From positions 65,110-129,109 of the forward strand of contig CASCZI010000004.1 in the NCBI GenBank assembly GCA_949156565.1: DNA of 64,000 nucleotides, in the 5' to 3' direction. The first letter of the stretch is position 1. Each line of letters opens with the position of its first letter. This DNA comes from an uncultured Alphaproteobacteria bacterium. Its GTDB lineage: Bacteria > Pseudomonadota > Alphaproteobacteria > Rs-D84. A program made the position numbers and the translations under genes. This document shows, one piece after another, positions 1 through 64,000 of this stretch. The notes under the pieces were generated by a model that was given only the letters and a program-made list of their open reading frames with translations, searched no databases and was not told where the DNA came from.

Positions 1-869
1 AAAAGGCGGACACCACAACGTCACAGTATTCGGGTGCCATCAGTGCCTATGCCGCCAAAGAAATGTGCATGGACCAGGTGGCGGCGTGCGCGGCGTTGTA
101 CCGGAATCCGAATAATCCCAATGAAAAAGAATGCGAGTTTGATGGAAACGGCAACTTGCTTAATGGGAATGAATGCGGATTGGCGGCATTACGAACATTT
201 GTTAATGTTGTTGATAATGTCAAGGTGGCCGAAGGATGCAAAACAGCCCTTAGTAATTATTTAGCGGAAACGTGCGCCCCGCCATCCAACAGCACATATA
301 AATATCCATGGGGTTGTCGGTCTTTGACCGCGTACCAGGTTGCAGATATGTTGTGGGCACGCGCGGTCGTGTATTGCAAAGATCCGGCCAAGGCATCAGA
401 TTCCATTGTCACAGATACAAACGTTGTCAGTGCGATTGACGAATTGATTAAACGATTTAGTATTGAACTTTATGCGATTCAAGAACAGGCATGTTTCGAT
501 ATGAATGGCATGTGGGTAGAGGTTTCGGATAGCACGGATCAAAAGGAGGTTCAAGATACCGGATTAGAACCAGCGTATTATAGTCTGGTGTCGGCGGGTG
601 AAGAACCACAGGTCACTGTCGCAACGGAAAAAGTGGTGAATGTTGACAATGCCATGACCAAAACCACGTACAATGATCAACCGTATGGTTATTGTATTAA
701 AAATACGGTGCGGAATAATTGCCTGGCCCAGGATGAAGCCACCGGTGGTCACGGATATGCCAAATATGATGCAACACGTAATCAGTGCACTTTTAGCGAA
801 GAATGGTACAACATCCAATGCACCAATATTGGTGGGTATCGTGAAAACTATGTGTGTTATATTAAATAA
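1..869 (+). CDS. Cys-rich hypothetical protein (5'-partial; the frame is open to the window start)
   Basis: The ORF is open from position 3 with no upstream stop. It has many Cys and Asn residues and no recognisable catalytic motif. Confidence 0.45.
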   Translation, partial: KADTTTSQYSGAISAYAAKEMCMDQVAACAALYRNPNNPNEKECEFDGNGNLLNGNECGLAALRTFVNVVDNVKVAEGCKTALSNYLAETCAPPSNSTYKYPWGCRSLTAYQVADMLWARAVVYCKDPAKASDSIVTDTNVVSAIDELIKRFSIELYAIQEQACFDMNGMWVEVSDSTDQKEVQDTGLEPAYYSLVSAGEEPQVTVATEKVVNVDNAMTKTTYNDQPYGYCIKNTVRNNCLAQDEATGGHGYAKYDATRNQCTFSEEWYNIQCTNIGGYRENYVCYIK

Positions 870-884
870 GGGTATGGTCAAAAA

Positions 885-2192
885 ATGATGAAATTTTTAA
901 ATAAATTTTCATTGGCCATTCTGTTGTCCGGTGGTGTTTCCACCGCATTGGCCGGTGGTTTTGACATCAGTGGGCTTTTGCCGGCGTGGGGAAATCCATC
1001 AATGAACAAGTGTCAATCTGCGGCATCGTTTGAAACCTGTGTCGGGGGCGACCGGTTAAGTGATTGTGCCAATTGGCGTAACAAAGATCCCAAACAAAAT
1101 CGTGGCACACATGATGACGAAGGGGCAACATTGATGTTGGTTGCAACCAATGTGGTGGAAAACGGCGGTTATTTCTGTGTGATACAATTACAGGGGCGTA
1201 ATAAAAACGAGGGAAATGCGTGGACGGAATATTTTAATCCCGGATCGGATACGGATTGTTTATGGTTATGCAAAGAAGGTTTTTATGGCCAAGGATGTGC
1301 ATCATCGGGAACGTCGACGCGGTGCGATTCGCGTATTATTAACGCGGATGCATTTTCTAAATATAAACGGGTTACCAACAAATCCGCGCCCAATATTGAA
1401 GAATCGATCCCCATGTTTTTCATGAATGAAAACAGTGGGTGCGGTGTTCATAAAAACCAAGAACATGATATGATCTTGGCGGTGTCCCGTTGGACCCCAT
1501 CCGGACATGGCGTTTTTGCCCAACCCACTGTTTTTCGTGCCGAACGTTCTGGGTGGGGTCATATGGTGTCTACGGCAACGATTTATTTTGCCGGGACGCC
1601 AACCCTGCTCTGTATGGAAGGATATCAACCCAACAGCGGCCGCACCGATTGTGATCCAACGGATGCAACCAAATGTGCATTAAACAATATGTGTACGGGA
1701 TGGTCTGATTTTAATGCGGTTACACATGAAATCAAGGCGGCCCAAACCGGTGATTGCAATGAATATCGATGCAAACAGCCCGGATATGGATTCAAATCAA
1801 CATCTGATAAAACATGTATTGCATGTGGTGATGATGCACGTCATGGTGCCAACGCAGATAATGGCGTATGCATTGCATGTGAGATTGGAAATCTGTTTTC
1901 AAATGGCGGATGTGTTCCGGCATCTGCGACATTGGGAAATTCGATGTTGGCGTTTGGTCCGGGGGGGACAAACGCCCCGCTAAAGGATCAATGTTGGACA
2001 TTGATAGAACCATCGGAATACAAAAAGTGTGTTATTGGTGAATCAGAGAAACCGTCGCGGTTAAATCTGCCGGGACGTGTGACAACCGATCCCAAGGGCC
2101 CGGGAAAAGAATACAATCCAAACGGATCGAATGGAACGTCTAATTCGACATCCGGTTCCAGTGGTAACACCGGGGGTGGATCCACCGGGTAA
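885..2192 (+). CDS. secreted Cys-rich hypothetical protein with an N-terminal signal peptide and a Gly/Ser/Thr/Asn-rich C-terminal tail
   Basis: The N-terminus MMKFLNKFSLAILLSGGVSTALA is signal-peptide-like. The protein has more than 30 Cys and ends GSNGTSNSTSGSSGNTGGGSTG. A hairpin terminator follows at 2323-2346. Confidence 0.55.
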   Translation: MMKFLNKFSLAILLSGGVSTALAGGFDISGLLPAWGNPSMNKCQSAASFETCVGGDRLSDCANWRNKDPKQNRGTHDDEGATLMLVATNVVENGGYFCVIQLQGRNKNEGNAWTEYFNPGSDTDCLWLCKEGFYGQGCASSGTSTRCDSRIINADAFSKYKRVTNKSAPNIEESIPMFFMNENSGCGVHKNQEHDMILAVSRWTPSGHGVFAQPTVFRAERSGWGHMVSTATIYFAGTPTLLCMEGYQPNSGRTDCDPTDATKCALNNMCTGWSDFNAVTHEIKAAQTGDCNEYRCKQPGYGFKSTSDKTCIACGDDARHGANADNGVCIACEIGNLFSNGGCVPASATLGNSMLAFGPGGTNAPLKDQCWTLIEPSEYKKCVIGESEKPSRLNLPGRVTTDPKGPGKEYNPNGSNGTSNSTSGSSGNTGGGSTG

Positions 2193-2342
2193 AACACAAC
2201 ATTGGGTGGCGGCAGCGGTAATCGTTACGTGCCCGGTGATATCTATGATAATCGCGAAGATAGCAATTATCGATATCAAACATCTGTGGATAATTCATAT
2301 TTATTGTATTAATAAAATAAAAATCGCCCAAATGGGCGATTT

Positions 2343-2768
2343 TTATTGATCCAAACCGTTCAAAGATTTTAACATATTCAATACAATTTTTCGTTGACCA
2401 TCATTGGGCAATTTCCAATAAAGATTAATCAACAGCAATGATTCATTTTTAGACAATGGATCGCATGCCTGTTGTTCGGAAACGCGCAGTGACCGATTGG
2501 CCCGCGTTTCTTCGGGGATGTTACCGGGCAAACCCGAATAAAAGAAGGAAATCGGGGTTTGTAACGCCAGGCTAAGTTCAAATAAACGGGATGCCGAAAT
2601 ACGATTGCCCGCAGATTCATATTTTTGAATTTGTTGAAATGTAACACCACAGATTTTCGCCAAATCTTTTTGCGATAATCCCATCATGGTACGACGCAAT
2701 TGCATCCGTTGACCAATATGGGCGTCCACCGCCGTTATAGTTGAACTTTTCCCAGCCATTTTTTCCAC
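2343..2768 (-). CDS. XRE-family helix-turn-helix transcriptional regulator
   Basis: The segment LRRTMMGLSQKDLAKICGVTFQQIQKYESAGNRISASRLFELSLAL is a classic Cro/C1-type HTH. Confidence 0.7.
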   Translation of the reverse strand: MEKMAGKSSTITAVDAHIGQRMQLRRTMMGLSQKDLAKICGVTFQQIQKYESAGNRISASRLFELSLALQTPISFFYSGLPGNIPEETRANRSLRVSEQQACDPLSKNESLLLINLYWKLPNDGQRKIVLNMLKSLNGLDQ

Positions 2769-2892
2769 CTTTACTTAAATCGAGACAAGTATTATGAAAC
2801 GCTTCCTATACTTTCATTTATACATTTTTTCTTTTTCTTTTGCAATCAAAAAACAGTTATGTTAGATTGCAAAATCATAAAATATGGGGGTA

Positions 2893-4371
2893 ATGATGAA
2901 AAAACCGTTGGTTTTATGTATTCTGGATGGTGTCGGGATCAGTAATGAAACCCGTCATAATGCCGTGGCAATGGCAAAAATGCCGTTTTTAGATGATTTG
3001 ATGGAAAAATATCCGCATTCGAAATTAGATGCCAGTGGCCCTGCCGTTGGGTTGCCGCCGGATACCATGGGTAATTCTGAAGTGGGCCACATCACAATCG
3101 GTGCTGGACGTATTGTTAATCAATTTTTGCGGCGGTTTGAATTGGAAAATTGGGATACCAATCCGGCGTTGGGGGATTTTGTCGCATCGGTAAAGGCCCA
3201 AGATGGGATTGTCCATTTGGCCGGGTTAATGTCGGATGGGCGCGTGCATGCCAATCTGGATGATATGTTGATGATTGCCCGGCGCGTTTTGGATGCGGGG
3301 TTGCGGGTGTGTATTCACTTTATCGCCGATGGCCGTGATACATTGCCACAATCGGCGCCGGAATATGTGGCCCGGATTAAAGACACGTTGGCCTCGTATT
3401 TGGCCGATGGCCGGGCGTTTTTTGGCACATTATCCGGGCGGTATTATGCCATGGATCGTAATCAGAATATGGACCGCACAGAATTGGCGGTCGCGGCAAT
3501 TGCCGATGCCGCGTCCCCATTTCATGCGCCGACGATTGACGACGCATTACGTGATGCCTATGCCCGCGGGGAAACAGATGAATTTATCAAGCCCATTGTG
3601 ATTGACGGTGCCGTGCCCATGACACCACGTGATGGTTTTCTGTTTGGAAATTACCGCAGTGATCGCGCCCGTCAAATCGTGCGGGCCATCGCGGGTCGTG
3701 GGGGACACATGCTCTGTTTTTCCCAATATGGCGAAGGTTTAAATGAAATCTGTCCTGCGCTGTTGCCGGATGTGACGGTTAAAAATACATTGGGGGATGT
3801 TTTGGCGGCATCCGGGTTATCCCAATTGCGTATTGCCGAAACAGAAAAATATAATCATGTGACATACTTTTTTGATGCCGAACGTAATATTGATTTTAAT
3901 GGCGGTGCCAAAACATTAATTCCATCACCGGCGGTGGCAACATTCGATTTAAAACCCGAAATGTCGGCCGTTGAAATTACAGATGCATTGATCCCGCAAT
4001 TGGATAAATTCGATGTTGTGATTTTAAACTATGCCAATGGCGATATGGTGGGACACACGGGTAATGAATCCGCCGCCATTCAAGCCATGGAAACGTTGGA
4101 TGCCCAACTTGCCCGTCTGGTGCCGGCGGTGCTGGAATTGGGGGGGACAATGCTGATCACGGCCGATCATGGCAATGCCGAAAAGTTATGGGATACGGAA
4201 AACAATTTGCCGTGGACGGCCCATACAACCAACCCGGTGAACTTGATCGTTGTGTCGAATGAACCACATGTGGTGCATGATGGTGGATTGGCGGATATTG
4301 CCCCCACGATGTTAAAAATATTGGGAATTCCTCAGCCTGCCGATATGACGGGCCATAATTTGGTTGATTAG
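2893..4371 (+). CDS. gpmI: 2,3-bisphosphoglycerate-independent phosphoglycerate mutase
   Basis: Full-length iPGM-like sequence (about 490 aa) with the LDGVGIS and NSEVGH motifs. The ATG at 2893 lies after a gggggt SD-like run. Confidence 0.88.
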   Translation: MMKKPLVLCILDGVGISNETRHNAVAMAKMPFLDDLMEKYPHSKLDASGPAVGLPPDTMGNSEVGHITIGAGRIVNQFLRRFELENWDTNPALGDFVASVKAQDGIVHLAGLMSDGRVHANLDDMLMIARRVLDAGLRVCIHFIADGRDTLPQSAPEYVARIKDTLASYLADGRAFFGTLSGRYYAMDRNQNMDRTELAVAAIADAASPFHAPTIDDALRDAYARGETDEFIKPIVIDGAVPMTPRDGFLFGNYRSDRARQIVRAIAGRGGHMLCFSQYGEGLNEICPALLPDVTVKNTLGDVLAASGLSQLRIAETEKYNHVTYFFDAERNIDFNGGAKTLIPSPAVATFDLKPEMSAVEITDALIPQLDKFDVVILNYANGDMVGHTGNESAAIQAMETLDAQLARLVPAVLELGGTMLITADHGNAEKLWDTENNLPWTAHTTNPVNLIVVSNEPHVVHDGGLADIAPTMLKILGIPQPADMTGHNLVD

Positions 4372-4377
4372 AAAAAA

Positions 4378-4406
4378 GATCCGTTCCCCCCGAACGGATT
4401 TTTTAT
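4378..4406 (+). terminator. bidirectional intrinsic terminator between gpmI and tadA
   Basis: The hairpin gatccgttccccccgaacggat is followed by a TTTTTT run. Confidence 0.6.
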
Positions 4407-4426
4407 ATATTGTATATCCATATAGC

Positions 4427-4873
4427 CTATTTACGGCGCCGCATGGCAAAAAAATCACGTAACATTTGTGCAGATGCGTCGGCAAATTCCGGTATTTCGT
4501 GAACGTCGGGATGCCACAAATGTCTGTCCGTTTCGTAAATACGCGCGTTAGATATAATCCCCCCGCCCTTTGGATCCTGGGCCGCAAAATAGACCGCCCG
4601 CAATCGCGCCAACGAAATCGCCGTCGCGCACATGGCACATGGTTCCAATGTTACATATATATCGCAATCGTCCAGAAATTTTGCGCCTATTTTTTTGCAT
4701 GCCTGATTAATCGCAACAATTTCTGCGTGCAATGTTGGGTTGCGTTTTATTTGTACCCGGTTTTCGCCGCGTGCAATGATTTTTCCATCGCGAACAATGA
4801 CGGCACCAATGGGAACATCGTCATGGGTGACAGCGCGTTGGGCCAAAATTAATGCTTGTTTCATAAAATCCAT
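4427..4873 (-). CDS. tadA: tRNA-specific adenosine deaminase
   Basis: Carries the HAE...PCAMC deaminase zinc-binding motifs (HAEIVAINQA, TLEPCAMCATAI). Confidence 0.85.
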   Translation of the reverse strand: MDFMKQALILAQRAVTHDDVPIGAVIVRDGKIIARGENRVQIKRNPTLHAEIVAINQACKKIGAKFLDDCDIYVTLEPCAMCATAISLARLRAVYFAAQDPKGGGIISNARIYETDRHLWHPDVHEIPEFADASAQMLRDFFAMRRRK

Positions 4874-4890
4874 ACGTTAAAGTATACGGT

Positions 4891-5442
4891 ATGGATTCAA
4901 AATTGCAAATTATTTCCGGGATATGGCGGGGGAAAAAACTGTTTCTGCCCCATGGTGCCCGACCAACCCAGAATATGGCGCGCGCCGCGTTGTTCAATAT
5001 GATGACCGCCGGGTTATGGCCCGATGGGGATTTAATGGTGTGGGATGCATTTGCCGGTTCGGGGGCGTTTGGTATCGAATGCTTGTCCCGATATCCCGAA
5101 TGTCATGTGGTGTTTACCGATGTGGCGCCCCACACAGTGCGGCGTAATTTGGCCAACCTTTGCATCGATGCACGGGCGCGGCTTATTGGGGCAGACGCCA
5201 TGACCCGTATTGCCGAAATTGTTCCCACGGCCAACGTTATTTTTGTCGATCCACCCTATGCCGATCCTGATACAGGGGCGGCCTTTGTCCGGCGTGTGGG
5301 CCGCGTCGCGAATGCCGGCACGATTTTAATCTGGGAACAAGAAGCGTCGTCGCCCCGCATCCCCGATGGAGATACATGGGATACATTGCGTGATAAAACG
5401 TACGGTCGGGCCCGTTTTTTAATCTTGCGTCGACGCGCGTAA
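4891..5442 (+). CDS. rsmD: 16S rRNA (guanine966-N2)-methyltransferase RsmD
   Basis: Contains DAFAGSGAFGIE (SAM-binding) and FVDPPY motifs. Confidence 0.8.
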   Translation: MDSKLQIISGIWRGKKLFLPHGARPTQNMARAALFNMMTAGLWPDGDLMVWDAFAGSGAFGIECLSRYPECHVVFTDVAPHTVRRNLANLCIDARARLIGADAMTRIAEIVPTANVIFVDPPYADPDTGAAFVRRVGRVANAGTILIWEQEASSPRIPDGDTWDTLRDKTYGRARFLILRRRA

Positions 5443-5532
5443 TAAAATCCTTGATTTTTCAATCATTTTGGTTCATAATTCACCCCGCCCGGCACCCTTG
5501 GAGGTCGGGGGAAAAACACAAAGGATTATAAA

Positions 5533-6171
5533 ATGGCAATTAAATTAAATGCAGAAATTCGCGAAGTTGCCGGCAAGGGGGCCGCGCGCAGCATTCGTAA
5601 TAACAAGAACATTCCCGCCGTCATTTATGGCGAGAAAAAGGCACCCACAGCCATCGTTTTGAATGGGCATGAATTTGAAATGCTGATCAAGACACCGGCA
5701 TTGCGGACAAAATTATTCCAAATTGAAACCAACGCCGGCACCGAAGATGCCATGTTGATGGATATTCAATATCACCCGGTCACAGATGTTCCGGTTCATG
5801 TTGATTTTAAACGTATTGATGTGAAAAAGCCGGTTAACGTTGTTGTTCCGGTCGAAGTGATTAATACCGATGTATCCAAGGGTTTAAAATTGGGCGGTGT
5901 GTTGAATTTTGCCGTGCGAAAGGTTGCGTTACGCGGGTTGGTTGATGCCATGCCAGAAAAGATTACAATTGATTTGACCGATATGACCATTGGCGATGCG
6001 GTACACGGATCGGATTTGGTCTTGCCGGCGGGTATTGAATTGGGTCTGCACCAGGCAGAATTGGCATTTGCAACCATCGGTGGTAAGATGCCCGAAGAAG
6101 CGGATGCAACAAAAGCGGCCCCGGCCGCAGCACAGGCGGCAGCACCGGCGGCAGATGCAGCCAAGAAATAA
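5533..6171 (+). CDS. rplY: 50S ribosomal protein L25 / general stress protein Ctc
   Basis: N-terminal L25 fold sequence (IREVAGKGAARSIRNNKNIPAVIYG) and an Ala-rich C-terminal tail. A terminator follows at 6199-6226. Confidence 0.85.
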   Translation: MAIKLNAEIREVAGKGAARSIRNNKNIPAVIYGEKKAPTAIVLNGHEFEMLIKTPALRTKLFQIETNAGTEDAMLMDIQYHPVTDVPVHVDFKRIDVKKPVNVVVPVEVINTDVSKGLKLGGVLNFAVRKVALRGLVDAMPEKITIDLTDMTIGDAVHGSDLVLPAGIELGLHQAELAFATIGGKMPEEADATKAAPAAAQAAAPAADAAKK

Positions 6172-6198
6172 TTGGCATAAACAACAGTCATGTTTTGA

Positions 6199-6226
6199 AC
6201 CGCCCCATCATGGGCGGTTTTTTTTA
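6199..6226 (+). terminator. intrinsic terminator after rplY
   Basis: The hairpin accgccccatcatgggcggt is followed by a T8 run. Confidence 0.65.
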
Positions 6227-6328
6227 GGGTCCAAATAATATCAATATATCCCATGGGTGGTATGACAGATGTCCTGCCGCACAATAAATACAGATTGATA
6301 TAACATTTATAATTTTTTTTCCTGTGGT

Positions 6329-6358
6329 CTTGAAAGCGTTTTTTCGTTACCTATATGA
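6329..6358 (+). promoter_or_regulatory. putative sigma-32 (RpoH) heat-shock promoter of dnaK
   Basis: CTTGAAA, a 15-nt spacer, then CCTATATGA, ending about 35 nt upstream of the dnaK ATG. This matches the CTTGAA-N13-15-CCCCATnT consensus loosely. Confidence 0.4.
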
Positions 6359-6392
6359 TGGCTAAGCAACATGTTTTAAACAGGAGTGAAAA

Positions 6393-8303
6393 ATGGGAAA
6401 AGTATTGGGTATTGATTTGGGAACGACGAATTCCGCCATGGCATTTATGGATGGATCTGATCCCAAAATTATTGAAAATGCCGAAGGTCAACGGACAACC
6501 CCATCGGTTGTTGCCTTTACGCCGTCGGGTGAACAATTGGTTGGGATCACCGCCAAAAACCAGGCCGTTACAAATCCGGAAAACACAATTTATGAAATTA
6601 AACGTTTGATGGGATTGCGCTATGACAGTCCGGCGATCAAAGAAATTGCCGCCCGCGTGCCCTATAAAATTGTGGCCGGCGACAATGGTGACGCATGGGT
6701 TGAAATCGAAGGCAAGAAATATGCCCCATCCCAGATTTCGGCCATGATTTTATCGAAACTGAAAAAAGATGCGGAAAATTATCTTGGCGAACCGGTCACA
6801 GATGCGGTGATTACAGTGCCGGCATACTTTAATGATTCCCAACGCCAGGCAACCAAAGACGCCGGCCGGATTGCGGGATTAAACGTGTTGCGTATTGTCA
6901 ACGAACCGACGGCGGCCGCATTGGCATATGGTCTGGAAAAAGATAAAAATGGTATTATCGCCGTGTATGATTTGGGGGGTGGGACATTTGACGTATCCAT
7001 TCTGGAAATCGTTGATGGTGTGTTCGAAGTAAAATCGACCAATGGCGATACGGCATTGGGGGGATCGGATTTTGATGCACGTATTTTGAAATACTTGATT
7101 GATGAATTCAAGGCCCAATCAGGGATCGATCTGTCGAATGATAAATTGGCCCTGCAACGGTTAAAAGAAGCGGCAGAAAAAGCCAAAATTGAATTGTCAT
7201 CAAAAATGTCGGCGGACATCAACTTGCCGTTCTTGACGGCAGATGCGACGGGTCCGAAACACTTTAACGTGACGTTAACCCGTGCAAAGCTGGAAGACCT
7301 GGTGGATGATCTGATTAAAAAGACAATTGAACCGTGCAAAAAAGCATTGGCCGACGCCAGTATTGATAAATCGCAGATTAACGAAGTTATTTTGGTCGGT
7401 GGTCAAACCCGTATGCCCAAAGTTGCCGAAACCGTCAAAGAATTTTTCGGCCGTGATCCGCACAAGGGTGTGAACCCGGACGAAGTTGTGGCCGATGGTG
7501 CCGCGATTCAAGGTGGTGTATTAAAGGGCGATGTTAAGGATGTTTTATTGTTGGATGTGACGCCGTTATCATTGGGAATTGAAACATTGGGTGGGGTGTT
7601 TACACGTCTGATTGATCGTAATACGACCATCCCGACGAAAAAGTCCCAAGTTTTCTCGACCGCCGAAGATAACCAATCGGCTGTGACCATTCGCGTGTTC
7701 CAGGGTGAACGTGACATGGCGGCCGATAACAAATTGTTGGGTCAATTTAACCTAGAAGGTATTGCCCCTGCGCCGCGCGGCATGCCCCAGATCGAAGTAT
7801 CATTTGATATCGATGCAAACGGTATTGTTCACGTGTCGGCCAAGGATAAAGGCACCGGCAAAGAACAAACTATTTCAATTAAATCCGACGGCGGTTTAAG
7901 TGAAGAAGACATTAAAAAGATGGTGGACGAAGCGGCCGCCAACGCCGAAGCAGATAAGAAAAAGCGTGCCTTGGCCGAAGCCAAGAATAACGCCGAAGCG
8001 GCGGTTTTCGGGATCGAAAAGTCATTAAAAGAACATGGCGACAAGATCAGCGAAGACGAGAAAAAGGCCATCGAAGATGCCAAGAAAGAATTGGCGGATG
8101 AATTGGCCAAGGCGGATGCAACAGCGGAAAGTCTGAAAACAAAGACAGACGCATTGACCGAAAAGGCCATGAAGTTGGGCGAAGCGGTATACAAAGCCGC
8201 CCAGGCCGAACAAGCCGCAGGCGCGGCAAGTGCCGACACCAGTGCGGGTGATGAAAAACCCGGCGACGGAACGGTTGACGCCGACTTTTCAGAAAAGAAG
8301 TAA
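6393..8303 (+). CDS. dnaK: molecular chaperone DnaK (Hsp70)
   Basis: Has the IDLGTTNS and DLGGGTFD signatures, a complete substrate-binding domain and a C-terminus [13 protein letters not shown]. No dnaJ follows. Confidence 0.9.
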
Positions 8304-8306
8304 AAA

Positions 8307-8335
8307 ATCCCGCCCAGTTGGGCGGGATTTTTTTA
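8307..8335 (+). terminator. intrinsic terminator after dnaK
   Basis: The hairpin atcccgcccagttgggcgggat is followed by a T7 run. Confidence 0.75.
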
Positions 8336-8500
8336 GTGTTCTGCGTTCAGAGTGCAGCGTTCAGATATCCCCCCCGGTGCTTTGCACAGGGGGAATGCAG
8401 CACGCTGCAAAGTTTCCCTCTGCGGAGAGGTGGCCACATAGCGGACGGGGTGGTCTTTCTTTTAGCTCTCACACCGGCATGAACTCTGCACTCTGAAAAC
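8336..8500. repeat. MITE/REP-like element with terminal inverted repeats (ttcagagtgcagNgttca)
   Basis: 8345-8367 gttcagagtgcagcgttcagata is the reverse complement of 8478-8500. Internal GC hairpins and the ggtggtcttt block are shared with repeats at 55.9 kb, 58.7 kb and 39.45 kb. Confidence 0.5.
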
Positions 8501-8625
8501 TGAAAAAAATCACGCCAGATGGCAGGATTTTTTATCTTTTACGCACAAAATATCGATCCATACAGGCACGAAAGGCCGCCAATGGATGTTGATGCCGGTT
8601 CCCTGCCCCAAGAATTATAGGCGTT

Positions 8626-8826
8626 TTGAGAGATATTGACAATACCCGGTTGACGACGGAAAATGAATCGTTACATAAAAAATTAAACGACATTTATGGC
8701 AAAATCGAACAGGCCAATTTGACCCAGTCTAAGGCCCACATCGGCATGGGCAGTCGTGGTGTTAAAAATCTAAAACAATGTATTGCCGAATTATACATGA
8801 TGTCGTTTAAACAACAGGTCAAATAA
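8626..8826 (+). CDS. small hypothetical protein (TTG start; uncertain)
   Basis: A 66-aa ORF followed by a bidirectional terminator at 8830-8851. It has no homology signal. Confidence 0.25.
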   Translation: MRDIDNTRLTTENESLHKKLNDIYGKIEQANLTQSKAHIGMGSRGVKNLKQCIAELYMMSFKQQVK

Positions 8827-8829
8827 AAA

Positions 8830-8851
8830 ACGCCCGTTGGGGCGTTTTTTA
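8830..8851. terminator. bidirectional terminator (small ORF / pfk)
   Basis: The hairpin acgcccgttggggcgt has A and T runs on both sides. Confidence 0.6.
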
Positions 8852-9928
8852 TTCTTCGGTACCCATATAGATACCCATGTTGTATGCCACCGCCAACAAC
8901 GGATCGTCGGGTGAAACATAGGCGTTTGATGTGTGCATATTGGGGATTTTGGGATCGGACGTGATTTCCCCGGCCGCAAAAAATTCAGCCAATCCAATTG
9001 TGTCACATTCCCCATCATGTACCCGTGTCATGACAAAGGTTTCATTATTTTCAATGGCGTTTAATGCCGCATCGGCCATTTTTACCGCCAAAATTCGATC
9101 AGATGCCACAGTGTCCCCGGCCCGTTGAATGTGTTCTGGGAATGCGGTCCGATTAACAACACCCGCGGCGGTTAATTTGCGGGATATAATGTCGGCGGGC
9201 CGACCGGAATGTCCACGAATGCGGATGCCTTCGGATACCAAGATAATGCCATAATCGCGGGGTTGTTCTTGGATATGATAAACCAATTCATCGATATCAA
9301 ATTTGATTTCGGGAATCAATATCACATCGGCCCCAAACGCCACCCCGGCCTTTAACGCCAGATTTCCGCAATCACGCCCCATTGTCTGGACCACGAAAAA
9401 GCGATGATGGCTGCGCGCGGTTAAGATTAATTGGTCACAGAAATTGACCACTTGCTGTACGGCGGTGTCAAATCCGATGGTACTGTCGGTTAATGGGACA
9501 TCCATATCTATCGTTTTGGGGATACACACCAACGATAAATCAGAATAAATCTCACGATTTTCCCATGCCAAAGATAAACTGCCGTTGCCACCAACCAGGA
9601 TCAGTGCATCGAGCTTTAATTCCTGCAAAGATTTCCGCACACGACGGTTAAATTCATTCAGGCGCCCCGTCGCGGCGGCGGTTTCATAATTTAATGCCCC
9701 CGCATGCCCGTTGTGCAGCCAGCTCCCCGCGAGGCGGGCCGTTTCAATCGGCAACGTATCATACGTAAATTCAACAAAACGGGCCGGTGACGCACACAGA
9801 CCATCCGTTCCGTCCAGAATTCCAATTACCGTCCAACCACGACGCATGGCGCCGGTGACAACACGCTGAATCACTGTGTTTAAACCACTGCAATCCCCGC
9901 CGGTTGTCATTATTCCAATTCGTTTCAT
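8849..9928 (-). CDS. pfk: 6-phosphofructokinase (PfkA family; ATP- or PPi-dependent not resolved)
   Basis: The N-terminus MKRIGIMTTGGDCSGLN matches the PFK GGDxxG motif. A GGNGS motif and a PFK substrate-binding region are present. Confidence 0.85.
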   Translation of the reverse strand: MKRIGIMTTGGDCSGLNTVIQRVVTGAMRRGWTVIGILDGTDGLCASPARFVEFTYDTLPIETARLAGSWLHNGHAGALNYETAAATGRLNEFNRRVRKSLQELKLDALILVGGNGSLSLAWENREIYSDLSLVCIPKTIDMDVPLTDSTIGFDTAVQQVVNFCDQLILTARSHHRFFVVQTMGRDCGNLALKAGVAFGADVILIPEIKFDIDELVYHIQEQPRDYGIILVSEGIRIRGHSGRPADIISRKLTAAGVVNRTAFPEHIQRAGDTVASDRILAVKMADAALNAIENNETFVMTRVHDGECDTIGLAEFFAAGEITSDPKIPNMHTSNAYVSPDDPLLAVAYNMGIYMGTEE

Positions 9929-10038
9929 CATTACCCCCATAAATAATTTGCATTATATCACAAAACAGGTTGACAAAGAAATAAAATTTGCAATAATTTG
10001 TCCAATAATTCAATAAAACCAAGTTGGGGTATAACGAC

Positions 10039-11211
10039 ATGTCAAAAAAAAGCACCAGATCCAATCAAATCGGTCAGACAAAGCGGTCAACGGATAACAT
10101 GATTGACGACGCAATTGCACAACAAAATTCATGGATGGAACGTCGGCGTGCGTTTGCGAACAAATTTTTGCGTCGATTAAATGTATTTGCAAAACCGGCG
10201 CCGGAAAAAAAAGTCGTTGGGCGTCCAGCGGTTCGTGCCGATGTGGCCCATCCGGTTGTTTCAGAACCGCGGCATGGAATTTTGCGTGCCTATTGGTTTC
10301 CGATTGTATGTGCGATTGTGGTTATCTTTATCGCTGTGTGGGTGGCGTTTATTCGTGGATCGGCCCCGGTCCATGTTGTGGTACCAACAACCCCGGAACC
10401 GGTTATGCGTGTTGTGCCGGCCGCGGTTGATGTTCCAACGTTTGATTTGGTTCGTGTGGAACGTGGCGGGACAATTATCGTTGCCGGTCGGTGGTTGGCC
10501 AACAAAAATATTTCTGTGATTATTGATGAAAAAATCGTTGCCACCATGACAACCAATGCGCGTGGCGAATTTGTCTATGCCCCGATGCGGCCACTAGATG
10601 CGGGGAATTATACATTGGCATTGGCGGGAAATGATCCCGATATTAAATCCAAGGACAAAGTCTTTTTATATGTTTCGCCCCATGGGTATGAAAATTCAGT
10701 GTCATTATTAATGACCGCCGATGGCAGTACGTTGTTACAATCCCCGCGTTTGGTGGATGGTGATTTGGCCGTGTCCAAGATTGATTATTTGGCGGGCGGG
10801 CGCATTGTCGTTACGGGTGACGCATTGCCACGGTTGCGCGTATCGTTGACATTAAACGACCGGTATTTGGGTTTTGCCCGTGTGTCGGATAATCATCATT
10901 TTGGCCTGGGGGCGGATGTGGGTGAATTAAAGCCGGGTGAAACATACATCTTGGATGTACGTTTGCACGATGGCGACGGTCGGACGGTTGCCACGATTTC
11001 CCATCGCTTTGTCATGCCACGGGCCACGGGGCGTGACGATACATTCTATACCGTGCGACGGGGCGATTGTTTGTGGATTATTGCCCGCAACTTTATGCGT
11101 CGTGGTGTATTATTTAGCATTATTGCCCAAAAGAACAAAATCGAAAATCCAGACCTGATTTTTCCGAAACAGGTTTTACAAATCCCGGTGGGTGAAAAAA
11201 ATGACCATTAA
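10039..11211 (+). CDS. membrane-anchored protein with a C-terminal LysM peptidoglycan-binding domain
   Basis: There is a TM helix near residue 90. The C-terminal YTVRRGDCLWIIARNF...IENPDLIFPKQVLQIP segment is LysM. Confidence 0.7.
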   Translation: MSKKSTRSNQIGQTKRSTDNMIDDAIAQQNSWMERRRAFANKFLRRLNVFAKPAPEKKVVGRPAVRADVAHPVVSEPRHGILRAYWFPIVCAIVVIFIAVWVAFIRGSAPVHVVVPTTPEPVMRVVPAAVDVPTFDLVRVERGGTIIVAGRWLANKNISVIIDEKIVATMTTNARGEFVYAPMRPLDAGNYTLALAGNDPDIKSKDKVFLYVSPHGYENSVSLLMTADGSTLLQSPRLVDGDLAVSKIDYLAGGRIVVTGDALPRLRVSLTLNDRYLGFARVSDNHHFGLGADVGELKPGETYILDVRLHDGDGRTVATISHRFVMPRATGRDDTFYTVRRGDCLWIIARNFMRRGVLFSIIAQKNKIENPDLIFPKQVLQIPVGEKNDH

Positions 11212-11857
11212 TGAAAATAATTGTCCCGATGGGAATGATGCCTGCGGGTGCATAAATCCCAAAAATGCGCCCGGGAACAAAAGCAAGAAGAGCATATATA
11301 GTCACAAATACTATATTAAAAATCGGGATAAAATAAAAGCGGCGTCTGCCGCATACGCGGCCCAGAATAAAGAAAAAGTGAGTGCACGTCATCATGAATA
11401 TGCCATCAAGAACAAGGAACGTCTTGGTGAATATCAACGATCTTATTATATTAAAAATAAGGATAAGATAAAAGCGGCGGCGGTGGCGGCATATGCGGGC
11501 AAGAACAAAGAAAAACATCTGGAGATGATGCGTAAGAACAGACAACGTTATGCCGAACAAAATGCACGTGCGCGTGAAATGTGTCCGGCGTTTATGTTCC
11601 TTTTGCAATTACGGATGACGGATATACGGCTTTATCAGACACGGTACAAGATTCATGACAACATTGTGAATCGGGCCATCAAAAAATGCGCGGCATTGCA
11701 ATCTGGCGACGCCAATTTATGTCCATTGGTTGCAGGCGACATGAAAAACGACCATGTACGTCAACAATGTGTCATACCGCACGTCTTTGAATTCACCCGG
11801 GCTGTTGACCGAATTACATACTTTGCCGGGAAATTAAAAAAATCCATTGCGAAATAA
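11201..11857 (+). CDS. Lys-rich hypothetical protein with internal tandem repeats
   Basis: The 22-aa repeats KNRDKIKAASAAYAAQNKEKV and KNKDKIKAAAVAAYAGKNKEK are present. Its start overlaps the end of the LysM gene. Confidence 0.45.
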   Translation: MTINENNCPDGNDACGCINPKNAPGNKSKKSIYSHKYYIKNRDKIKAASAAYAAQNKEKVSARHHEYAIKNKERLGEYQRSYYIKNKDKIKAAAVAAYAGKNKEKHLEMMRKNRQRYAEQNARAREMCPAFMFLLQLRMTDIRLYQTRYKIHDNIVNRAIKKCAALQSGDANLCPLVAGDMKNDHVRQQCVIPHVFEFTRAVDRITYFAGKLKKSIAK

Positions 11858-11922
11858 AGAGTGGATCTTTTTTCCTATATTTGATAAAATAAATGCATAT
11901 CAATAAACCAAAGGAATATAAA

Positions 11923-12333
11923 ATGGCAATGGTGTTTTGTGTGGAATGTGGGAAAAAGATTAGTGATCGTGCCTTGGCCTGTCCAGAATGTGGGGCGCCC
12001 AACCGGGCGAACGTTATGATCGCGGGCGAAAAGAAATGGTGGGTGGCGTTTATCTTGTGCTGGATGGTTGGTGTGGTGGGTGGTCACCGTTATTACCTGC
12101 GCCAGACGACCAGTGCGGTGATTATGACAATCCTGACCTGCACGATATTCGGTATTTTCATTACGTCCATCTGGGCGCTGGTGGATTTGATCATCCTGTT
12201 GTGTCATGCGGGGGACGATGCATGGGTTAACCAGGTGGCTGGAATCAGGCCTGTTGTTGAAAAGGTATCGCGTACATCTGGGGCGAAAAAAAAGACGGTA
12301 TCCAAACCTGTGGCCCGGAAAAAGGCGAAATAA
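11923..12333 (+). CDS. TM2-domain membrane protein with an N-terminal zinc-ribbon
   Basis: Has the CVECGKK...CPECG zinc-ribbon. The TM2-like pair of helices is WWVAFILCWMVGVVGGHRYYL...IFGIFITSIWALVDLI. An SD (aagga) lies 7 nt upstream. Confidence 0.65.
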   Translation: MAMVFCVECGKKISDRALACPECGAPNRANVMIAGEKKWWVAFILCWMVGVVGGHRYYLRQTTSAVIMTILTCTIFGIFITSIWALVDLIILLCHAGDDAWVNQVAGIRPVVEKVSRTSGAKKKTVSKPVARKKAK

Positions 12334-12359
12334 AGAATGGCGGATTTACCCGCCATTTA

Positions 12360-12977
12360 TTATTTCAAATTTTTAATCAGTTTCATCAGGTATTCGTACA
12401 ATTTATCGGCGGCGGACGAAACGGCGTCATCCCAATCGTCCCCGCCCGCGGCATCCAATCCGTCGGTGATGTATTTGACCGCGATAAAGGGGACGTTTTC
12501 CATTGTGCATACGCGCGCCAGGGCATAGGCCTCCATCTCTACCACGTCGATGGGGGCGCGTACGGATTGTGTGGTGACGAAACTGTCGCCACTGCCGCAG
12601 ATGCCGTCGGGCAAATCGGTGACATACCGGGCATGTTCCAAAATGGCGCCGCATGTGTCGCCCGGCGTTGTACCGTGTTCGTATCCGATCATGGTGCAAT
12701 CCATGTCCCGTTGAATAAACCGGTGACAGGCAACCAGTGAATGCCTGGGGTGGTGACGGCTGCCCGCGCTGCCCAGATTAATGACATATTTCGGCATTTT
12801 GCCGGCGTGTCTTAGATCGGCCAGACGCCGCGTCAGGGCATAGGTGGCGTTGACTTTGCCCACGCCCGTCAGCAACAGGTTCGGCAATTGTCTCAGATCG
12901 TCGTTCAGTTCGTCGGGATGGGCGACGACAACCAAAACGTCATCTGTGGTGATGGGATTGCGTTGGGTATGGGACAT
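12360..12977 (-). CDS. mtnN: 5'-methylthioadenosine/S-adenosylhomocysteine nucleosidase (PNP/UDP phosphorylase family)
   Basis: PNP_UDP_1-type fold motifs are present: VVVAHPDEL...GVGKVNA...EMEAYALARVC. Confidence 0.7.
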   Translation of the reverse strand: MSHTQRNPITTDDVLVVVAHPDELNDDLRQLPNLLLTGVGKVNATYALTRRLADLRHAGKMPKYVINLGSAGSRHHPRHSLVACHRFIQRDMDCTMIGYEHGTTPGDTCGAILEHARYVTDLPDGICGSGDSFVTTQSVRAPIDVVEMEAYALARVCTMENVPFIAVKYITDGLDAAGGDDWDDAVSSAADKLYEYLMKLIKNLK

Positions 12978-13147
12978 GGTAAGACCTTAATTTTTTAAAG
13001 CTTGAACTTTTCTTTTAAGCATTTTGTATTTTTTAACTGTATCAGGAAATGGAAAATCATCACGCATTTATTCAATCCATAAATGTCTTTTGGCAAAGGA
13101 ATTGTTATCTCAAATGCTTCTTGGTAAATTCACGCCCCGCACCGGAT

Positions 13148-13363
13148 TTAAGATTTTTCGAAATGGGCCGCTTTTTCTTTACTGGCCAGGGCGAAATAAG
13201 ACAAAACTTTCCATGGAACGAATTTGGATGTATGGGGAACATGGCCGGCATTATGATATTTTAGTCGTTCTTTTAAATTTGATGTCATGCCTGTGTAATA
13301 CTGATCGGGATAAGATATACTCTGCAAAATATAGACATAATGCATATTTTTGCCATCCTGCAT
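13148..13363 (-). CDS. GIY-YIG nuclease-family small protein
   Basis: The motifs YVYILQS...YYTGMTSNLKERLKYHNAG...HTSKFVPWKV form a GIY-YIG core. It lies immediately 3' of tRNA-Gly on the same strand, and the longer 122-aa ORF in the track reads through the tRNA. Confidence 0.7.
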   Translation of the reverse strand: MQDGKNMHYVYILQSISYPDQYYTGMTSNLKERLKYHNAGHVPHTSKFVPWKVLSYFALASKEKAAHFEKS

Positions 13364-13436
13364 TTCATTCCGGCGGGCAGCCCGTTCGGCACGCTCATTC
13401 GGCTTGCCAGCCGGAGTTCGCTTGCGAACATAGGCT

Positions 13437-13509
13437 GGTGCGGGCGAAGGGAATCGAACCCTCGTCTTCAGCTTGGGAAGCTGACGTGCTACCATTATAC
13501 CACGCCCGC
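13437..13509 (-). tRNA. tRNA-Gly (anticodon CCC)
   Basis: The reverse complement folds as a cloverleaf with acceptor GCGGGCG/CGCCCGC, anticodon loop TTCCCAA, T-loop TTCGATT and an encoded CCA. Confidence 0.85.
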
Positions 13510-13640
13510 ATGTCAAACCAATGATGGGGTGATTCTATACCATGTCGACGCAAATGTCCAGTACAAAAATTTATCGTTGCAATTTCGTTTTTTCGGCTAT
13601 AAATTTATAAATGCTTTATGCAGACAGGAGAAAAATAAAA

Positions 13641-14894
13641 ATGAGCAATGAAAATTTAAATCCGTTAACCGCGGCCCAACAACGTGTAAAGAGTGCGTGT
13701 GACACATTGGGGTTGTCGGCGTCGGTATATGAAATTTTAAAAAATCCAATGCGGACGTTCGAGGTTCAAATTCCAGTAAAAATGGACGATGGATCCATTC
13801 GTGTCTTTACCGGATATCGGGCCCAACACAACACCGCCATTGGTCCGTCCAAGGGGGGCGTGCGTTTCCATCCCATGGTAACCAAAGACGAAGTGGCCGC
13901 ATTGTCTATATGGATGACATTTAAATGTGCGGTCACGGGTATTCCCTATGGCGGGGGCAAAGGGGGGATTATCGTTGATCCCAAAGAATTATCGGCGGGC
14001 GAACTGGAACGGTTGTGCCGCGGATATGTCGATGCGATTTATCCGATTTTGGGCGAAAAGCGGGACGTCCCTGCCCCCGACGTTAACACCAACAGTCAAA
14101 TTATGTCATGGATGATCGATGAATACATCAAGTTGTCGGGCGAAGAATCCTTTGGTACGTTCACCGGTAAACCGGTTGAATTGAACGGATCACGTGGTCG
14201 TACGCGTGCGACGGGACTGGGGATTTCTATTGTCATCGCCCAGGCGTTGGAAAAAATGGGCAAAGACATGCGTGGTGCCACCATTGCCATCCAAGGATTT
14301 GGAAACGTCGGATCCTTTACCGCGAAATGTTCACACGACATGGGGGCGAAAATTGTTGCGATTGCCGAATGGAACACAACACTTTATAACGAAAACGGCA
14401 TTGATATTGATGCGTTAATGGCGTACAAGGCCGAAAACAAAGGCAGTATCAAGGATTTCCCGGGTGCGACCGAAATTGATATAAATACGTTTTGGGGATT
14501 GAATGTGGATGTGTTGTCGCCGTGTGCGATGGAAAACACCATTAATGCCGAAACCGCCCCGTTGATCAAAACCAACCTGGTTGTCGAAGGCGCAAACGGT
14601 CCAACCACGATTGACGGTGAGAAAATCTTGTTGGATGCCGGTGTGACCGTTGTTCCCGATATCTTGGCAAACGCCGGTGGGGTGACGGTGTCGTACTTTG
14701 AATGGGTACAAAACCGTTATGGCTATTATTGGGGCGAGGCAGAGGTCGAAGAAAAAGAACAAATCGCGATGAAAGATGCCTTTGATGCGATTTATAAGAT
14801 CAAAACCGAATACAACGTTTCCATGCGCGAAGCGGCGTATATGCATTCGATCAAACGGGTGGCCGCGGCCATGAAATGGCGTGGTTGGTATTAA
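13641..14894 (+). CDS. gdhA: NAD(P)-specific glutamate dehydrogenase
   Basis: Glu/Leu/Phe/Val dehydrogenase signatures KGGVRFHP and GIPYGGGKGG, plus a Rossmann GFGNVG motif. An SD (aggag) precedes the ATG at 13641. Confidence 0.9.
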   Translation: MSNENLNPLTAAQQRVKSACDTLGLSASVYEILKNPMRTFEVQIPVKMDDGSIRVFTGYRAQHNTAIGPSKGGVRFHPMVTKDEVAALSIWMTFKCAVTGIPYGGGKGGIIVDPKELSAGELERLCRGYVDAIYPILGEKRDVPAPDVNTNSQIMSWMIDEYIKLSGEESFGTFTGKPVELNGSRGRTRATGLGISIVIAQALEKMGKDMRGATIAIQGFGNVGSFTAKCSHDMGAKIVAIAEWNTTLYNENGIDIDALMAYKAENKGSIKDFPGATEIDINTFWGLNVDVLSPCAMENTINAETAPLIKTNLVVEGANGPTTIDGEKILLDAGVTVVPDILANAGGVTVSYFEWVQNRYGYYWGEAEVEEKEQIAMKDAFDAIYKIKTEYNVSMREAAYMHSIKRVAAAMKWRGWY

Positions 14895-14898
14895 AAAA

Positions 14899-14922
14899 AT
14901 CCCCCACTTGGGGGATTTTTTT
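14899..14922 (+). terminator. intrinsic terminator after gdhA
   Basis: The hairpin atcccccacttgggggat with a T7 run, followed by an aagttcagggtgcaag motif. Confidence 0.7.
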
Positions 14923-14956
14923 AAGTTCAGGGTGCAAGGTTTAAATCCCCCAGGGG

Positions 14957-15181
14957 TTGAAGATGTTGATTTTAACCAATGTATTGCTATTTTCACCGGG
15001 TGCCGCGGTGAATTTTGTCTTGGTAATGGGAATTGTCGCCATGGCATTGGTTGGTATGGTGTGGGATGTCGGCGTTCGCTATGTTTTTGGGCTTGCGACG
15101 GTTTTCGTCTTGGTTCAGACAATTTTGGCGTGGCGGCTGATTGCAATGCGGCACGCCCAGCAAATCGACAAAATCATTTGA
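14957..15181 (+). CDS. small two-helix membrane protein (hypothetical)
   Basis: A 74-aa, strongly hydrophobic ORF. Coding status is uncertain. Confidence 0.3.
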   Translation: MKMLILTNVLLFSPGAAVNFVLVMGIVAMALVGMVWDVGVRYVFGLATVFVLVQTILAWRLIAMRHAQQIDKII

Positions 15182-15350
15182 CATTCGGTGAACTTTGGTT
15201 CATAATGGGCACGCAAATCCCAAAGATTGCCATTTAAATCATCCCAGTGTGCGGTATGCACATGGAACATCATCCGGCGAGTGTTCGCCCATGATGGCGG
15301 TTTTTATATTGGTTTCGGCGGGCCCGATTTAATTGTCAAAGGAGTATAAA

Positions 15351-15818
15351 ATGGCAACAGTTATTAGATTGGCGCGTTTTGGTGCGAAAAAGCGGCCGTA
15401 TTATCACATTGTTGTGACGGATTCACGTAACGCCCGTAATTCAGGGAATGTTTTGGAAACAGTCGGAAAATATGACCCGATGCAACCCAAAGACAGCGAC
15501 AAGCGCGTTGTTCTGAAAATTGACGAGGTTAAGGCATGGATGGCCAAGGGTGCCAAGCCGTCTGATCGCGTATATAAATTCTTGGCCAATGCCGGATTGG
15601 TTGAAAAAAAGCCGGTTCCAGTTCAGACCAAGAAACATCTGCAATCTGAAAAGACCCAGATGAAGATTAAGGACAAGGCAGATAAATTAGCCAAGGCCGC
15701 AGAAGAAAAAGCAGCCGCCGAAGCGGCCGCCAAAGAAGCCGAAGCCGCCGCGGCTGAAACACCGGCCGAAGAAGCCACCGCAGAAACACCTGTGGCGGAT
15801 GCCCCGGTTGCCGAATAA
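15351..15818 (+). CDS. rpsP: 30S ribosomal protein S16 with an Ala/Glu/Lys-rich C-terminal extension
   Basis: The N-terminus is MATVIRLARFGAKKRPYYHIVV. An SD (aaggag) lies 7 nt upstream. Confidence 0.9.
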   Translation: MATVIRLARFGAKKRPYYHIVVTDSRNARNSGNVLETVGKYDPMQPKDSDKRVVLKIDEVKAWMAKGAKPSDRVYKFLANAGLVEKKPVPVQTKKHLQSEKTQMKIKDKADKLAKAAEEKAAAEAAAKEAEAAAAETPAEEATAETPVADAPVAE

Positions 15819-15863
15819 GGGTTTGAAAACGCCCGGGGATATATACCGGGCGTTCAGATATCA

Positions 15864-16343
15864 ATGGTCACAATGACAGAAAACCGAAAAATTTTGGTTG
15901 GGAAAATCGTCGCCCCCCAGGGTATTCGCGGGGATGTGCGTGTTCAAACGTACACGGCATCACCAATGGATTTGAAACAGCTTAAAATTCAAAGTTCAAA
16001 GTTCGGCGAAGATGATTTTCATTTTATCCGGCGCCTTAACCCGACGTCGGACGTGATTGTGGCGCATATTGCGGGATATGACGATCGTACGGCGGCGGAA
16101 TCGTTGCGCGGTGTGGAATTGGTTATTGATCGCGATGCCCTGCCTGATGCGGGTCCGGGTGAATATTATCAGGCGGATCTGATCGGGTTTTCTGTGTGGC
16201 GGGCCGGCCGTGACATGGGGCGGATTATCGGTTTTCAGAATTTTGGTGCCGGTGATATTATGGAATTGGATAACGGCGAAATGATTTCTTTTATGGGCGC
16301 CGATGTTGATATGGTTCAAAAAATAATTCGGGTGGATGAATGA
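15864..16343 (+). CDS. rimM: 16S rRNA processing protein RimM
   Basis: Contains ILVGKIVAPQGIRGDVRV and a PRC-barrel C-terminal region. Confidence 0.85.
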   Translation: MVTMTENRKILVGKIVAPQGIRGDVRVQTYTASPMDLKQLKIQSSKFGEDDFHFIRRLNPTSDVIVAHIAGYDDRTAAESLRGVELVIDRDALPDAGPGEYYQADLIGFSVWRAGRDMGRIIGFQNFGAGDIMELDNGEMISFMGADVDMVQKIIRVDE

Positions 16344-16397
16344 CCCCATATTCATACCCTTTGGAGCAGAGAATGTAAAGACCACAAAGGTGTGAAA

Positions 16398-16754
16398 ATG
16401 AAAAATGAAATAAGAAAAGATTTGACTTTAAAGTTCGGCAAAACGGATGTTTTCCATTCATTCCCCGTTGCATTTTATACAGCATATATTGCCGGCGTTT
16501 ATATCCCGTATAAAAAATGGGTTGGCGAAAAATGCAGTTGTGTTTTCGTATGCCCAAAATTTAAGACCTTTGCCATGGATAAGTGGGGCATACGGACTAT
16601 TCCGAGGGATGCCCAATGTCCCTATGTCGCGGGACCATGCAGTGGGGCGCATTGGTATGTGCGGGATATGGATAAATACGTCGATGGTGAAAAACTTCGC
16701 CGCCGGATTTCGCCAATCAGCTTGTATACCAGCAGCCATCAAAAATCGTATTAA
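16398..16754 (+). CDS. hypothetical Cys-containing protein inserted in the rpsP-rplS operon
   Basis: An SD (aaagg) lies 7 nt upstream. It is on the same strand as the operon and has no known motif. Confidence 0.45.
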   Translation: MKNEIRKDLTLKFGKTDVFHSFPVAFYTAYIAGVYIPYKKWVGEKCSCVFVCPKFKTFAMDKWGIRTIPRDAQCPYVAGPCSGAHWYVRDMDKYVDGEKLRRRISPISLYTSSHQKSY

Positions 16755-16786
16755 AGTCACCGTTTCGCGACAAGAAAGGCAATAAG

Positions 16787-17104
16787 ATGAAACAAAATTT
16801 GACTTATAACGATTTTACAATTGAACAAAAGGTTCCGTTAAAGTGTGCGTGTTCAAAGAGTATGCGTGATTTACACACGCCTTGTCCAATTGGGGGGATT
16901 TTTCGTGGCGAACCGTGTCGTATTATTCAAACCAGGATTGTTCATGCCAAACATGATATGGAACCGACGCAACAATCATTTTATATCACATTACCAGGCC
17001 CCAGAAAGTTAGATCATATTAATGTGGTCAATAAATATTTTGCAGATTTATCCCATGTGATACAGGCATGCCCATTTAATAAAATTGCCAATGTGCGATC
17101 ATAA
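16787..17104 (+). CDS. hypothetical small Cys-containing protein
   Basis: An SD (gaaagg) lies 7 nt upstream of the ATG. The product is 105 aa. Confidence 0.45.
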   Translation: MKQNLTYNDFTIEQKVPLKCACSKSMRDLHTPCPIGGIFRGEPCRIIQTRIVHAKHDMEPTQQSFYITLPGPRKLDHINVVNKYFADLSHVIQACPFNKIANVRS

Positions 17105-17190
17105 TGGTGTGTGATTAAAAAACTGTTTTGTATAGATCACAGATTTATGATATCATCGGACGGTCAAAATGTAAGAAAAAGGAAAATAAA

Positions 17191-17418
17191 ATGAAACAAA
17201 TTTATTTTTTGAATCATCATATTTGTCATGTGGAAAATTGCACAGAATCCTTGGCCAATTGTCCGGTTATTAAATATGCCTATGATAATGGGTATAATTA
17301 TCGCATTAATGGGGGTGCAATACAAATTGATCCCCAGCGTGCAAAAATCCCCGTGGTCGATTTTGTGCATTCTGTGATGGCGGCATGTCATGCATGTTCG
17401 AACGCCAGAAAACGATAA
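17191..17418 (+). CDS. hypothetical small Cys/His-rich protein
   Basis: An SD (aaaaagga) lies 7 nt upstream of the ATG. The 75-aa product contains CHVENC...CPV...CHAC. Confidence 0.45.
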   Translation: MKQIYFLNHHICHVENCTESLANCPVIKYAYDNGYNYRINGGAIQIDPQRAKIPVVDFVHSVMAACHACSNARKR

Positions 17419-17673
17419 AATATACAGAAAATGTAATTTATGGCCAACCGCAATATTATCATCAATTATACCATACCAAAAACATTTGTCTTGGCCGGCA
17501 AATCGGGTCATGTTGATGTGCCCCGGCCGCGGTGCCCCCATACCAATGGACGATGCGTTGGGACCAATTGGTGGGACCGTGATAAAGCAAAGGTAACATA
17601 CTAGCGTGGTATGCCGGTGACAATGCATCTGGTGCCATGGTTAATGAACGCCCATGATCAACGGTAAAAGAAA

Positions 17674-18372
17674 ATGCACTTTCATATACTGACCATTTTT
17701 CCAGAAATGTTTCCCGGCACCTTGGGTGGTGGGGTGGTTGGGCGCGCATTGGCCGCCGGGAAATGGTCGTATGACGTGACGAATATTCGTGACTTTGCCA
17801 TTAATCATTATGGCAGTGTTGATGACGAACAATTCGGCGGCGGGGTTGGTATGGTGATGCGTGCCGACGTTTTGGGGGCGGCACTGGATTCGATTAAAAA
17901 TCCGGGAAAAATTATCTATTTTTCGCCACGCGGCCCAACATTAAACCAACAAATGGTGCGGGGGTTTGCCGCCGCGACGGATGACGCGAATGGGGGGACG
18001 TACACCCTGCTCTGTGGTCGGTACGAAGGCATTGACCAACGCGTCATTGATGTGTATAATATTATGGAATTATCCATTGGGGACTATATCCTGTCGGGGG
18101 GCGAAATCGCCGCACAAGTTTTTATTGACAGTTGCGTTCGCGTGATGGATAATGTCCTGGGCGGTGGCAGTGATGCCACGGCCAATGAAAGTTTTGAAAT
18201 CGGGGGGTTGGAATGGCCGTTATATACCCGCCCGTCGGTATGGCGTGGACATAGTGTCCCAGAAGTCCTGCTGTCTGGTCACCACGGCAATATTGAACGG
18301 TGGCGGAAACAACAATCGGACGACATAACATTGGAACGGCGTCCGGACCTAATAAAGGAAAATAAAAAATGA
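17674..18372 (+). CDS. trmD: tRNA (guanine37-N1)-methyltransferase
   Basis: The N-terminus is [13 protein letters not shown] and a SPOUT/TrmD core is present. Its stop overlaps the rplS start. Confidence 0.9.
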
Positions 18373-18761
18373 ATGTTATTAAGAAAATCGAAGCAGCCCA
18401 AATCGAAAAATTAAAGGGCAACAAAAATATCCCAAATTTTAAGGCGGGGGATACATTAAAGGTCTATGTAAAGATCAAAGATGGTGACAAATTCCGTATT
18501 CAGATGTTCGAAGGTGTCGTGATCGGTCGTGATGGTGGCAACGGGAACAATGCATCCTTTACGGTGCGTCGTGAATCCTATGGTGTGGGTGTGGAACGTA
18601 AATTCCCGCTGTACAGCCCGGCGATTGAAAAAATAGAAAAGGTTCGTATCGGTCGTGTACGCCGTGCAAAACTGTTCTTCTTGCGTGGGTTGTCTGGGAA
18701 AAAGGCCCGTATCGTCGAAGATCTGGCCGCGACATCTGCCGAAAAGAATGCCGACAAATAA
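18369..18761 (+). CDS. rplS: 50S ribosomal protein L19
   Basis: The L19 sequence matches across the full length. Confidence 0.9.
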
Positions 18762-18765
18762 AAAT

Positions 18766-18792
18766 ACCGCCCATTCGGGCGGATTTTTTTTA
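18766..18792 (+). terminator. intrinsic terminator after rplS
   Basis: The hairpin ccgcccattcgggcgg with a T9 run, followed by acagtgttcagagttcagata. Confidence 0.75.
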
Positions 18793-19005
18793 CAGTGTTC
18801 AGAGTTCAGATAACAGAGATTAAGGTCGGTACCCGTTCTGCGTTCCTGTTCTTTGTTCCTCATTTCCTCACAAAAAACTATGTCTATGGGTTTTGGGACG
18901 TGATCGCCGTCGTGGGGGGGGCGTGTGCGGGGTGTGCGACACATGGTATCGGATGGAATAAGATACAGTTTGACTTATGTTTTGGGGATCTGTACAATAT
19001 TGGGC

Positions 19006-19359
19006 ATGATGAAAAAAATTCTGTTTTGTGTTTTTGCCATGTGTATTGGAACCGCAATGCCGGCACATGCGTATGTTGATCGCGATGTGGCAATGGTACG
19101 CGTTATGAACAAGGCCGCCGGCAAGGTATCCCAAATGACGATTCCGGTGGGTGAAACGCGTGAATTTGAAAAGATCACCATGACGGTTCGTGCATGCAAA
19201 CAAACGGATCCATTCGAAGGTGAAAATTTCTTTATGTTTATTGAAATCGCCGCCACCCCTGATGGTCGTATTTTTAGTGGATGGATGGATCGGAACGAAC
19301 CGGGACAAAACCCATTACAGAATGCGGACTATGACGTATGGTTGGTTGGATGCGAATAA
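19006..19359 (+). CDS. DUF2155-family secreted protein (alphaproteobacterial)
   Basis: Has a signal peptide MMKKILFCVFAMCIGTAMPAHA. The FSGWM...YDVWLVGC C-terminal motif is typical of DUF2155. Confidence 0.65.
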   Translation: MMKKILFCVFAMCIGTAMPAHAYVDRDVAMVRVMNKAAGKVSQMTIPVGETREFEKITMTVRACKQTDPFEGENFFMFIEIAATPDGRIFSGWMDRNEPGQNPLQNADYDVWLVGCE

Positions 19360-19375
19360 AAACGGGGGGATAAAA

Positions 19376-19681
19376 ATGAAAACCATAAAAAAATATCTTA
19401 AAATTTATATTGGGATTGTGGCGTTGTTATTGTGTGGTGCGGTGTTCTTTTTTATTCAACGGGCATCTGATCTGGAAAATGGGAATATGCGTAATTGGAT
19501 ATCGGCGTCCGCAGAACAACGGATGGCCGCGGTGAAAATTCTGATTGGGGGCGAAGAACACGGTGATTTGATGGTCGCATGCATAGATAAAATTGCCACA
19601 TTACCCGACAGTGGTGAAATGGCGGTACGCGATGCGGCATCATTGTGTTATACCGGTATTCAATTGCGGGAAAACCTTTAA
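19376..19681 (+). CDS. small membrane-anchored hypothetical protein
   Basis: An N-terminal TM helix. The product is 101 aa. Confidence 0.4.
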   Translation: MKTIKKYLKIYIGIVALLLCGAVFFFIQRASDLENGNMRNWISASAEQRMAAVKILIGGEEHGDLMVACIDKIATLPDSGEMAVRDAASLCYTGIQLRENL

Positions 19682-19691
19682 CGGGGCGGGT

Positions 19692-20387
19692 ATGTGGATG
19701 CGCGCGGGCGCCCTGCTCTTGTCCCTTGCGTTAACGGCGTGTATTGGGCATGCGCCCATGGGTGATGCGTATATAGGCGCGCGTTATATGGCCGATCCAT
19801 TGGGCGAAGATGCCGGGTACGATCCGGATCCATTGATACGATTTGATGCGTTTGATTGCACAACATTTGTGGAAACGGTTTTTGCCCATGGGGATATTAA
19901 AAAATTAAATAAAATTCGTTATGCCAATGGTGTTGTGGATTTCGTTCATCGCAATCACTTTATCGAAACGGATTGGATAAAAAATAATGCCGCCTATGTT
20001 GAAAATATCAGTGCCCGCGTCGCACCAACCGCCCGGCGGCGTGTAACGATTGACCGGGGTGCATGGATGCGGAAAGTGCATGGCATGGATGATGCAAACC
20101 CGGCGAAAACGGTGGATTTAGAATACGTGCCCCATGCCAACATTCCCGCCGGTATGCGTCCACGTCGGCCATTGGTTGTTCTGTTTATCCATGATGGGGT
20201 GGGCATGCGTGAAAAAATCGGCACAGATTTGGCCATTACCCATATGGGTTTTTTGATGCCCGACGGTATGTTGCGTCATGCATCATCACGTGCCGGATAT
20301 GTTTTGGATGAAAATTTTGATGATTATGTTGCGATGCGAAAAAAATCGCGCCATAATTTGGGTGTAATGTTATTGGAAATAAAATGA
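19692..20387 (+). CDS. lipoprotein, DUF1460/amidase-like cysteine hydrolase family (putative)
   Basis: Has a lipobox LALTAC and the motif FDCTTFVETVFA. Confidence 0.55.
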   Translation: MWMRAGALLLSLALTACIGHAPMGDAYIGARYMADPLGEDAGYDPDPLIRFDAFDCTTFVETVFAHGDIKKLNKIRYANGVVDFVHRNHFIETDWIKNNAAYVENISARVAPTARRRVTIDRGAWMRKVHGMDDANPAKTVDLEYVPHANIPAGMRPRRPLVVLFIHDGVGMREKIGTDLAITHMGFLMPDGMLRHASSRAGYVLDENFDDYVAMRKKSRHNLGVMLLEIK

Positions 20388-21508
20388 GTGACGAAAAATT
20401 AATTCATTTGGATATGGGTACCCACACCAATGGGTCGGCAGACAAAGGTCGATCGACGGTGTGCCTGGGGATTGAATCATCGTGCGATGAAACGTCGGCC
20501 GCCATTGTGGATTCAAGCCGTAATATCTTGGGGCATATTATCTATTCTCAAATCCCAGAACATCAGAAATACGGCGGTGTGGTCCCAGAATTGGCGGCGC
20601 GGGCGCATATTTTGGCCATTGATCGGGTGGTTGATGAAACGTTACGACGGGCGAATATGACGATTGATGATATTGATGTGATTGCCGCGACGGCTGGACC
20701 GGGCCTTATTGGGGGCGTTTTGGTTGGTTGGATGGCCGCCACCGGTATTGCCCAGGCGACAGCAAAACCGCTTGTGGCGGTGAATCATCTCGAAGGACAT
20801 GCCTTGGTCCCGCGATTAATGTCAACGTCGGCATCCGATGCGGCACAACATGTCATGGTGGAATTTCCCTATTTATTAATGTTGGCGTCCGGTGGCCATT
20901 GCCAGATTTTATTGGTCCGCGGCGTTGGTCAATACGAATTAATCGGCCAAACATTGGATGACAGCGCGGGCGAAGCATTTGATAAAGTGTCAAAAATGCT
21001 GGGGCTGGGGTATCCGGGTGGGCCGGTTGTCGATGCCCGTGCCAAGAATGGTAATCCGGACGCGTTTAAATTTCCCCGTCCATTGTGTGACAAATCGGGA
21101 TGTGATTTTTCATTTAGTGGGATTAAAACCGCCGCACGTATGTTTTTAGATAAAAATCCCGCCCCCCACAGTGATGCTTTTATCAACGATTTCTGTGCAT
21201 CGTTTCAGGCATCTGTTGTCGATTGTATCACCAATCGGTTGACGCATGCGATGGATGATTCACGTGTGCGGGCGGCAATGCCACGGATATTGGTTGTGGC
21301 GGGCGGCGTTGCCAAAAACAGTGCCATACGCACCGCCATGGAACGATTGGCCGCGGCACGAAATATGACGTTTGCCGCTCCGCCAATGAATTTATGCACC
21401 GATAATGGGGCCATGATTGCATGGGCGGGATTGGAAAATTACGCCGCGGGCCGCGTTGTTACCACGCCGGTTGCGCCCCGCCCCCGTTGGCCATTAACAG
21501 AATTATAG
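20384..21508 (+). CDS. tsaD: tRNA N6-adenosine threonylcarbamoyltransferase
   Basis: Contains the VCLGIESSCDETS Kae1/TsaD signature and the metal-binding HLEGH motif. Confidence 0.9.
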   Translation: MSDEKLIHLDMGTHTNGSADKGRSTVCLGIESSCDETSAAIVDSSRNILGHIIYSQIPEHQKYGGVVPELAARAHILAIDRVVDETLRRANMTIDDIDVIAATAGPGLIGGVLVGWMAATGIAQATAKPLVAVNHLEGHALVPRLMSTSASDAAQHVMVEFPYLLMLASGGHCQILLVRGVGQYELIGQTLDDSAGEAFDKVSKMLGLGYPGGPVVDARAKNGNPDAFKFPRPLCDKSGCDFSFSGIKTAARMFLDKNPAPHSDAFINDFCASFQASVVDCITNRLTHAMDDSRVRAAMPRILVVAGGVAKNSAIRTAMERLAAARNMTFAAPPMNLCTDNGAMIAWAGLENYAAGRVVTTPVAPRPRWPLTEL

Positions 21509-21515
21509 GAAATGT

Positions 21516-22103
21516 GTGGTTGATATGACAGAAATTTTTAATCCGTTACCATCGCAAAAAGAAGCCGCCTTTGTCGAAGGTACACGTTTATTAAAACGCC
21601 AAATTTCTAAAATTTCATATCATCGCGTCATGTCGTTTGATGCCACAGAATACTTGGCACGTATTCGCATGGCATTTCGCAACGATGATATACGGACGCG
21701 CTTTTTTAATCGTGGTGCAAAAGAAACCCATGACATGCACCATTGGTCCGAAGGATTTTGCCAGGTTGCAAGTTATATTTGGTATCATGTGGATAGATTG
21801 CCAGATGGTCGCCCCGCATGGCGATTAAAACGGTTTGATAATTCCATTCGCGATAAAACAATTGACCCGGTTTATACGGGTGTTCATATGTGGCTGGAAA
21901 GTTGTCTTGATGGGTGGGGGAATGGCGAAATTTTGGATCTGACATTTGATCAATATGTTGATGAAATGCATCATCATGTGACAATCCCATATCACACCGG
22001 GATCATTGTTTCTGGGGATGGATATTGGGACAAGGCCGTGGAATTTGCCAATGCCATAGATATTGATTTAAAGAAAATTATTGATATTAACATGGGGCGA
22101 TAA
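21516..22103 (+). CDS. hypothetical protein, transglutaminase-like Cys/His/Asp pattern (paralog A)
   Basis: Carries the motifs GFCQVAS, HMWLE...GWGNGEILDLTFDQY and TIPYHTG. It is a paralog of the product of 22661-23125. Confidence 0.5.
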   Translation: MVDMTEIFNPLPSQKEAAFVEGTRLLKRQISKISYHRVMSFDATEYLARIRMAFRNDDIRTRFFNRGAKETHDMHHWSEGFCQVASYIWYHVDRLPDGRPAWRLKRFDNSIRDKTIDPVYTGVHMWLESCLDGWGNGEILDLTFDQYVDEMHHHVTIPYHTGIIVSGDGYWDKAVEFANAIDIDLKKIIDINMGR

Positions 22104-22110
22104 AAAACAG

Positions 22111-22653
22111 ATGGGTTTTAAAAATATACGAAAACAAAAATTAACCAAATTATTTTCCGGTGTTCCCGGTAATCGATTGGCCACACCACGTTTATTGAAT
22201 TGGTTGGATGCCAATGGTTTTTATACCCAGGTGGCATCAACCGGACATCATGGGGATTACCCGGGCGGCCTGTTTGACCACAGTTGGGATGTCACCCATA
22301 AGTTATTAGAAATGACCCATAAATTAAATCTGGTGTGGGAAAAACCAGACAGTCCGTATATCGTTGGAATGTTTCATGACGTGTGTAAAATTGATGAATA
22401 TGAAATAGAAATGGTTAATGGTCAATCAACCGTGATTAAAACCGAAAAATGCGGGGATGAACACGGCGCAAAATCGGTTAGATATTTATCCGAACTGATT
22501 CCATTGACCAACGAAGAAATTCTTTGTATTCGTTATCATATGGGCCCGTATATACGCCCAGATTGGGTTGGATATGATAATGCCATAAAACAATATGAAA
22601 ACGTCCTGTGGACCCATACCGCCGATATGTATGCAAGTCGCCTGATGCGATAG
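22111..22653 (+). CDS. HD-domain phosphohydrolase (small, about 180 aa)
   Basis: HD motifs STGHHGDYPGGLFDHS and MFHDVCK are present. Confidence 0.65.
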   Translation: MGFKNIRKQKLTKLFSGVPGNRLATPRLLNWLDANGFYTQVASTGHHGDYPGGLFDHSWDVTHKLLEMTHKLNLVWEKPDSPYIVGMFHDVCKIDEYEIEMVNGQSTVIKTEKCGDEHGAKSVRYLSELIPLTNEEILCIRYHMGPYIRPDWVGYDNAIKQYENVLWTHTADMYASRLMR

Positions 22654-22660
22654 AGAGATT

Positions 22661-23125
22661 ATGATTGATCATAAAAAATATTTTGATGCCGCGACATCCA
22701 AAATCTTGGATCAGGTTGATCGTTTGAATGGAACCTTAGATGCAATCCGTTATCGGCATGATATGATTATTTCATTACGCGACAGTATGATGGACCCGCA
22801 TATTCGCAGAAAAATGGTGCCGACGTTTCATCAAATGAATTTTTATCCGTCGCGCGGATTCTGTGAGATTGCAAGTCTTCTATGGCTTTATCATATGGGG
22901 GGCGCGTGGGATCTGATGCAAATACGCGGCACAGATTGGTCACACGGTCCACATTTTTATACGCGTCATCGTATATCGGGTCAGATCATAGACATAACCG
23001 TCGATCAATATTCGGTACGTCATATGACGGTCCCCTATCATTTGGGACAATGTGTTGAAATCGACCGCCGCCGTAAAAAATTATTGGATATGTATTTGGA
23101 ATGTCTTCATCTACAGAACAAATAA
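22661..23125 (+). CDS. hypothetical protein, transglutaminase-like pattern (paralog B)
   Basis: Carries GFCEIAS, H..H...IIDITVDQY and TVPYHLG, which align with paralog A. Confidence 0.5.
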   Translation: MIDHKKYFDAATSKILDQVDRLNGTLDAIRYRHDMIISLRDSMMDPHIRRKMVPTFHQMNFYPSRGFCEIASLLWLYHMGGAWDLMQIRGTDWSHGPHFYTRHRISGQIIDITVDQYSVRHMTVPYHLGQCVEIDRRRKKLLDMYLECLHLQNK

Positions 23126-23140
23126 TTGATAACTGATGAC

Positions 23141-24136
23141 CTATCGGCGATTCTCTTGGATATTCATATGGCCCATTGGATTGGTCAAGTTATTGACATT
23201 TATACCAATGGCTTTGGTGGCATCGGAAAATTTTTCAGAACGGACAATTTGCTGATACAGCTTATCAATTTCTAAGATAAATTCCGATATCATTTTTATA
23301 CGAATTGCGACCGCCACTTGGGGATTCTTTAGAAATTCCATGGCTGTCCATTTAAAGTTTTGTAATTTATTACGCATGTTTTCGACAAATTTATTTGATT
23401 CAATAATCACAGGGGTTGCCCGCCTTAATGCAAGGTATTCATGGCGTAATCTGTTTATGTCCAACCAACCTAATTTTGCAAAATCACGTTCAAACATATA
23501 ATGTGCATTTTCATATTTTGCGTCTGCGAAATCGATAAATGATACACGTCGGTTCACACTGTCATAAAAAATATTATTTTCATTCATGTCACCGTGTGAA
23601 AATACAAAATCAGCGTCATTTTCAGATGCCGCATCAAACCAAGTTCGTGCCATCTGAATAATTTTTATTTCATTGGGATTTAGATAGCGTTTCATTTGAT
23701 CTAAAACTGTATTAAATGAAACAGTGTTTATAGCCCCCGTATGAATATCAATATCAAATCCATCACGTTGCTTTATTATCGGGCGCATTTGATTCATGTC
23801 ATTTATAAAATGCGCCAATGCGTTATAAATAATATCCTGATCCTGGGGCGATAATGTTTCAAAGTACGATGTATTGATTGGATGACCATAAACGCGTGTT
23901 TCAATTGCAAATAATTTTTGGGTTGAAATTTCCCGCATTTGTGGAATGACATAGGCATTTGATTTAACATTTGCCAATTCATTCATTACGGTTTGGGCGT
24001 GTTTTTGTTTGGCAATCCACGCATTTGATGCAACCCCTGGGGCGGGCCGCTTAATCACAAGATCATCCGCATTATATACCAGTGTTTCACGTGGAACGTT
24101 TGTATTTATTTGTTGCAAATTGTCTGGATGGATCAT
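23141..24136 (-). CDS. aminoglycoside/choline-kinase-type phosphotransferase (APH family)
   Basis: Has the catalytic-loop motif HGDMNENNIFYD and the Mg-binding IDFADA motif. It is divergent from xseA. Confidence 0.65.
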   Translation of the reverse strand: MIHPDNLQQINTNVPRETLVYNADDLVIKRPAPGVASNAWIAKQKHAQTVMNELANVKSNAYVIPQMREISTQKLFAIETRVYGHPINTSYFETLSPQDQDIIYNALAHFINDMNQMRPIIKQRDGFDIDIHTGAINTVSFNTVLDQMKRYLNPNEIKIIQMARTWFDAASENDADFVFSHGDMNENNIFYDSVNRRVSFIDFADAKYENAHYMFERDFAKLGWLDINRLRHEYLALRRATPVIIESNKFVENMRNKLQNFKWTAMEFLKNPQVAVAIRIKMISEFILEIDKLYQQIVRSEKFSDATKAIGINVNNLTNPMGHMNIQENRR

Positions 24137-24172
24137 TATAATACCCTTTATAATAATTATAACAGAAAAACC

Positions 24173-25408
24173 ATGCAAAAACCAGAGCCATTTGTTCAAC
24201 CCGATACTGTTTTCAGTGTTTCTGACGCTGCCGCCCTGTTAAAGGGGGTGGTGGAAACCGCGTTTCCCCGCATTCGTGTGCGCGGTGAATTGTCACAAAT
24301 TACACGTGCATCTTCGGGCCATATTTATATGACCATCAAAGATGCCGGGGCGGCAATTTCCATGATTATATGGCGCGGCACGCCAATACCCTTTCGCCTG
24401 GACGATGGATTAGAGGTAATTGTCACCGGTCGTTTAACCACATACCCGGCACGCAGTAATTATCAGATTATCGCATCCGAAATTGAAATGGCCGGTGTGG
24501 GTGCGTTGTTAAAAATGCTGGAAGAACGCAAACAGAAATTGGCTGCCGAAGGGTTATTTGACGCGTCCCGGAAAAAGCCGTTACCCCATCTGCCGCGGCG
24601 GGTTGGCGTTGTAACCAGTCCAACCGGCGCCGCATTCCAAGATATTCAAAACCGATTGCGGGAACGGTTCCCGGTACACGTTATTTTGTATCCGGCCACG
24701 GTCCAGGGTGTCACCGCCGCGGTCGAAGTGGCGGCAGGCATCGAATATTTTAACCGTACAAAATGCGTTGATGTAATTATTGTGGCGCGTGGGGGTGGTT
24801 CACTGGAAGATTTGTTACCATTTTCCGAAGAAATCGTCGTGCGGGCCGCGGCGGCATCGGAAATTCCCCTGATATCGGGTGTGGGGCATGAACCGGATTG
24901 GATGCTGATTGATTTTGCGGCGGATTTTCGTGCGCCGACACCGACGGGTGCGGCCGAAACGGTTGTCCCGACAAAATTGGCATTAATCACAGAATTGGAT
25001 AATTTATGGCACCGGTTATCGGGACACTTTGCCACCCGTTTGACCGCCGCAACACAACGTTTGGCTGCCATTACGATAAAGAATCCCCGTCAATTTGTCA
25101 TGGAACAAGCCCAGCGTCTGGATGACGTTGGTCGCACGATATCGGTATTGATTACATCGCGTATGAATGCCGCCCGTGCCCAGATGACAACCGTGTCCAC
25201 GTTCCAAAACATTCTTCATAACCGTATGGCGGCCCGGACCCAGGCGATTGCCCACATGGACCAGATGTTGAATTCATTAAGTTATAAAAGTGTTTTGGCC
25301 CGCGGATATGCCATTGTACGTGATGCCGATCAAAATATCATCAGTCGCGCCGACAATGCACCCCGCCCTGCCACATTGGAATTTGCCGACGGGATTGTTC
25401 GGATCTAA
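24173..25408 (+). CDS. xseA: exodeoxyribonuclease VII large subunit
   Basis: Has an OB-fold N-terminus (RIRVRGELSQITRASSGHIYMTIKD) and an ExoVII catalytic core. Confidence 0.9.
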   Translation: MQKPEPFVQPDTVFSVSDAAALLKGVVETAFPRIRVRGELSQITRASSGHIYMTIKDAGAAISMIIWRGTPIPFRLDDGLEVIVTGRLTTYPARSNYQIIASEIEMAGVGALLKMLEERKQKLAAEGLFDASRKKPLPHLPRRVGVVTSPTGAAFQDIQNRLRERFPVHVILYPATVQGVTAAVEVAAGIEYFNRTKCVDVIIVARGGGSLEDLLPFSEEIVVRAAAASEIPLISGVGHEPDWMLIDFAADFRAPTPTGAAETVVPTKLALITELDNLWHRLSGHFATRLTAATQRLAAITIKNPRQFVMEQAQRLDDVGRTISVLITSRMNAARAQMTTVSTFQNILHNRMAARTQAIAHMDQMLNSLSYKSVLARGYAIVRDADQNIISRADNAPRPATLEFADGIVRI

Positions 25409-25418
25409 AAATAGAAAA

Positions 25419-25441
25419 CGCCCAATGGGGCGTTTTTTTAT
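25419..25441. terminator. bidirectional terminator (xseA / recN)
   Basis: The hairpin acgcccaatggggcgt with flanking A and T runs. Confidence 0.7.
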
Positions 25442-25464
25442 TTTCAATAATCAATTTTTAGAGA

Positions 25465-27123
25465 TTATTGTTTAATTAATGTCTTGGCGGTCGCAATGGA
25501 TTCGGGTGTTATTTCGGCCCCACTGATAATTCGGGCAACCTCTTTGATCCGTTCATCATCAATAATTTCGCGCACCGTCGTGGTGGTGCGATCATTGCAT
25601 ACATGCTTTTCAATTTTATAATGTCGATCGGCATAACCGGCCACCTGGGCCGAATGGGTAATGACCAACGCCTGATGTCCGGCCGCCAATCGGTTCAGGC
25701 GTAATCCAACGGCACTGGCGGTGGCACCACTAATGCCGGTATCAACTTCGTCAAAAACAAATGTGCGGGCCGCGGCACCGTCCCCGGATAACACCACACG
25801 CATAGCCAACATTAATCGGGCCAATTCCCCACCGGATGCCGTTTTGTGTAATGGGGCAAATGGCGTCCCAGGGTTGGTGCGAATCATAAACATGATATCA
25901 TCGGCCCCATGACGGGACGGTGCCGCCGTTGTCATTTCCGCAGAAAAATCGGCCGATCCCAACTTTAAATCCGGTAATTGTTCCAATAATCGATCGCGCA
26001 TGGTGGTTTGTGCATCATTTCGGGCCGCGGTTAATTTTGCCGCCGCCACGTCAAAGGCCGCACGATATTGCGTAACGGCCGTGGTTAATTTTTTTAATTC
26101 CGAATCTGAATGATCAATAACATCCAATGCCGCCGACATCTCGGCCAGCTTTTGCGGCAATTCGTTCGGGGAAACACGATGCTTGCGTGCCGCCGCGCGA
26201 ATGGCAAAGAGTCGTTCTTCGATCGCATCCATATCATCCACATTCATTTCATCGGGACGTAATGTGCCGGCCACATCCGCCACCATTGCCGCCGCATCGT
26301 AAAGACGCCCGATCTGATCTGCAAAGGGGTTCGGATCCGATTTGATGCGTTCCAGAATATGGGCCACGGAAAAAATCTGGGCATCCAGGGTCGTCCCATT
26401 TGGGGCAATTGCCGCCGCCGCATCCGAAACAATGGCCGCATTTTTTTCGGCATTCATCATGGCGGCGCGCCGCGTGGCCAAATCTTCTTCTTCGCCGGGA
26501 ATGGGGTTTAATGCCCGTAATTCTGCGACGTTGTGTTCCAAAAATTCACGTTCCATCGCCGCCCGGGATAACATTTCTTTTAATTCCCCAAGGCGCACAT
26601 TGGCATCATGATAGGTATCATATGTCGTGGCCACATCACGCAACAATGCATCGTATCCATCAATTGTATGCGTTCCAAATTCATCCAATGTTTTTCGATG
26701 CGTCGTTGGATCCATCAATGAATGATTTTCAAATTGGCCATGAATTTCGACCAGGATGTCCCCCACCTGTTTCAATGTCTTGATCGATACAGGGGTATCG
26801 TTTATCCATGCGCGACTTTTGCCATCAATTGATAATGTTCGCCGCAGAATTAACAAATCATCATCCCATGCAATTCCCGCATCATTTAAAATTGTTTGAA
26901 TACCATTATCAATGCCGTCAAATTCGGCCACAACCGATGCCCCATCACACCCATGACGCACCAAACCGGCATCCGAACGCGCACCCAACGCCAACGCCAA
27001 CGCGTCCATCAAAATACTTTTCCCGGCCCCGGTTTCCCCCGTCAAGATGTTTAACCCACGCCCGAATTCCAGGGTTAATTTTTCGATTAATACGATATTT
27101 GAAATACAAAGTCTGGTTAACAT
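25465..27123 (-). CDS. recN: DNA repair protein RecN
   Basis: The N-terminus has Walker A GETGAGKS, followed by SMC-like coiled coils and a C-terminal signature region. Confidence 0.9.
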   Translation of the reverse strand: MLTRLCISNIVLIEKLTLEFGRGLNILTGETGAGKSILMDALALALGARSDAGLVRHGCDGASVVAEFDGIDNGIQTILNDAGIAWDDDLLILRRTLSIDGKSRAWINDTPVSIKTLKQVGDILVEIHGQFENHSLMDPTTHRKTLDEFGTHTIDGYDALLRDVATTYDTYHDANVRLGELKEMLSRAAMEREFLEHNVAELRALNPIPGEEEDLATRRAAMMNAEKNAAIVSDAAAAIAPNGTTLDAQIFSVAHILERIKSDPNPFADQIGRLYDAAAMVADVAGTLRPDEMNVDDMDAIEERLFAIRAAARKHRVSPNELPQKLAEMSAALDVIDHSDSELKKLTTAVTQYRAAFDVAAAKLTAARNDAQTTMRDRLLEQLPDLKLGSADFSAEMTTAAPSRHGADDIMFMIRTNPGTPFAPLHKTASGGELARLMLAMRVVLSGDGAAARTFVFDEVDTGISGATASAVGLRLNRLAAGHQALVITHSAQVAGYADRHYKIEKHVCNDRTTTTVREIIDDERIKEVARIISGAEITPESIATAKTLIKQ

Positions 27124-27155
27124 GGTCAAATTATATCCTGGGTCGGGGATTAATT

Positions 27156-27617
27156 TCAAGGTTTTTCATTCATCGCAACAATGTGATCCAATGTCCAATC
27201 ATGCATCCATAAAATATACCCATCAATGGTATAATCGGGATAAATTTCATGTAATAACGTGGCATATTCTCCCAACTGGGTGCGATAGTGATGACGCATT
27301 ATTTCGGGATCGGTATCGGTTTTATAATCAATAAAGACCACCCGACGTACGTCATCAAAGACACGCAGACGGTCGATGCGTCGACTGATAAACCGCCCAT
27401 TAATTCGGCCGGCGATGGGAACCTCGGTCCGGGCGATGGTATCAAACAGTGGTATTAACCGATGATCATGGCGAATATGTGCGATGTATTCAGGATTGCC
27501 CACATCCCCAGATGGTGTTCCCAATACTATTTTCCCCATATCGCGATGAACCCACGTTCCGGTGTTTGTGGCAAATGTGGCACGGCGGTCCGCATCGATA
27601 ATGTCATAAAGGCTCAT
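27156..27617 (-). CDS. addA: AddA C-terminal PD-(D/E)xK nuclease domain as a separate ORF
   Basis: Nuclease motifs GTWVHRDM, VVFIDYKTD and QLGEYATLL are present. Its ATG overlaps the stop of the helicase ORF (ATGA). Confidence 0.6.
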   Translation of the reverse strand: MSLYDIIDADRRATFATNTGTWVHRDMGKIVLGTPSGDVGNPEYIAHIRHDHRLIPLFDTIARTEVPIAGRINGRFISRRIDRLRVFDDVRRVVFIDYKTDTDPEIMRHHYRTQLGEYATLLHEIYPDYTIDGYILWMHDWTLDHIVAMNEKP

Positions 27618-30217
27618 GATTCAATCCTGATGTTTTCGGGGGTGCATATGGCACCCGGCATGGTGGATAATTTCTGCCACAGCATGGTGTGCCACGCCCA
27701 TTCAGATGCATTTTTAAATGGCGTAAAGCCATATATATATAAACGATCACGTGCCCGGGTCATGGCCACATACAACAAACGATAATATTCGGCAATTTTA
27801 TCTTGGGCCGCGGCGTCGGCGGCAATGGTGACGTGTTCGCTGTATGATTTTTGGGGGGACCATAACCATGCCGTTGTTTTGGACAATGGGTTCGAACCAT
27901 CATGGGGCAAATGAAAAATTTTCTCGGGTTTATCACGTGGGGTACGTACCGTATCGATCATAAAGACCACTGGTGCTTCTAACCCTTTGCTGCCATGGAC
28001 GGTAACAATGCGAACGCCATCGGACGCATCCATATCACGCTTTATTTCAGAACCACCGGTAATAAACCATTTTAAAAAGTGACGCAATGTGCCGGGCTGT
28101 GTACGTTCATAGGCCAAACAGATGGTCATAAATTCTTCCAATGGATCCACAATCTGTTCCCCCAATGCGGCAATCATTTTCGCACGACGGTTCGACGTGT
28201 TCAACACGTGGGCAAAGAATGTATATGGTCCCATTGTTTTTGCACATTCAATTATTTCATTCAAATCCGAAAAAATATCCGGATGCAATTGTTTCAATGC
28301 ATCAAAAGCAGAAATTTGTTGATCTTGTTTTAATTTACATAAATTAAAAATATCCTGTTCTGTCAATCGATAAAACGGACTTTTTAAAATACAACATAAA
28401 CGATAATCATCGGACGAATTCAATGTCACCCGGACCAAGTTCATCAGATCACGTATCGCCGGAAATTGGGGTAAAACGATACGGTCACTGCCGGCAACAT
28501 CAATATGGCGGGCCTTTAATGCACGAACCAATGGTCCGGCAAATGGGTTGCGTCGTTGAACTAAAACCATAATATCCGATGCGGAAAATTCCCCCGACAT
28601 AATCAGTGATTGGATGTGGTCTGCAATCAAAGAAATGTATTCTTCGCGCGTTACACCATTATCGGAACCGTTTGCGGTTAATGAATGCAATTCAACCACC
28701 CCAGAGGCATTTGTGCGAAAACATTTGTGTGGGTTATTCATAAAACCGGTCCGGCGTTGAATATCTGGATCGTCAAAAAAATAATCCACTGTATTTAAAA
28801 TTGGGGCCGTTGACCGAAAACTTTGGGCCAATGGAATTTCGCGGATTGTGCGTAAATTCTGTGAAATCTGGGTGGCGATTTCGTTGCGGCTTTGGGTAAA
28901 TGCATTGGGGTCGGCCCCTTGGAATCCATAAATAGATTGCTTTGTATCGCCAACAACGAACAAAGAACGTGGCCGTGATGCGGTATCCCCTTCGGCAAAA
29001 AAGTCCCCAGCCAGCAACCGTAAAATATCCCATTGTTGGGGGGCGGTATCTTGGGCTTCGTCCACCAAAATATGACTTAGCGATACGTCCAATTGTGACA
29101 ACACCCATCCCATGGTATCAGGTGCAGAAAACAAACGCCGTACATACAAAATCAGATCATCAAAATCCATCAAGTTTCGTTCATGTTTTATTTGACGATA
29201 TGTTTGTGAAAATGCCGCCGCCAAATCAAACAGCGCCACACTATCTTCGTATGCACACTGGTTTAATTTATATTGATTCAATGCATAAACGCGATTTAAT
29301 TCATCCCCCAGATATTCTTTTTTGGCAATGTGCGAAATGGGTGTGCCAGATGCCGTCAAATAGGCATATTTATATTCTTCAAAATCAATCGTTTTATCAA
29401 TGTATTGTTTCGTTAAATTAATTAACTTTATTAAATATGCTGCCGGCTTTTTTGTACTATTTACCTCTGCACTGGTCAAAGAGAGGATTTCTTGCAGATT
29501 TTTTGGATCATCCGCCACAAAAGCATTAGGGTCATAATTTAAAAATTTTCCAATTTTATCAATAAAGTGTTTGCGATAATTGGCAATATCGTTTATATCA
29601 AAAAACTGTTTATACTGGGTTGTTAAAATCGCCATTAATTCATCCAGGCTATGTTCCGATATACGCCCCACGATATGGGCAAATGCATCGCGCACATGGA
29701 CGTCCGACGTTCCTTTGACCAGCATTTGGAACGCATCCCGTAATAGGATACGTTGGGTTGATTCTGTAACCAATGCCCATGATGGAGAAATGCCAGCCTC
29801 TAATGGAAAACGACGCAAAATTTCTTCGCAGAAACCATGAATTGTTTTTATTTTTAACATATCAGGGTTATCAATATAGGCGAAAAAGATCTGGCGCGCA
29901 TGGGACAAATCATCGGCATTTGCCGGTTGATTGATGGCCACCGATTGTAACAAATCAACCAGTTCTGTATCCGATGCCATTGCCCATTGCCCCAGGGCCG
30001 TCAAAATACGGTTACGCATTTCCCCGGCCCCCGCATTGGTATAGGTCAGGCATAAAATACCCGATGGGTGCGTGGGATCGGTACGAAATAAAATCCGCAA
30101 CAGCCGTTGCACCAAAACACTGGTCTTGCCGGTTCCGGCATTGGCCTGGACCCATACGTTTTCCGCGGGATTGGCGGCCATGTCTTGGGACGGCGAAAGA
30201 TTGCGTTTTTGTGTCAT
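27614..30217 (-). CDS. addA: ATP-dependent helicase AddA (UvrD-like helicase portion, 867 aa)
   Basis: Has Walker A ANAGTGKTSVL, motif III VGDTKQSIYGFQGA and motif VI VTVHGSKGLEAPVV. No AddB gene is adjacent. Confidence 0.75.
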   Translation of the reverse strand: MTQKRNLSPSQDMAANPAENVWVQANAGTGKTSVLVQRLLRILFRTDPTHPSGILCLTYTNAGAGEMRNRILTALGQWAMASDTELVDLLQSVAINQPANADDLSHARQIFFAYIDNPDMLKIKTIHGFCEEILRRFPLEAGISPSWALVTESTQRILLRDAFQMLVKGTSDVHVRDAFAHIVGRISEHSLDELMAILTTQYKQFFDINDIANYRKHFIDKIGKFLNYDPNAFVADDPKNLQEILSLTSAEVNSTKKPAAYLIKLINLTKQYIDKTIDFEEYKYAYLTASGTPISHIAKKEYLGDELNRVYALNQYKLNQCAYEDSVALFDLAAAFSQTYRQIKHERNLMDFDDLILYVRRLFSAPDTMGWVLSQLDVSLSHILVDEAQDTAPQQWDILRLLAGDFFAEGDTASRPRSLFVVGDTKQSIYGFQGADPNAFTQSRNEIATQISQNLRTIREIPLAQSFRSTAPILNTVDYFFDDPDIQRRTGFMNNPHKCFRTNASGVVELHSLTANGSDNGVTREEYISLIADHIQSLIMSGEFSASDIMVLVQRRNPFAGPLVRALKARHIDVAGSDRIVLPQFPAIRDLMNLVRVTLNSSDDYRLCCILKSPFYRLTEQDIFNLCKLKQDQQISAFDALKQLHPDIFSDLNEIIECAKTMGPYTFFAHVLNTSNRRAKMIAALGEQIVDPLEEFMTICLAYERTQPGTLRHFLKWFITGGSEIKRDMDASDGVRIVTVHGSKGLEAPVVFMIDTVRTPRDKPEKIFHLPHDGSNPLSKTTAWLWSPQKSYSEHVTIAADAAAQDKIAEYYRLLYVAMTRARDRLYIYGFTPFKNASEWAWHTMLWQKLSTMPGAICTPENIRIES

Positions 30218-30300
30218 TTATGCCCTTGCTTTATGTTTGGAATTTTAGTATAAATTTTTATGGACTTCAAGGAAGATATAACCCAAGGGGGAAAGGCGCA

Positions 30301-32226
30301 ATGTTTGCAGATCAGACGCTGGTTATCATCATTGGTATTTTGGGATTTTTGTTGGTCATGATGTTGGGGGTGACCGGATGGATTGCGCGTCGATCATACC
30401 GGGCCATGGAATCGTTAATGACAATATTGACACGACCAGAACGCGCCCGTGCGGCCGATGCGGCCCGTGTTTTGAATACAATTATGGCCGACGAAATGGC
30501 CAAAATTCAATCGAACTTTTTGGAAATTTCTGCCGCGTTGGGGAATCAGATTTCCGCGGCTGAAAAAATGCAACAAGATATGGTTGATCAAAATGAAAAG
30601 TTGGCCGAAATTGCCGATGATGCCACCAAAAAGGTGGCCATGATGTCCCAGCGATTGGATAACACCGTCACGGGTTTAATGGGGGTTGTGGGATCTGCAT
30701 CATGGACAGACGTGGGAACGTGTTCTGAAAAATTCACATCTGATATCAATGAATTAATGTCGAAAATTGATACAACGTCACAAGAAATGGCGCAGCGTAT
30801 TGGCCATATCCAAGAATGCATGGGGGGGTGGGTATCATCATCCAAAGAATTATCATCAGAACTAACCCAGGCATTTGAAAAAAATGATACCCAGATGAAA
30901 TCTATGACATCGGAAAGCGATGCCATGCGTCAAAATTTAGACGCCTTGGCAAAATCAACTGCGGATGGTTTTGATCATGTACGCACGGCGGCGGCCGATT
31001 ATGCCGGCATTATGGACAAGAATGATAAATTGTTGACATCACAATTAACCAAAATGGATATGTTCAGCAAGCAATCGAAAAAACAATTAGCGACCCAGGT
31101 TAACACACTTAGCAGTACGGCAAACGTTATCGGTGCCCAGGTGATGTTGGCCGAAACATCGGTTGAAAAACAAATTCAAAAATTAACCGATGCGGTCGAA
31201 GCATTAATGACATCTGCCACCACGACCGAGGCATCTATTCGGGGTATTTCGGGTGAATTGGCGACATTGACCAACCGGTTTAATGGTGAAATTCGTGAAT
31301 TTGCCGGTGGGGTGGTTGGTGAATTAAAAACTGTATCGGGTGTGGCGAATACAACATTGGAAAACACCAAGACGGCGGCAACGGCATTTTCTGATTCTGT
31401 ACGTGCGATGGCATCGGGTGTACGCGAAACATTAATGGAAATGAACACGGCGCATTCCCAGTTGTCGGGCCAGTCAGAGGCATTAATTAAAATGTCGGTC
31501 GACACAACGGCCCGGCTGCAACCGTTGTCTGAACTGATTGAACGGTATTATGCGGCATTGCCGGAATTGGCCCAAGGGTCATCCGAGATGGGTGAAAATT
31601 TGGAAAAAATAGTTGCGGGATTAACCGATAAAATCGCCCAAATGCGCGAAATCGTGGCGGATTCCATGACCAATATGTCGGATTCATCCGCCAAGATCGA
31701 AGATCTGGCCGGTCAATCACGTCAACAAATGATTGATTTAATGTCGGATTATTCCAAGGCGGTTGACACCATGCAAACATTGAACAAGCAAATGATGGTG
31801 GCACGGGCCACCGCCCCGATGGATGCCATTGGAACCGCCCCGGTTTCATTTGCCCCCGTCAGCAGTACGGATTTCATGACCCAGGCCGAAAAAATGATCC
31901 AGAAACTGCATGAACAATCTGTTGATTTAACACGGGCGACGGGCGCGGAAATCCCAGATATTGTTTTGAAAAAATATCATGCCGGTGACACAGAAATCTT
32001 TTCAAAGTGGTTGGCAAAAATGCTGGCGGCGGCCAATAAAAAACAGATACGTGATTTGTTGAAAAATGATAGTGTTTTTCGTTCCCAGGCAGCTCAGTTT
32101 ACCCGGGCCTTTGCCAAGATATTAAGTGCCGCAACCCAGACGGATGCACCGGATGCCACACGGGCGACATTATTAAAGACTGACCTGGGCCAGATATATA
32201 CAGCCCTGCGCGGGATTAATGTTTAG
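30301..32226 (+). CDS. large membrane-anchored coiled-coil protein (hypothetical, 641 aa)
   Basis: A single N-terminal TM helix is followed by a long Ser/Thr/Ala/Met/Gln-rich predicted coiled coil. The start is divergent from addA and the ATG follows gggggaaagg. Confidence 0.55.
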   Translation: MFADQTLVIIIGILGFLLVMMLGVTGWIARRSYRAMESLMTILTRPERARAADAARVLNTIMADEMAKIQSNFLEISAALGNQISAAEKMQQDMVDQNEKLAEIADDATKKVAMMSQRLDNTVTGLMGVVGSASWTDVGTCSEKFTSDINELMSKIDTTSQEMAQRIGHIQECMGGWVSSSKELSSELTQAFEKNDTQMKSMTSESDAMRQNLDALAKSTADGFDHVRTAAADYAGIMDKNDKLLTSQLTKMDMFSKQSKKQLATQVNTLSSTANVIGAQVMLAETSVEKQIQKLTDAVEALMTSATTTEASIRGISGELATLTNRFNGEIREFAGGVVGELKTVSGVANTTLENTKTAATAFSDSVRAMASGVRETLMEMNTAHSQLSGQSEALIKMSVDTTARLQPLSELIERYYAALPELAQGSSEMGENLEKIVAGLTDKIAQMREIVADSMTNMSDSSAKIEDLAGQSRQQMIDLMSDYSKAVDTMQTLNKQMMVARATAPMDAIGTAPVSFAPVSSTDFMTQAEKMIQKLHEQSVDLTRATGAEIPDIVLKKYHAGDTEIFSKWLAKMLAAANKKQIRDLLKNDSVFRSQAAQFTRAFAKILSAATQTDAPDATRATLLKTDLGQIYTALRGINV

Positions 32227-32290
32227 TCAAAAAAACTTGCATTCTTTTATACAGGGTATAGGACATATGAATATATAAAGGATATATATT

Positions 32291-32575
32291 ATGGTTGATT
32301 CAGAAAAATTATATACGTCAAAAACCCTTCTTTCAGGCTTTACCTGTCGTGTGACCGGGCGTGAATGTACAGCGATACCGGAATATCTGGCCCGTTATAA
32401 CGCGGCGGTTGAATACAACACCCAAAGAAAAAACAATTTTTTGTTTTTTACGAGGGATGATGCTGATTTGTGCAAAGATGCGGAATGCCCCATATATTGG
32501 GAATATCGGACGAACAGGAATTTATTAAAGCTTCTGTCGGCAAGTGCAAGGGACCATAAACAACATGGACAATAA
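32291..32575 (+). CDS. hypothetical small protein
   Basis: A 94-aa ORF with four Cys. Confidence 0.3.
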   Translation: MVDSEKLYTSKTLLSGFTCRVTGRECTAIPEYLARYNAAVEYNTQRKNNFLFFTRDDADLCKDAECPIYWEYRTNRNLLKLLSASARDHKQHGQ

Positions 32576-32858
32576 AGATATTGAATTTTGCAAGTGTGAT
32601 AATGATTTCAACTGTCATTATACATGTACTTTGACCGGGAAGTATTGCGAAAAAGTATCCCAGCATATGCAGGAATGGACAGATTCAATCGCATACATTG
32701 CCGATAATAAAATCAATAGCGTTATATGTACTGCGTCCAGTAATTTGTGCGCGGATGTCAAATGCGATTTATATAAACGCGTACGGGATTTGCACCGCCA
32801 GAATGTGAAATACTTAACCGATGGGGCGTTGGATTGGTGTCCCGTTTTTTATTATTAA
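32565..32858 (+). CDS. hypothetical small Cys-rich protein
   Basis: About 97 aa with more than 10 Cys. Confidence 0.35.
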   Translation: MDNKDIEFCKCDNDFNCHYTCTLTGKYCEKVSQHMQEWTDSIAYIADNKINSVICTASSNLCADVKCDLYKRVRDLHRQNVKYLTDGALDWCPVFYY

Positions 32859-32914
32859 GGAATCCCATACATATCGCCCCCCCCTTGTGGAACGGTGACT
32901 TTGAACGCAAAAAA

Positions 32915-32936
32915 AATCCCCCGACGGGGGATTTTT
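32915..32936. terminator. bidirectional terminator (rpoD 3' end)
   Basis: The sequence aaaaaaatcccccgacgggggattttt. Confidence 0.7.
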
Positions 32937-35022
32937 AATCTTCCAAGAAACTGCGTAATTTTCGCGCACGCGTGGGATGCTTTAACTTATTCAATGCCTT
33001 TTGTTCAATCTGGCGAATACGTTCGCGCGTCACACCAATGTATTCCCCAACTTCTTCAAGGGTGCTTGTTTTATTGGTCGACATCCCAAAACGTTGGCGC
33101 AGGACGGTTTCTTCTTTGGCGTCCAATTCCGACAGAATTTGCGTTACAATCTTACGCAGATTCTTTTGCGCGGCCGATGTAAATGGATTTTTTGCGGTTT
33201 CATCGGCGATGATTTCAATGCGACTGCTTTCTTCGTCGGTTCCGACGGGCGCTTCGAGTGAAATAGGCTTCATATTGACCTTCATCGCCTTGTGAATTTT
33301 ATCCACCGGCAGATAGATAATCTTGGACAATTCTTCGGCGGTCGGTTGTCGGCCGTATTTATGCATGAATTGCCGGGATGCCCGTTGAATCTTATGAATA
33401 TTATCAATCATATGAACCGGGATACGGATGGTTCGGGCCTGGTCCGCGATGCTACGGGAAATACCCTGTTGAATCCAATTCGTGGCATAGGTCGAAAATT
33501 TATTCCCCAGACGATAGTCAAATTTATCAACCGCCTTCATCAGACCGATGTTGCCATCCTGGACCAGATCAGAAAAATCCAGCCCCAGGCCACGATTGCT
33601 GTGCTTTTTGGCAAACTTGATCACCAGACGCAGGTTGGCTTCGATCATTTCACGTTTGGCGCGGGCGGATTCGGTTTGGCCGCGTCGTACCAATTCGACA
33701 ACTTTTTTATATTCACCAGTTGGCTGGCCTGTTTCAGTGGCAATCGCCGTTATTTCTTCTTGTATTTTTTGAATGTCTTTTTCATGCTTTTTGGCAAAAT
33801 TCACCAAGGCGGTGTTTTTGCTACGCATTAATTTCTTGACCCAGTTCCGGTTTAATTCATTCCCGGTATATTCGGCCAGAAAATCTTCGCGTTTTACCTT
33901 GGCCCCCAATGCCAGGCGCAGCAATTTTCCCTCTAGCCCCATTAACAATTGATCGCGTTTGGTCAATTGTTCCAAAATTTCGGCATTTCTATCGTCATTA
34001 AGGCGGATCTTGCTAACATGTTCAAACAATTCCAGACGTAATTTGGCGTACTTTTTTTCAAGCGCTTCGTCCGGCGTCGATGATGTTAACAATTTTTCCA
34101 GACGTTGGGCCTGTAACTTTTGCATGTTATTAAAGATACGTTTGATCTTATTAAACAGATCCATCACCATGGGCATCAAGGCTTCTTCCATCACCGGAAT
34201 CGGAACACCCGACGTGCCACGTGGGGTATCTTCTTTTTTAATACCATCTTCGTCTTCGGCGTCTTCGTCATCATCTTCGTCGCCGGGTTGCGCGGTCGAT
34301 TCTTCTAAATCGTCCAATTCATCGTCATCCAATTCGTCAACATGTTCAACGCCCTTGGATTTCATGGCATCGGTTAATGCCGCCAAAGATTTTTGTTCGG
34401 CCTCGGATGAATACATGACTTCGAGATTAACGATATAACGCAAACGAATATCTTCGTTTAACAATTGTTGATACCAATCAAGCATGGCCTGGATCGTCAT
34501 GGGACTTTCGCATAAACCATACACCATCAGACGGGATGCCGCCTCGATCCGTTGGGCAATGGCCACTTCGCCAGCGGCGGTCAATAATTGAACCGTACCA
34601 ATTTGTTTTAAATACGACTGAACAGAATCTTGGACCCCCAGAACCAGGTTGCCGGTCTGACTGCGTTCTAATTGTTTGGCATAATGATCATAATCATCGT
34701 CGTTGACATCAACCTGTTCGGCATCGGCATTTAATAAATTACGTGTTTTATCACGCGGTTCATCCCCATCGTCGTCATAATAACGGCCCATATCACGCGC
34801 AAAACTGTCTGATTCAAGAATTTCCAGGGCCAAATCCTGTTGGAAAAAGTCCAGGACTTCGGCCTTTTCATCATCAGGCACTTCGTCGGCATCGGTGGCG
34901 GCATCAAAATCCATCTGCGAGAGATACCCCACCTCTATCGACGAAGTGGCCAATTTTTGTAAATTTTCCGGTAATGAATCAATCAGCATCCGGGTTGCGT
35001 CATCCAGTTTCTTGGGCATCAA
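32935..35022 (-). CDS. rpoD: RNA polymerase sigma-70 factor RpoD
   Basis: Regions 1.2 to 4.2 are present, with an acidic insertion (EDDDEDAEDEDG). The C-terminal 4.2 HTH is TLEEVGEYIGVTRERIRQIEQKAL. Confidence 0.92.
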   Translation of the reverse strand: MMPKKLDDATRMLIDSLPENLQKLATSSIEVGYLSQMDFDAATDADEVPDDEKAEVLDFFQQDLALEILESDSFARDMGRYYDDDGDEPRDKTRNLLNADAEQVDVNDDDYDHYAKQLERSQTGNLVLGVQDSVQSYLKQIGTVQLLTAAGEVAIAQRIEAASRLMVYGLCESPMTIQAMLDWYQQLLNEDIRLRYIVNLEVMYSSEAEQKSLAALTDAMKSKGVEHVDELDDDELDDLEESTAQPGDEDDDEDAEDEDGIKKEDTPRGTSGVPIPVMEEALMPMVMDLFNKIKRIFNNMQKLQAQRLEKLLTSSTPDEALEKKYAKLRLELFEHVSKIRLNDDRNAEILEQLTKRDQLLMGLEGKLLRLALGAKVKREDFLAEYTGNELNRNWVKKLMRSKNTALVNFAKKHEKDIQKIQEEITAIATETGQPTGEYKKVVELVRRGQTESARAKREMIEANLRLVIKFAKKHSNRGLGLDFSDLVQDGNIGLMKAVDKFDYRLGNKFSTYATNWIQQGISRSIADQARTIRIPVHMIDNIHKIQRASRQFMHKYGRQPTAEELSKIIYLPVDKIHKAMKVNMKPISLEAPVGTDEESSRIEIIADETAKNPFTSAAQKNLRKIVTQILSELDAKEETVLRQRFGMSTNKTSTLEEVGEYIGVTRERIRQIEQKALNKLKHPTRARKLRSFLED

Positions 35023-35071
35023 TAGACCTTTGCGTTTTCGGGATTAATAAATATGTTTGCGTCTTGTGGGT

Positions 35072-35590
35072 TTATTTTTTAACCTTGGCCATGGCATCAT
35101 GCAATGCCGATTCCGATACCAAACCCAACACAATCGGACTCTGGATTTGGATCAACGAATACGATTTGTGTGTTTTGTTACGAACCGATGCAACCGTTGG
35201 ATTTGTACTCCGCATCAGGCGGGCAATCTGGCCATCGGACAATTCGGGATAATTTTTGATAATCCACAAAATCCCCCCCAACCGATTTTGTCGATGTAAT
35301 TTTGGCGTGTAACCAACCCCTTTTTTATTTTGCGCCTTTTGGGCATTGATGATTGTTTCACGCAATGTTAAACGGACGGATGGGTCTGCCTCTGCGGCGG
35401 CAATATCTTCGCGGGTCAATTGCCCGTTTAATATCGGATTCAAACCCTGAATCTTGTATGTTTCAGCATCGGCGATGTTTTTCACCTCTAATTCATGCAT
35501 GCCGCAGAAATCTGCGATTTGTTCAAATGTCAATGCGGTATTTTCAATCAGCCACAACGCGGTCGATTTCGGCATATACGGATAATTCAT
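35072..35590 (-). CDS. conserved alphaproteobacterial protein, DUF1013-like (putative)
   Basis: The N-terminus MPKSTALWLIENTALTFEQIADFCGMHELEV resembles DUF1013 members as I remember them. Confidence 0.5.
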   Translation of the reverse strand: MNYPYMPKSTALWLIENTALTFEQIADFCGMHELEVKNIADAETYKIQGLNPILNGQLTREDIAAAEADPSVRLTLRETIINAQKAQNKKGVGYTPKLHRQNRLGGILWIIKNYPELSDGQIARLMRSTNPTVASVRNKTHKSYSLIQIQSPIVLGLVSESALHDAMAKVKK

Positions 35591-35685
35591 GGGTGCTCCT
35601 ATTCTAATCTCGGGGCAATATACCCCAAAAGCGCCTGAAATTCAAGCGCTTTTTTTCAATATTTTTTTCCCCGGACCAATGACTG

Positions 35686-37110
35686 TTATGATTTTTTTGT
35701 AATTTTAAATCCGTCTGGCGTATCCATGACCGTCCATCCGGCTGTATCAATCTGGGTCCGAATGGCGTCGGCACGGCCCCAATCCCGTTCGGCCTTGGCC
35801 GCGGCACGCGCGTTGGCCATATCGATAATTTCGGCCGGGATATTAACATTTTCCCGCTCGTATATTTTTTTTGCCCGATCAATAAATTCCAGGCCCAACA
35901 GACGGTCAATAAATTCGATCAGTTTTATTTTGGTGGCCGCGTTCACATCTGGGGATTTTATCAGGTCTTGGATAATAACCAATGCCTCGGCCGTTTTTAG
36001 GTTATCGGACACCGCGGCCAAAATTCGGTCGTGCCATGCATCATATACCGTATTATCAACCTCACCCGGGGTATCGGCCATCAAATCGGCCACGCGCCGT
36101 ACCAGATTTTTATACCCGTTGGCCGCCGCATCTAATGCATCCCATGAAAATACCAATTGCGATTGATAATGCCCCCGCAAAAGCATATAACGATAAGCCA
36201 TCGGATCATATCCGCGTTCTTTTAACACCCCCAAGCTTAAAAATTCACCGGATGATTTGGCCATCTTTTCACCACTTTTGTCCATCAAGAATTCTGAATG
36301 AATCCAATAATTGACCCATGGTGCACCGGTAATGGGTTCGGATTGGGCGATTTCGTTGGCATGATGCACCCGCGACAAATCGATGCCGCCGGTATGAATA
36401 TCAAAATGATCCCCAAGCAAGGCCATGGACATCGCACTGCATTCGGCATGCCAACCCGGGAAACCAACGCCCCATGGACTGTCCCATTCCATTTGTCTTT
36501 TTTTATCGGTGGGGGAAAATTTCCATAATGCAAAATCGGTCGGATTGCGTTTGGCATCATTAAATTGCACGCGTGCGCCCGCCCGGTTTCCCGATAAATT
36601 TCCCCCGGTTAATGCCCCATATCTGGGAAATTTTGACGTATCATAATAAATCCCATCCCCCGGGATTTCATAGGTATAACCCCGTTCTTCGAGTTGTTTA
36701 ACCAAATCAATTTGTTGTTGAATATAATCGGTGGCGCGTGGCATATGGGTCGGCGGCAATAAATTCATATCTGCACAATCACGCAAGAATTCATCCGTAT
36801 AAAATTTGGCAATATCCCACACAGATTTATGATCGCGCGCGGCGCCACGTTCCATTTTATCATCCCCAGAATCATCGTCATCGTTGGTTAGGTGCCCCAC
36901 ATCTGTGATGTTCATGACGTTCGTCACCGTCAATCCGTTTTCAAGAAACATCCGCTTTAACAAATCCGCCAAAACAAAGGTCCGCAAATTACCAATGTGT
37001 GCATAATGATAAACCGTTGGTCCGCACGAATAAAACCCAACATGTCCCGGCGTTATTGGTTTGAATTCTTCAATTTTTCTGGACATGGTATTAAATAATC
37101 TGATGGTCAT
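35686..37110 (-). CDS. cysS: cysteine--tRNA ligase
   Basis: Has the HIGH-type motif HIGN and the KMSKS-type motif KMAKSSG. The length of 474 aa is typical. Confidence 0.92.
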   Translation of the reverse strand: MTIRLFNTMSRKIEEFKPITPGHVGFYSCGPTVYHYAHIGNLRTFVLADLLKRMFLENGLTVTNVMNITDVGHLTNDDDDSGDDKMERGAARDHKSVWDIAKFYTDEFLRDCADMNLLPPTHMPRATDYIQQQIDLVKQLEERGYTYEIPGDGIYYDTSKFPRYGALTGGNLSGNRAGARVQFNDAKRNPTDFALWKFSPTDKKRQMEWDSPWGVGFPGWHAECSAMSMALLGDHFDIHTGGIDLSRVHHANEIAQSEPITGAPWVNYWIHSEFLMDKSGEKMAKSSGEFLSLGVLKERGYDPMAYRYMLLRGHYQSQLVFSWDALDAAANGYKNLVRRVADLMADTPGEVDNTVYDAWHDRILAAVSDNLKTAEALVIIQDLIKSPDVNAATKIKLIEFIDRLLGLEFIDRAKKIYERENVNIPAEIIDMANARAAAKAERDWGRADAIRTQIDTAGWTVMDTPDGFKITKKS

Positions 37111-37211
37111 GGGTGTTCCTTTGTTGAATCATGTAAAAAATAATCGGGATGTGATCAAATTGCAAACGAAATTGTTTGCGGCGAATATTATCGACAACAA
37201 CAATATGAAAT

Positions 37212-37670
37212 ATGCCAAATCATGATAAAATTATAACCCATAATCCGGCCCAATGCAAGATCAAAGATTTCATTGATTTTGAATTTATTCATTTTATAAT
37301 CTGGCCAAAGGATAAAATAATGTCACTGCAATCCAATGATGCCCATCCCCGTTATTGGGCGTATCGCAATCGGTCAACGGCGCTGTGTATTGTTCCACGG
37401 CGGGATTGGCATAAATATGGGCCAAATGAATTAACCGTCATTGTGGATTACAAGGTGCCCGTCCTGGGGACCCGGGGTGTGACGGCCATGTGCGAAAAAT
37501 TTGTGTGTCACCGTCTGACATCCACCAATCCAGAATTGGCGTACCAATTTTATCGTCAAAAATTGGCCAGTTATAATGCCCGTCTGGATGCGCGCCACAA
37601 ACGGTTCATTGAACAAAATCCAGAATATATAAACGCCCTGCGTCAACGCGCCGTACAAATGACGATTTAA
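37212..37670 (+). CDS. hypothetical protein
   Basis: A 152-aa ORF, with an alternative start at 37320. No motifs were recognised. Confidence 0.35.
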   Translation: MPNHDKIITHNPAQCKIKDFIDFEFIHFIIWPKDKIMSLQSNDAHPRYWAYRNRSTALCIVPRRDWHKYGPNELTVIVDYKVPVLGTRGVTAMCEKFVCHRLTSTNPELAYQFYRQKLASYNARLDARHKRFIEQNPEYINALRQRAVQMTI

Positions 37671-37695
37671 TAAACATGGGGGTATCCCGCAACCC

Positions 37696-38616
37696 CTATT
37701 CCCGCCCCAGGACATTTAATTGGTACAAGGCTTTGCTGACCGCGTCGTCCGCATTGGCCATGCGGCGCACACGATTGCGGATGGCTGGGCTGGCCTCCTT
37801 ATACAATGACCGATGCATGCCATTGATTTTAAACGTGAACCATTTCTCTAAATCCGCATCCGATGTAAAAGTATTTCCGTTTAATATATCTGATTTTCGC
37901 GGGGGCTTATATAACTCTTTGTCCCTTACATTCTGCCAGCTGTTCATTCCTAATATTAAAATTTCATCAACAGCATCTTGATTTAATTCAGGTAATATAT
38001 AATTTATATCCCTTTCCATCATGATGACTGTATCTTTGGACGGATAAAAACGACCACTTACTTCCTGCATTATTTTTTCCAATTCCTGGTACGCATGACT
38101 TGTTTTATTACGTTCGGGAATAAAATCAGATACCGTCATACGACGTTGCAACTCATTTGCGGCTTGACTAAACATATGGCGCAGACTTTTATCGAACAAT
38201 GCCTCTGCGGTGCGTGCCGATAATTCATCCGAATTCGTATGTAAATCGTTAATTTGTGCTTTATTAAAAGCGTGCCTTAATTCATGATGTACGGTTTGTA
38301 GCCCTGTCGAAAAAATCAAAGCTATTGACACTTCGTTCCCATATTTATATTCATATATAGTAGGCTTTTCCTGCCATTGATGGATTACGATATGATCATA
38401 CTGTGGATAATAACCGCCAGAGCTGCCGGAATTGGAATCATAACGAAAATGTACAGGTATACTATCGGAATGGTGCAGAGCAAGGTTAATCGTCTTGAAT
38501 TGATTGACCTGATCCTTGTTTTTGATTATTGATACACCTATAATCGCCGCCAACAACAACGCATCTGTTATGGCAAATGCAATAGAAAGGCCCTTAAATA
38601 ACTTTTCCCATTTCAT
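37696..38616 (-). CDS. membrane-anchored putative zinc metallopeptidase (HExxH)
   Basis: An N-terminal TM helix is followed by the VHHELRHAF (HExxH) motif. The region is low in GC. Confidence 0.45.
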   Translation of the reverse strand: MKWEKLFKGLSIAFAITDALLLAAIIGVSIIKNKDQVNQFKTINLALHHSDSIPVHFRYDSNSGSSGGYYPQYDHIVIHQWQEKPTIYEYKYGNEVSIALIFSTGLQTVHHELRHAFNKAQINDLHTNSDELSARTAEALFDKSLRHMFSQAANELQRRMTVSDFIPERNKTSHAYQELEKIMQEVSGRFYPSKDTVIMMERDINYILPELNQDAVDEILILGMNSWQNVRDKELYKPPRKSDILNGNTFTSDADLEKWFTFKINGMHRSLYKEASPAIRNRVRRMANADDAVSKALYQLNVLGRE

Positions 38617-38650
38617 AATGGATTATTATATCACAAAAAAAAGAAAAAAA

Positions 38651-39130
38651 TTATTTTATGTCCAGATACAGAAAATGTTCGTCCCAATCGGAAAACCGGC
38701 GTGCCCCCATTCGCTGATAAAGTGTACATGCCCGTAGGTTCTTGCCCCAAACCGACCACCGAATTTCGGGGATTCCATTCGATCGTGCATAATCGCGTAA
38801 TGCACGGAAAATCATCAGGCCTGCGCCGCGATATTCTGGCCGGACATAGGCACCGCCAACCCAATAGTAACGATATGGGGGAATGTCAAAGGCATATCCG
38901 CGGCAAAACATCACCCATCCAATGACCGTCCCGTCTATGACCGCGACCATCATTTTGGCAAAGGCATCGGGACCAAATAAGATGTCGCGCAATTCCCGCC
39001 GGCGCGATTCACGGTCAATTTCGTATTGGGGTGCCCCCAGATCCTAGAAATAATGTTCAAATTCGGCGACCAAATCCCCCAGGGAATTTAAATCAGATTC
39101 AACCGCAAAACGTATAGAAATATCAGACAT
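38651..39130 (-). pseudogene. GNAT-family N-acetyltransferase interrupted by an in-frame TAG at codon 29
   Basis: The N-terminal 28 codons MSDISIRFAVESDLNSLGDLVAEFEHYF are followed by TAG (plus 39045-39047). The same frame then continues through GNAT motifs (RGAGLMIF). Confidence 0.6.
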
Positions 39131-39150
39131 AGAATCCATCCAGATATAAA

Positions 39151-39180
39151 AAATGGCGGAGCGTACAGGACTGGACTCCC
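39151..39180 (-). other. degenerate tRNA-Ser 3'-end remnant (att-like)
   Basis: The minus strand reads gagtccagtcctgtacgctccgcca, compared with the intact tRNA-Ser 3' end gagtcctatacgctccgcca. Confidence 0.4.
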
Positions 39181-39439
39181 CTTCCGCGCGCTACGCTTGC
39201 GGTGGGGATACCCCTCTCCACTCGCAACGATTTGGCGGCACTCTGTTTGCCAAATCTGCTCCGTATCGAACCTATGGACCGAAAAATTCCGGTAACAGAT
39301 TAGCAATTCTAGTCTCCGTTTGTTTTCATCAATATTTTACAACACCCGACAACAAAAAGCAACAGTTTTCTGCGGGTTTGATAAAATATGCTTTTGTCGC
39401 GGCTTTTGGCCCATTGCGCTCCATTTCGCACACCACTGT

Positions 39440-39530
39440 ACCAAAACTGTACCACGCCCACCCCCGGGCGGGGGGGCACCCCATCCATGGGTTTCACAGA
39501 ACCCAATTCGAACTTTTTTTGAAATTTTGA
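39440..39530. repeat. copy of a dispersed intergenic repeat (ccatgg...gaactt block with a GC hairpin)
   Basis: ccacccccgggcggggggg plus ccatgggtttcacagaacccaattcgaacttttt resembles the blocks at 55.98 kb and 58.67 kb. Confidence 0.35.
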
Positions 39531-39588
39531 ATTGCGTTTTTTTGCTTCTCAATTGTATATATAAACCGTTTCAGTAAAGTTATGCATT

Positions 39589-40158
39589 TCATTTTGTTTT
39601 TGAGCCAATAAGTGAAGATGTATCTTTTATAATTCTTGATAGCGCGTCGTTATCTATTTTTGCATTAATTTTTTCTCCAGTTCCTGCAATATAAATCGTT
39701 TTAAGTTTTTTAATATTTTTATAATTTTCTATGTCGCTAACAATTTCTGCCAAGAAATTTTCGTATGAAATCAAAATAATTGATCGGGTTTCTCCTTGAT
39801 TTAAAGTTATTGGATTTTTATATAAATCCGTATCATACGGTAGTATCAGCAGTCTAGTTTTGTCTTTACGTTTAAAGTCAAAATAAAAACTAGTACTTTG
39901 TAAAATTAACGGACGGCTACCTTTGTTTTTGATACATAGTGTAACGAGCTCATTTCCCATCAATCGTTCAGATTTAACAAGATATGATTTATCGCCCCCT
40001 ATTAATTTCATAATGGAAACACTTGCTACAGCTTTTAGTCTATTTTGCCTTGTCGAAACAAATAAAGAAACTATTACAGCGCTGCAAGTGCCTATTGCAA
40101 CTAGAAGCTGGATAATGAGTTCTATAAAATCTTTATACGATATAATGAAGTTATACAT
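39589..40158 (-). CDS. hypothetical protein (low-GC island)
   Basis: A 189-aa AT-rich ORF with an N-terminal TM helix. Confidence 0.4.
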   Translation of the reverse strand: MYNFIISYKDFIELIIQLLVAIGTCSAVIVSLFVSTRQNRLKAVASVSIMKLIGGDKSYLVKSERLMGNELVTLCIKNKGSRPLILQSTSFYFDFKRKDKTRLLILPYDTDLYKNPITLNQGETRSIILISYENFLAEIVSDIENYKNIKKLKTIYIAGTGEKINAKIDNDALSRIIKDTSSLIGSKTK

Positions 40159-40319
40159 AATGCCCTTCTATATAATTAAACTGTATTATAGTTTGTTGCA
40201 TATGGGTTTCAATGATAAAATTGCTTGCAATAGTTATTCAGATAATGTATAATCATTTCCGTATTTGGCGTAGCGAGCCATAGGCGAACGATAGCAAGTT
40301 TGCTAAAAATTCCCCTTAA

Positions 40320-40409
40320 AATCGTTATTCGGAGCGTTGCCAGAGTGGTAATGGAGCGGATTGCTAATCCGTCATGGGGTTAAACTCATGCATAGGTTCG
40401 AGTCCTATA
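40320..40409 (+). tRNA. tRNA-Ser (anticodon GCT), type II with a long variable arm
   Basis: Acceptor GGAGCGT/ACGCTCC, anticodon loop TTGCTAA, T-loop TTCGAGT and an encoded CCA. Confidence 0.9.
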
Positions 40410-40417
40410 CGCTCCGC

Positions 40418-40441
40418 CAGATTTTAAAAAGCCCTTGTTTG
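40418..40441. terminator. bidirectional terminator after tRNA-Ser
   Basis: The sequence aaaagcccttgtttgggcttttttat. Confidence 0.6.
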
Positions 40442-40448
40442 GGCTTTT

Positions 40449-40979
40449 TTATATTGAATAAAGCAGTTCTGGAATAACGCCAGTCATCAGTATTGTCCCC
40501 CAACATTTAAGCCAACCAATAACAAAATATTGTGTGCCACTTTGAGCTAAACCAGATCTAGTAAAATATAGTTTAATGGCTTCGGGTTGAAGTCGACCAC
40601 GAAAAAATATACATTTATTCGGATTGGCATCAAATTGTGTTGTCCCACTCCAACGCGTTAATTTTGTACCAGAGATTTCTTTTGCACCAAGATATATAAA
40701 TAATCCAAAAAGTAATGTGGCAATTTTGTATGTATGTTGGCCAAAGAAAACAAAGCCCAGAGCAATAAATGTTATAATTGCCAAATTAGATGTGATGCGA
40801 TCCAAATATTGGATTTTTGATCGTGCGGCATTATCTCTGGCAAGATAGAATCTTTTAAATAAAAGAAGCATAACAAACAGGACTGAGGACAAAAGACCAA
40901 TTATAAATAAAGCTGTTTTCATTAGAAAATCCTTTTTTGAATATATACTTATTTTTATTTGCTTTTCAAGAAACGTCAT
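40449..40979 (-). CDS. hypothetical multi-pass membrane protein (low-GC island)
   Basis: Four or five hydrophobic helices in an AT-rich ORF. Confidence 0.45.
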   Translation of the reverse strand: MTFLEKQIKISIYSKKDFLMKTALFIIGLLSSVLFVMLLLFKRFYLARDNAARSKIQYLDRITSNLAIITFIALGFVFFGQHTYKIATLLFGLFIYLGAKEISGTKLTRWSGTTQFDANPNKCIFFRGRLQPEAIKLYFTRSGLAQSGTQYFVIGWLKCWGTILMTGVIPELLYSI

Positions 40980-41200
40980 TGTAAAATAATTTTGAATCCA
41001 ATGGGAATTGGGTTCGGGGCTGTGGTAGCCCGTATATCCGGTACGTAGGTGTCGTAATCCAAAGATTCACACTTATTGTATCGTCAAAATATCCCCCGAC
41101 TTCGTGCCGGGGAGCTGTCAGTTATAAAATACGGCTTATCCGGAAGGCTGGCGGAATCAATGATATACTGATTACCAACTCCCCGACCGTCAAATTCTCG

Positions 41201-41527
41201 TTGACGGTCTTACTTTTTGCAAAGGTGAATTTAAAAAAAATGGACATATTGGCGATTGTAATAGTTATAGTTGCATATTTTTTAGAGTCGGCTTTTTGGA
41301 TGGGGATTTTATGCTTTGTTCTAATTCTTGCTCTTGGATATGTTTTAGAAAACCGAAAGTGCGGCGACGAGTACGATGAGTGTAATTTGTCAAAAAAATG
41401 GCAACGGAACATACTGTGTGTCATATTAATAATCGGCGTGTGTATCTCGAGTTTTATTGCCTCTCATAACGCAAAAAAGAATCGTATTGCGGAAATTAAA
41501 GAAGTCTGTTCCATGGTTAAATATTAA
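41201..41527 (+). CDS. hypothetical small membrane protein
   Basis: Two TM helices in an AT-rich ORF. Confidence 0.35.
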   Translation: MTVLLFAKVNLKKMDILAIVIVIVAYFLESAFWMGILCFVLILALGYVLENRKCGDEYDECNLSKKWQRNILCVILIIGVCISSFIASHNAKKNRIAEIKEVCSMVKY

Positions 41528-41583
41528 AATAATGAAAGAAAAACTAAAAACACATGGTTCAGAAGAAACTATAGAATGATGAG

Positions 41584-42132
41584 GTGACGGACATGAAATG
41601 GATACAGAATATTTTTACAAAATATAACTATATGCCACCTGAATGGGAATTCGCATCGGGTGTTAAGACAACCGCAATAAACACGTATATTTTAACCATT
41701 TTATTGATTATAACCGCTGGCTGGGGAATAGGATTTGGTATTTTTTGTTGCATGTTGCTTATTGATTATATCGGTATATTAATTAATCGATACAGGTACG
41801 CAAAAATTGAAAATGAGTTTAAAAATTACATTATGTCAGGGTTAACACCTTGTTTGGTGTACGCAAAAAGTGACCCACTAGGTATAATGTATACACTTGT
41901 TGTTGATGATAAATTATCGACTGTTTTTGCTGACTTGGATGCAGAGCCAGCCTTTTGGCCCATTGTTATATTCCTGTCAGAACAGGTAAAAACAGATTTA
42001 AAGAAAAAGCATTGGGATACGCCAACAAAAGTTAATAAATTCTATAAAGATAAAATTGTTCGGCTGCCGTCTTGTAAGCCAACAGATAAAAATCTTGCTG
42101 TAATAAAGGCTGTTTTAAAATATCCGTCTTGA
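41584..42132 (+). CDS. hypothetical membrane protein
   Basis: Two N-terminal TM helices. The ORF overlaps the integrase fragment on the opposite strand. Confidence 0.35.
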   Translation: MTDMKWIQNIFTKYNYMPPEWEFASGVKTTAINTYILTILLIITAGWGIGFGIFCCMLLIDYIGILINRYRYAKIENEFKNYIMSGLTPCLVYAKSDPLGIMYTLVVDDKLSTVFADLDAEPAFWPIVIFLSEQVKTDLKKKHWDTPTKVNKFYKDKIVRLPSCKPTDKNLAVIKAVLKYPS

Positions 42133-42448
42133 TCGCGGTTAATGAATATTGACCGATTAAATCCCGCCATATCCCCAGTTGGACACGAATGTCCCGGCTC
42201 TTGTTTTGTTTCTTGGGCAATTCTTCGTTCAGATACCGGTCGATTAATTCGCCGACGGTACGGCGTTTGGATTCCATTTGCGGCAAATACTTACCGTCAC
42301 GCAGGGCGATTTCCGTACGCATGGCCCATTCGGCGGCCTTGGTCTTGGATTTAAACGTTGCAGACTGGGGCGGGAATCCGGTAATACGCACCAGGGCGCG
42401 GTATGATACCGTGCCATCCTTACCCATTCTTTTCTGGTACGTAGCCAT
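42032..42448 (-). pseudogene. tyrosine integrase, N-terminal arm-binding fragment only (truncated)
   Basis: MATYQKRMGKDGTVSYRALVRITGFPPQSATFKSKTKAAEWAMRTEIALRDG matches the N-terminus of P4-like integrases. The ORF stops after about 139 aa, so the catalytic domain is absent. Confidence 0.6.
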
Positions 42449-42723
42449 TGCTAACACCCCGTCTGTTTTTGGATCATCAGATAAATAATCTGTGTCCAAG
42501 GTCGATTTGTCGGTTGAATTTCTGCACTTTTGGGTGCGTTCAATTCGGTGTTGGTACAGTTTTTGTGCATCAACATAATATAATACCAATATCGACCATA
42601 GAATTTGGGGTGTTTAGTGGTATTTTTTTGTAAATTATGATGATTTTTGTACCATGGGTGTACCACGGCGTGCGCACACAATTGATAAAATATTGATTTT
42701 ATGAGGTTTTTAAAAAGAAAAAA

Positions 42724-42766
42724 GCAGATTAGCAATCTGCTGCATTACCACTCTGCCAACGCTCCG
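42724..42766 (-). other. 5' half of a diverged tRNA-Ser(GCU)-like gene (acceptor 5' strand, D-arm, anticodon arm)
   Basis: The minus strand reads CGGAGCGTTGGCAGAGTGGTAATGCAGCAGATTGCTAATCTGC then T6CT5. It has compensatory stem changes relative to the intact tRNA (cggat/atccg versus cagat/atctg). Confidence 0.5.
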
Positions 42767-42860
42767 TCGTGGGATTATTATATAGAATGCGATTGTTAAT
42801 TGCAAGTGGGATTTTATATTTCATTGACATCATCTGATTTTTATTTACTATATCCCGGCC

Positions 42861-43337
42861 ATGAACAGATTTTATAAGGTTATTTTTATTGGGGATATGC
42901 ATTCAGATTCACTGTTTGCATCAACGTTTGGCATCCATGGGCTAACCGATCTGAAACCTGGTCGGAAATTTATGGCCACCCATAAATATATATCCGTTGA
43001 CATTGAAAAATATGCCATACCATCGCCGGTACCATTAATTCATTTTTGTGATAACGCGGTGGATACTTTGTTGTGGCGCCAAATCTTTGGTCATGTTCGA
43101 TATGTATTTGAAATTCAACCCATTGGTCCCATCACATATGATATATGTAAAGACCACAATCGTTTACAACAATGTGGGGCGCCGGGGATCGAATTAAAGC
43201 AACTCGTCACCGAAAATGGCTTGATCAATCTGGCCAAAGCGGAAATAGCCGTCAACCCCGATAGGATCATTAATCAATATAAAAACCCGTTGATCCGACA
43301 ATGGTTGTGGCGGTTGTATCATGGGGCACGAAAATAA
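42861..43337 (+). CDS. hypothetical protein
   Basis: A 158-aa ORF with no motif recognised. Confidence 0.35.
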   Translation: MNRFYKVIFIGDMHSDSLFASTFGIHGLTDLKPGRKFMATHKYISVDIEKYAIPSPVPLIHFCDNAVDTLLWRQIFGHVRYVFEIQPIGPITYDICKDHNRLQQCGAPGIELKQLVTENGLINLAKAEIAVNPDRIINQYKNPLIRQWLWRLYHGARK

Positions 43338-43497
43338 CCCAAACCAATATAAATTAATAATTGTAATGCAATAACAGATACTGGATATTGCCCCCGGCCG
43401 AATTTGATCGTGCCATCGGCGCGGCAATATGCCGTTACCCCAATATAAACTTTTTGCGTTATATTTGTATGTTTCGGGAATGCATACGCATTAAAAA

Positions 43498-43522
43498 AAC
43501 CGCCCAAATGGGCGGCTTTTAT
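43498..43522. terminator. bidirectional terminator (accDA 3' end)
   Basis: The sequence aaaaaaccgcccaaatgggcggctttt. Confidence 0.6.
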
Positions 43523-45261
43523 TGTTCGGTTTTGTGTTCCGGACCATATATTTCAACGTCACGGGTCATGGCGATAAATTTATCACCACGGTGCGCCGGC
43601 AATTCATTACGGGGCGTTTTTTCAACGTCCGCGATGGCGTCGGCCACGGCCGATGCCAACAATTCCATGGTTGTTTGCCAATCGGTATGTGCACCACCGG
43701 CGGGTTCACTAATGATTTGATCAACCACATTCAAATCGGCCATATCCCGTGCGGTCAATTTCATGGCCGCGGCGGCATCTGCCTTGTACTTGTTATCACG
43801 CCAACGAATACTGGCACATGATTCTGGGGCAATGACCGAATAAATCGCGTTTTCAAGCATCAAAACCCGGTCCCCGGTTCCAATGGCGATGGCACCGCCG
43901 GATCCACCCTGGCCCACATTGACAGCGATATAGGGAGTCTTGATATCCAACCCCGTCGCAATGGATGCCGCAACGGCCTGGGACTGGCCACGTTCTTCGC
44001 CTTCGCGGCCGGCAAATGCCCCCGCCGTGTCAAACAATGAAATCAACGGTAATCCAAACTTCTCCGCCAGGCGCATCATGCGTTGGGCCTTGCGATAGCC
44101 ATCCGGATTGGCCATGCCAAAACGATGTTTTTGACGTGTTTCGATGGTTCGTCCCTGTTCTTGGCCAATGATGACAGCCGGGATACCACGCCAATATCCG
44201 ATTCCACTGCCCATGGCGGGATCTTCGGCATATAATCTGTCGCCGGCCAGGTATGTCCATTCGTCGACAATCCCATTGATGTAATCCAAGAAATGCGGCC
44301 GGTTTTCATGACGTGCCAACAATACCTTGTCATAGGCATCATTTTCGCCCATACCACGAATTTTCTTTGATGCGTCAAATTCCGGTGTCACCGCAGAAAT
44401 AGGCTTTGCGGCGCGCGGCTGTTTGGTTAATACATGCAAGATTTTTTCCAACGCCCCTTTTAATTCATTGCGTTCCACAACCATATCAACCATACCATGT
44501 TCATAAAGGTATTCCGCCGTCTGGAAATTCGATGGTAATTTTTCACGGATATTCTGTTCAATCACGCGACGACCGGCAAATCCAATACGGGCACCACGTT
44601 CTGCGATATGAATATCACCCAACATGGCAAATGATGCCGTTACCCCACCAAACGTCGGATCGGTCAGAATCACGATATACGGGATGCCATTGGCATGCAA
44701 TTTATTAACCGCAACCGTTGTACGTGCCATCTGCATCAGTGCCAGGATATTTTCCTGCATCCGCGCGCCACCACTGGACGTCACCATGATAAAGGGTCGT
44801 TTTTCTTCGATGGCGTGTTCCATACTGGCCACGATGGCATCGCCCACCGCACGCCCCATCGAACCCATCATAAATTCCCCGTTCAACACACAAACCGTTG
44901 ATGGTACGCCACCAATTGTTCCATCGGCGGTGGTAATGGCATCGTTGGTGCCGGTGTCATTTCGGGCATCGATCAATATTTCTTTGTATGATGCGCGATC
45001 CACAAAGTTTAATGGATCATCGGTAACCGTGGGCAATGTGATGCGTTCCCAGGCGCGGTCATCAAATAATAAATCAAATCGCTGTTTCGGGGTCATGATA
45101 AATGCCCGATTGCAATTGGGACAGATGTACAAATTATCTTTGTAATCACGGTAATAAACCAATTTCCCGCACGATTCACATTTTAACCACATTAACCGCC
45201 GCACGCGGTCATAACGTTCACGATTTTTATTTTTAATACCAGATTTTTTACCAAACAACAT
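43519..45261 (-). CDS. accD-accA: acetyl-CoA carboxylase carboxyltransferase, fused beta (AccD) and alpha (AccA) subunits
   Basis: The N-terminus has the AccD zinc-ribbon CESCGKLVYYRDYKDNLYICPNCN and the beta-subunit CT domain. The C-terminal half is AccA-like (LARHENRPHFLDY...FGMANPDGYRKAQRMMRLAEKFGLPLISLFDTAGA...VGQGGSGGAIA). The whole is a single 580-aa ORF. Confidence 0.85.
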   Translation of the reverse strand: MLFGKKSGIKNKNRERYDRVRRLMWLKCESCGKLVYYRDYKDNLYICPNCNRAFIMTPKQRFDLLFDDRAWERITLPTVTDDPLNFVDRASYKEILIDARNDTGTNDAITTADGTIGGVPSTVCVLNGEFMMGSMGRAVGDAIVASMEHAIEEKRPFIMVTSSGGARMQENILALMQMARTTVAVNKLHANGIPYIVILTDPTFGGVTASFAMLGDIHIAERGARIGFAGRRVIEQNIREKLPSNFQTAEYLYEHGMVDMVVERNELKGALEKILHVLTKQPRAAKPISAVTPEFDASKKIRGMGENDAYDKVLLARHENRPHFLDYINGIVDEWTYLAGDRLYAEDPAMGSGIGYWRGIPAVIIGQEQGRTIETRQKHRFGMANPDGYRKAQRMMRLAEKFGLPLISLFDTAGAFAGREGEERGQSQAVAASIATGLDIKTPYIAVNVGQGGSGGAIAIGTGDRVLMLENAIYSVIAPESCASIRWRDNKYKADAAAAMKLTARDMADLNVVDQIISEPAGGAHTDWQTTMELLASAVADAIADVEKTPRNELPAHRGDKFIAMTRDVEIYGPEHKTEQ

Positions 45262-45264
45262 TTT

Positions 45265-45543
45265 TTACCCATTCATTTTCTTGGTTAATTCACGACTGGG
45301 CTTGAACAAAATTGTTCGCCCCGCCGCCAGTTGCATCGGTTGCCCGGTGCACGGATTATATCCGATTTTCGGGGCGCGATCACGCGGTTGAAACGTTCCA
45401 AACCCGCGAATTTCAATACGATTACCATTTGCCACCGATTGAATCAGATAATCGGCAACGGTATCCACCATGGCGGCCGCATCATTCATACGCATGTGTT
45501 TAAATTGTACCTGAATCGATCGAACAACATCTGAACGTTTCAT
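45265..45543 (-). CDS. ihfB: integration host factor beta subunit (HU/IHF family)
   Basis: IEIRGFGTFQPRDRAPKIGYNPCTGQP matches the IHF-beta arm motif. Its stop lies 4 nt before the accDA start. Confidence 0.75.
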   Translation of the reverse strand: MKRSDVVRSIQVQFKHMRMNDAAAMVDTVADYLIQSVANGNRIEIRGFGTFQPRDRAPKIGYNPCTGQPMQLAAGRTILFKPSRELTKKMNG

Positions 45544-45687
45544 ACCTTTCCCCTTGTTTGTTTGAAGTATATTTTATATGCATTGCATATTTTTTCAAGA
45601 ACAAAGTTTTATGATCTCTATCCTGTATCAAATATGGTGGGGGCAATGATAAAATAACGGGGTGTAAAACGTCAACGGAGGAATAAA

Positions 45688-46455
45688 ATGGATGATATTT
45701 TTAATATCTGTGGTGTGGAGGCGACGACAATGCCACTGATTGGGGACACGGCACCGGAATTTACCGGCGAAACAACAAATGGAACCATCAATTTCCCGGC
45801 GGATTTTCGTGGTCAATGGGTTGTTCTGTTTTCACACCCGTCGGATTTCACGCCGGTGTGCACATCAGAATTTATGGCATTCCAGGCATTGAAATCCGAA
45901 TTGGACGAATTGAACACCGTCCTGGTTGGATTATCGGTGGGCACCATCCCATCGCATTTGGCGTGGATTCAATCAATCCAGGATCAGGTTGAATTTCGCG
46001 GGCGGAAAAACATGGAAATTACATTTCCGGTGATTGCCGATCCCACGATGAAGATCGCCAAAAAATACGGCATGGTTCATCCCAACGCCATGGCCAATGC
46101 CGCGGTGCGTGCGGTCTTTATCATTGATCCAGAATCCAAGATCCGTGCGATTATATATTATCCGCCATCACTGGGACGAAATATGGCCGAAATCAAACGT
46201 GCATTGATCGGTCTGCAGATGACGGACGCATTTGGATATTCGGCACCGGCCGATTGGATGCCGGGTGATGATGTTTTGGTGGCGTCACCCAATACAACGA
46301 CCGGCATGCGTCAACGCATTTCCAATACAGATCCAGGATGGAATGTTTTGGCATGGTTTATGACATTTACATCATTACCGGCCGATACAATTATGAACAA
46401 AATTCGCCGTAAAAAATCGGCGCCGCATGTGGACAAGAAAACCAAAAAGAAATAA
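45688..46455 (+). CDS. 1-Cys peroxiredoxin (Prx6-like)
   Basis: HPSDFTPVCTSE peroxidatic Cys motif. There is no resolving Cys in the GxxxC position. An SD (ggagg) lies upstream. Confidence 0.85.
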   Translation: MDDIFNICGVEATTMPLIGDTAPEFTGETTNGTINFPADFRGQWVVLFSHPSDFTPVCTSEFMAFQALKSELDELNTVLVGLSVGTIPSHLAWIQSIQDQVEFRGRKNMEITFPVIADPTMKIAKKYGMVHPNAMANAAVRAVFIIDPESKIRAIIYYPPSLGRNMAEIKRALIGLQMTDAFGYSAPADWMPGDDVLVASPNTTTGMRQRISNTDPGWNVLAWFMTFTSLPADTIMNKIRRKKSAPHVDKKTKKK

Positions 46456-46591
46456 TCGTTCCCGCCGTTTGGCGGGATTATTTTAATCCAATCGATATAT
46501 GGTGTCACCCACGCGAATGTAATTTGCGCGGGGCTATATCATCATTCAGAATTCAGATATCAGAAATTCATTTGACTTATTATAGGGTTTT

Positions 46592-47623
46592 ATGCATGCT
46601 AGCCCCATGACACAATTACCGGAAACAAACCTGCTCTTAAAATGGTTCGACAAATACGGCCGCCGCCTGCCCTGGCGTCATATCGGTGGGGCACATCCAA
46701 ATCCATATCATGTCTTGGTGTCTGAATTTATGTTACAACAAACAACCGTGGCAACGGTTGGACCCTATTTTGCCCGATTTATGGATGCATTTCCAACAAT
46801 AAATGCCCTGGGCGATGCGACGGATGAACGTGTTTATTCCCTGTGGGCGGGATTGGGGTATTATTCCCGTGCCCGGTCGTTGCATAAAACCGCAAAAATT
46901 ATTGTGGGTGAATATGGCGGCATGTTGCCTGATGACCGCGATAAATTACTAAAACTACCCGGTATTGGCCCCTATACCGCGGCCAGTATTTTATCATTGG
47001 CGTTCAATCGCTATGCACCTGTGGTCGACGGGAATGTGGTGCGTGTCATATGTCGTCTGAACGGGTGGGATATGCCGACATCGACCATTATGGATCGCAT
47101 CCGCGATGCCGCCCGCGATATGACCGATCCCACGCGCCCGGCCGATTATGCGTCCGCCATTATGGATTTCGGTGCCATGGTGTGCACACCAAAAAATCCG
47201 GCATGTGACACGTGCCCATTGCGCGATTATTGTGTGGCACATCAAAATGGCACGGTTGACCGCATTCCCGTTATTTTGAAATTAAAAAAGAAAGAAAAAA
47301 TCGGCCGGGCGTACGTTATCAAAAACCGCGGCGGCCAAATCTTTATCCGCCGGCGGACGGGGCGCGGATTGTTGGCCGGATTGTATGAAGTTCCATGGAC
47401 CGACGATGGTGCGCCGGTCATTGACGCGCCGGGAACAGACACGGGAATTATCGTTACGCACACATTTACACACATTCAATTGACATTGGAATTGCACATC
47501 ATCGAATGCGATGCACCGGGTATTGATGGCATGTTTGTGTCGCCCGACGACCTGGGGGCGTATCCCACATCAACATTAATGAAAAAGGCATTTGCCGCCC
47601 TTTGCCGCGCCGGAATGATATAA
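46592..47623 (+). CDS. mutY: A/G-specific adenine DNA glycosylase
   Basis: HhH-GPD core, a 4Fe-4S cluster loop CxxxxxxCxxCPLxxxC and a C-terminal NUDIX-like domain. Confidence 0.85.
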   Translation: MHASPMTQLPETNLLLKWFDKYGRRLPWRHIGGAHPNPYHVLVSEFMLQQTTVATVGPYFARFMDAFPTINALGDATDERVYSLWAGLGYYSRARSLHKTAKIIVGEYGGMLPDDRDKLLKLPGIGPYTAASILSLAFNRYAPVVDGNVVRVICRLNGWDMPTSTIMDRIRDAARDMTDPTRPADYASAIMDFGAMVCTPKNPACDTCPLRDYCVAHQNGTVDRIPVILKLKKKEKIGRAYVIKNRGGQIFIRRRTGRGLLAGLYEVPWTDDGAPVIDAPGTDTGIIVTHTFTHIQLTLELHIIECDAPGIDGMFVSPDDLGAYPTSTLMKKAFAALCRAGMI

Positions 47624-47646
47624 AAAGAAAATAGACGAGAATAAAA

Positions 47647-48840
47647 ATGAAGAAACTTGGACAACTTGGTAAAAACTTTTGGCCGTTGGTTGCATTAAAA
47701 TCGCTAAACTGGATTCCGGATTCGTTCCTGAGTATGTTTATGACATCATACATTATGCGCGCCTATGCCAATCCCATTATTCTGGTGACCATCTATAATA
47801 TCTTTTTTTCCATATTTGTTTTTGTGTCATTCTATTTCGCGTGTCGTTTTTTCAAATCCGCATCCATCGCCTGGATTTATCGGTGGGGATTAATTATTTG
47901 CATAGGATTACTGGCGGTGATTGGTGTAACGGGAACAGATGCCTTGAACTTTGTTTGGATTATGGGTACCGTCTATGGATTGGCAATCGGGTTGATAGCG
48001 TTGGGACTTAACTATATGCAGACATCCCTGATAAAGAACCAAATAAAGTTCAGCAGTTACCGCACTATTTTTGGATCACTGGTCAAGGTATGCTTTCCGG
48101 CACTGTGCGGATTCTTGCTGGGCCAATATTCGTATCCCCAGATGGCGTTTGTCATTTTGATTGTATGCCTGGGGATAATGCTGATATCCACATGGATTCA
48201 GGAACCACCCACCCCGATCCAGTGTCCGGTGTTTAATATGCGTAAATTTTGGGACACCGCCCGGCGTTCAAAGCATCGCGGGGCAATCAATCTGGTCCTG
48301 TTGGGGGAATTTTTATACGGATCTAACCTGGTGCTGACTGTGGTTCAAACCATGTTGATTATTTATTTGTTCAAAACAGACCTGAGCCTGGGGTTGATTA
48401 ATTCTGGGCTGACGCTGGGGCTGATTGTGTTTCGGTTTTTCTTTGGTCGTTTTGGCTCTCAGAAATATTTCAAACCGATTTTCATGACGGTATTGCTGCT
48501 GTTGTTCGGGTGCATGGGGACGCTCGCGTGGGTAACAGAATTTAATTTTCTGGTATTCTGCCTCTGCTTTTCCTTGGCCAATGATCTGTTGAAATTGGTG
48601 TATGAACCTGTGACCTATACCTTGTTTCGTGTTATTCCATCATACGAGAAAGAATTTCTGGCCCTGCGCGAATTTTGGATTGATGCGGGCCGGATCGTGT
48701 TGCTCGGGGGACTGATCTTTGTGGCTATGGTTCCGAATATCCCGGTTGGATTGACTTGGTACGGGCTATTCTTGGTGTTTGTTTTTATGATGGCGACAAT
48801 CGTCGCCATGTTGGTCAACCGGCGTGTTCGCGTCTCTTAA
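47647..48840 (+). CDS. MFS-type multi-pass membrane transporter (putative)
   Basis: About 12 predicted TM helices in two halves. Confidence 0.55.
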   Translation: MKKLGQLGKNFWPLVALKSLNWIPDSFLSMFMTSYIMRAYANPIILVTIYNIFFSIFVFVSFYFACRFFKSASIAWIYRWGLIICIGLLAVIGVTGTDALNFVWIMGTVYGLAIGLIALGLNYMQTSLIKNQIKFSSYRTIFGSLVKVCFPALCGFLLGQYSYPQMAFVILIVCLGIMLISTWIQEPPTPIQCPVFNMRKFWDTARRSKHRGAINLVLLGEFLYGSNLVLTVVQTMLIIYLFKTDLSLGLINSGLTLGLIVFRFFFGRFGSQKYFKPIFMTVLLLLFGCMGTLAWVTEFNFLVFCLCFSLANDLLKLVYEPVTYTLFRVIPSYEKEFLALREFWIDAGRIVLLGGLIFVAMVPNIPVGLTWYGLFLVFVFMMATIVAMLVNRRVRVS

Positions 48841-49181
48841 AACACCAACGGCAAGTCCCGAATGTCCATCGGCATGCCGTCGCGGTCCGGGTCCCATTGA
48901 AACTGTTCCATCATAACCTTATGATCCTTGGTGAACTTGACCCCTTCGGCCTTCAGGGATTTGAGTTGCTGTTCATAAAATCCGGCCCCGCACAGGGATC
49001 CATCCTTGAACACCACACGATGCCACGGCAGATGCCATGACGCCTTGTTATTCGATGCATATCCCACAAATCGGGCCATCCGTGGCCGCCCAATCATACG
49101 GGCAATTTGCCCAAACGTCGCCACGCGCCCTGATGGGATGCGCGCCACAATATCGTAAACCTGTTCGTTAAACGTTTTCAT
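48837..49181 (-). CDS. atl: alkyltransferase-like protein (MGMT-fold DNA-binding domain lacking the active-site Cys)
   Basis: Has PWHRVV in place of the PCHRVV active site, plus an HTH (ATFGQIARMIG). Confidence 0.7.
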   Translation of the reverse strand: MKTFNEQVYDIVARIPSGRVATFGQIARMIGRPRMARFVGYASNNKASWHLPWHRVVFKDGSLCGAGFYEQQLKSLKAEGVKFTKDHKVMMEQFQWDPDRDGMPMDIRDLPLVF

Positions 49182-49235
49182 TTTTTACCACCGATATAAT
49201 GAATATATAAATTATAAAATTAAAATGCCATACCC

Positions 49236-49266
49236 CGGGCATTTTATAATAATGGCGGAGACGGAG
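49236..49266 (-). repeat. direct-repeat copy of the tRNA-Ser(CGA) 3' end plus 13 nt of flank (att-like)
   Basis: The 33 nt cattttataataatggcggagacggagggattt are identical at 49234-49266 and 49396-49428. A third degenerate copy lies at 49374-49395. Confidence 0.7.
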
Positions 49267-49418
49267 GGATTTCGCTCAGCACTATTTCATGGTGCCTGCG
49301 CGGCAGTCCTAACGGCTTGACTATGCTTCGCTTGTCTCGCCTACTCCTCGTGAACCCCGGGGTTCTGCATCCCCCACCACATTATTATAAAATATACCGC
49401 TGGCACATTTTATAATAA

Positions 49419-49507
49419 TGGCGGAGACGGAGGGATTTGAACCCCCGATACGGTTGCCCGTATACACGATTTCGAGTCGCGCGCATTCAACCACTCTGCC
49501 ACGTCTC
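49419..49507 (-). tRNA. tRNA-Ser (anticodon CGA), type II
   Basis: The reverse complement reads GGAGACGTGGCAGAGTGGTTGAATGC...CTCGAAA...GGTTCAAATCCCTCCGTCTCCGCCA, with a long variable arm and an encoded CCA. Confidence 0.9.
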
Positions 49508-49677
49508 CACGGATGGGCATTATACAGGTTTTGTTTCTTTTTGCAAGGGGTTTGTATTTTAATTGATTTTGATGCCAAATTATGCTATAATATCATTAAA
49601 ATTCATGACGGCCCATCGGGCCGTCTTTTTTCATGACCACCCCACCCGGGGTGTTTTTTTATCAAAGGAATACAACC

Positions 49678-50835
49678 ATGTCCAAATTACCTGAATTTTT
49701 ATTGAAATTAATGCATTCTGACGCCTATATGAATCAATTACATCCAAATTATCAAGATGTAAATCAGCGTGTCAGCCGGTATATGCAAATGCTATTTCCG
49801 GGCAAAATGACATATGATTCTGCCGGACGATTATCCGAACCAGAATACGATATGACACTAGAACAATTTAATCAGGCCCAACAACAAATTGATGCGGATT
49901 TCGAAGATGAAAAGCAAGAGAAAGAACAAGAAGTTTGGGATGAATATGAAGAAACTTTTGAAATAATGGGTTATGAATTTGATATAGAAAATTTCATCTT
50001 TCCCGGCGAACAAATCTCCAAACGCGTTCTGTATCCCGACGGCATGATTATAACAAAATATCTGGAAACACAAATTGTAGACGTTCCCGAATTTAAAAAA
50101 CTGATGCGCGTGTGGATATGGCATGCCGAAAATGGACCAAATATGTGTGATGAATGTGGTGTACGTGATGGCGCAGTCTTTTTTGATGTCGCAGACATTC
50201 CATCGATACCGGTTCATCCCAACTGTCGATGCCGCATCACCGAAGATATTATCAACCAAGACGGAAAAATTATTCAGAGTAAAAAGTATGAACCCAAAGG
50301 GAAATCAATGAACGATATAAATTTTGATAAAGCATATGCGAATTTAAAGGAACGCGAAGGCGGTTATACCGATGGAAAAAATCAGGTTAATGACGAACCA
50401 ACTAATATGGGGATTAAACAAAGCACATTAAATAAATATGCACAAAAACACCCCGAAAAAAACTTCCCAGTTGATGTGAAAGACTTGAAACCAGAACAAG
50501 CCCGGGAAATATACAAGGAGAATTACTGGGACAACACAAAAATACCACAAATTGAAAATGAACGGATCCGCAATGCGGTTTTTGATATGAATGTAATGGG
50601 TGGTGTTGCCGCCGCTAATGTTCTTCAAAATACATTAAATTCATACTTAGGTGCAGGAATAAACGTGGATAGCGTTATTGGCAGCATAACAATCAATACG
50701 ATCAATTCTATTTCTAAAAATCAAGTAAATGAATTTATGACTGCGCTAAAACAAAACAGAATAGAATCTTTACAGAAAATGCCAAACTGGCCAACGGCAA
50801 AAGGAGGCTGGACCAAGCGAACAAATGCGTATTAA
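49678..50835 (+). CDS. two-domain protein with an N-terminal phage MuF/SPP1-gp7-like domain (HPNCRC motif) and a C-terminal GH108 lysozyme-like plus peptidoglycan-binding (PG_binding_3) domain
   Basis: MuF-like PVHPNCRCRI motif around residue 210. The GH108 segment is REGGYTDGKNQVNDEPTNMGIKQSTLNKYA...IYKENYWD...AVFDMNVMGGVAAANVLQNTL. The PG-binding tail is GGWTKRTN. An SD (aagga) is present and GC is low. Confidence 0.7.
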   Translation: MSKLPEFLLKLMHSDAYMNQLHPNYQDVNQRVSRYMQMLFPGKMTYDSAGRLSEPEYDMTLEQFNQAQQQIDADFEDEKQEKEQEVWDEYEETFEIMGYEFDIENFIFPGEQISKRVLYPDGMIITKYLETQIVDVPEFKKLMRVWIWHAENGPNMCDECGVRDGAVFFDVADIPSIPVHPNCRCRITEDIINQDGKIIQSKKYEPKGKSMNDINFDKAYANLKEREGGYTDGKNQVNDEPTNMGIKQSTLNKYAQKHPEKNFPVDVKDLKPEQAREIYKENYWDNTKIPQIENERIRNAVFDMNVMGGVAAANVLQNTLNSYLGAGINVDSVIGSITINTINSISKNQVNEFMTALKQNRIESLQKMPNWPTAKGGWTKRTNAY

Positions 50836-50837
50836 AA

Positions 50838-50874
50838 ATAGCCCATACCGGTTTTCTGGTATGGGCATTTTTAA
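50838..50874. terminator. bidirectional terminator
   Basis: The hairpin gcccataccggttttctggtatgggc followed by TTTTT. Confidence 0.6.
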
Positions 50875-51227
50875 TTATCAATAAATTCTGGAACACCTAT
50901 TATTTCGCCGCATTTGACCAAAATTCCGACATTTCGACCATCTATATAGGCATACGCCAGGTCGATAGGATCATCATTTATATATATTTCATAATAAAAT
51001 TGTGCATCTTTTGAGCCTTGGATTTTTTTATACCCCAATTTTTCAATGGATTTTTCTGTGGGTATAGAATCATCACACAAAGGGCAATAATCAATATAAA
51101 CATCTGTATTTTTAAACAAATCATATGCGCGTAAAAAAGTTTCATAATCCAAATAGCCACATTGGTCCGCATGAGCAGGATTAAGATTTAACAATATTAC
51201 AAATATAGAGAAAAACTTTTTTATCAT
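50871..51227 (-). CDS. small secreted hypothetical protein (signal peptide)
   Basis: The N-terminus MIKKFFSIFVILLNLNPAHA is signal-peptide-like. Product is 118 aa, AT-rich. Confidence 0.5.
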   Translation of the reverse strand: MIKKFFSIFVILLNLNPAHADQCGYLDYETFLRAYDLFKNTDVYIDYCPLCDDSIPTEKSIEKLGYKKIQGSKDAQFYYEIYINDDPIDLAYAYIDGRNVGILVKCGEIIGVPEFIDN

Positions 51228-51854
51228 CTTACCATTCCATATCTACATATGATGCCAGGCATAGGGATTAAACGGGGATTGCGTTAATAATTCCCAAGAA
51301 CTCTTTGCCGCATCAAATTGTGCATAAGCCCTATCCAAGGAAATAATTGTGCTGCAATAGGAATAGCATGCATCAGGTCGTGAAATAAAACCGACCATAT
51401 CCCCTAAATTGATAAAATTTTCATTCATCGCATTGGCCTTTTGCGTGTAATCCCGATCAATAATTTTATAGATTATTCATGAAATAAATTATACGAAATT
51501 CCCATAAATCAATCAATAAAAAAATTCCCATCCCATATATCTAGGCAATGTATAAATAATATCTTAATATAAATTGTCCGGCAAAACGGTGAAGCAATAT
51601 ATTATTTCTATTAACAAAAAAAGCATGTATTCAGGCTGATTCAAATTTAATTTATGATTATCAAAAATACTTAATAAATCACGGGGTGTAAATTCTATAC
51701 CTATGACATGTTATATGTACCGTTATGAAACATATATAAATTTCCCCCTCCACTGCCATCATAATCCATGGGTCCATTTAATAGAATTAAGATTAATCTT
51801 TGGACATATGAACATTTTATGCTAGGGTTGTGATGTAATTCAATGGGGGAAATA

Positions 51855-52346
51855 ATGCGATATAAACCTAGATTTATTATTTGTTTTGGATTTTGCTTTG
51901 TTTTCCCCAACCTATGTATGGCAAAAGATAACTTGTTTTTACAAGAAAACAAATGGGAATCATGTAACTATTATGATGACAGCCGCAAAGAAATCGTTGA
52001 TGAAGGCTGCGAACAGGGAAAAATAAAGATTTCCAGTTGTGATGATAACTTGTGCTTTTTTCAAATAACAATGGAACACGGGAAACCGTTTCATTCGGCA
52101 TGTACCATGTGGGGTAAATTGCATATTGATAATGATAAACATGCATTCGGTCTTGCCATCGCAGAATATCGGCGGCGCGGTATGGACCGTCGCGAATTTG
52201 AAGATTGTGAATTAAATTTTGACATTACCGACAATCTTATGAACATATCGATCAAATCCGGATGTGACAAATGGTGCCGCCCCGATGAATTTGAATTTAA
52301 CAACACGTATCATATTGATAATACAGGTGGCGCCATTACAATGTAG
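51855..52346 (+). CDS. secreted Cys-rich hypothetical protein
   Basis: A signal-peptide-like N-terminus and about 12 Cys. AT-rich. Confidence 0.45.
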   Translation: MRYKPRFIICFGFCFVFPNLCMAKDNLFLQENKWESCNYYDDSRKEIVDEGCEQGKIKISSCDDNLCFFQITMEHGKPFHSACTMWGKLHIDNDKHAFGLAIAEYRRRGMDRREFEDCELNFDITDNLMNISIKSGCDKWCRPDEFEFNNTYHIDNTGGAITM

Positions 52347-52363
52347 CCAGATATAATTGGTGA

Positions 52364-53179
52364 TTAATATAGATCATCGTTGTAAATTAACTTGCCATGC
52401 TCGGACAAAATTACTTTTTTATTCGGGCCAATAACCTTTAATTCGGTATGAAAAATATCACCATTAACACCCATTTCCAAGATATTTTCAATAATATATT
52501 TATACTTTCCATTGTTAAAAACATATTCATTCATAGGATCTATCATTCCACCTATTGAATTATTGACGCCGTTATAAAGCACCAAATCTGGTGTATCTGT
52601 TGTTTGTTTCCCGGATGACCATGATATGTATCTGTATTTTCCATCAACGACATCAATGCGAACTAAAAATTTTTTCGTCTGAATAATTTGCACAACACGG
52701 GAAAAATTATGCAATTCATCTGGCATTGCAAATCCATCAAATGCATTGGCTTGTTTATCTGATTCTGATTTCGAAAGGATCAGATTAATAAGATTTCCAG
52801 ATAAATCCATATCAACAAAACTGGCGATCATTGCCCGCTTTAACATCAATGTATCTTCTATGGATTTATACCATCCGATTTTACCGTACGTGGGATCATA
52901 AAAATCACTGGTTGGATTAACGGATAAAATTAATTCTTTTTGTTCGGAATCAAATATATCACCGTACCGCGCGATAAATTCAGACGGATTGTTAACGGGT
53001 TTTAATGGATATGCTCGGCGCAATGGATACTTGATATATTTAGCCAGCGTTTCCGCGTCATCGTGACGAATTAAATCTTGAAATTGTTGAATATGTTCTA
53101 TGTATGTTTTATCGGATACTTTGGCCCAACAATACGGTACATAAGTGAATAACATCAGAAATAAAATAATTGATTTCAT
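52364..53179 (-). CDS. secreted hypothetical protein
   Basis: Signal peptide MKSIILFLMLFTYVPYCWA. AT-rich. Confidence 0.5.
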   Translation of the reverse strand: MKSIILFLMLFTYVPYCWAKVSDKTYIEHIQQFQDLIRHDDAETLAKYIKYPLRRAYPLKPVNNPSEFIARYGDIFDSEQKELILSVNPTSDFYDPTYGKIGWYKSIEDTLMLKRAMIASFVDMDLSGNLINLILSKSESDKQANAFDGFAMPDELHNFSRVVQIIQTKKFLVRIDVVDGKYRYISWSSGKQTTDTPDLVLYNGVNNSIGGMIDPMNEYVFNNGKYKYIIENILEMGVNGDIFHTELKVIGPNKKVILSEHGKLIYNDDLY

Positions 53180-53726
53180 AGAATGAATTATACGATTATA
53201 ATCTTGGATCAATCAATAAAAAAATATCACGGACCATGACCTTTGTCACAATCAAATAAATGGTACCACACATACATCATAATGCGGCAACACATTGTGA
53301 ATTAAACACGGAAAACTGATTCCCATTTATACACAAAATTATCCCCATTGGGGATTTTAAGATTTCTTTGGTGTGTTTTTATTTTTGGCCGACCGCGGTT
53401 TGCATTTATTAGCGTTTTTGTCGGCAATGGATAACGCGATCGCGATGGCCTGTTTGTGTGGACGGCCCGCGCGGGTTTCGGTGCGAATGTTTTCGGAAAT
53501 GGCACGACGGGAACATCCCTTTATCAATGGCACGATTCAATCCTTTGGTTCGCCCTATTCTATCACAACATATGAACCCAAACCATAGGGATAAATTTCT
53601 AGATATTTAGGCATAAACAAAAGGAAATCCAGTGATGCGGGGCACATCATCAAAAATCAATGTCACATCGTCAATATTTAGGTCGGCCAAATATCCCCAC
53701 AAAGAGTTATATTTATCCAATTAAAA

Positions 53727-54872
53727 TTAAACGTCAAAGTTATAGCCCTTGACAGATTTGACAATGGCGTTCACCAATTTATTTTGGTGTGCATCGGATG
53801 ATAATAATTTTTCTTCGGCGGCATTGGATAAATGCCCCAATTCCAATAATGCCCCCGGCACCGTCGACCGCAGAACTGCAAACGGCGCATGACGCACGCC
53901 GGGACCCGGTTGTTGGGTAATACTGGCACTACGGAAAGACTTGCTGCACCCGGTGGCGTATTCTTCACTCATTTCGGCAACCGCATGTTGTTGCAAGGAC
54001 GACAACGCAATTCGAATATCTTTGGAAAATTGTTCAAATCCATCAACATCAATTTTATCGGCGGCATTTTCTGCCTCGGCCAGTTTGCGCGCCTCTTCAT
54101 CCGACGCTTTTTCCGAAAGCGTGTAAATCGAAAATCCCTTAACTGAACGACTTGGGTTTGCATTCGCATGCAGGGATAAAAACAAATCCGCCTTGCGCCG
54201 TTCGGCAATGGCCGCGCGTTCACCCAATTTTAAATACACATCCGTACTGCGCGTTAAATATGTTTTAAATCCGGCCGCATCCAGCTTATTTTTCAATTTC
54301 TTGGCCACCGCCAAAACAACCGTCTTTTCACGTGTCCCCGCCTTGCCGATGCAACCCGGATCTTTGCCCCCATGACCGGCATCAATCACAATAATGCGTT
54401 TTTGTGACGTAACCTTGGCCGGGGTGGTATCGGCGGCAATGCTGATGGGGGTGCCGGCGGCAAAATCCAATACCAAACGGTAATCATTGTCCCCGTTGGG
54501 TTCCAATACCATAATTTGATTTTTGGGGATTTGCCCAATGTTTTTGGTCAAATTTGCGGTAATTTGTAATCGATCGCCCATTTGCACCTGACTTACCGAT
54601 TTTACCAATGATCCATCGGCCAATTTGGCCCGTATGGATTGATTGGCCGGTGTGTTGGCCAAACTAACGACCAATTGATTTTGCGGGTATGATAATGTAT
54701 ATGACGGACGCGCCACCGTTTCAATAACCAAACGACTTTTATTCCCAGGTTGTACACCCGTACGCATCGATTTTAGTGCATTACGTGCCGCGAACGCCAC
54801 CCGGGGCAGATTCCCCATCAGCAACACCCCAATTCCGGTGATTTTCAAAAGACTGCGTCTGGATATTTGCAT
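53727..54872 (-). CDS. amiC: N-acetylmuramoyl-L-alanine amidase (AmiC-like) with a Tat signal
   Basis: Twin-arginine signal SRRSLLKITGIGVLL, an AMIN-like N-domain and an Amidase_3 catalytic domain (IVIDAGHGGKDPG...SLHANA). Confidence 0.85.
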   Translation of the reverse strand: MQISRRSLLKITGIGVLLMGNLPRVAFAARNALKSMRTGVQPGNKSRLVIETVARPSYTLSYPQNQLVVSLANTPANQSIRAKLADGSLVKSVSQVQMGDRLQITANLTKNIGQIPKNQIMVLEPNGDNDYRLVLDFAAGTPISIAADTTPAKVTSQKRIIVIDAGHGGKDPGCIGKAGTREKTVVLAVAKKLKNKLDAAGFKTYLTRSTDVYLKLGERAAIAERRKADLFLSLHANANPSRSVKGFSIYTLSEKASDEEARKLAEAENAADKIDVDGFEQFSKDIRIALSSLQQHAVAEMSEEYATGCSKSFRSASITQQPGPGVRHAPFAVLRSTVPGALLELGHLSNAAEEKLLSSDAHQNKLVNAIVKSVKGYNFDV

Positions 54873-54944
54873 GGTAAAAGTATATCAAAAAAACATTCTT
54901 GGTGCAAGGAAACAATACGGGGCATATATGTGCCCCGTTATTCA

Positions 54945-55820
54945 TTATCCGTAATATGATCGCACCTTTTGCCGCATTTTTGACGTTGGCAAAAATATCG
55001 CCACGATGCGCGCCAATGGGTACATAATACGACGTGTAAACCATGTGTTGGGCATCTTGCGATCGGTTTTGCCACGCAACCATGCAATGCCACCATACTT
55101 TGGACTATTCTTATGCCGAGAAATGATTTTTACCATGGGCATGCCAATGGATGGAATTTGTTTCAATTTTCCTTCGGGGAAACCATACGCCCGCCCACAG
55201 AGTAAATATTTCTTTCCCATCATATAGGCATTCAAATGACTCTCGTCATCAACACAGGCAACAATATTATGATCTAAATCTGTTTGAACATTCGTTGCCA
55301 ACGTCCGACACATTTTCAAATAGGCATCGGCCGTCCCCCCATTAAATGCCCCACACACATAATGCCGCCCCATCCCAAAGGGAATATAGGCGGTTGATTC
55401 CGGCCGCCGTTCATACGGATAGGAATCAATTTCCCCATCACGTGTATCACCCCAGCGCCCAGGATGCGATCCGGCAACCAACCCATCATGCCATTCACGT
55501 GGTGTAATTTCCGCCAAATCAACAGGTGCAATAAATTGCATATTGGCATTAAAGAAATAAATATAATCAAATTTTTTCAATTCTTTTTCGCGTTCTAAAA
55601 ACATATGAAAACGCAATAACGTATCATACGGCCATCCGCGACGCTGGGCCGGAATAACCGTTACGTTGGGATTATCACAATAATCAAATTGGTCATTGTC
55701 GGTCCAGACAAAATAATGTTTTTCACATGGTCCCAAATACCGTTCGCATGATTCATAAAAATCGCGCCAGAAAATGATATAACGCCCCAGGGCAATGTAT
55801 AAAATGGCAACTTTTGGCAT
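54945..55820 (-). CDS. glycosyltransferase family 6 (histo-blood-group A/B transferase-like)
   Basis: GT6 motifs ILYIALGRYIIFWRDFY, GWPYDTLLRFH, FFNANMQF (bacterial NxN in place of DxD), YERRPESTAYIP, VDDESHLNAY and KYGG. Confidence 0.8.
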   Translation of the reverse strand: MPKVAILYIALGRYIIFWRDFYESCERYLGPCEKHYFVWTDNDQFDYCDNPNVTVIPAQRRGWPYDTLLRFHMFLEREKELKKFDYIYFFNANMQFIAPVDLAEITPREWHDGLVAGSHPGRWGDTRDGEIDSYPYERRPESTAYIPFGMGRHYVCGAFNGGTADAYLKMCRTLATNVQTDLDHNIVACVDDESHLNAYMMGKKYLLCGRAYGFPEGKLKQIPSIGMPMVKIISRHKNSPKYGGIAWLRGKTDRKMPNTWFTRRIMYPLARIVAIFLPTSKMRQKVRSYYG

Positions 55821-55894
55821 TGTTTATATCCTTGATTCTACATTGGGAATTATACCCATTCGCGCGATTTTTTACAAGGGGAAAATTGGGAACA

Positions 55895-56130
55895 ACGAAC
55901 AGGTTCACCGCCCCCGTTGGAATCTTTGAAAAAAGACCACCCCGACCCCGGGCCCCGCGAAAATTGTTAAATTTCCATAGGTGGGTTCTGGCGGGGGAAC
56001 TTTTCTTTGTTCTTTGCGTGGGTGGATTCCAGGATGGGGAACTTATATCCAGGTTGGTTCGGCCCAGGTTCACCGCCCCCAGAGGGGTGCCACGAAGTGG
56101 CGGGGTGGTCTTTTGTCCGAACTCTGAACA
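55895..56130. repeat. cluster of dispersed intergenic repeats (MITE/REP-like)
   Basis: Internal direct repeat aggttcaccgccccc at 55901 and 56066. Blocks aaaaaagaccacccc, ttccataggtgggttctggcgggggaactt and ggtggtcttttgtccgaactctgaacact are shared with 58.63-58.96 kb and 8.34-8.50 kb. Confidence 0.5.
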
Positions 56131-56132
56131 CT

Positions 56133-56157
56133 AAAAAAATCCCGCCGGGGGCGGGAT
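56133..56157 (-). terminator. intrinsic terminator of the 56161-57381 gene
   Basis: On the minus strand the hairpin atcccgcccccggcgggat is followed by a T7 run, then agtgttcagagttcgg. Confidence 0.65.
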
Positions 56158-56160
56158 ATT

Positions 56161-57381
56161 TTACTTGCTAATACAATTGGCAAACGATTGCGCCACCAGG
56201 GATGTTTCTTTGTCCGTCATTTGGGCAACCGGAACAATATAACACCGGGCACTGTCGCGAACAATAAATACTTTGGTCCCTAATTTATATGCATTTTGCA
56301 TGGCATCAATCTGGGCCGATGTTAAAAATGCGTTCTGGGTGGTGGACACATTTGACAGGGCCGCCGACACCAATTGCTTTGCACTGGCATAATTATAGAG
56401 TTCCGACATGCTGGTGACATCTTGCCACACAGACCAATTTTCATACGGGTTTTCCACCGTTCTGGGTTCGGTTCCCGGGAACGCTGTTCCAATGACCAAT
56501 GCGGCCGCCGTCTGTAACGTTGTGGGCGTTGACCCATTCGATGATGCGTAATTGGCCGTGTTTATTTGCATATCATCACCACAGGCCAAATTCATACGAT
56601 TGGTATAGCTGGCCAAAACAGCATCGACCGATGATTGCCAACCACTGCCTTTTTCATTCAGGTTAAGGTTTACGATCTGTTCCGCCCAGCCCCAAACATT
56701 CGCCCCAATATTCCCGGCATTGGAAAAACGGCTGACCATTTCTGCACTGCCCCCTGGGACACCGGCGCCACACGCATCGGTTAATTGGGTACGCAACATG
56801 CTGGACGTTTCATTACCATATGCCAACGCCACCGAATGGCATGCCATGGCCGCCTCCAGCTCTTGACGGCGTGCCAAACACAGATCAGAATGCGACTTGC
56901 TTAGTTGGGTGGCCATGTTTGCCATTGACAGATACGACATCAATTCTTGTTGAACATACGGGGGGCATAAACGGGCCGCCGTATTCATTCCCCCGGTATT
57001 ATTCTTGGTGTTTACGCCATATTGCGGTAACAACACACTGTTATCTTTCTGCAAACAGAGTAAAGCATAGTTATACAATTCACTTTCCGTGGCATAGGTG
57101 CATCGACCCGATCGTTGCCCCGGAACAACCGTCACATCACCACAATAATCAGATAAACATTTGTAAATTTTTTCCCGACATGCCCCATCGACATCCGGTT
57201 GGGTCACCATGAAATAATTATTGCGTTGATTATTGCGATATGCGGTGGCATTTCCTTGGTATCCACGATTGTTTGTCGCAGGTGTCACGCCCGCGCGTGC
57301 CGTTGTATCTGTGGCACCAAACACCGGCCCCGCCCCCAGGCAGATCCCCACAATTCCCAATGCAAATGCAATGCTTTTCAT
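56161..57381 (-). CDS. secreted Cys-containing hypothetical protein
   Basis: Signal peptide MKSIAFALGIVGICLGAGPVFGA, about 14 Cys, rich in Asn/Ser/Thr/Ala. Confidence 0.55.
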   Translation of the reverse strand: MKSIAFALGIVGICLGAGPVFGATDTTARAGVTPATNNRGYQGNATAYRNNQRNNYFMVTQPDVDGACREKIYKCLSDYCGDVTVVPGQRSGRCTYATESELYNYALLCLQKDNSVLLPQYGVNTKNNTGGMNTAARLCPPYVQQELMSYLSMANMATQLSKSHSDLCLARRQELEAAMACHSVALAYGNETSSMLRTQLTDACGAGVPGGSAEMVSRFSNAGNIGANVWGWAEQIVNLNLNEKGSGWQSSVDAVLASYTNRMNLACGDDMQINTANYASSNGSTPTTLQTAAALVIGTAFPGTEPRTVENPYENWSVWQDVTSMSELYNYASAKQLVSAALSNVSTTQNAFLTSAQIDAMQNAYKLGTKVFIVRDSARCYIVPVAQMTDKETSLVAQSFANCISK

Positions 57382-57479
57382 GATATTCCCCCCATCTCTT
57401 ACCACGTAATATTATCATATTGGCATTCAAAAGGCAATCATTCATTTAAAGATTGATTTAATAAAATCTTGCTGGTAAC

Positions 57480-58560
57480 ATGTCAAACACAATGATTATG
57501 TTAAATGAAATTTTGAATCAAATTCGCGACGACATTTCCGCCGTCAGGGGGTTTCTTTGACCCGGAAAAATTAAAATCTGAAATTGATGCATTAACCGAT
57601 CAAACAAATGATCCCCAATTATGGGATAATCCAGATGCCGCGCGTGTCATTTTACAGAAAAAATCTAATCTGGAAAAATCATATAATGAATTAATGTCAT
57701 TGGATGCAGAATATCAAAATCTGTGCGAACTGTATGACATGGCACCCGATGACCCAGATGTGGCAACGGCAATAACGGCATTGGCCGATGCCGCCCATCA
57801 CGCAAAATTCATCACCCTGTTCCGTGAACCTGCCGATAATAATGGTGCCTTTTTATTTATTCAGGCCGGCGCCGGCGGGACCGAGGCCCAAGATTGGGCC
57901 CAAATGTTATCCCGCATGTATGCCCGTTGGGCCGAACGGCATGGTTTCGGGATAGAGGTGATCGAAGAACACCCCGGTGATACCGCCGGCATAAAAAATA
58001 TCACCTATCGCATTTCTGGGGATCGGGCATACGGATGGTTAAAAAACGAAATTGGTGTTCATCGTTTGGTACGCATTTCCCCGTTTAATGCCAATGGGAA
58101 ACGCCAGACCAGCTTTGCGTCAATCGACGTATGGCCAGATATTGATGACACGATCGAGATTGAGATTAACGACAAAGATCTGCGGATTGATACATATCGG
58201 TCATCGGGTGCCGGTGGTCAACACGTTAATAAAACCGACAGTGCGGTGCGTATCACCCACATGCCAACAAATACCGTTGTCACATGCCAAAATGAACGCA
58301 GTCAGATTCAAAACAAAGAAATGGCGATGAAAATGCTTCGCAGTAAATTGTATGAACTTGAAATGCAAAAGCGCGCGGCCGAGGCCGACGCCGCCAAAGC
58401 CGCCCAGAAAAAAATCGAATGGGGCAGCCAGATCCGTAATTACGTCCTTTACCCTTATCAATTGGTTAAAGATGTTCGAACCGGCGTGGAAAAAACGGAT
58501 TCCGCCGCGGTCTTGGACGGCGATCTGGATGATTTTATGTTGGCGTTATTACAGCGATAG
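57480..58560 (+). CDS. prfB: peptide chain release factor 2, produced by a programmed +1 frameshift (frame 0 at 57480-57557, then the +1 frame from 57559)
   Basis: ORF0 MSNTMIMLNEILNQIRDDISAVRGFL stops at TGA 57558-57560 within AGGGGGTTTCTTTGAC. The +1 frame continues DPEKLKSEIDAL... to the RF2 body with SPF and GGQ motifs. Confidence 0.9.
57545..57561 (+). promoter_or_regulatory. prfB autoregulatory +1 frameshift site (internal SD AGGGGG, slippery CTT, TGA C)
   Basis: AGGGGG TTT CTT TGA C is a near-exact match to the canonical E. coli prfB shift site. Confidence 0.85.
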
Positions 58561-58629
58561 TTTTATTTATTCCAACCCATTGTCATACCAAAATCAATTA
58601 TATGAATTAATATATGGAACCCGATGATG

Positions 58630-58960
58630 TGGCCCCTACCACCAAAACACAATCTGGAATTGAAATATTCCATGGACGGGTTCTGGCGGATGAACTTAAA
58701 CTTAGCGTAGCACGAAGACAAGTTCTCCTCCCTCGAGGGGAGTACCCCGAAGGGGGGGGAGGTGGTCTTTACCTGAACTCTGCACGCTGTATTGCCGACA
58801 CGCCGGGCACCCATATGTGATCTTTTAAAAAAGACCACCCCGGGCTTCGCCCACCCCTCCACCGGAGGGGAACTTTAGATCGGTGCATAGGTTCTCCTCC
58901 CTCGAGGGGGGGGGACCCCAAAGGGGGGAGGCGGTCTTTTATCTGCACTCTAAACACTGT
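58630..58960. repeat. tandem/inverted cluster of dispersed intergenic repeats
   Basis: Direct repeats gttctcctccctcgagggg at 58721 and 58890. The block ccccRaaggggggaggYggtcttt-aYctgMactctRMacRctg occurs twice, with the inverted aaaaaagaccaccccggg at 58827 and ttccatggacgggttctggcggatgaactt at 58668. Confidence 0.5.
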
Positions 58961-58961
58961 A

Positions 58962-58987
58962 AAAAAAAATCCCGCCAAATGGCGGAA
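58962..58987 (-). terminator. intrinsic terminator of rne
   Basis: On the minus strand the hairpin ccgccatttggcgg is followed by a T-rich run, then acagtgtttagagtgcagat. Confidence 0.6.
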
Positions 58988-58992
58988 TTTCT

Positions 58993-60789
58993 TTATCCCA
59001 CAATTTTTTGCCACAGGGTCTTTTTCTTGTCCCCGCCACGTTTACGCCGGCGGCGCGGGGCGTTCATGGTTGTCTTTTTGGCATCCACGTGTGATTGGTT
59101 TTTCTTTTTGACGTCTGTTGACGGCGCGTGTGCGGTCAAAATATCTTCGGTTTTATTTTGTTCCGGGGACACACGTTGGATCGAATATTGATCAATGTTC
59201 ATCAAACTGTCGTCGCCAACAATCACGATTTCTGTTTCAAATTTCGATTCCATTTCGGCCAATTCTGCCCGCTTGTGATTCAACAGATAAATGGCCACAT
59301 CCGTCGGCACCGTCATAATGATTTTCTGGGCCGATTTCGCCAACAACTTTTCTTGCAGATGACGGAACAAAATGACCGCCGCCGTTTGAATTGATGGCAC
59401 CACCCCGGCGCCCTGGCAATACGGGCACGGGATATAGGACGATTCCATAAAACTGCTACGCAGGCGTTGACGCGACAACATCAATACACCAAAGTTATTG
59501 ATTTTCGCCACCTGGGTCCGGGCACGGTCGCGCTTCATCACTTCGCGCATTTTCAGTTCCAGTTTGCGATTGTTCTTTTCTTCTTCCATATCAATAAAGT
59601 CAATTGCCACAATCCCGGCCAAATCGCGCAGGCGCAGTTGCAGCGCGATTTCTTCGGCTGCCTCTAGATTCGTGTTCAGCGCGGTTTGTTCAATGTCTTT
59701 TTCCTTGATCGCACGGGATGAATTAACATCGATGGTGACCATGGCCTCGGTCTGGTTGATAACCAATGATCCACCCGACGGCAATGTAACATATGGTCCA
59801 TGTAATCCTTCGAGTTGTTTTTCCACACCCGCCTTGGTCATTAATGGAACAGCCGTATCTTTGTAATTCACCAATTGTTTACGTGGGGCCCGGCCGTACA
59901 TCTGTTGGAAATAACCTTTGGCGGCATCATATGCTTCTTCGCCTTGGATAACCAAAACGTCGTCTTTGTCGGCCAAGAAATCACGCACCACCCGCCGTAA
60001 CAAAGAATCTTCGGTATGGATTGTCACCGGCGCAATAGATTCCAATGTGGTTTTGCGAATTTCATTCCATAAATTAACCAGATAATCGTAATCTTTGGCA
60101 ATATCTTCGGCCGATGCCCCAAATGCCGCCGTACGTAAAACCACGGTCATACCTTTGGGTATTTTAAGGCCATGCAAAATTTCACGCAAACGGGCACGTT
60201 CTGGTTTATCGGAAATCTTTTTAGAAATGCCATAGCTGTTACGTTTACGCGAATTGGGCATCAAGACGGCAAATCGTCCCGCCAATGACAGATACGTTGT
60301 CATGGACGCACCTTTTTGGCCACGTTCTTCTTTTACCCCTTGAACCAGCAAAATCTGCTTTGGCTTTATAACATCTTGGATTTTGAATTCACGGGCACGT
60401 TTGGCAAATTCTTTGTTATCTTCGCCCGCGCTATGATCGTCATATTCGGCGACTTCGTCCCCTTCGTCATCGGGGTCATCATCATCATCGACAATATTGG
60501 CATGTGCCAATTCCAACAACTTTTTTTTCTGTTCCGGCGTCACCTGATAATATTCAGGATTAATTTCAGAAAACGGTAAAAATCCGTTTTTACCCGATCC
60601 GTAATCCACGAATGCCGCCTGAAGCGACGGTTCCACACGGATCACCTTGGCCAGATAGATATTACCCTTGATTTGGGGCTTGGTCGTTGTTTCAACGTCA
60701 AAATCCGAAACACGATTGGTTGCGGTATCCACCACCACCACACGGGTTTCTTCCGGGTGGACTGCGTCCACATATATTTTCTTTGACAT
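58993..60789 (-). CDS. rne: ribonuclease E/G family endoribonuclease (short RNase E, 598 aa)
   Basis: S1 domain (GNIYLAKVIRVEPSLQAAFVDYG) with an acidic insertion (DDDDDPDDEGDE). DNase I-like catalytic core, zinc-link CPYCQGAG and a basic C-terminal tail. An SD (aagga) precedes the ATG. Confidence 0.85.
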   Translation of the reverse strand: MSKKIYVDAVHPEETRVVVVDTATNRVSDFDVETTTKPQIKGNIYLAKVIRVEPSLQAAFVDYGSGKNGFLPFSEINPEYYQVTPEQKKKLLELAHANIVDDDDDPDDEGDEVAEYDDHSAGEDNKEFAKRAREFKIQDVIKPKQILLVQGVKEERGQKGASMTTYLSLAGRFAVLMPNSRKRNSYGISKKISDKPERARLREILHGLKIPKGMTVVLRTAAFGASAEDIAKDYDYLVNLWNEIRKTTLESIAPVTIHTEDSLLRRVVRDFLADKDDVLVIQGEEAYDAAKGYFQQMYGRAPRKQLVNYKDTAVPLMTKAGVEKQLEGLHGPYVTLPSGGSLVINQTEAMVTIDVNSSRAIKEKDIEQTALNTNLEAAEEIALQLRLRDLAGIVAIDFIDMEEEKNNRKLELKMREVMKRDRARTQVAKINNFGVLMLSRQRLRSSFMESSYIPCPYCQGAGVVPSIQTAAVILFRHLQEKLLAKSAQKIIMTVPTDVAIYLLNHKRAELAEMESKFETEIVIVGDDSLMNIDQYSIQRVSPEQNKTEDILTAHAPSTDVKKKNQSHVDAKKTTMNAPRRRRKRGGDKKKTLWQKIVG

Positions 60790-61025
60790 GTGATAATCCT
60801 TTGGTTTTTGACATGCATCCCATGTAAATAACCCGTTCCTGTGGGGCGGTCCAGCCCATGCCAAGGAAAGGCGCCAAGATACCCATCAGCGCACGTCGAA
60901 TCATGAAAATCAGTTGTATGATAAACATCCAATTTATCCCATGTGATACATATGCCATTTACCATACCATGTCCCCAACCCCTTTGGCAAGGTAAATTTA
61001 TTCATGATTATGTGATAAACTCTGG

Positions 61026-62039
61026 TTATTTTTTCGTCGTGCGCGGGGCGATATGGGGCATTTTCTGTTTCGCATCATCAATCCATCGACGCATCCGGGC
61101 ATGCAGCCAGCGTTCATAAACAAAGAACAGCCCCCCCACCCCAATCAATGGCAAAACATAATAAATAATTCGATACGCCAACAAGGCCGCGAAAATATTC
61201 GCCTTGTCCGCGGTATCGGGGAATGCGGCCAAAAAGATTGTTTCAAAAACACCAACACCACCGGGGACCTGGCTAAACACACCGGTTGTTTGGGCAATAA
61301 CAAACAGACCAATGAATGTACCAAACGAAATGTTTATAAATGGTGTCAAACAGAAATAAAGCACCAGTCCGGCCAAAACACTGTCCGTCATTCCCAACAA
61401 CATTTGTGCCAACGCCATTTTGGTGGTGGGAACCTGGAACCACATGCTGCCGATTTTAATGGTTTTTCGGCCAAATAATATCGTTAAAACAAAATAGGCA
61501 ATAATGGCCGCCAGGCATCCCCCAAACAACCAATTCAGACCCATGCTGATCCCGGCGGACCGGTTAAATATATCGTGTGGTACCAAAAAATACCCAATAA
61601 CCACAATCGCCGCCGCCCCCAAGAAATACGTAAATCCCGACAGGGTTAACATTCGCACAATATCCCCACTGCGGATACGCCAACGGGTATAAAGGCGATA
61701 ACGGATGGCACCGCCACTGACCACGGCGTGACCGGCATTATTACTGATGGCAAACCCCAGCATCCCCGCCAGCATCCATTTCCACCATGAAACCTTTTTA
61801 TTTTCACCCACATAATTCAGTGCCAGATAATCGTACATTGCCAATGCCAAATATCCCGCCACACATGCCCCACACGCCAATATTAGGTTTCGAACCGGGA
61901 TCGACATAATGGAATTTGCAATGTCACCCAGGCTATAATTACGCAATTGCCACCATAAAACAGCGGCCGCCAGAAAGAAAAAGAAAATTCCCGAATAACT
62001 AATTAATTTTTTAAGTATACGTTTTGTCTTGGCTGACAT
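61026..62039 (-). CDS. multi-pass membrane protein, lysylphosphatidylglycerol-synthase-TM/UPF0104-like (putative)
   Basis: About 8 TM helices. The loose resemblance to MprF flippase-domain/YbhN-type proteins is from memory. Confidence 0.5.
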   Translation of the reverse strand: MSAKTKRILKKLISYSGIFFFFLAAAVLWWQLRNYSLGDIANSIMSIPVRNLILACGACVAGYLALAMYDYLALNYVGENKKVSWWKWMLAGMLGFAISNNAGHAVVSGGAIRYRLYTRWRIRSGDIVRMLTLSGFTYFLGAAAIVVIGYFLVPHDIFNRSAGISMGLNWLFGGCLAAIIAYFVLTILFGRKTIKIGSMWFQVPTTKMALAQMLLGMTDSVLAGLVLYFCLTPFINISFGTFIGLFVIAQTTGVFSQVPGGVGVFETIFLAAFPDTADKANIFAALLAYRIIYYVLPLIGVGGLFFVYERWLHARMRRWIDDAKQKMPHIAPRTTKK

Positions 62040-62094
62040 ATATATCCTTTTTGAGCATGCCCAGCATAACAACATGAATTATAAAATGCAACCA

Positions 62095-62121
62095 TCAAAA
62101 AAAAGCCGCCCCACGGGCGGC
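62095..62121 (-). terminator. intrinsic terminator of the 62135-62590 gene
   Basis: On the minus strand gccgcccgtggggcggc is followed by a T-run. Confidence 0.5.
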
Positions 62122-62134
62122 CCAATATCAGGGT

Positions 62135-62590
62135 TTAGTGTTGATTTCTTTTATTCAAATACATTTCACGCATGCGTCCCGCCTGAAATGTATCACAAAC
62201 GTTTTCACCCATCGGTGTATTTTTTTGAACACCAGGGACAACTTTTTCAGATTGACTGTACGCCACCTGCATGTCGGTATAATGCTTAATCAACACGGCA
62301 ATATCGTGCATCTGATGTTTAATGTTTGGCCGCTTGGGTAATGTTGTCAAAAATTGCATTTTTACCGTCAATGCCCAAATAAGCGTATTTAATTGACGCG
62401 TGATTTTCCGTTCCAATGAATTGATTTCCATAATAAACATATATTTATCCCACAATACCGGCGAACGCTTGTACAATTCCATCGTTGCTTCGATTTCGTC
62501 CAATGTTTGACGAATATCTTCCATCGCCGAATTAATACTATCCGAAACCCGCATCAAACGAAACTTATCATTAACTTTTTTAGATTGCAT
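62135..62590 (-). CDS. hypothetical protein
   Basis: A 151-aa ORF, predicted to be helical. Confidence 0.4.
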   Translation of the reverse strand: MQSKKVNDKFRLMRVSDSINSAMEDIRQTLDEIEATMELYKRSPVLWDKYMFIMEINSLERKITRQLNTLIWALTVKMQFLTTLPKRPNIKHQMHDIAVLIKHYTDMQVAYSQSEKVVPGVQKNTPMGENVCDTFQAGRMREMYLNKRNQH

Positions 62591-62843
62591 GTCGCACCTC
62601 TTTTAATATCCTTTTCTAAAAATATAACACAATGGTTAAATTTTGTCAAGACAATTCATAAAATCTTTTCTGCCCTACTCTCTAATAATCAATACAAACA
62701 CAAAATAATGTCATTAAACTCTCTTGTTGCTTTAATAAATGGAATTTTTACCTAAGGAAAATAGTTGAATTAATTTACGAATACAATCATAATTAGATCA
62801 GTCAAGCAAAAATGCAATTGACACGATCAAGAGGTTGGGGCTA

Positions 62844-63101
62844 ATGACAAACGAAGCAATATGGATGGCAATAGATTGTCTGGCGGCGATACATGGGATG
62901 TCTTGTTCCCGGTTGGCGCAAATCAGCGGTCTGGATACCACGGCATTTAACCGGTCAAAGCGGTACACCCGCGGGGGTAAACCACGATGGCCATCGTTCG
63001 GCAGTGTGGCCAAGGTATTAAAAGCAACGAATACGACGTGGGCGGAATTCGTCAGTTTGATTCCACCAGAATCAAACGAGACATCATGCGAAAACAAATA
63101 A
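62844..63101 (+). CDS. small putative HTH (phage-repressor-like) protein
   Basis: AIWMAIDCLAAIHGMSCSRLAQISGLDTTAFNRSKR resembles a CI/Cro-type HTH. Weak. Confidence 0.35.
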   Translation: MTNEAIWMAIDCLAAIHGMSCSRLAQISGLDTTAFNRSKRYTRGGKPRWPSFGSVAKVLKATNTTWAEFVSLIPPESNETSCENK

Positions 63102-63636
63102 AATCATATGTCGTTGTGATATTCTTATGATATAATGGACATAAAATAACTTTAAATCATAATTATGCCCAGATTATTCGATATACCATTAAACGACACC
63201 ATTGGTATAAACCCGGACCGAAATTATATCGTCGGTCCGTATTGTATGTTTGATGTTGGGCCCAGTTTTGTTTCAATTTAATTCATGAATTTTTGCATGC
63301 CTTTGATATGTAATATGCCACATTTTTCACCCCTGGGGGCCCCAAATATTTAATATTTCCGGCAATATGATGATTTCACCAAAAGAAAGTTTGACGGGTT
63401 ATTTACGCAATCGGGTTGAATTTAACGCATATGCATGTCAACATATGATCACCGACATTGTTGGGGCGGTTAAAAAATTAAAATCTGATGAATTTATTGC
63501 CCATATTGGACCCCATATGTGTTGGGTCAATAATGTCAAAACGCGCGATTAATGCGCGGGCATTCATAAATCGAAATATGACAAAAAAGAATATATTTCA
63601 TTTGTTTTATTTTTTTTGTTTTTCTATAATCGACCT

Positions 63637-64000
63637 ATGACAAATACACCCGATCTTTTTATTCAGGCAGAACATGCCGATTTAATCAAAAAATTAAATG
63701 AATGGGACATTGCATACCATCAAAACGATGCACCCATTGTCGACGATGCCACATATGACGCGGCAAAAAAACGCGCCATGGAGATAGAGGGGCAATTTCC
63801 ACAACTGGCCCGGGGGGGCGCGTCGACACATGTAGGTGCCGCGGTTTCGGAAAAATTTAAATCATATCCCCACCATGTGCCCATGCTGTCGATTGCCGAT
63901 GTTTTTGATGAACACGATGTGGCCGATTGGTTTAACAAATTGACCGATCGGGACTTATTTATTGAATTAAAGGTGGACGGCGTATCCTATGCCGCACGAT
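63637..64000 (+). CDS. ligA: NAD-dependent DNA ligase LigA (3'-partial; it runs off the window)
   Basis: N-terminal Ia domain LIKKLNEWDIAYHQNDAPIVDDATYDAAKKR, then the PMLS motif and ELKVDG (adenylation Lys motif KxDG). Confidence 0.85.
   Translation, partial: MTNTPDLFIQAEHADLIKKLNEWDIAYHQNDAPIVDDATYDAAKKRAMEIEGQFPQLARGGASTHVGAAVSEKFKSYPHHVPMLSIADVFDEHDVADWFNKLTDRDLFIELKVDGVSYAAR

Follow-up and report, generated by a model that had tools for sequence, protein, structure and literature searches.

Does a low-GC block beside a tRNA gene, in which a phage-like motif is fused to a lysozyme, represent the remains of a prophage or a toxin locus in its own right? The question arises from an earlier note on a 64-kb stretch of DNA from an uncultured alphaproteobacterium (hereafter the window, i.e. 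the whole 64,000 nucleotides analyzed), which had read the block as a domesticated or remnant MuF-toxin module rather than an ordinary prophage. We consider the block to be probably no prophage but a chromosomal polymorphic toxin-immunity locus directed at peptidoglycan, hosted by an Enterousia-like (order Rs-D84) gut alphaproteobacterium. The comparison set consisted of 63 intact related loci from GTDB species genomes.

The block is set apart by its composition. GC content lies between 0.30 and 0.38 over 49.5–53.5 kb in a scan of the window, and the inserted segment as a whole (Table 1) has a GC of 0.355 versus 0.455 for the rest of the window; none of 300 sliding windows of 4.18 kb is as low, and their mean lies about 3 sd higher. 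Together with the position of the tRNA gene, this bears out the description of a low-GC block adjoining tRNA-Ser. The edges of the insertion were placed by comparison with loci L015 and L016, in which the stop of amiC and the sequence upstream of tRNA-Ser(cga) adjoin with no segment between; similarity of the window to these two loci stops at 53726/53727 and restarts at 49547. The tRNA-Ser(cga) of the window is 87–89% identical to that of L035, L015, L016 and L052, where it stands between amiC and a toxin of another type: in sister species, this amiC/tRNA-Ser site is occupied by toxins of other types. In the window, the toxin ORF starts 170 nt from the tRNA gene. The space between them holds a promoter-like site that includes an extended TG (TTGATT-17-TATAAT, at 49563–49591), found by consensus scan only, and two predicted terminator-like hairpins (49607–49625 and 49638–49653) that would lie between this site and the start codon. 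At the other end of the segment, the 58-aa ORF shares 79% nucleotide identity with positions 7141–7279 of L042 and had no match in a Pfam scan.

Table 1. Features of the block and of its tRNA-side border, in window coordinates.
Feature	Position	Strand	Remarks
33-nt perfect direct repeat, tRNA 3' end plus 13 nt	49240..49272; second copy 49406-49438		
tRNA-Ser(cga)	49419..49508	-	ARAGORN; divergent from toxin gene
Low-GC inserted segment, 4179 bp	49548..53726		Toxin, partner, orphan partner genes, 514-nt spacer
Putative leader: promoter-like site and two terminator-like hairpins before start codon	49563..49653	+	Consensus scan and reading of sequence only
Predicted toxin gene, 385 aa	49678..50835	+	N-domain, Lys/Glu-rich linker, GH108, peptidoglycan-binding domain
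N-domain, residues 1-205, conserved head of polymorphic family	49678..50292	+	Alignments
MuF/gp7-like motif, residues 141-190	50098..50247	+	Partial PF04233 and TIGR01641 matches
GH108 catalytic domain	50347..50604	+	PF05838; E227 codon at 50356-50358
PG_binding_3-like helical domain	50611..50832	+	Pfam E 0.049 (under cut-off) and fold match
Two-way terminator hairpin	50841..50866		11-bp stem, T runs on both strands; separates toxin gene from convergent partner
Candidate cognate immunity gene, 118 aa	50871..51227	-	Convergent to toxin; signal peptide MIKKFFSIFVILLNLNPAHA / DQC, by eye
Truncated remnant of the partner family usual after GH24-type toxins	51246..51476	-	Listed ORF 51243-51428, 61 aa
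orf167, secreted Cys-rich protein, likely orphan immunity gene	51843..52346	+	
orf282, secreted protein, likely orphan immunity gene	52364..53212	-	Probable start Met codon 53179, giving 271 aa
Small ORF, 58 aa, within inserted segment	53357..53533	-	ORF call

The perfect 33-nt repeat on the 3' side of the tRNA gene looks like an att-type scar, and similar repeats of 19–34 nt occur in related loci, either after the tRNA or directly after the toxin-partner pair. The toxin gene lies just 3' of a co-oriented tRNA in 40 of the 63 related loci, and some of these tRNA-adjacent pairs are bounded by att-like repeats. Unlike these relatives, which occupy the classical 3'-end integration position, the block of the window is located on the 5' side of tRNA-Ser(cga). 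A tRNA-integrated genomic island was considered and rejected: the block is 5' of the tRNA gene, no integrase was found in 49548–53726, and the repeat pair encloses 133 nt only, on the opposite side of the tRNA.

The toxin reading frame is open also from 49633, the start at 49678 being favored by homologues and by a ribosome-binding site. As had been proposed, a MuF-like and a GH108 match lie within one and the same protein, which by eye has no signal peptide and which AlphaFold2 models with a pLDDT of 85 (87 for the N-domain). The N-domain model had no structural match in the PDB. The genome collection yielded 116 confirmed relatives of the N-domain, every one from an Enterousia-like or uncultured (alpha)proteobacterial MAG, and judging by these the domain is confined to the Candidatus Enterousia-like lineage of gut Alphaproteobacteria. 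The N-terminal region had been ascribed to MuF as a whole; this proved right for residues ~141–190 but not for residues 1–140. Phage_Mu_F (PF04233) matches residues 141–187 at model positions 61–111 of 112, with E = 7e-5 though at 23.9 bits versus a cut-off of 29.6, TIGR01641 matches at 20.1 bits versus 39.65, and a PHROG minor head protein matches at 6.6e-11. By E-value, residues 1–220, where a MuF hit had been expected, do therefore have a significant match. The motif (CxxC...HPNCRC) has six invariant residues, C157, C160, H180, N182, C183 and C185, which probably form a metal-binding site. It is the only part of the protein that matches viral contigs and BFVD minor capsid proteins, and 57 of its 83 remote relatives match PF04233. 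Despite the sub-threshold Pfam score, the PHROG match and these relatives show the homology of some 50 residues to phage MuF/gp7 to be real.

The same motif lends itself to another explanation, in which the block is the remnant of a prophage or phage satellite. The protein would then act as a lysin inside the virion, as a MuF-type head protein whose tail degrades the wall, and would be ejected with the DNA to breach peptidoglycan; the small periplasmic proteins would serve in superinfection exclusion by inhibiting incoming particles, with no interbacterial weapon involved. Homology to phage minor head proteins fits this account, as do the enzyme domains most commonly fused in the 83 remote motif relatives, which are wall hydrolases (lysozyme 10, M23 9, M15 3). 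An intact ParB-methylase/DUF5681/TerL module lies less than 10 kb from the toxin in L048, L043, L022 and L136, with fragments of it in about 8 more loci, and most toxin genes closely follow the 3' end of a tRNA gene, together with att-like repeats, which points the same way. However, portal, capsid and tail genes are absent after TerL from all contexts read, and in one genome 190 kb separate the toxins from the TerL module. No phage structural gene, be it portal, terminase or capsid, was found in the window by BLAST against ORFs from 42 viral contigs (a search of limited sensitivity), and the 14 flanking ORFs belong by Pfam to housekeeping families or to none, in agreement with the earlier note. 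Residues 1–140 are missing from 2.9 million viral contigs and 50,697 phage genomes, and tandem paralogues and orphan arrays fit toxin loci rather than head modules. We consider a phage remnant unlikely.

The C-terminal half belongs to GH108 and carries the catalytic Glu that had been expected there. PF05838 covers residues 224–309 (E 1.9e-16, 60.8 bits versus a cut-off of 21.2), a PHROG endolysin matches at 8.8e-27, and the Glu of the EGGY motif (E227) is invariant in 41 aligned sequences, as are the loop residues D239 and T242. Alignment to SagA (7dnp; catalytic residues as in PMC8334348) places E227 on Glu17 and T242 on Thr31; D239 was assigned by invariance within the loop and not through the HMMER alignment. 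The PG_binding_3 tail is under the Pfam cut-off but receives support from its fold, since SagA, NMB1012 and TtsA match over ~170 residues across both the GH108 and the peptidoglycan-binding halves (target-normalised TM-score 0.73–0.76 for SagA and NMB1012). From the domain and its residues we infer muramidase activity.

Among the related loci, the N-domain is joined to three unrelated wall-targeting C-termini, namely GH24 (n = 27), Tlde1-like (n = 24) and GH108 (n = 12, or 13 with the window), and M23 and other lysozyme types are found among metagenome relatives. N-domain identity reaches 98% across toxin classes, and its median is 0.50 within versus 0.49 between classes, so the polymorphic architecture that had been suspected holds. 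The breakpoint of identity between loci is the N-domain end. For example, L041 and L038 share 96.6% identity up to the end of the N-domain and differ beyond it, while the Tlde1 tail and partner of L041 recur in L038 at 98.5% identity 1.1 kb further downstream, displaced behind an inserted GH108-plus-partner cassette. Orphan partner genes or orphan toxin tails are present in the window, L035, L129 and L132; L035 has an orphan GH108 tail, and orphan Tlde1 tails were seen in L038, in L129 and in the neighbor-gene survey. Several N-domain gene copies occur per genome, and the genomes of these bacteria are under 1 Mb (PMC12306168).

GH108 enzymes also act as phage endolysins and, as SagA and TtsA do, in housekeeping support of secretion systems, which counts against a toxin. 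The protein might instead be a housekeeping or specialized autolysin that opens up the wall of its own cell, for instance to serve a surface machine or, beside amiC, cell division, with the neighboring protein as its regulator, comparable to SagA-PhiA in Brucella and TtsA in Salmonella Typhi. SagA and TtsA are the best structural matches, an AmiC-type amidase gene adjoins the locus, and PhiA has been proposed as a periplasmic inhibitor of SagA, its inhibition being unconfirmed with purified proteins by the authors (PMC8334348). SagA, TtsA and the phage N4-type and Acinetobacter phage endolysins share with the window protein the GH108 plus PG_binding_3 fold and the catalytic Glu and Thr, but they are single-module proteins of about 170–200 aa, without the N-domain and not polymorphic; identity to the phage endolysins is only about 30%, in the C-terminal half alone. 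PhiA has an MliC/PliC fold, whereas the 118-aa partner belongs to no detectable family. An autolysin is further contradicted by sister species that lack the segment at that position, by its deviant GC, by the free interchange of GH108 with GH24 or Tlde1-type modules behind one N-domain, by multiple copies that differ from species to species and by the missing signal peptide. Moreover, amiC and the toxin gene are on opposite strands about 2.9 kb apart, an adjacency due to the tRNA hotspot and not to an operon. This explanation is very improbable.

Partner families sort by toxin class, with L032 as the single exception. Tlde1-type toxins are followed by a same-strand multi-TM ORF of ~100–118 aa in 20 of the 21 loci for which an ORF was called downstream; GH24-type toxins have a convergent family in 16 loci and a same-strand lipoprotein family in 9, and a convergent signal-peptide protein comes next in 12/13 GH108-type loci. 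The GH108-type partners form two unrelated families, one of which comprises the 118-aa ORF of the window and the partners of L038 and L043. These two occupy the same convergent position after GH108-type toxins of two other species and are 37–38% identical to the window ORF over 118 aa (E about 1e-27); no family in Pfam, PHROG, NCBIfam or PADLOC matched it. It lies at the place where each of the GH108-type loci has a partner gene. Position and homologues strengthen the earlier suggestion of a secreted immunity factor, and the 118-aa protein is a candidate immunity protein of the GH108 toxin. Toxicity and immunity at the locus we infer from gene context. Specific cognate pairing is not demonstrated, because the GH108 tails are all ~63% identical to that of the window, yet their partners come from unrelated families, and divergence of tail and partner correlates weakly (rho 0.31).

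Two further secreted proteins had been listed downstream. Both ORFs exist but they are not anonymous, and a truncated third gene precedes them. The truncated gene matches the HMM of the partner family usual after GH24-type toxins at E 1.5e-11 over profile positions 85–154 of 239 and, by tblastn, is 41–45% identical to C-terminal parts of those partners. orf167, with no toxin upstream of it in the window, is 60% identical to positions 8877–9362 of L079, which directly follow a T4-lysozyme-like module, itself located after a decayed N-domain end. Similarly, a homologue of orf282 (P0256, 50% identity) abuts, convergently, a 344-aa PG_binding_1 plus GH108 protein in L126. Since their families adjoin other lysozyme-type toxins elsewhere, orf167 and orf282 are likely orphan immunity genes; their signal-peptide-like N-termini, like that of the 118-aa ORF, were judged by eye. 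The truncated gene and the long AT-rich spacers (GC 0.29 over 51429–51842) would also suit decaying, non-functional DNA in which ORFs persist by chance. Against this, comparison with more than 40 homologues shows a full-length toxin with all catalytic and motif residues intact, and the partner ORF is likewise complete when set against those of L038 and L043. Stop codons abound in AT-rich DNA, where chance would not be expected to leave frames of 385, 282, 167 and 118 aa open, and we give hardly any credence to a mere relic.

Read as a toxin-immunity locus, the block would encode a modular effector whose 205-residue N-domain owes its Cys/His motif to phage head proteins of the MuF/gp7 kind and is connected by a charged linker to the GH108 muramidase and peptidoglycan-binding domain. 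The GH108 half would cut glycan strands in the wall of a target cell, and the 118-aa protein, exported to the periplasm, would guard the producer and its kin. New toxin-tail-plus-immunity cassettes recombine in at the N-domain end and shift older pieces downstream, and the truncated partner gene and two intact orphan partners of the window would be relics of such earlier cassettes. The sequence comparisons themselves establish what the domains are, that modules are exchanged and cassettes displaced, that partner family goes with toxin type, and that the insertion occupies a conserved site. As the 385-aa protein has no signal peptide, the N-domain is presumed to be a trafficking module, acting through packaging into phage-derived particles via the MuF-like motif or through an export system of another kind. 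Hints at the route are limited to that motif and occasional TerS-like/TerL neighbors. No secretion or injection apparatus was found beside the toxin in the window or among the conserved neighbors of related loci.

The locus resembles the MuF polymorphic toxins (Zhang et al. 2012, PMC3482391; Jamet et al. 2017, PMC5576092; Apk2 and Bxa, PMC11699363) in the CxxC...HPNCxC signature of the N-module, the interchangeable C-terminal toxins and the small immunity genes after them, with extra orphans possible. TerS-like and TerL genes, listed by Zhang et al. as MuF-system neighbors (PMC3482391), are also present in a minority of the related loci; a portal gene is in none of the contexts read. What Zhang et al. 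describe, a conserved N-module with recombined C-terminal toxins, is found in three classes over 63 loci, the adjacent putative immunity gene changes with the toxin domain (except in L032), and orphan genes lie nearby in the window (51246–51476, orf167 and orf282). Of the features used by Jamet et al., the variable C-terminal toxin with an adjacent candidate immunity gene is found, but the protein stays below the threshold for a MuF domain (PF04233, PF06152, MuF3 or MuF4) and the window gene is neither downstream of a portal nor inside a prophage head/packaging module, whereas 96% of chromosomal muf genes are in prophages or prophage remnants (PMC5576092). With a partial domain match covering only about 50 residues and the portal absent, the formal tests of the MuF family fail. 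The main claims of the earlier note, with the corrections given above, hold up. Hosts differ as well, being reduced-genome Alphaproteobacteria here and mainly Firmicutes or Bacteroidales for MuF toxins. Described MuF toxins are nucleases, peptidases, ADP-ribosyltransferases, alarmone synthetases and deaminases, with characterized immunity proteins that block the toxin directly or reverse its product (PMC3482391; PMC5576092; PMC11699363), and neither lysozyme nor peptidoglycan is mentioned by name in the main text that Jamet et al. published (PMC5576092). In contrast, the predicted target here is periplasmic peptidoglycan, with exported or membrane partners.

CDI and Rhs systems have stalk or repeat proteins, VENN or PxxxxDPxGL demarcation motifs and co-directional immunity genes. 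The present loci are like CdiA-CT/CdiI and Rhs in the sharp identity break at the junction of conserved head and variable tail, and in new cassettes pushing old tail-plus-immunity ones downstream, which results in orphan arrays. In contrast, the proteins here are short (~380 aa), without stalk, repeats, VENN, PxxxxDPxGL or a similar motif, and the partner gene often faces the toxin gene in convergent orientation. Peptidoglycan effectors of T6SS are paired with periplasmic immunity proteins (Tse/Tsi, Tae/Tai, Tlde1-Tldi1, VgrG3-TsiV3), and a predicted wall-degrading effector likewise stands beside a candidate periplasmic immunity gene here. No T6SS genes or adaptor domains were found in the window or among the conserved neighbors of related loci, and no annotated T6SS marker is related to the conserved N-domain. 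The Tlde1 domain (PF10908), known from T6SS, is one of the three C-termini, and one remote motif relative has a VgrG3-like C-terminal domain.

The toxin gene, so named from its sequence and gene context, had been described in the earlier note as encoding 385 aa. Although the longest frame in the ORF list is 400 aa, the shorter product is the correct one, because alignments of homologues start from the Met at 49678 (MSKLPEF...), with an AAGGA ribosome-binding site ahead of it. The three neighbouring ORFs described in that note, namely the 118-aa partner ORF (candidate immunity), orf167 and orf282, also exist, and by eye the N-terminus of each is first basic, then hydrophobic, and closes with an AxA-like site. 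The claimed low-GC block likewise holds up: GC is 0.30-0.38 across about 49.5-53.5 kb of the window and 0.355 in the inserted segment versus 0.455 in the remaining window, which places the segment below all 300 equal-length sliding windows. The toxin gene starts 170 nt from the 5' end of the divergent tRNA-Ser(cga). Ahead of its start codon lie a promoter-like site and then two strong terminator-like hairpins, which may form an attenuator-type leader; no conservation of this leader or of the island ends was found in other loci.

Coordinates of features in the window and in fetched related loci (L handles)
Locus	Feature	Position	Strand	Remarks
Window	Second low-GC block	39500-43400		GC 0.34-0.37
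Window	tRNA-Ser(gct)	40331-40419	+
Window	ORF resembling a tyrosine integrase N-terminal part (by eye)	42032-42589	-	No Pfam match at E<0.01
Window	Other ORFs of second block	39589-40158, 40449-40979, 41584-42132, 42861-43337		No family
Window	Direct repeat	49240-49272, 49406-49438		33 nt, perfect
Window	tRNA-Ser(cga)	49419-49508	-	ARAGORN
Window	Inserted segment (cargo)	49548-53726
Window	Promoter-like site and hairpins	49563-49653	+	Hairpins 49607-49653
Window	Longest frame of toxin ORF	49633-50835	+	400 aa
Window	Toxin gene	49678-50835	+	385 aa
Window	Partner ORF	50871-51227	-	118 aa
Window	Truncated partner remnant	51246-51476	-	GH24-linked convergent partner family, E 1.5e-11, profile positions 85-154 of 239
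Window	Repeated upstream regions	51476-51525, 53175-53225		Upstream of remnant and of orf282
Window	orf167	51843-52346	+	60% identical to L079 ORF directly after T4-lysozyme-like module
Window	orf282	52364-53212	-	Homologue P0256, 50% identity
Window	58-aa basic ORF in inserted segment	53357-53533	-	79% nucleotide identity to L042 7141-7279; no family
Window	Glycosyltransferase family 6 gene	54945-55820	-	PF03414, E 2.3e-20
L001	201-aa MuF-motif family	13275-13880	-	Also L030 9161-9766 and four further loci
L130	Serine recombinase/DUF2924/methylase/DUF5681/TerL module	6104-11443
L131	Same module	5271-11455
L134	Same module	8372-14718
L136	Same module	6111-11437
L048	Same module	1460-9312
L131	Mtd-type and associated genes	1-3200
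L003	Defence cluster	12740-16878
L048	Defence cluster	13913-18643
L134	Defence cluster	6705-8141

In the C-terminal half of the toxin, Pfam matches GH108 at residues 224-309 (E 1.9e-16, over cut-off) and PG_binding_3 at residues 312-381 (E 0.049, under cut-off), with further matches to endolysin in PHROGs (8.8e-27) and to holin-associated N-acetylmuramidase in NCBIfam. Using an AlphaFold2 model built from 41 homologues (mean pLDDT 85), Foldseek matched this half to Brucella SagA (7dnp), Neisseria NMB1012, Salmonella TtsA and a P. gingivalis "secretion activator" protein. At target-normalised TM-scores of 0.73-0.76, the best of these span ~170 residues across the GH108 and peptidoglycan-binding halves. 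The catalytic Glu, on which the earlier note had staked its GH108 assignment, is retained: E227, D239 and T242 do not vary across the 41 aligned sequences, and E227 and T242 align with Glu17 and Thr31 of SagA, whose catalytic residues are Glu17, Asp26 and Thr31 (PMC8334348). D239 lies three residues ahead of T242 in the same loop, and its assignment to the Asp role rests on invariance rather than on the alignment to SagA. Cultured phages match the GH108 half only, at ~30% identity, as endolysins.

The MuF assignment of the N-terminal region stands only in part. Pfam Phage_Mu_F covers residues 141-187 only (model positions 61-111 of 112, 23.9 bits versus a cut-off of 29.6), the NCBIfam SPP1-gp7 match is sub-threshold, and minor head and head morphogenesis proteins of PHROGs match at 6.6e-11 and 2.1e-8. 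A profile of the N-domain (residues 1-205) matches through residues ~146-188 only in 2.9 million viral contigs; among 1.84 billion representative proteins it gave 1016 matches, of which only 21 were below 1e-30 and the remainder aligned to profile positions ~127-193 only. Similarly, the N-domain model (pLDDT 87) matched no PDB structure, and all its BFVD matches, to minor capsid or head morphogenesis proteins of phages, were local (41-70 columns). A full MuF domain at residues 1-220 was rejected, as Pfam, NCBIfam, viral-contig, BFVD and HMMER searches match ~130-190 only. Because the viral, representative-protein and structure searches match the motif part only, we conclude that a subdomain of ~50 residues is truly MuF-derived and residues 1-140 are a lineage-specific addition, so that the MuF label overstates the region as a whole. 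Homologue alignments show C157, C160, H180, N182, C183 and C185 as invariant, and PF04233 is matched by 57 of 83 remote relatives.

Two side observations concern the motif itself. Serum amyloid A (PF00277) occurs on 15 of the 83 proteins having only the MuF-like motif in common with the toxin (remote relatives P0125-P0253), and further members of this set have M23, M15, a VgrG3-like C-terminal domain, Pesticin, Lipase_3 or Fic; a broader set of short MuF-motif fusions seems to exist. A separate 201-aa family with an N-terminal WRNNNPGNL region and a C-terminal MuF motif (PF04233, 38.9 bits, over cut-off) recurs 0.7-7.6 kb away from toxin genes, and its copy in L001 adjoins a 166-aa ORF and a deaminase.

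Searching 5.8 billion proteins, we found 108 relatives, ~45 of them full length and roughly 42-54% identical, with many on long contigs. Their first ~205 residues are also joined to Phage_lysozyme (GH24) or YkuD/Tlde1-type domains instead of GH108. ORFs were called in all fetched loci, the N-domain was located by HMM and the downstream sequence was clustered. Counting the window with the 63 loci, 64 intact proteins fell into three unrelated C-terminal classes, GH24 (n = 27), Tlde1-like (n = 24) and GH108 (n = 13, including the window), to which metagenome relatives add M23 peptidase and T4-lysozyme-like tails. Since different tails occur on N-domains up to 98% identical, and median N-domain identity is equal within and between classes (0.50 and 0.49), the tails are shuffled independently of the heads.

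The gene directly downstream varies with tail type. Tlde1-type tails are followed by same-strand multi-TM ORFs of ~100-118 aa (three families, 20 loci), GH24-type tails by one of two families, either convergent (16 loci) or of same-strand lipoproteins (9 loci), and GH108-type tails by convergent signal-peptide proteins at 12/13 loci. These last form two unrelated families, one comprising the window's 118-aa ORF and the partners in L038 and L043 (37-38% identity over 118 aa, E about 1e-27) and the other found at nine loci. A single GH108 partner family, to which clustering had pointed, was rejected: the link was a 29-residue match, probably in the signal peptide, and a profile made without the window group misses the window's ORF. 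Tail and partner divergence correlate weakly in the GH108 class (rho 0.31). No partner family tested matched Pfam, and these families, at least seven in number, are candidate new inhibitors of lysozyme or L,D-transpeptidase type. A known defence system was also rejected, as PADLOC gave nothing meaningful and no match for the window's partner ORFs.

Comparison of a Tlde1-type locus (L041) with a GH108-type locus (L038) illustrates cassette turnover. The two are 96.6% identical to the last N-domain codons and divergent after. L038 also has the final ~200 nt of the L041 tail and its partner gene (98.5% identity), displaced by ~1.1 kb downstream, where they follow an inserted cassette of GH108 and partner. 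Such downstream displacement is known from CDI and Rhs orphan modules, whose pattern the L041/L038 cassettes share. The window appears to carry the same kind of debris. Its truncated remnant corresponds to the middle and C-terminal part of a GH24-linked partner, the gene start being missing. The T4-lysozyme-like module of L079, whose following ORF resembles orf167, sits behind a decayed N-domain end, and P0256, the homologue of orf282, convergently abuts a PG_binding_1 plus GH108 protein; a similar locus, L129, has orphan Tlde1 tails arrayed together with small ORFs. The ~50-nt regions upstream of the remnant and of orf282 are repeated at 86-100% identity, and both contain a TTGATT...TATAAT promoter-like site, which would fit continued expression of the orphan genes.

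Relative to the related loci L015 and L016, the window carries 4179 extra bp, inserted precisely at the junction of the amiC stop with the upstream region of tRNA-Ser(cga). The same amiC and tRNA are present in L035, L015, L016 and L052, where the tRNA is closely followed on its 3' side by a co-oriented toxin of a different type; the L035 cargo is placed between the tRNA and an MGMT-like gene, which in the window lies 237 nt from the tRNA. Overall, a tRNA is found within 1.5 kb upstream at 41/63 toxin genes (median gap 282 nt), co-oriented in 40 of these 41, and the hotspot tRNAs are His-gtg, three Ser species, Glu-ttc and Lys-ttt. Copies of the tRNA 3' end, 19-34 nt long, form direct repeats. 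In some cases the repeat lies ~130 nt past the tRNA, ahead of the toxin, and in others (L032, L028, L018 and L023) it directly follows the toxin-partner pair. A classical island at the tRNA 3' end was rejected for the window, where the cargo is 5' of the tRNA and the repeat, on the tRNA 3' side, encloses only 133 nt. Simple inversion of the cargo relative to L035 was rejected as well, the tRNA orientation fitting such an inversion neither with nor without the tRNA. The window's cargo has no integrase and occupies a non-canonical 5'-side position at a hotspot tRNA.

All 116 confirmed relatives in one-genome-per-species GTDB contigs come from MAGs named Candidatus Enterousia or uncultured (Alpha)proteobacteria, obtained from human, ruminant, horse and bird guts, and several genomes have two or three copies. 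Flanking proteins of the window are 60-88% identical to those of such MAGs, e.g. L016 (Ca. Enterousia avistercoris). Enterousia-type organisms belong to the order Rs-D84, have genomes <1 Mb without respiration and part of glycolysis, and are thought to depend on partner organisms (PMC12306168). That such reduced genomes, devoid of basic metabolism, nevertheless keep several toxin loci suggests a lifestyle in which antagonism between bacteria or attack on host cells plays a central part.

Described MuF toxins are encoded just downstream of portal genes in prophages, mostly in Firmicutes and Bacteroidales, and carry cytoplasm-acting domains; all members characterised so far belong to a prophage head module and have their action in the cytoplasm. 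The immunity proteins characterised for them act by direct block of the toxin or by reversal of its product (PMC5576092, PMC11699363). Jamet et al. placed 96% of chromosomal muf genes in prophages or remnants (PMC5576092), and what MuF-type toxins do biologically and how they are delivered is an open question (PMC11699363). The Enterousia family resembles them in architecture and in the adjacent partner gene. In contrast, it retains the MuF core motif only, resides in tRNA-linked chromosomal hotspots outside prophage context, and combines exclusively wall-targeting modules with exported partners. Because the domain match lies below threshold and neither portal nor prophage context was found, we do not file the 385-aa protein as a member of the MuF toxin family. 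On the general criteria the locus qualifies as a polymorphic toxin system, the trafficking route excepted; we infer its functions from sequence, structure prediction and gene context. Our literature search returned no description of the N-domain toxin family, nor of any toxin system in Enterousia or Rs-D84. With toxins of ~380 aa and partners of 100-160 aa, the system is compact and testable, and lets one ask what the MuF motif does without an adjacent portal gene.

Lack of a signal peptide in the toxin, combined with a target and a partner predicted to be periplasmic, is the pattern to be expected if the protein is an effector delivered into the periplasm of other cells. Neither beside the window's toxin nor among the conserved neighbours across loci was a delivery apparatus found; these neighbours are housekeeping genes (bamA, rseP, cdsA, uppS and frr; a miaB-like gene and rpoZ; amiC), defence genes and orphan modules. 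When ORFs near the toxins were compared by BLAST with those of viral contigs, a module of a ParB-N6/N4 methylase, DUF5681 and TerL (Terminase_6C) emerged, intact beside the toxin in L048, L043 and L022 and fragmentary in ~8 more loci. TerL homologues are common on Enterousia-sized contigs, always in a compact set with a large serine recombinase and DUF2924. The full module, found repeatedly in many Enterousia-like genomes, also has 2-3 small unknown genes and is often <10 kb from toxin loci; in one genome the module lies 190 kb away from two tandem toxin loci. The terminase in L048 and L022 had raised an intact prophage as a lead, which was rejected since none of the seven TerL contexts read has portal or capsid genes after TerL. 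The module could represent a satellite of a phage or a set of packaging genes that has been domesticated. The toxin-TerL loci echo the MuF-plus-terminase neighbourhoods described by Zhang et al. (PMC3482391), a likeness that is no proof of delivery.

It is conceivable, if rather improbable, that the N-domain marks a hitherto unreported route by which Rs-D84 Alphaproteobacteria, which are ultra-small and partner-dependent, deliver effectors that act in the periplasm. In one version, the MuF-derived motif may load proteins into helper-phage capsids or into particles mobilised by the TerL module, which, if true, would constitute a toxin-carrying satellite or gene-transfer-agent-like system whose mobilising module has no portal and capsid genes. 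In another, the proteins may be wall-breaching weapons against the bacteria on which the reduced-genome cells depend, and the immunity arrays would then provide self-protection and kin protection.

Several further elements were observed near these loci. Upstream of the serine-recombinase/TerL module in L131 are genes for an Mtd_N plus mtd_2nd protein, a reverse transcriptase, a phage holin and an HNH gene; the Mtd-type tropism-determinant protein and the reverse transcriptase suggest a diversity-generating retroelement. Defence genes around toxin loci include an OLD-family nuclease with UvrD helicase (Gabija-like), Cas9/Cas1/Cas2 with repeats, and a SEFIR/TIR protein, and the toxin hotspots double as defence islands. 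In the window, the second low-GC block, directly after tRNA-Ser(gct), is possibly a decayed integrative element. Finally, tblastn against all fetched loci, among them the syntenic L015, L016 and L035, gave no match for the glycosyltransferase gene between amiC and a conserved 414-aa ORF; the glycosyltransferase gene may for this reason be a second small insertion.

Follow-up and report, generated by a model that had tools for sequence, protein, structure and literature searches.

Does the 64-kb stretch of DNA analysed here (the window), from an uncultured alphaproteobacterium, encode a genuine member of glycosyltransferase family 6 (GT6), and does the product cap the cell surface with glycans that imitate those of an animal host? 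The preliminary description of this locus had answered both parts in the affirmative, reading the gene as a rare bacterial GT6 and its position next to the peptidoglycan amidase gene amiC as a sign of surface glycan mimicry; as a whole, that interpretation is partly supported by the analysis presented here. The gene and its translation start are as follows.

54945..55820, minus strand: GT6 glycosyltransferase coding sequence, 291 amino acids plus stop codon, an uninterrupted ORF with an ATG start
8 nt upstream of the GT6 ATG: ribosome-binding site AAGGA, from reading of the sequence

The ORF at 54945-55820 is confirmed as an intact GT6 glycosyltransferase and a relative of the ABO blood-group transferases. 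It matched the Pfam profile Glyco_transf_6 (PF03414) at E=2.3e-20 (73.1 bits, cutoff 25), and the NCBIfam profile NF041524 'family 6 glucosyltransferase' (Gltr_6) with 249.7 bits against a curated cutoff of 250 (E=2.5e-74), the latter match being full-length (residues 3-220 on profile positions 2-215 of 226). Because this second score lies 0.3 bit under the cutoff, relatives of the protein carry the public names 'glycosyltransferase' or 'hypothetical protein'. A search of PDB sequences gave E=6e-49 for BoGT6a of Bacteroides ovatus and values close to 1e-17 for about 55 entries of human ABO transferases. Chance does not account for matches of this strength. An AlphaFold2 (AF2) model built with 72 homologues as input reached a mean pLDDT of 94.3 and a pTM of 0.89, and its best Foldseek matches were BoGT6a chains (4cj8_E, target-normalised TM 0.91, rmsd 2.0 Å), followed in the ranking by GTA, GTB and alpha3GT, with all of the top 50 matches belonging to GT6. 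Save for the 0.3-bit shortfall on NF041524, every sequence and structure feature of GT6, and of its bacterial branch with an NxN motif and a basic-hydrophobic-basic (BHB) tail, was found. The family claim of the preliminary description therefore stands: the profiles matched are those of GT6 and both H119 and the catalytic E193 are kept, so that neither of the two observations named as speaking against it, a different family or a lost acceptor His/Glu, was made.

Residue roles were assigned by alignment to BoGT6a (PDB 4AYJ/4AYL/4CJ8), a metal-independent alpha-1,3-GalNAc transferase to which the GT6 ORF is 38% identical, with the roles themselves taken from the crystal-structure papers (PMC3516806, PMC3961637). 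Three elements define the active site.

55542..55550, minus strand: N91-A92-N93, an NxN motif standing in for the metal-binding DxD (BoGT6a N95-A96-N97)
55347..55355, minus strand: C156-G157-A158, the donor-specificity triplet (GTA L266-G267-G268, BoGT6a A155-G156-G157)
55224..55253, minus strand: V190-D191-D192-E193-SHLNAY, the catalytic loop, residues 190-199, by alignment to BoGT6a

The two motifs quoted beforehand are both present, FFNANMQF at residues 89-96 (55533-55556) and ESHLNAY at residues 193-199, and the reading of NxN as a substitute for the eukaryotic DxD is upheld by the alignment. N91 and N93 are invariant across the 72 homologues, and with the role of BoGT6a Asn95 as a guide (PMC3516806), the product is predicted from the NxN motif alone to be metal independent. 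The catalytic glutamate, E193, corresponds to E192 of BoGT6a, E303 of GTA and E317 of alpha3GT; it is invariant in the subfamily alignment (A1) and nearly invariant (at least 90%) in the 72 homologues. Retained with it are Y14 (Y13 in BoGT6a), W63 (W66), T67 (T70), R70 (R73), D192 (D191), K237 (K231), R249 (R243) and Y154 (Y153), the last also counted among the kept acceptor contacts, and this set includes the BoGT6a donor contacts Y13, R73, D191, K231 and R243. With human GTA/GTB and bovine alpha3GT the product has in common the GT-A fold (TM about 0.65-0.70), the blocks HPG, Y-x-x-G-x and DES(H)LN(K)Y and, presumably, retaining alpha-1,3 chemistry; unlike the human ABO enzymes (~25% identity), it has no N-terminal transmembrane segment or stem, carries NxN where they have the Mn2+-binding DVD, and has V/D in place of W300/H301.

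Beyond the catalytic domain, the protein shares with BoGT6a a C-terminal tail.

54948..55070, minus strand: BHB membrane-association tail, residues 251-291, from composition and AF2 helices

Ten Lys/Arg residues against one Asp/Glu surround the hydrophobic core of this tail (IMYPLARIVAIFLP), AF2 placed helices at residues 260-275 and 280-287, and by alignment the whole segment lies past the end of the crystallised BoGT6a construct. A BHB domain is known for bacterial GT6 and was cut from BoGT6a for crystallisation (PMC3516806).

Taken as one joint reading, we hold it highly probable that the product is a functional glycosyltransferase, retaining and metal independent, from the bacterial NxN/BHB branch of CAZy family GT6, that it acts on a surface glycan and would work like BoGT6a, and that it belongs to a subfamily of gut-associated Alphaproteobacteria with an old link to termite-gut Bacteroidota. 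We propose that the BHB tail would anchor the enzyme at the cytoplasmic face of the inner membrane, where, by homology to BoGT6a, a UDP-hexose would be bound via Y14, R70, N91, D192, K237 and R249, and E193 would serve transfer of the sugar in an alpha linkage, probably alpha-1,3. The donor would be UDP-GalNAc and/or UDP-Gal, selected via CGA, and the acceptor a beta-Gal/GalNAc-type residue of a lipid-linked glycan, possibly an LPS/LOS outer core or an O-antigen/capsule unit. Judged by this analogy, alpha-linked galactose or GalNAc is most likely what is added to the surface glycan. What the data show directly is the family, the fold, the motifs, their conservation, purifying selection and the genomic contexts; the donor, the acceptor, the linkage, the membrane topology and the target glycan are inferred.

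The product departs from BoGT6a in several respects: the donor triplet is CGA rather than AGG, the catalytic loop is VDDE rather than WHDE, F125, T134 and W218 give way to R, P and K, its host is alphaproteobacterial, and it is encoded by a stand-alone gene whereas that of BoGT6a lies in a polysaccharide locus. V190 and D191 occupy the place where Trp-His is usual in the GT6 loop (WHDE), the roles of BoGT6a W189, H190, D191 and E192 having been described (PMC3516806, PMC3961637). Of the 120 closest homologues, 86 have the VDDE loop and 83 combine it with CGA. Across 145 diverse GT6 representatives, WHDE was found in 94 and V/Y/F-HDE in 27, so that loss of the Trp is ordinary for bacterial GT6; the motif counts listed for these 145 contain no xDDE loop, in which Asp takes the place of His. 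CGA is invariant in the subfamily alignment and differs from LGG of GTA and MGA of GTB as well as from AGG. A 2014 survey of 56 bacterial GT6 recorded the triplets AGG, CGG, MGS, QGC, MGG, QGG and TGA and no CGA, so the CGA/VDDE signature is absent from that set (PMC5377540); MGS and QGC are the B-type motifs reported to date from bacteria, and AYVYGS is found in the A gene of H. mustelae, all of which differ from CGA (PMC5377540). At the level of sequence, the combination of VDDE and CGA marks the subfamily with an active-site signature of its own.

The donor can be approached through the mutagenesis of human A transferase, in which all 20 residues at codon 266 were measured with Gly or Ala at 268 (PMC5377540). 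In that table, which was obtained on a human, not a bacterial, backbone and which failed for the H. mustelae motif, CGA scored ++++ for A and +++ for B activity (PMC5377540). Because CGA is dual there, we infer UDP-GalNAc and/or UDP-Gal as the donor. A Gal-only donor, considered from the third-position Ala by analogy with GTB and alpha3GT, was dropped, CGA being dual in the same table. As for the triplet itself, CGA predicts dual specificity rather than A-only or B-only specificity. In structural work, an Ala at position 268 of GTA stood in the way of the productive GalNAc conformation, and GTA His301 was able to hydrogen bond to O6 of the donor galactose. The replacements of H190 by D and of W189 by V in the donor/acceptor loop could alter the choice of sugar or of linkage beyond what homology can foresee.

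Would such a cap be a blood-group epitope? Genuine mimicry, in which GalNAc and/or Gal is placed onto a surface Fuc-alpha1,2-Gal (H-type) acceptor to yield A, B or cis-AB-like determinants, is the best-surviving alternative, and we judge it unlikely. It draws on the CGA triplet, which the code table scores for both A and B, on the animal hosts of the subfamily, and on the characterised bacterial GT6 (BoGT6a, WbnI, BgtA and PaGT6), all of which use Fuc-alpha1,2-Gal acceptors. Three positions tied to the 2'-fucose are moreover permissive: H119 (H122 in BoGT6a), G121 (G124) and the small S234 at position 'A7' (I228 in BoGT6a, Ala in GTA/B) are kept, and it is the H122, G124 and I228 positions of BoGT6a that are linked to room for this fucose (PMC3516806). 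G121, however, is variable inside the subfamily, and four acceptor contacts of BoGT6a have been replaced, F125 by R122, T134 by P135, W189 by V190 and W218 by K218, among them Trp189, which in every GT6 of solved structure stacks against the acceptor (PMC3516806). Without this Trp/Phe/Trp platform, the acceptor probably binds differently from the H antigen in the ABO enzymes and BoGT6a; the acceptor platform is one defining feature of an A/B synthase, and on alignment it was looked for here and appears to be lost.

Evidence on the supply of a fucosylated acceptor argues against mimicry as well. A six-frame search for the GT11-type alpha1,2-fucosyltransferase motif HxRRxD recovered no ORF in the 64-kb window and a single locus (L031) among 40 related loci, and the GDP-fucose genes gmd and fcl were not seen in the annotated genomic contexts of this locus and its relatives. 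The O-antigen loci that contain the genes for WbnI of E. coli O86 (B) and BgtA of Helicobacter mustelae (A) also encode an alpha1,2-fucosyltransferase, whereas no fucosyltransferase motif was found in the 64 kb around the GT6 ORF. Compared by description, both enzymes are likewise proteobacterial NxN GT6 of O-antigen/LPS, and the fucosyltransferase of E. coli O86 is WbwK. With four acceptor contacts not conserved, no fucosyltransferase in the window and a triplet of dual activity, the earlier claim of A/B or alpha-Gal mimicry proves to be an extrapolation: on sequence grounds such mimicry is possible but unsupported, and the epitope made is best described as an undefined alpha-Gal/GalNAc cap.

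A bolder proposal, about which we are doubtful, is that the VDDE/CGA subfamily constitutes a distinct GT6 specificity class, with dual Gal/GalNAc transfer, a non-H (non-fucosylated, possibly LOS-core) acceptor and a terminal alpha-Gal/alpha-GalNAc epitope at the surface. Natural anti-glycan antibodies are believed to be primed by A, B and alpha-Gal-like glycans, for which bacterial GT6 have been put forward as the microbial origin; if the bolder proposal were true, the widespread, uncultured gut Alphaproteobacteria of mammals/birds would be an unrecognised source of antigens for natural anti-A, anti-B and anti-alpha-Gal antibodies. The subfamily offers an easily expressed candidate for asking whether the specificity of commensal GT6 exceeds H-antigen acceptors, and bacterial GT6 are also handy as metal-independent catalysts in glycan synthesis. 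The enzyme class is already known; the subfamily is an uncharacterised one with a distinctive active-site signature.

That the BoGT6a-like transferase acts on a surface glycan draws on the neighbourhoods of its orthologues. Among more divergent carriers, the orthologue at one locus (L041) adjoins an LPS inner/outer-core set of GT9 heptosyltransferase, GT8, GT32, acyltransferase, HldE and GmhA genes; at another (L042) it is accompanied by GT32, two GT2 and GT8, and on two Bacteroidales contigs (L043/L044) by Wzy, GT2, GT4, GT61 and GT32. When genes within 7 kb were clustered, the recurrent neighbours were GT2 (15 loci), a GT2_4 protein (10) and RgpF (5). These glycan-cluster contexts and recurrent GT2, GT2_4 and RgpF partners support a role in the assembly of LPS/LOS or another surface polysaccharide. 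The window itself is otherwise of a housekeeping nature (dnaK, pfk, gdh, rpsP, trmD, tsaD, xseA, uvrD, rpoD, cysS, accAD, ahpC, mutY, prfB and RNase E/G); the only other envelope-glycan-related gene in the 64 kb encodes an LPG_synthase_TM protein, the GT6 ORF lies outside any glycan cluster, and a GT92 gene is situated just beyond the window edge.

The gene next to GT6, at 53727-54872, does encode an Amidase_3/AmiC-type protein, as had been noted, and the following signals surround the GT6 gene.

55849..55877, minus strand: promoter-like TTGTAA-17-TATAAT upstream of GT6, from a consensus scan (10/12; pattern match only)
54917..54938, minus strand: terminator-like hairpin between the GT6 stop codon and amiC, from a hairpin scan
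56139-56157: terminator-like hairpin after the gene upstream of GT6, from a hairpin scan

A promoter-like site of its own and terminator-like hairpins on both sides suggest that GT6 is a monocistronic unit. In Enterousia-like relatives (prfB 88-90% identical), GT6 is usually found near amiC, the gene for a conserved, secreted 414-aa protein and prfB, and gene order and orientation around it vary from genome to genome, being tandem in some and divergent in others; one locus (L007) has extra genes between GT6 and amiC, and two others (L005 and L012) have no amiC beside GT6. Since orientation and neighbours shift among close relatives, adjacency to amiC is no evidence of function, and the functional weight once placed on it does not survive the separate promoter-like and terminator-like signals and the changing neighbours. 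A GT6-amiC operon was rejected in view of the intervening terminator-like hairpin and the variable arrangement. AmiC works in the periplasm, and a nucleotide-sugar glycosyltransferase with a BHB tail works in the cytoplasm. A functional link to amiC, by which the enzyme would act on a peptidoglycan-associated or cell-division target and not on LPS or capsule, can point to 12 related loci with housekeeping synteny in which amiC lies within ~3 kb of GT6, and is nevertheless very improbable given the separate signals, the rearrangements and insertions among relatives, the general knowledge that places the two proteins in different compartments, and the location of distant orthologues in LPS or O-antigen clusters. 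The spacer at 55900-56157, with a GC-rich repeat and an inverted repeat, was considered as a riboswitch, sRNA or invertible promoter and found no support as any of these: no Rfam model came near its gathering score, the fold z-score was -0.66, and related loci lack the repeat.

Nothing suggests that GT6 is either a pseudogene or a fresh island. Compared with its closest relative (locus L038, 78% amino acid identity), the gene has a dN/dS of ~0.12, in keeping with purifying selection, and the flanking amiC, 414-aa protein and prfB genes have values of 0.04-0.07, all rough since dS is saturated. Its GC content is 43.5% and its GC3 41%, most neighbours having a GC3 of ~50% and uvrD one of 42%, and its codon usage falls inside the housekeeping range. 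No close copy on mobile elements was found, the best matches being 37% identical among IMG/VR viral contigs, 44.5% among GenBank phages and 38.7% among PLSDB plasmids. That the gene is a recently acquired or decaying transfer, functionless in this genome, is scarcely credible: its solitary position amid housekeeping genes, its lower GC3 relative to most neighbours, its shifting position among relatives and the spread of the subfamily across two phyla could be read that way, but the ORF is intact with every catalytic residue conserved, the approximate dN/dS is low, orthologues run throughout the Enterousia-like group with close relatives clustering in the gene tree, codon usage is housekeeping-like (the GC3 of uvrD is similar), and the phage and plasmid matches are distant. 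The surface-glycan enzyme would instead be a vertically maintained stand-alone gene of Enterousia-type gut Alphaproteobacteria.

An identical protein is present on contig CATIZI010000055.1 of the metagenome-assembled genome (MAG) GCA_949738905.1 and on several metagenome contigs. A protein search returned 146 homologues, the top ~90 of which share 54-81% identity over their full length, and a scan of one genome per GTDB species yielded 36 loci at 55-78% identity, nearly all labelled 'Alphaproteobacteria bacterium' or 'Candidatus Enterousia sp.', the latter a genus of Alphaproteobacteria incertae sedis. The carriers' isolate names refer to goat colon, horse faeces and the caecum of roe deer and yak, and Hadza or UMGS tags appear in the names of some carrier MAGs. 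The goat, deer, yak and horse gut relatives bear out the preliminary description in its view of the organism as a likely host-associated alphaproteobacterium, and a whole lineage of uncultured gut Alphaproteobacteria, including the Hadza- and UMGS-labelled MAGs, keeps a conserved GT6.

Five more loci are labelled Bacteroidales, Bacteroidia or Paludibacter, and one Rickettsiales-labelled locus groups with them. On one of the Bacteroidales contigs (L044), the purA gene adjoining GT6 has named relatives that are all Bacteroidales/Bacteroidota, at 63-90% identity; because these confirm the Bacteroidota label, the subfamily spans two phyla. In a neighbour-joining tree with 100 bootstraps, the subfamily was monophyletic in 100/100 replicates inside the bacterial NxN GT6 clade, with a Bacteroidota-labelled, termite-gut group basal within it and human GTA as a long-branch outgroup at ~25% identity. 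This nesting, with GTA as outgroup, argues against recent acquisition from a eukaryotic host, a form of the transfer that a phylogeny including metazoan GT6 had been suggested to examine, and the spread across phyla suggests that the gene passed between bacteria of gut ecosystems long ago. Recent horizontal transfer from a eukaryote or via a mobile element was likewise rejected, given the bacterial NxN nesting, the lack of a strong compositional anomaly and the absence of close copies on the elements searched.

As a genome feature the gene is ordinary, belonging to a known, Pfam-recognisable family, and a GT6 in a gut proteobacterium would be no surprise to specialists. When 1.84 billion cluster representatives were searched exhaustively with HMMER, with clusters formed at 50% identity, GT6 was represented by 2221 clusters at E<=1e-3, of which 1375 passed E<=1e-10; the subfamily alone occurs in at least 36 species-representative genomes. 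The GT6 family is small, yet it is less rare than had been assumed.

Several further features lie in the window or just past its end:

22000-24000, low-GC stretch (GC 38%) that includes an APH/choline-kinase-like gene at 23141-24199
40000-42000, low-GC stretch (GC 35%) adjoining tRNA-Ser(gct) at 40331-40419
49419-53212, low-GC island (GC 31-38% versus about 46%) adjoining tRNA-Ser(cga)
49633-50835, within this island, protein of 400 aa that carries Phage_Mu_F-like and GH108 lysozyme domains
55900-56157, GC-rich spacer upstream of GT6 with direct and inverted repeats
56161-57405, minus strand, Cys-rich protein of 414 aa with an apparent signal peptide
57481-58560, plus strand, prfB (release factor 2) with a programmed +1 frameshift of classical type
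L001 (the GT6 locus of this genome) 1-126, just past window position 64000, Glyco_transf_92 gene adjoining ligA

The spacer upstream of GT6 carries a 16-nt direct repeat, with copies at 55900-55915 and 56065-56080, as well as inverted repeats of 17-20 nt. Comparison with Rfam returned no family close to its gathering score, the fold z-score was -0.66, and the repeat was found in this genome only. We propose that the spacer is probably a strain-specific insertion. Beyond it, the 414-aa Cys-rich protein belongs to no family in Pfam or NCBIfam and is conserved at 67-81%; in those related loci that yielded both, its gene directly adjoins prfB, and in the window the two are divergently transcribed. 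The ATG of prfB is at 57481, with the main ORF listed from 57694 and the frameshift site AGGGGG-TTT-CTT-TGA-C around 57544-57560. Programmed +1 frameshifting in prfB is a known feature, and its presence here is an indicator of good assembly.

In the island by tRNA-Ser(cga), the gene of the 400-aa protein is followed by small, secreted-looking ORFs with no match in Pfam, and the island is absent or just partial in the closest relatives (loci L038 and L011). It may be what is left of a prophage, or else a toxin/effector cassette. Several ORFs of the 40000-42000 stretch likewise had no match in Pfam. Around GT6 in this genome, the sole further glycosyltransferase observed was the Glyco_transf_92 gene, ~10 kb away.

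Outside these genomes, Synechococcus phages B23 and B3 (matches H4/H5) carry a GT6 match, a distant relative at 33% identity. The cyanophage match (MN695335.1, around 222238-222882) overlaps features annotated as 'hypothetical protein' and 'glycosyltransferase family 11'. GT11 adjoining GT6 is the combination expected for an A/B-type structure built after the H antigen; no instance of it was seen for the VDDE/CGA subfamily studied here. Another GT6-bearing contig, L019 (CAVGNU010000006.1), was deposited as 'Bacteroides fragilis ... cleanbin'. Its GT6 groups tightly with copies from two Hadza alphaproteobacterial MAGs (L018 and L020), and the bin label is probably wrong. Finally, an APH-family ORF unrelated to the gene at 23141-24199 repeatedly adjoins GT6, in five related genomes (e.g., 10917-11726 of locus L007).
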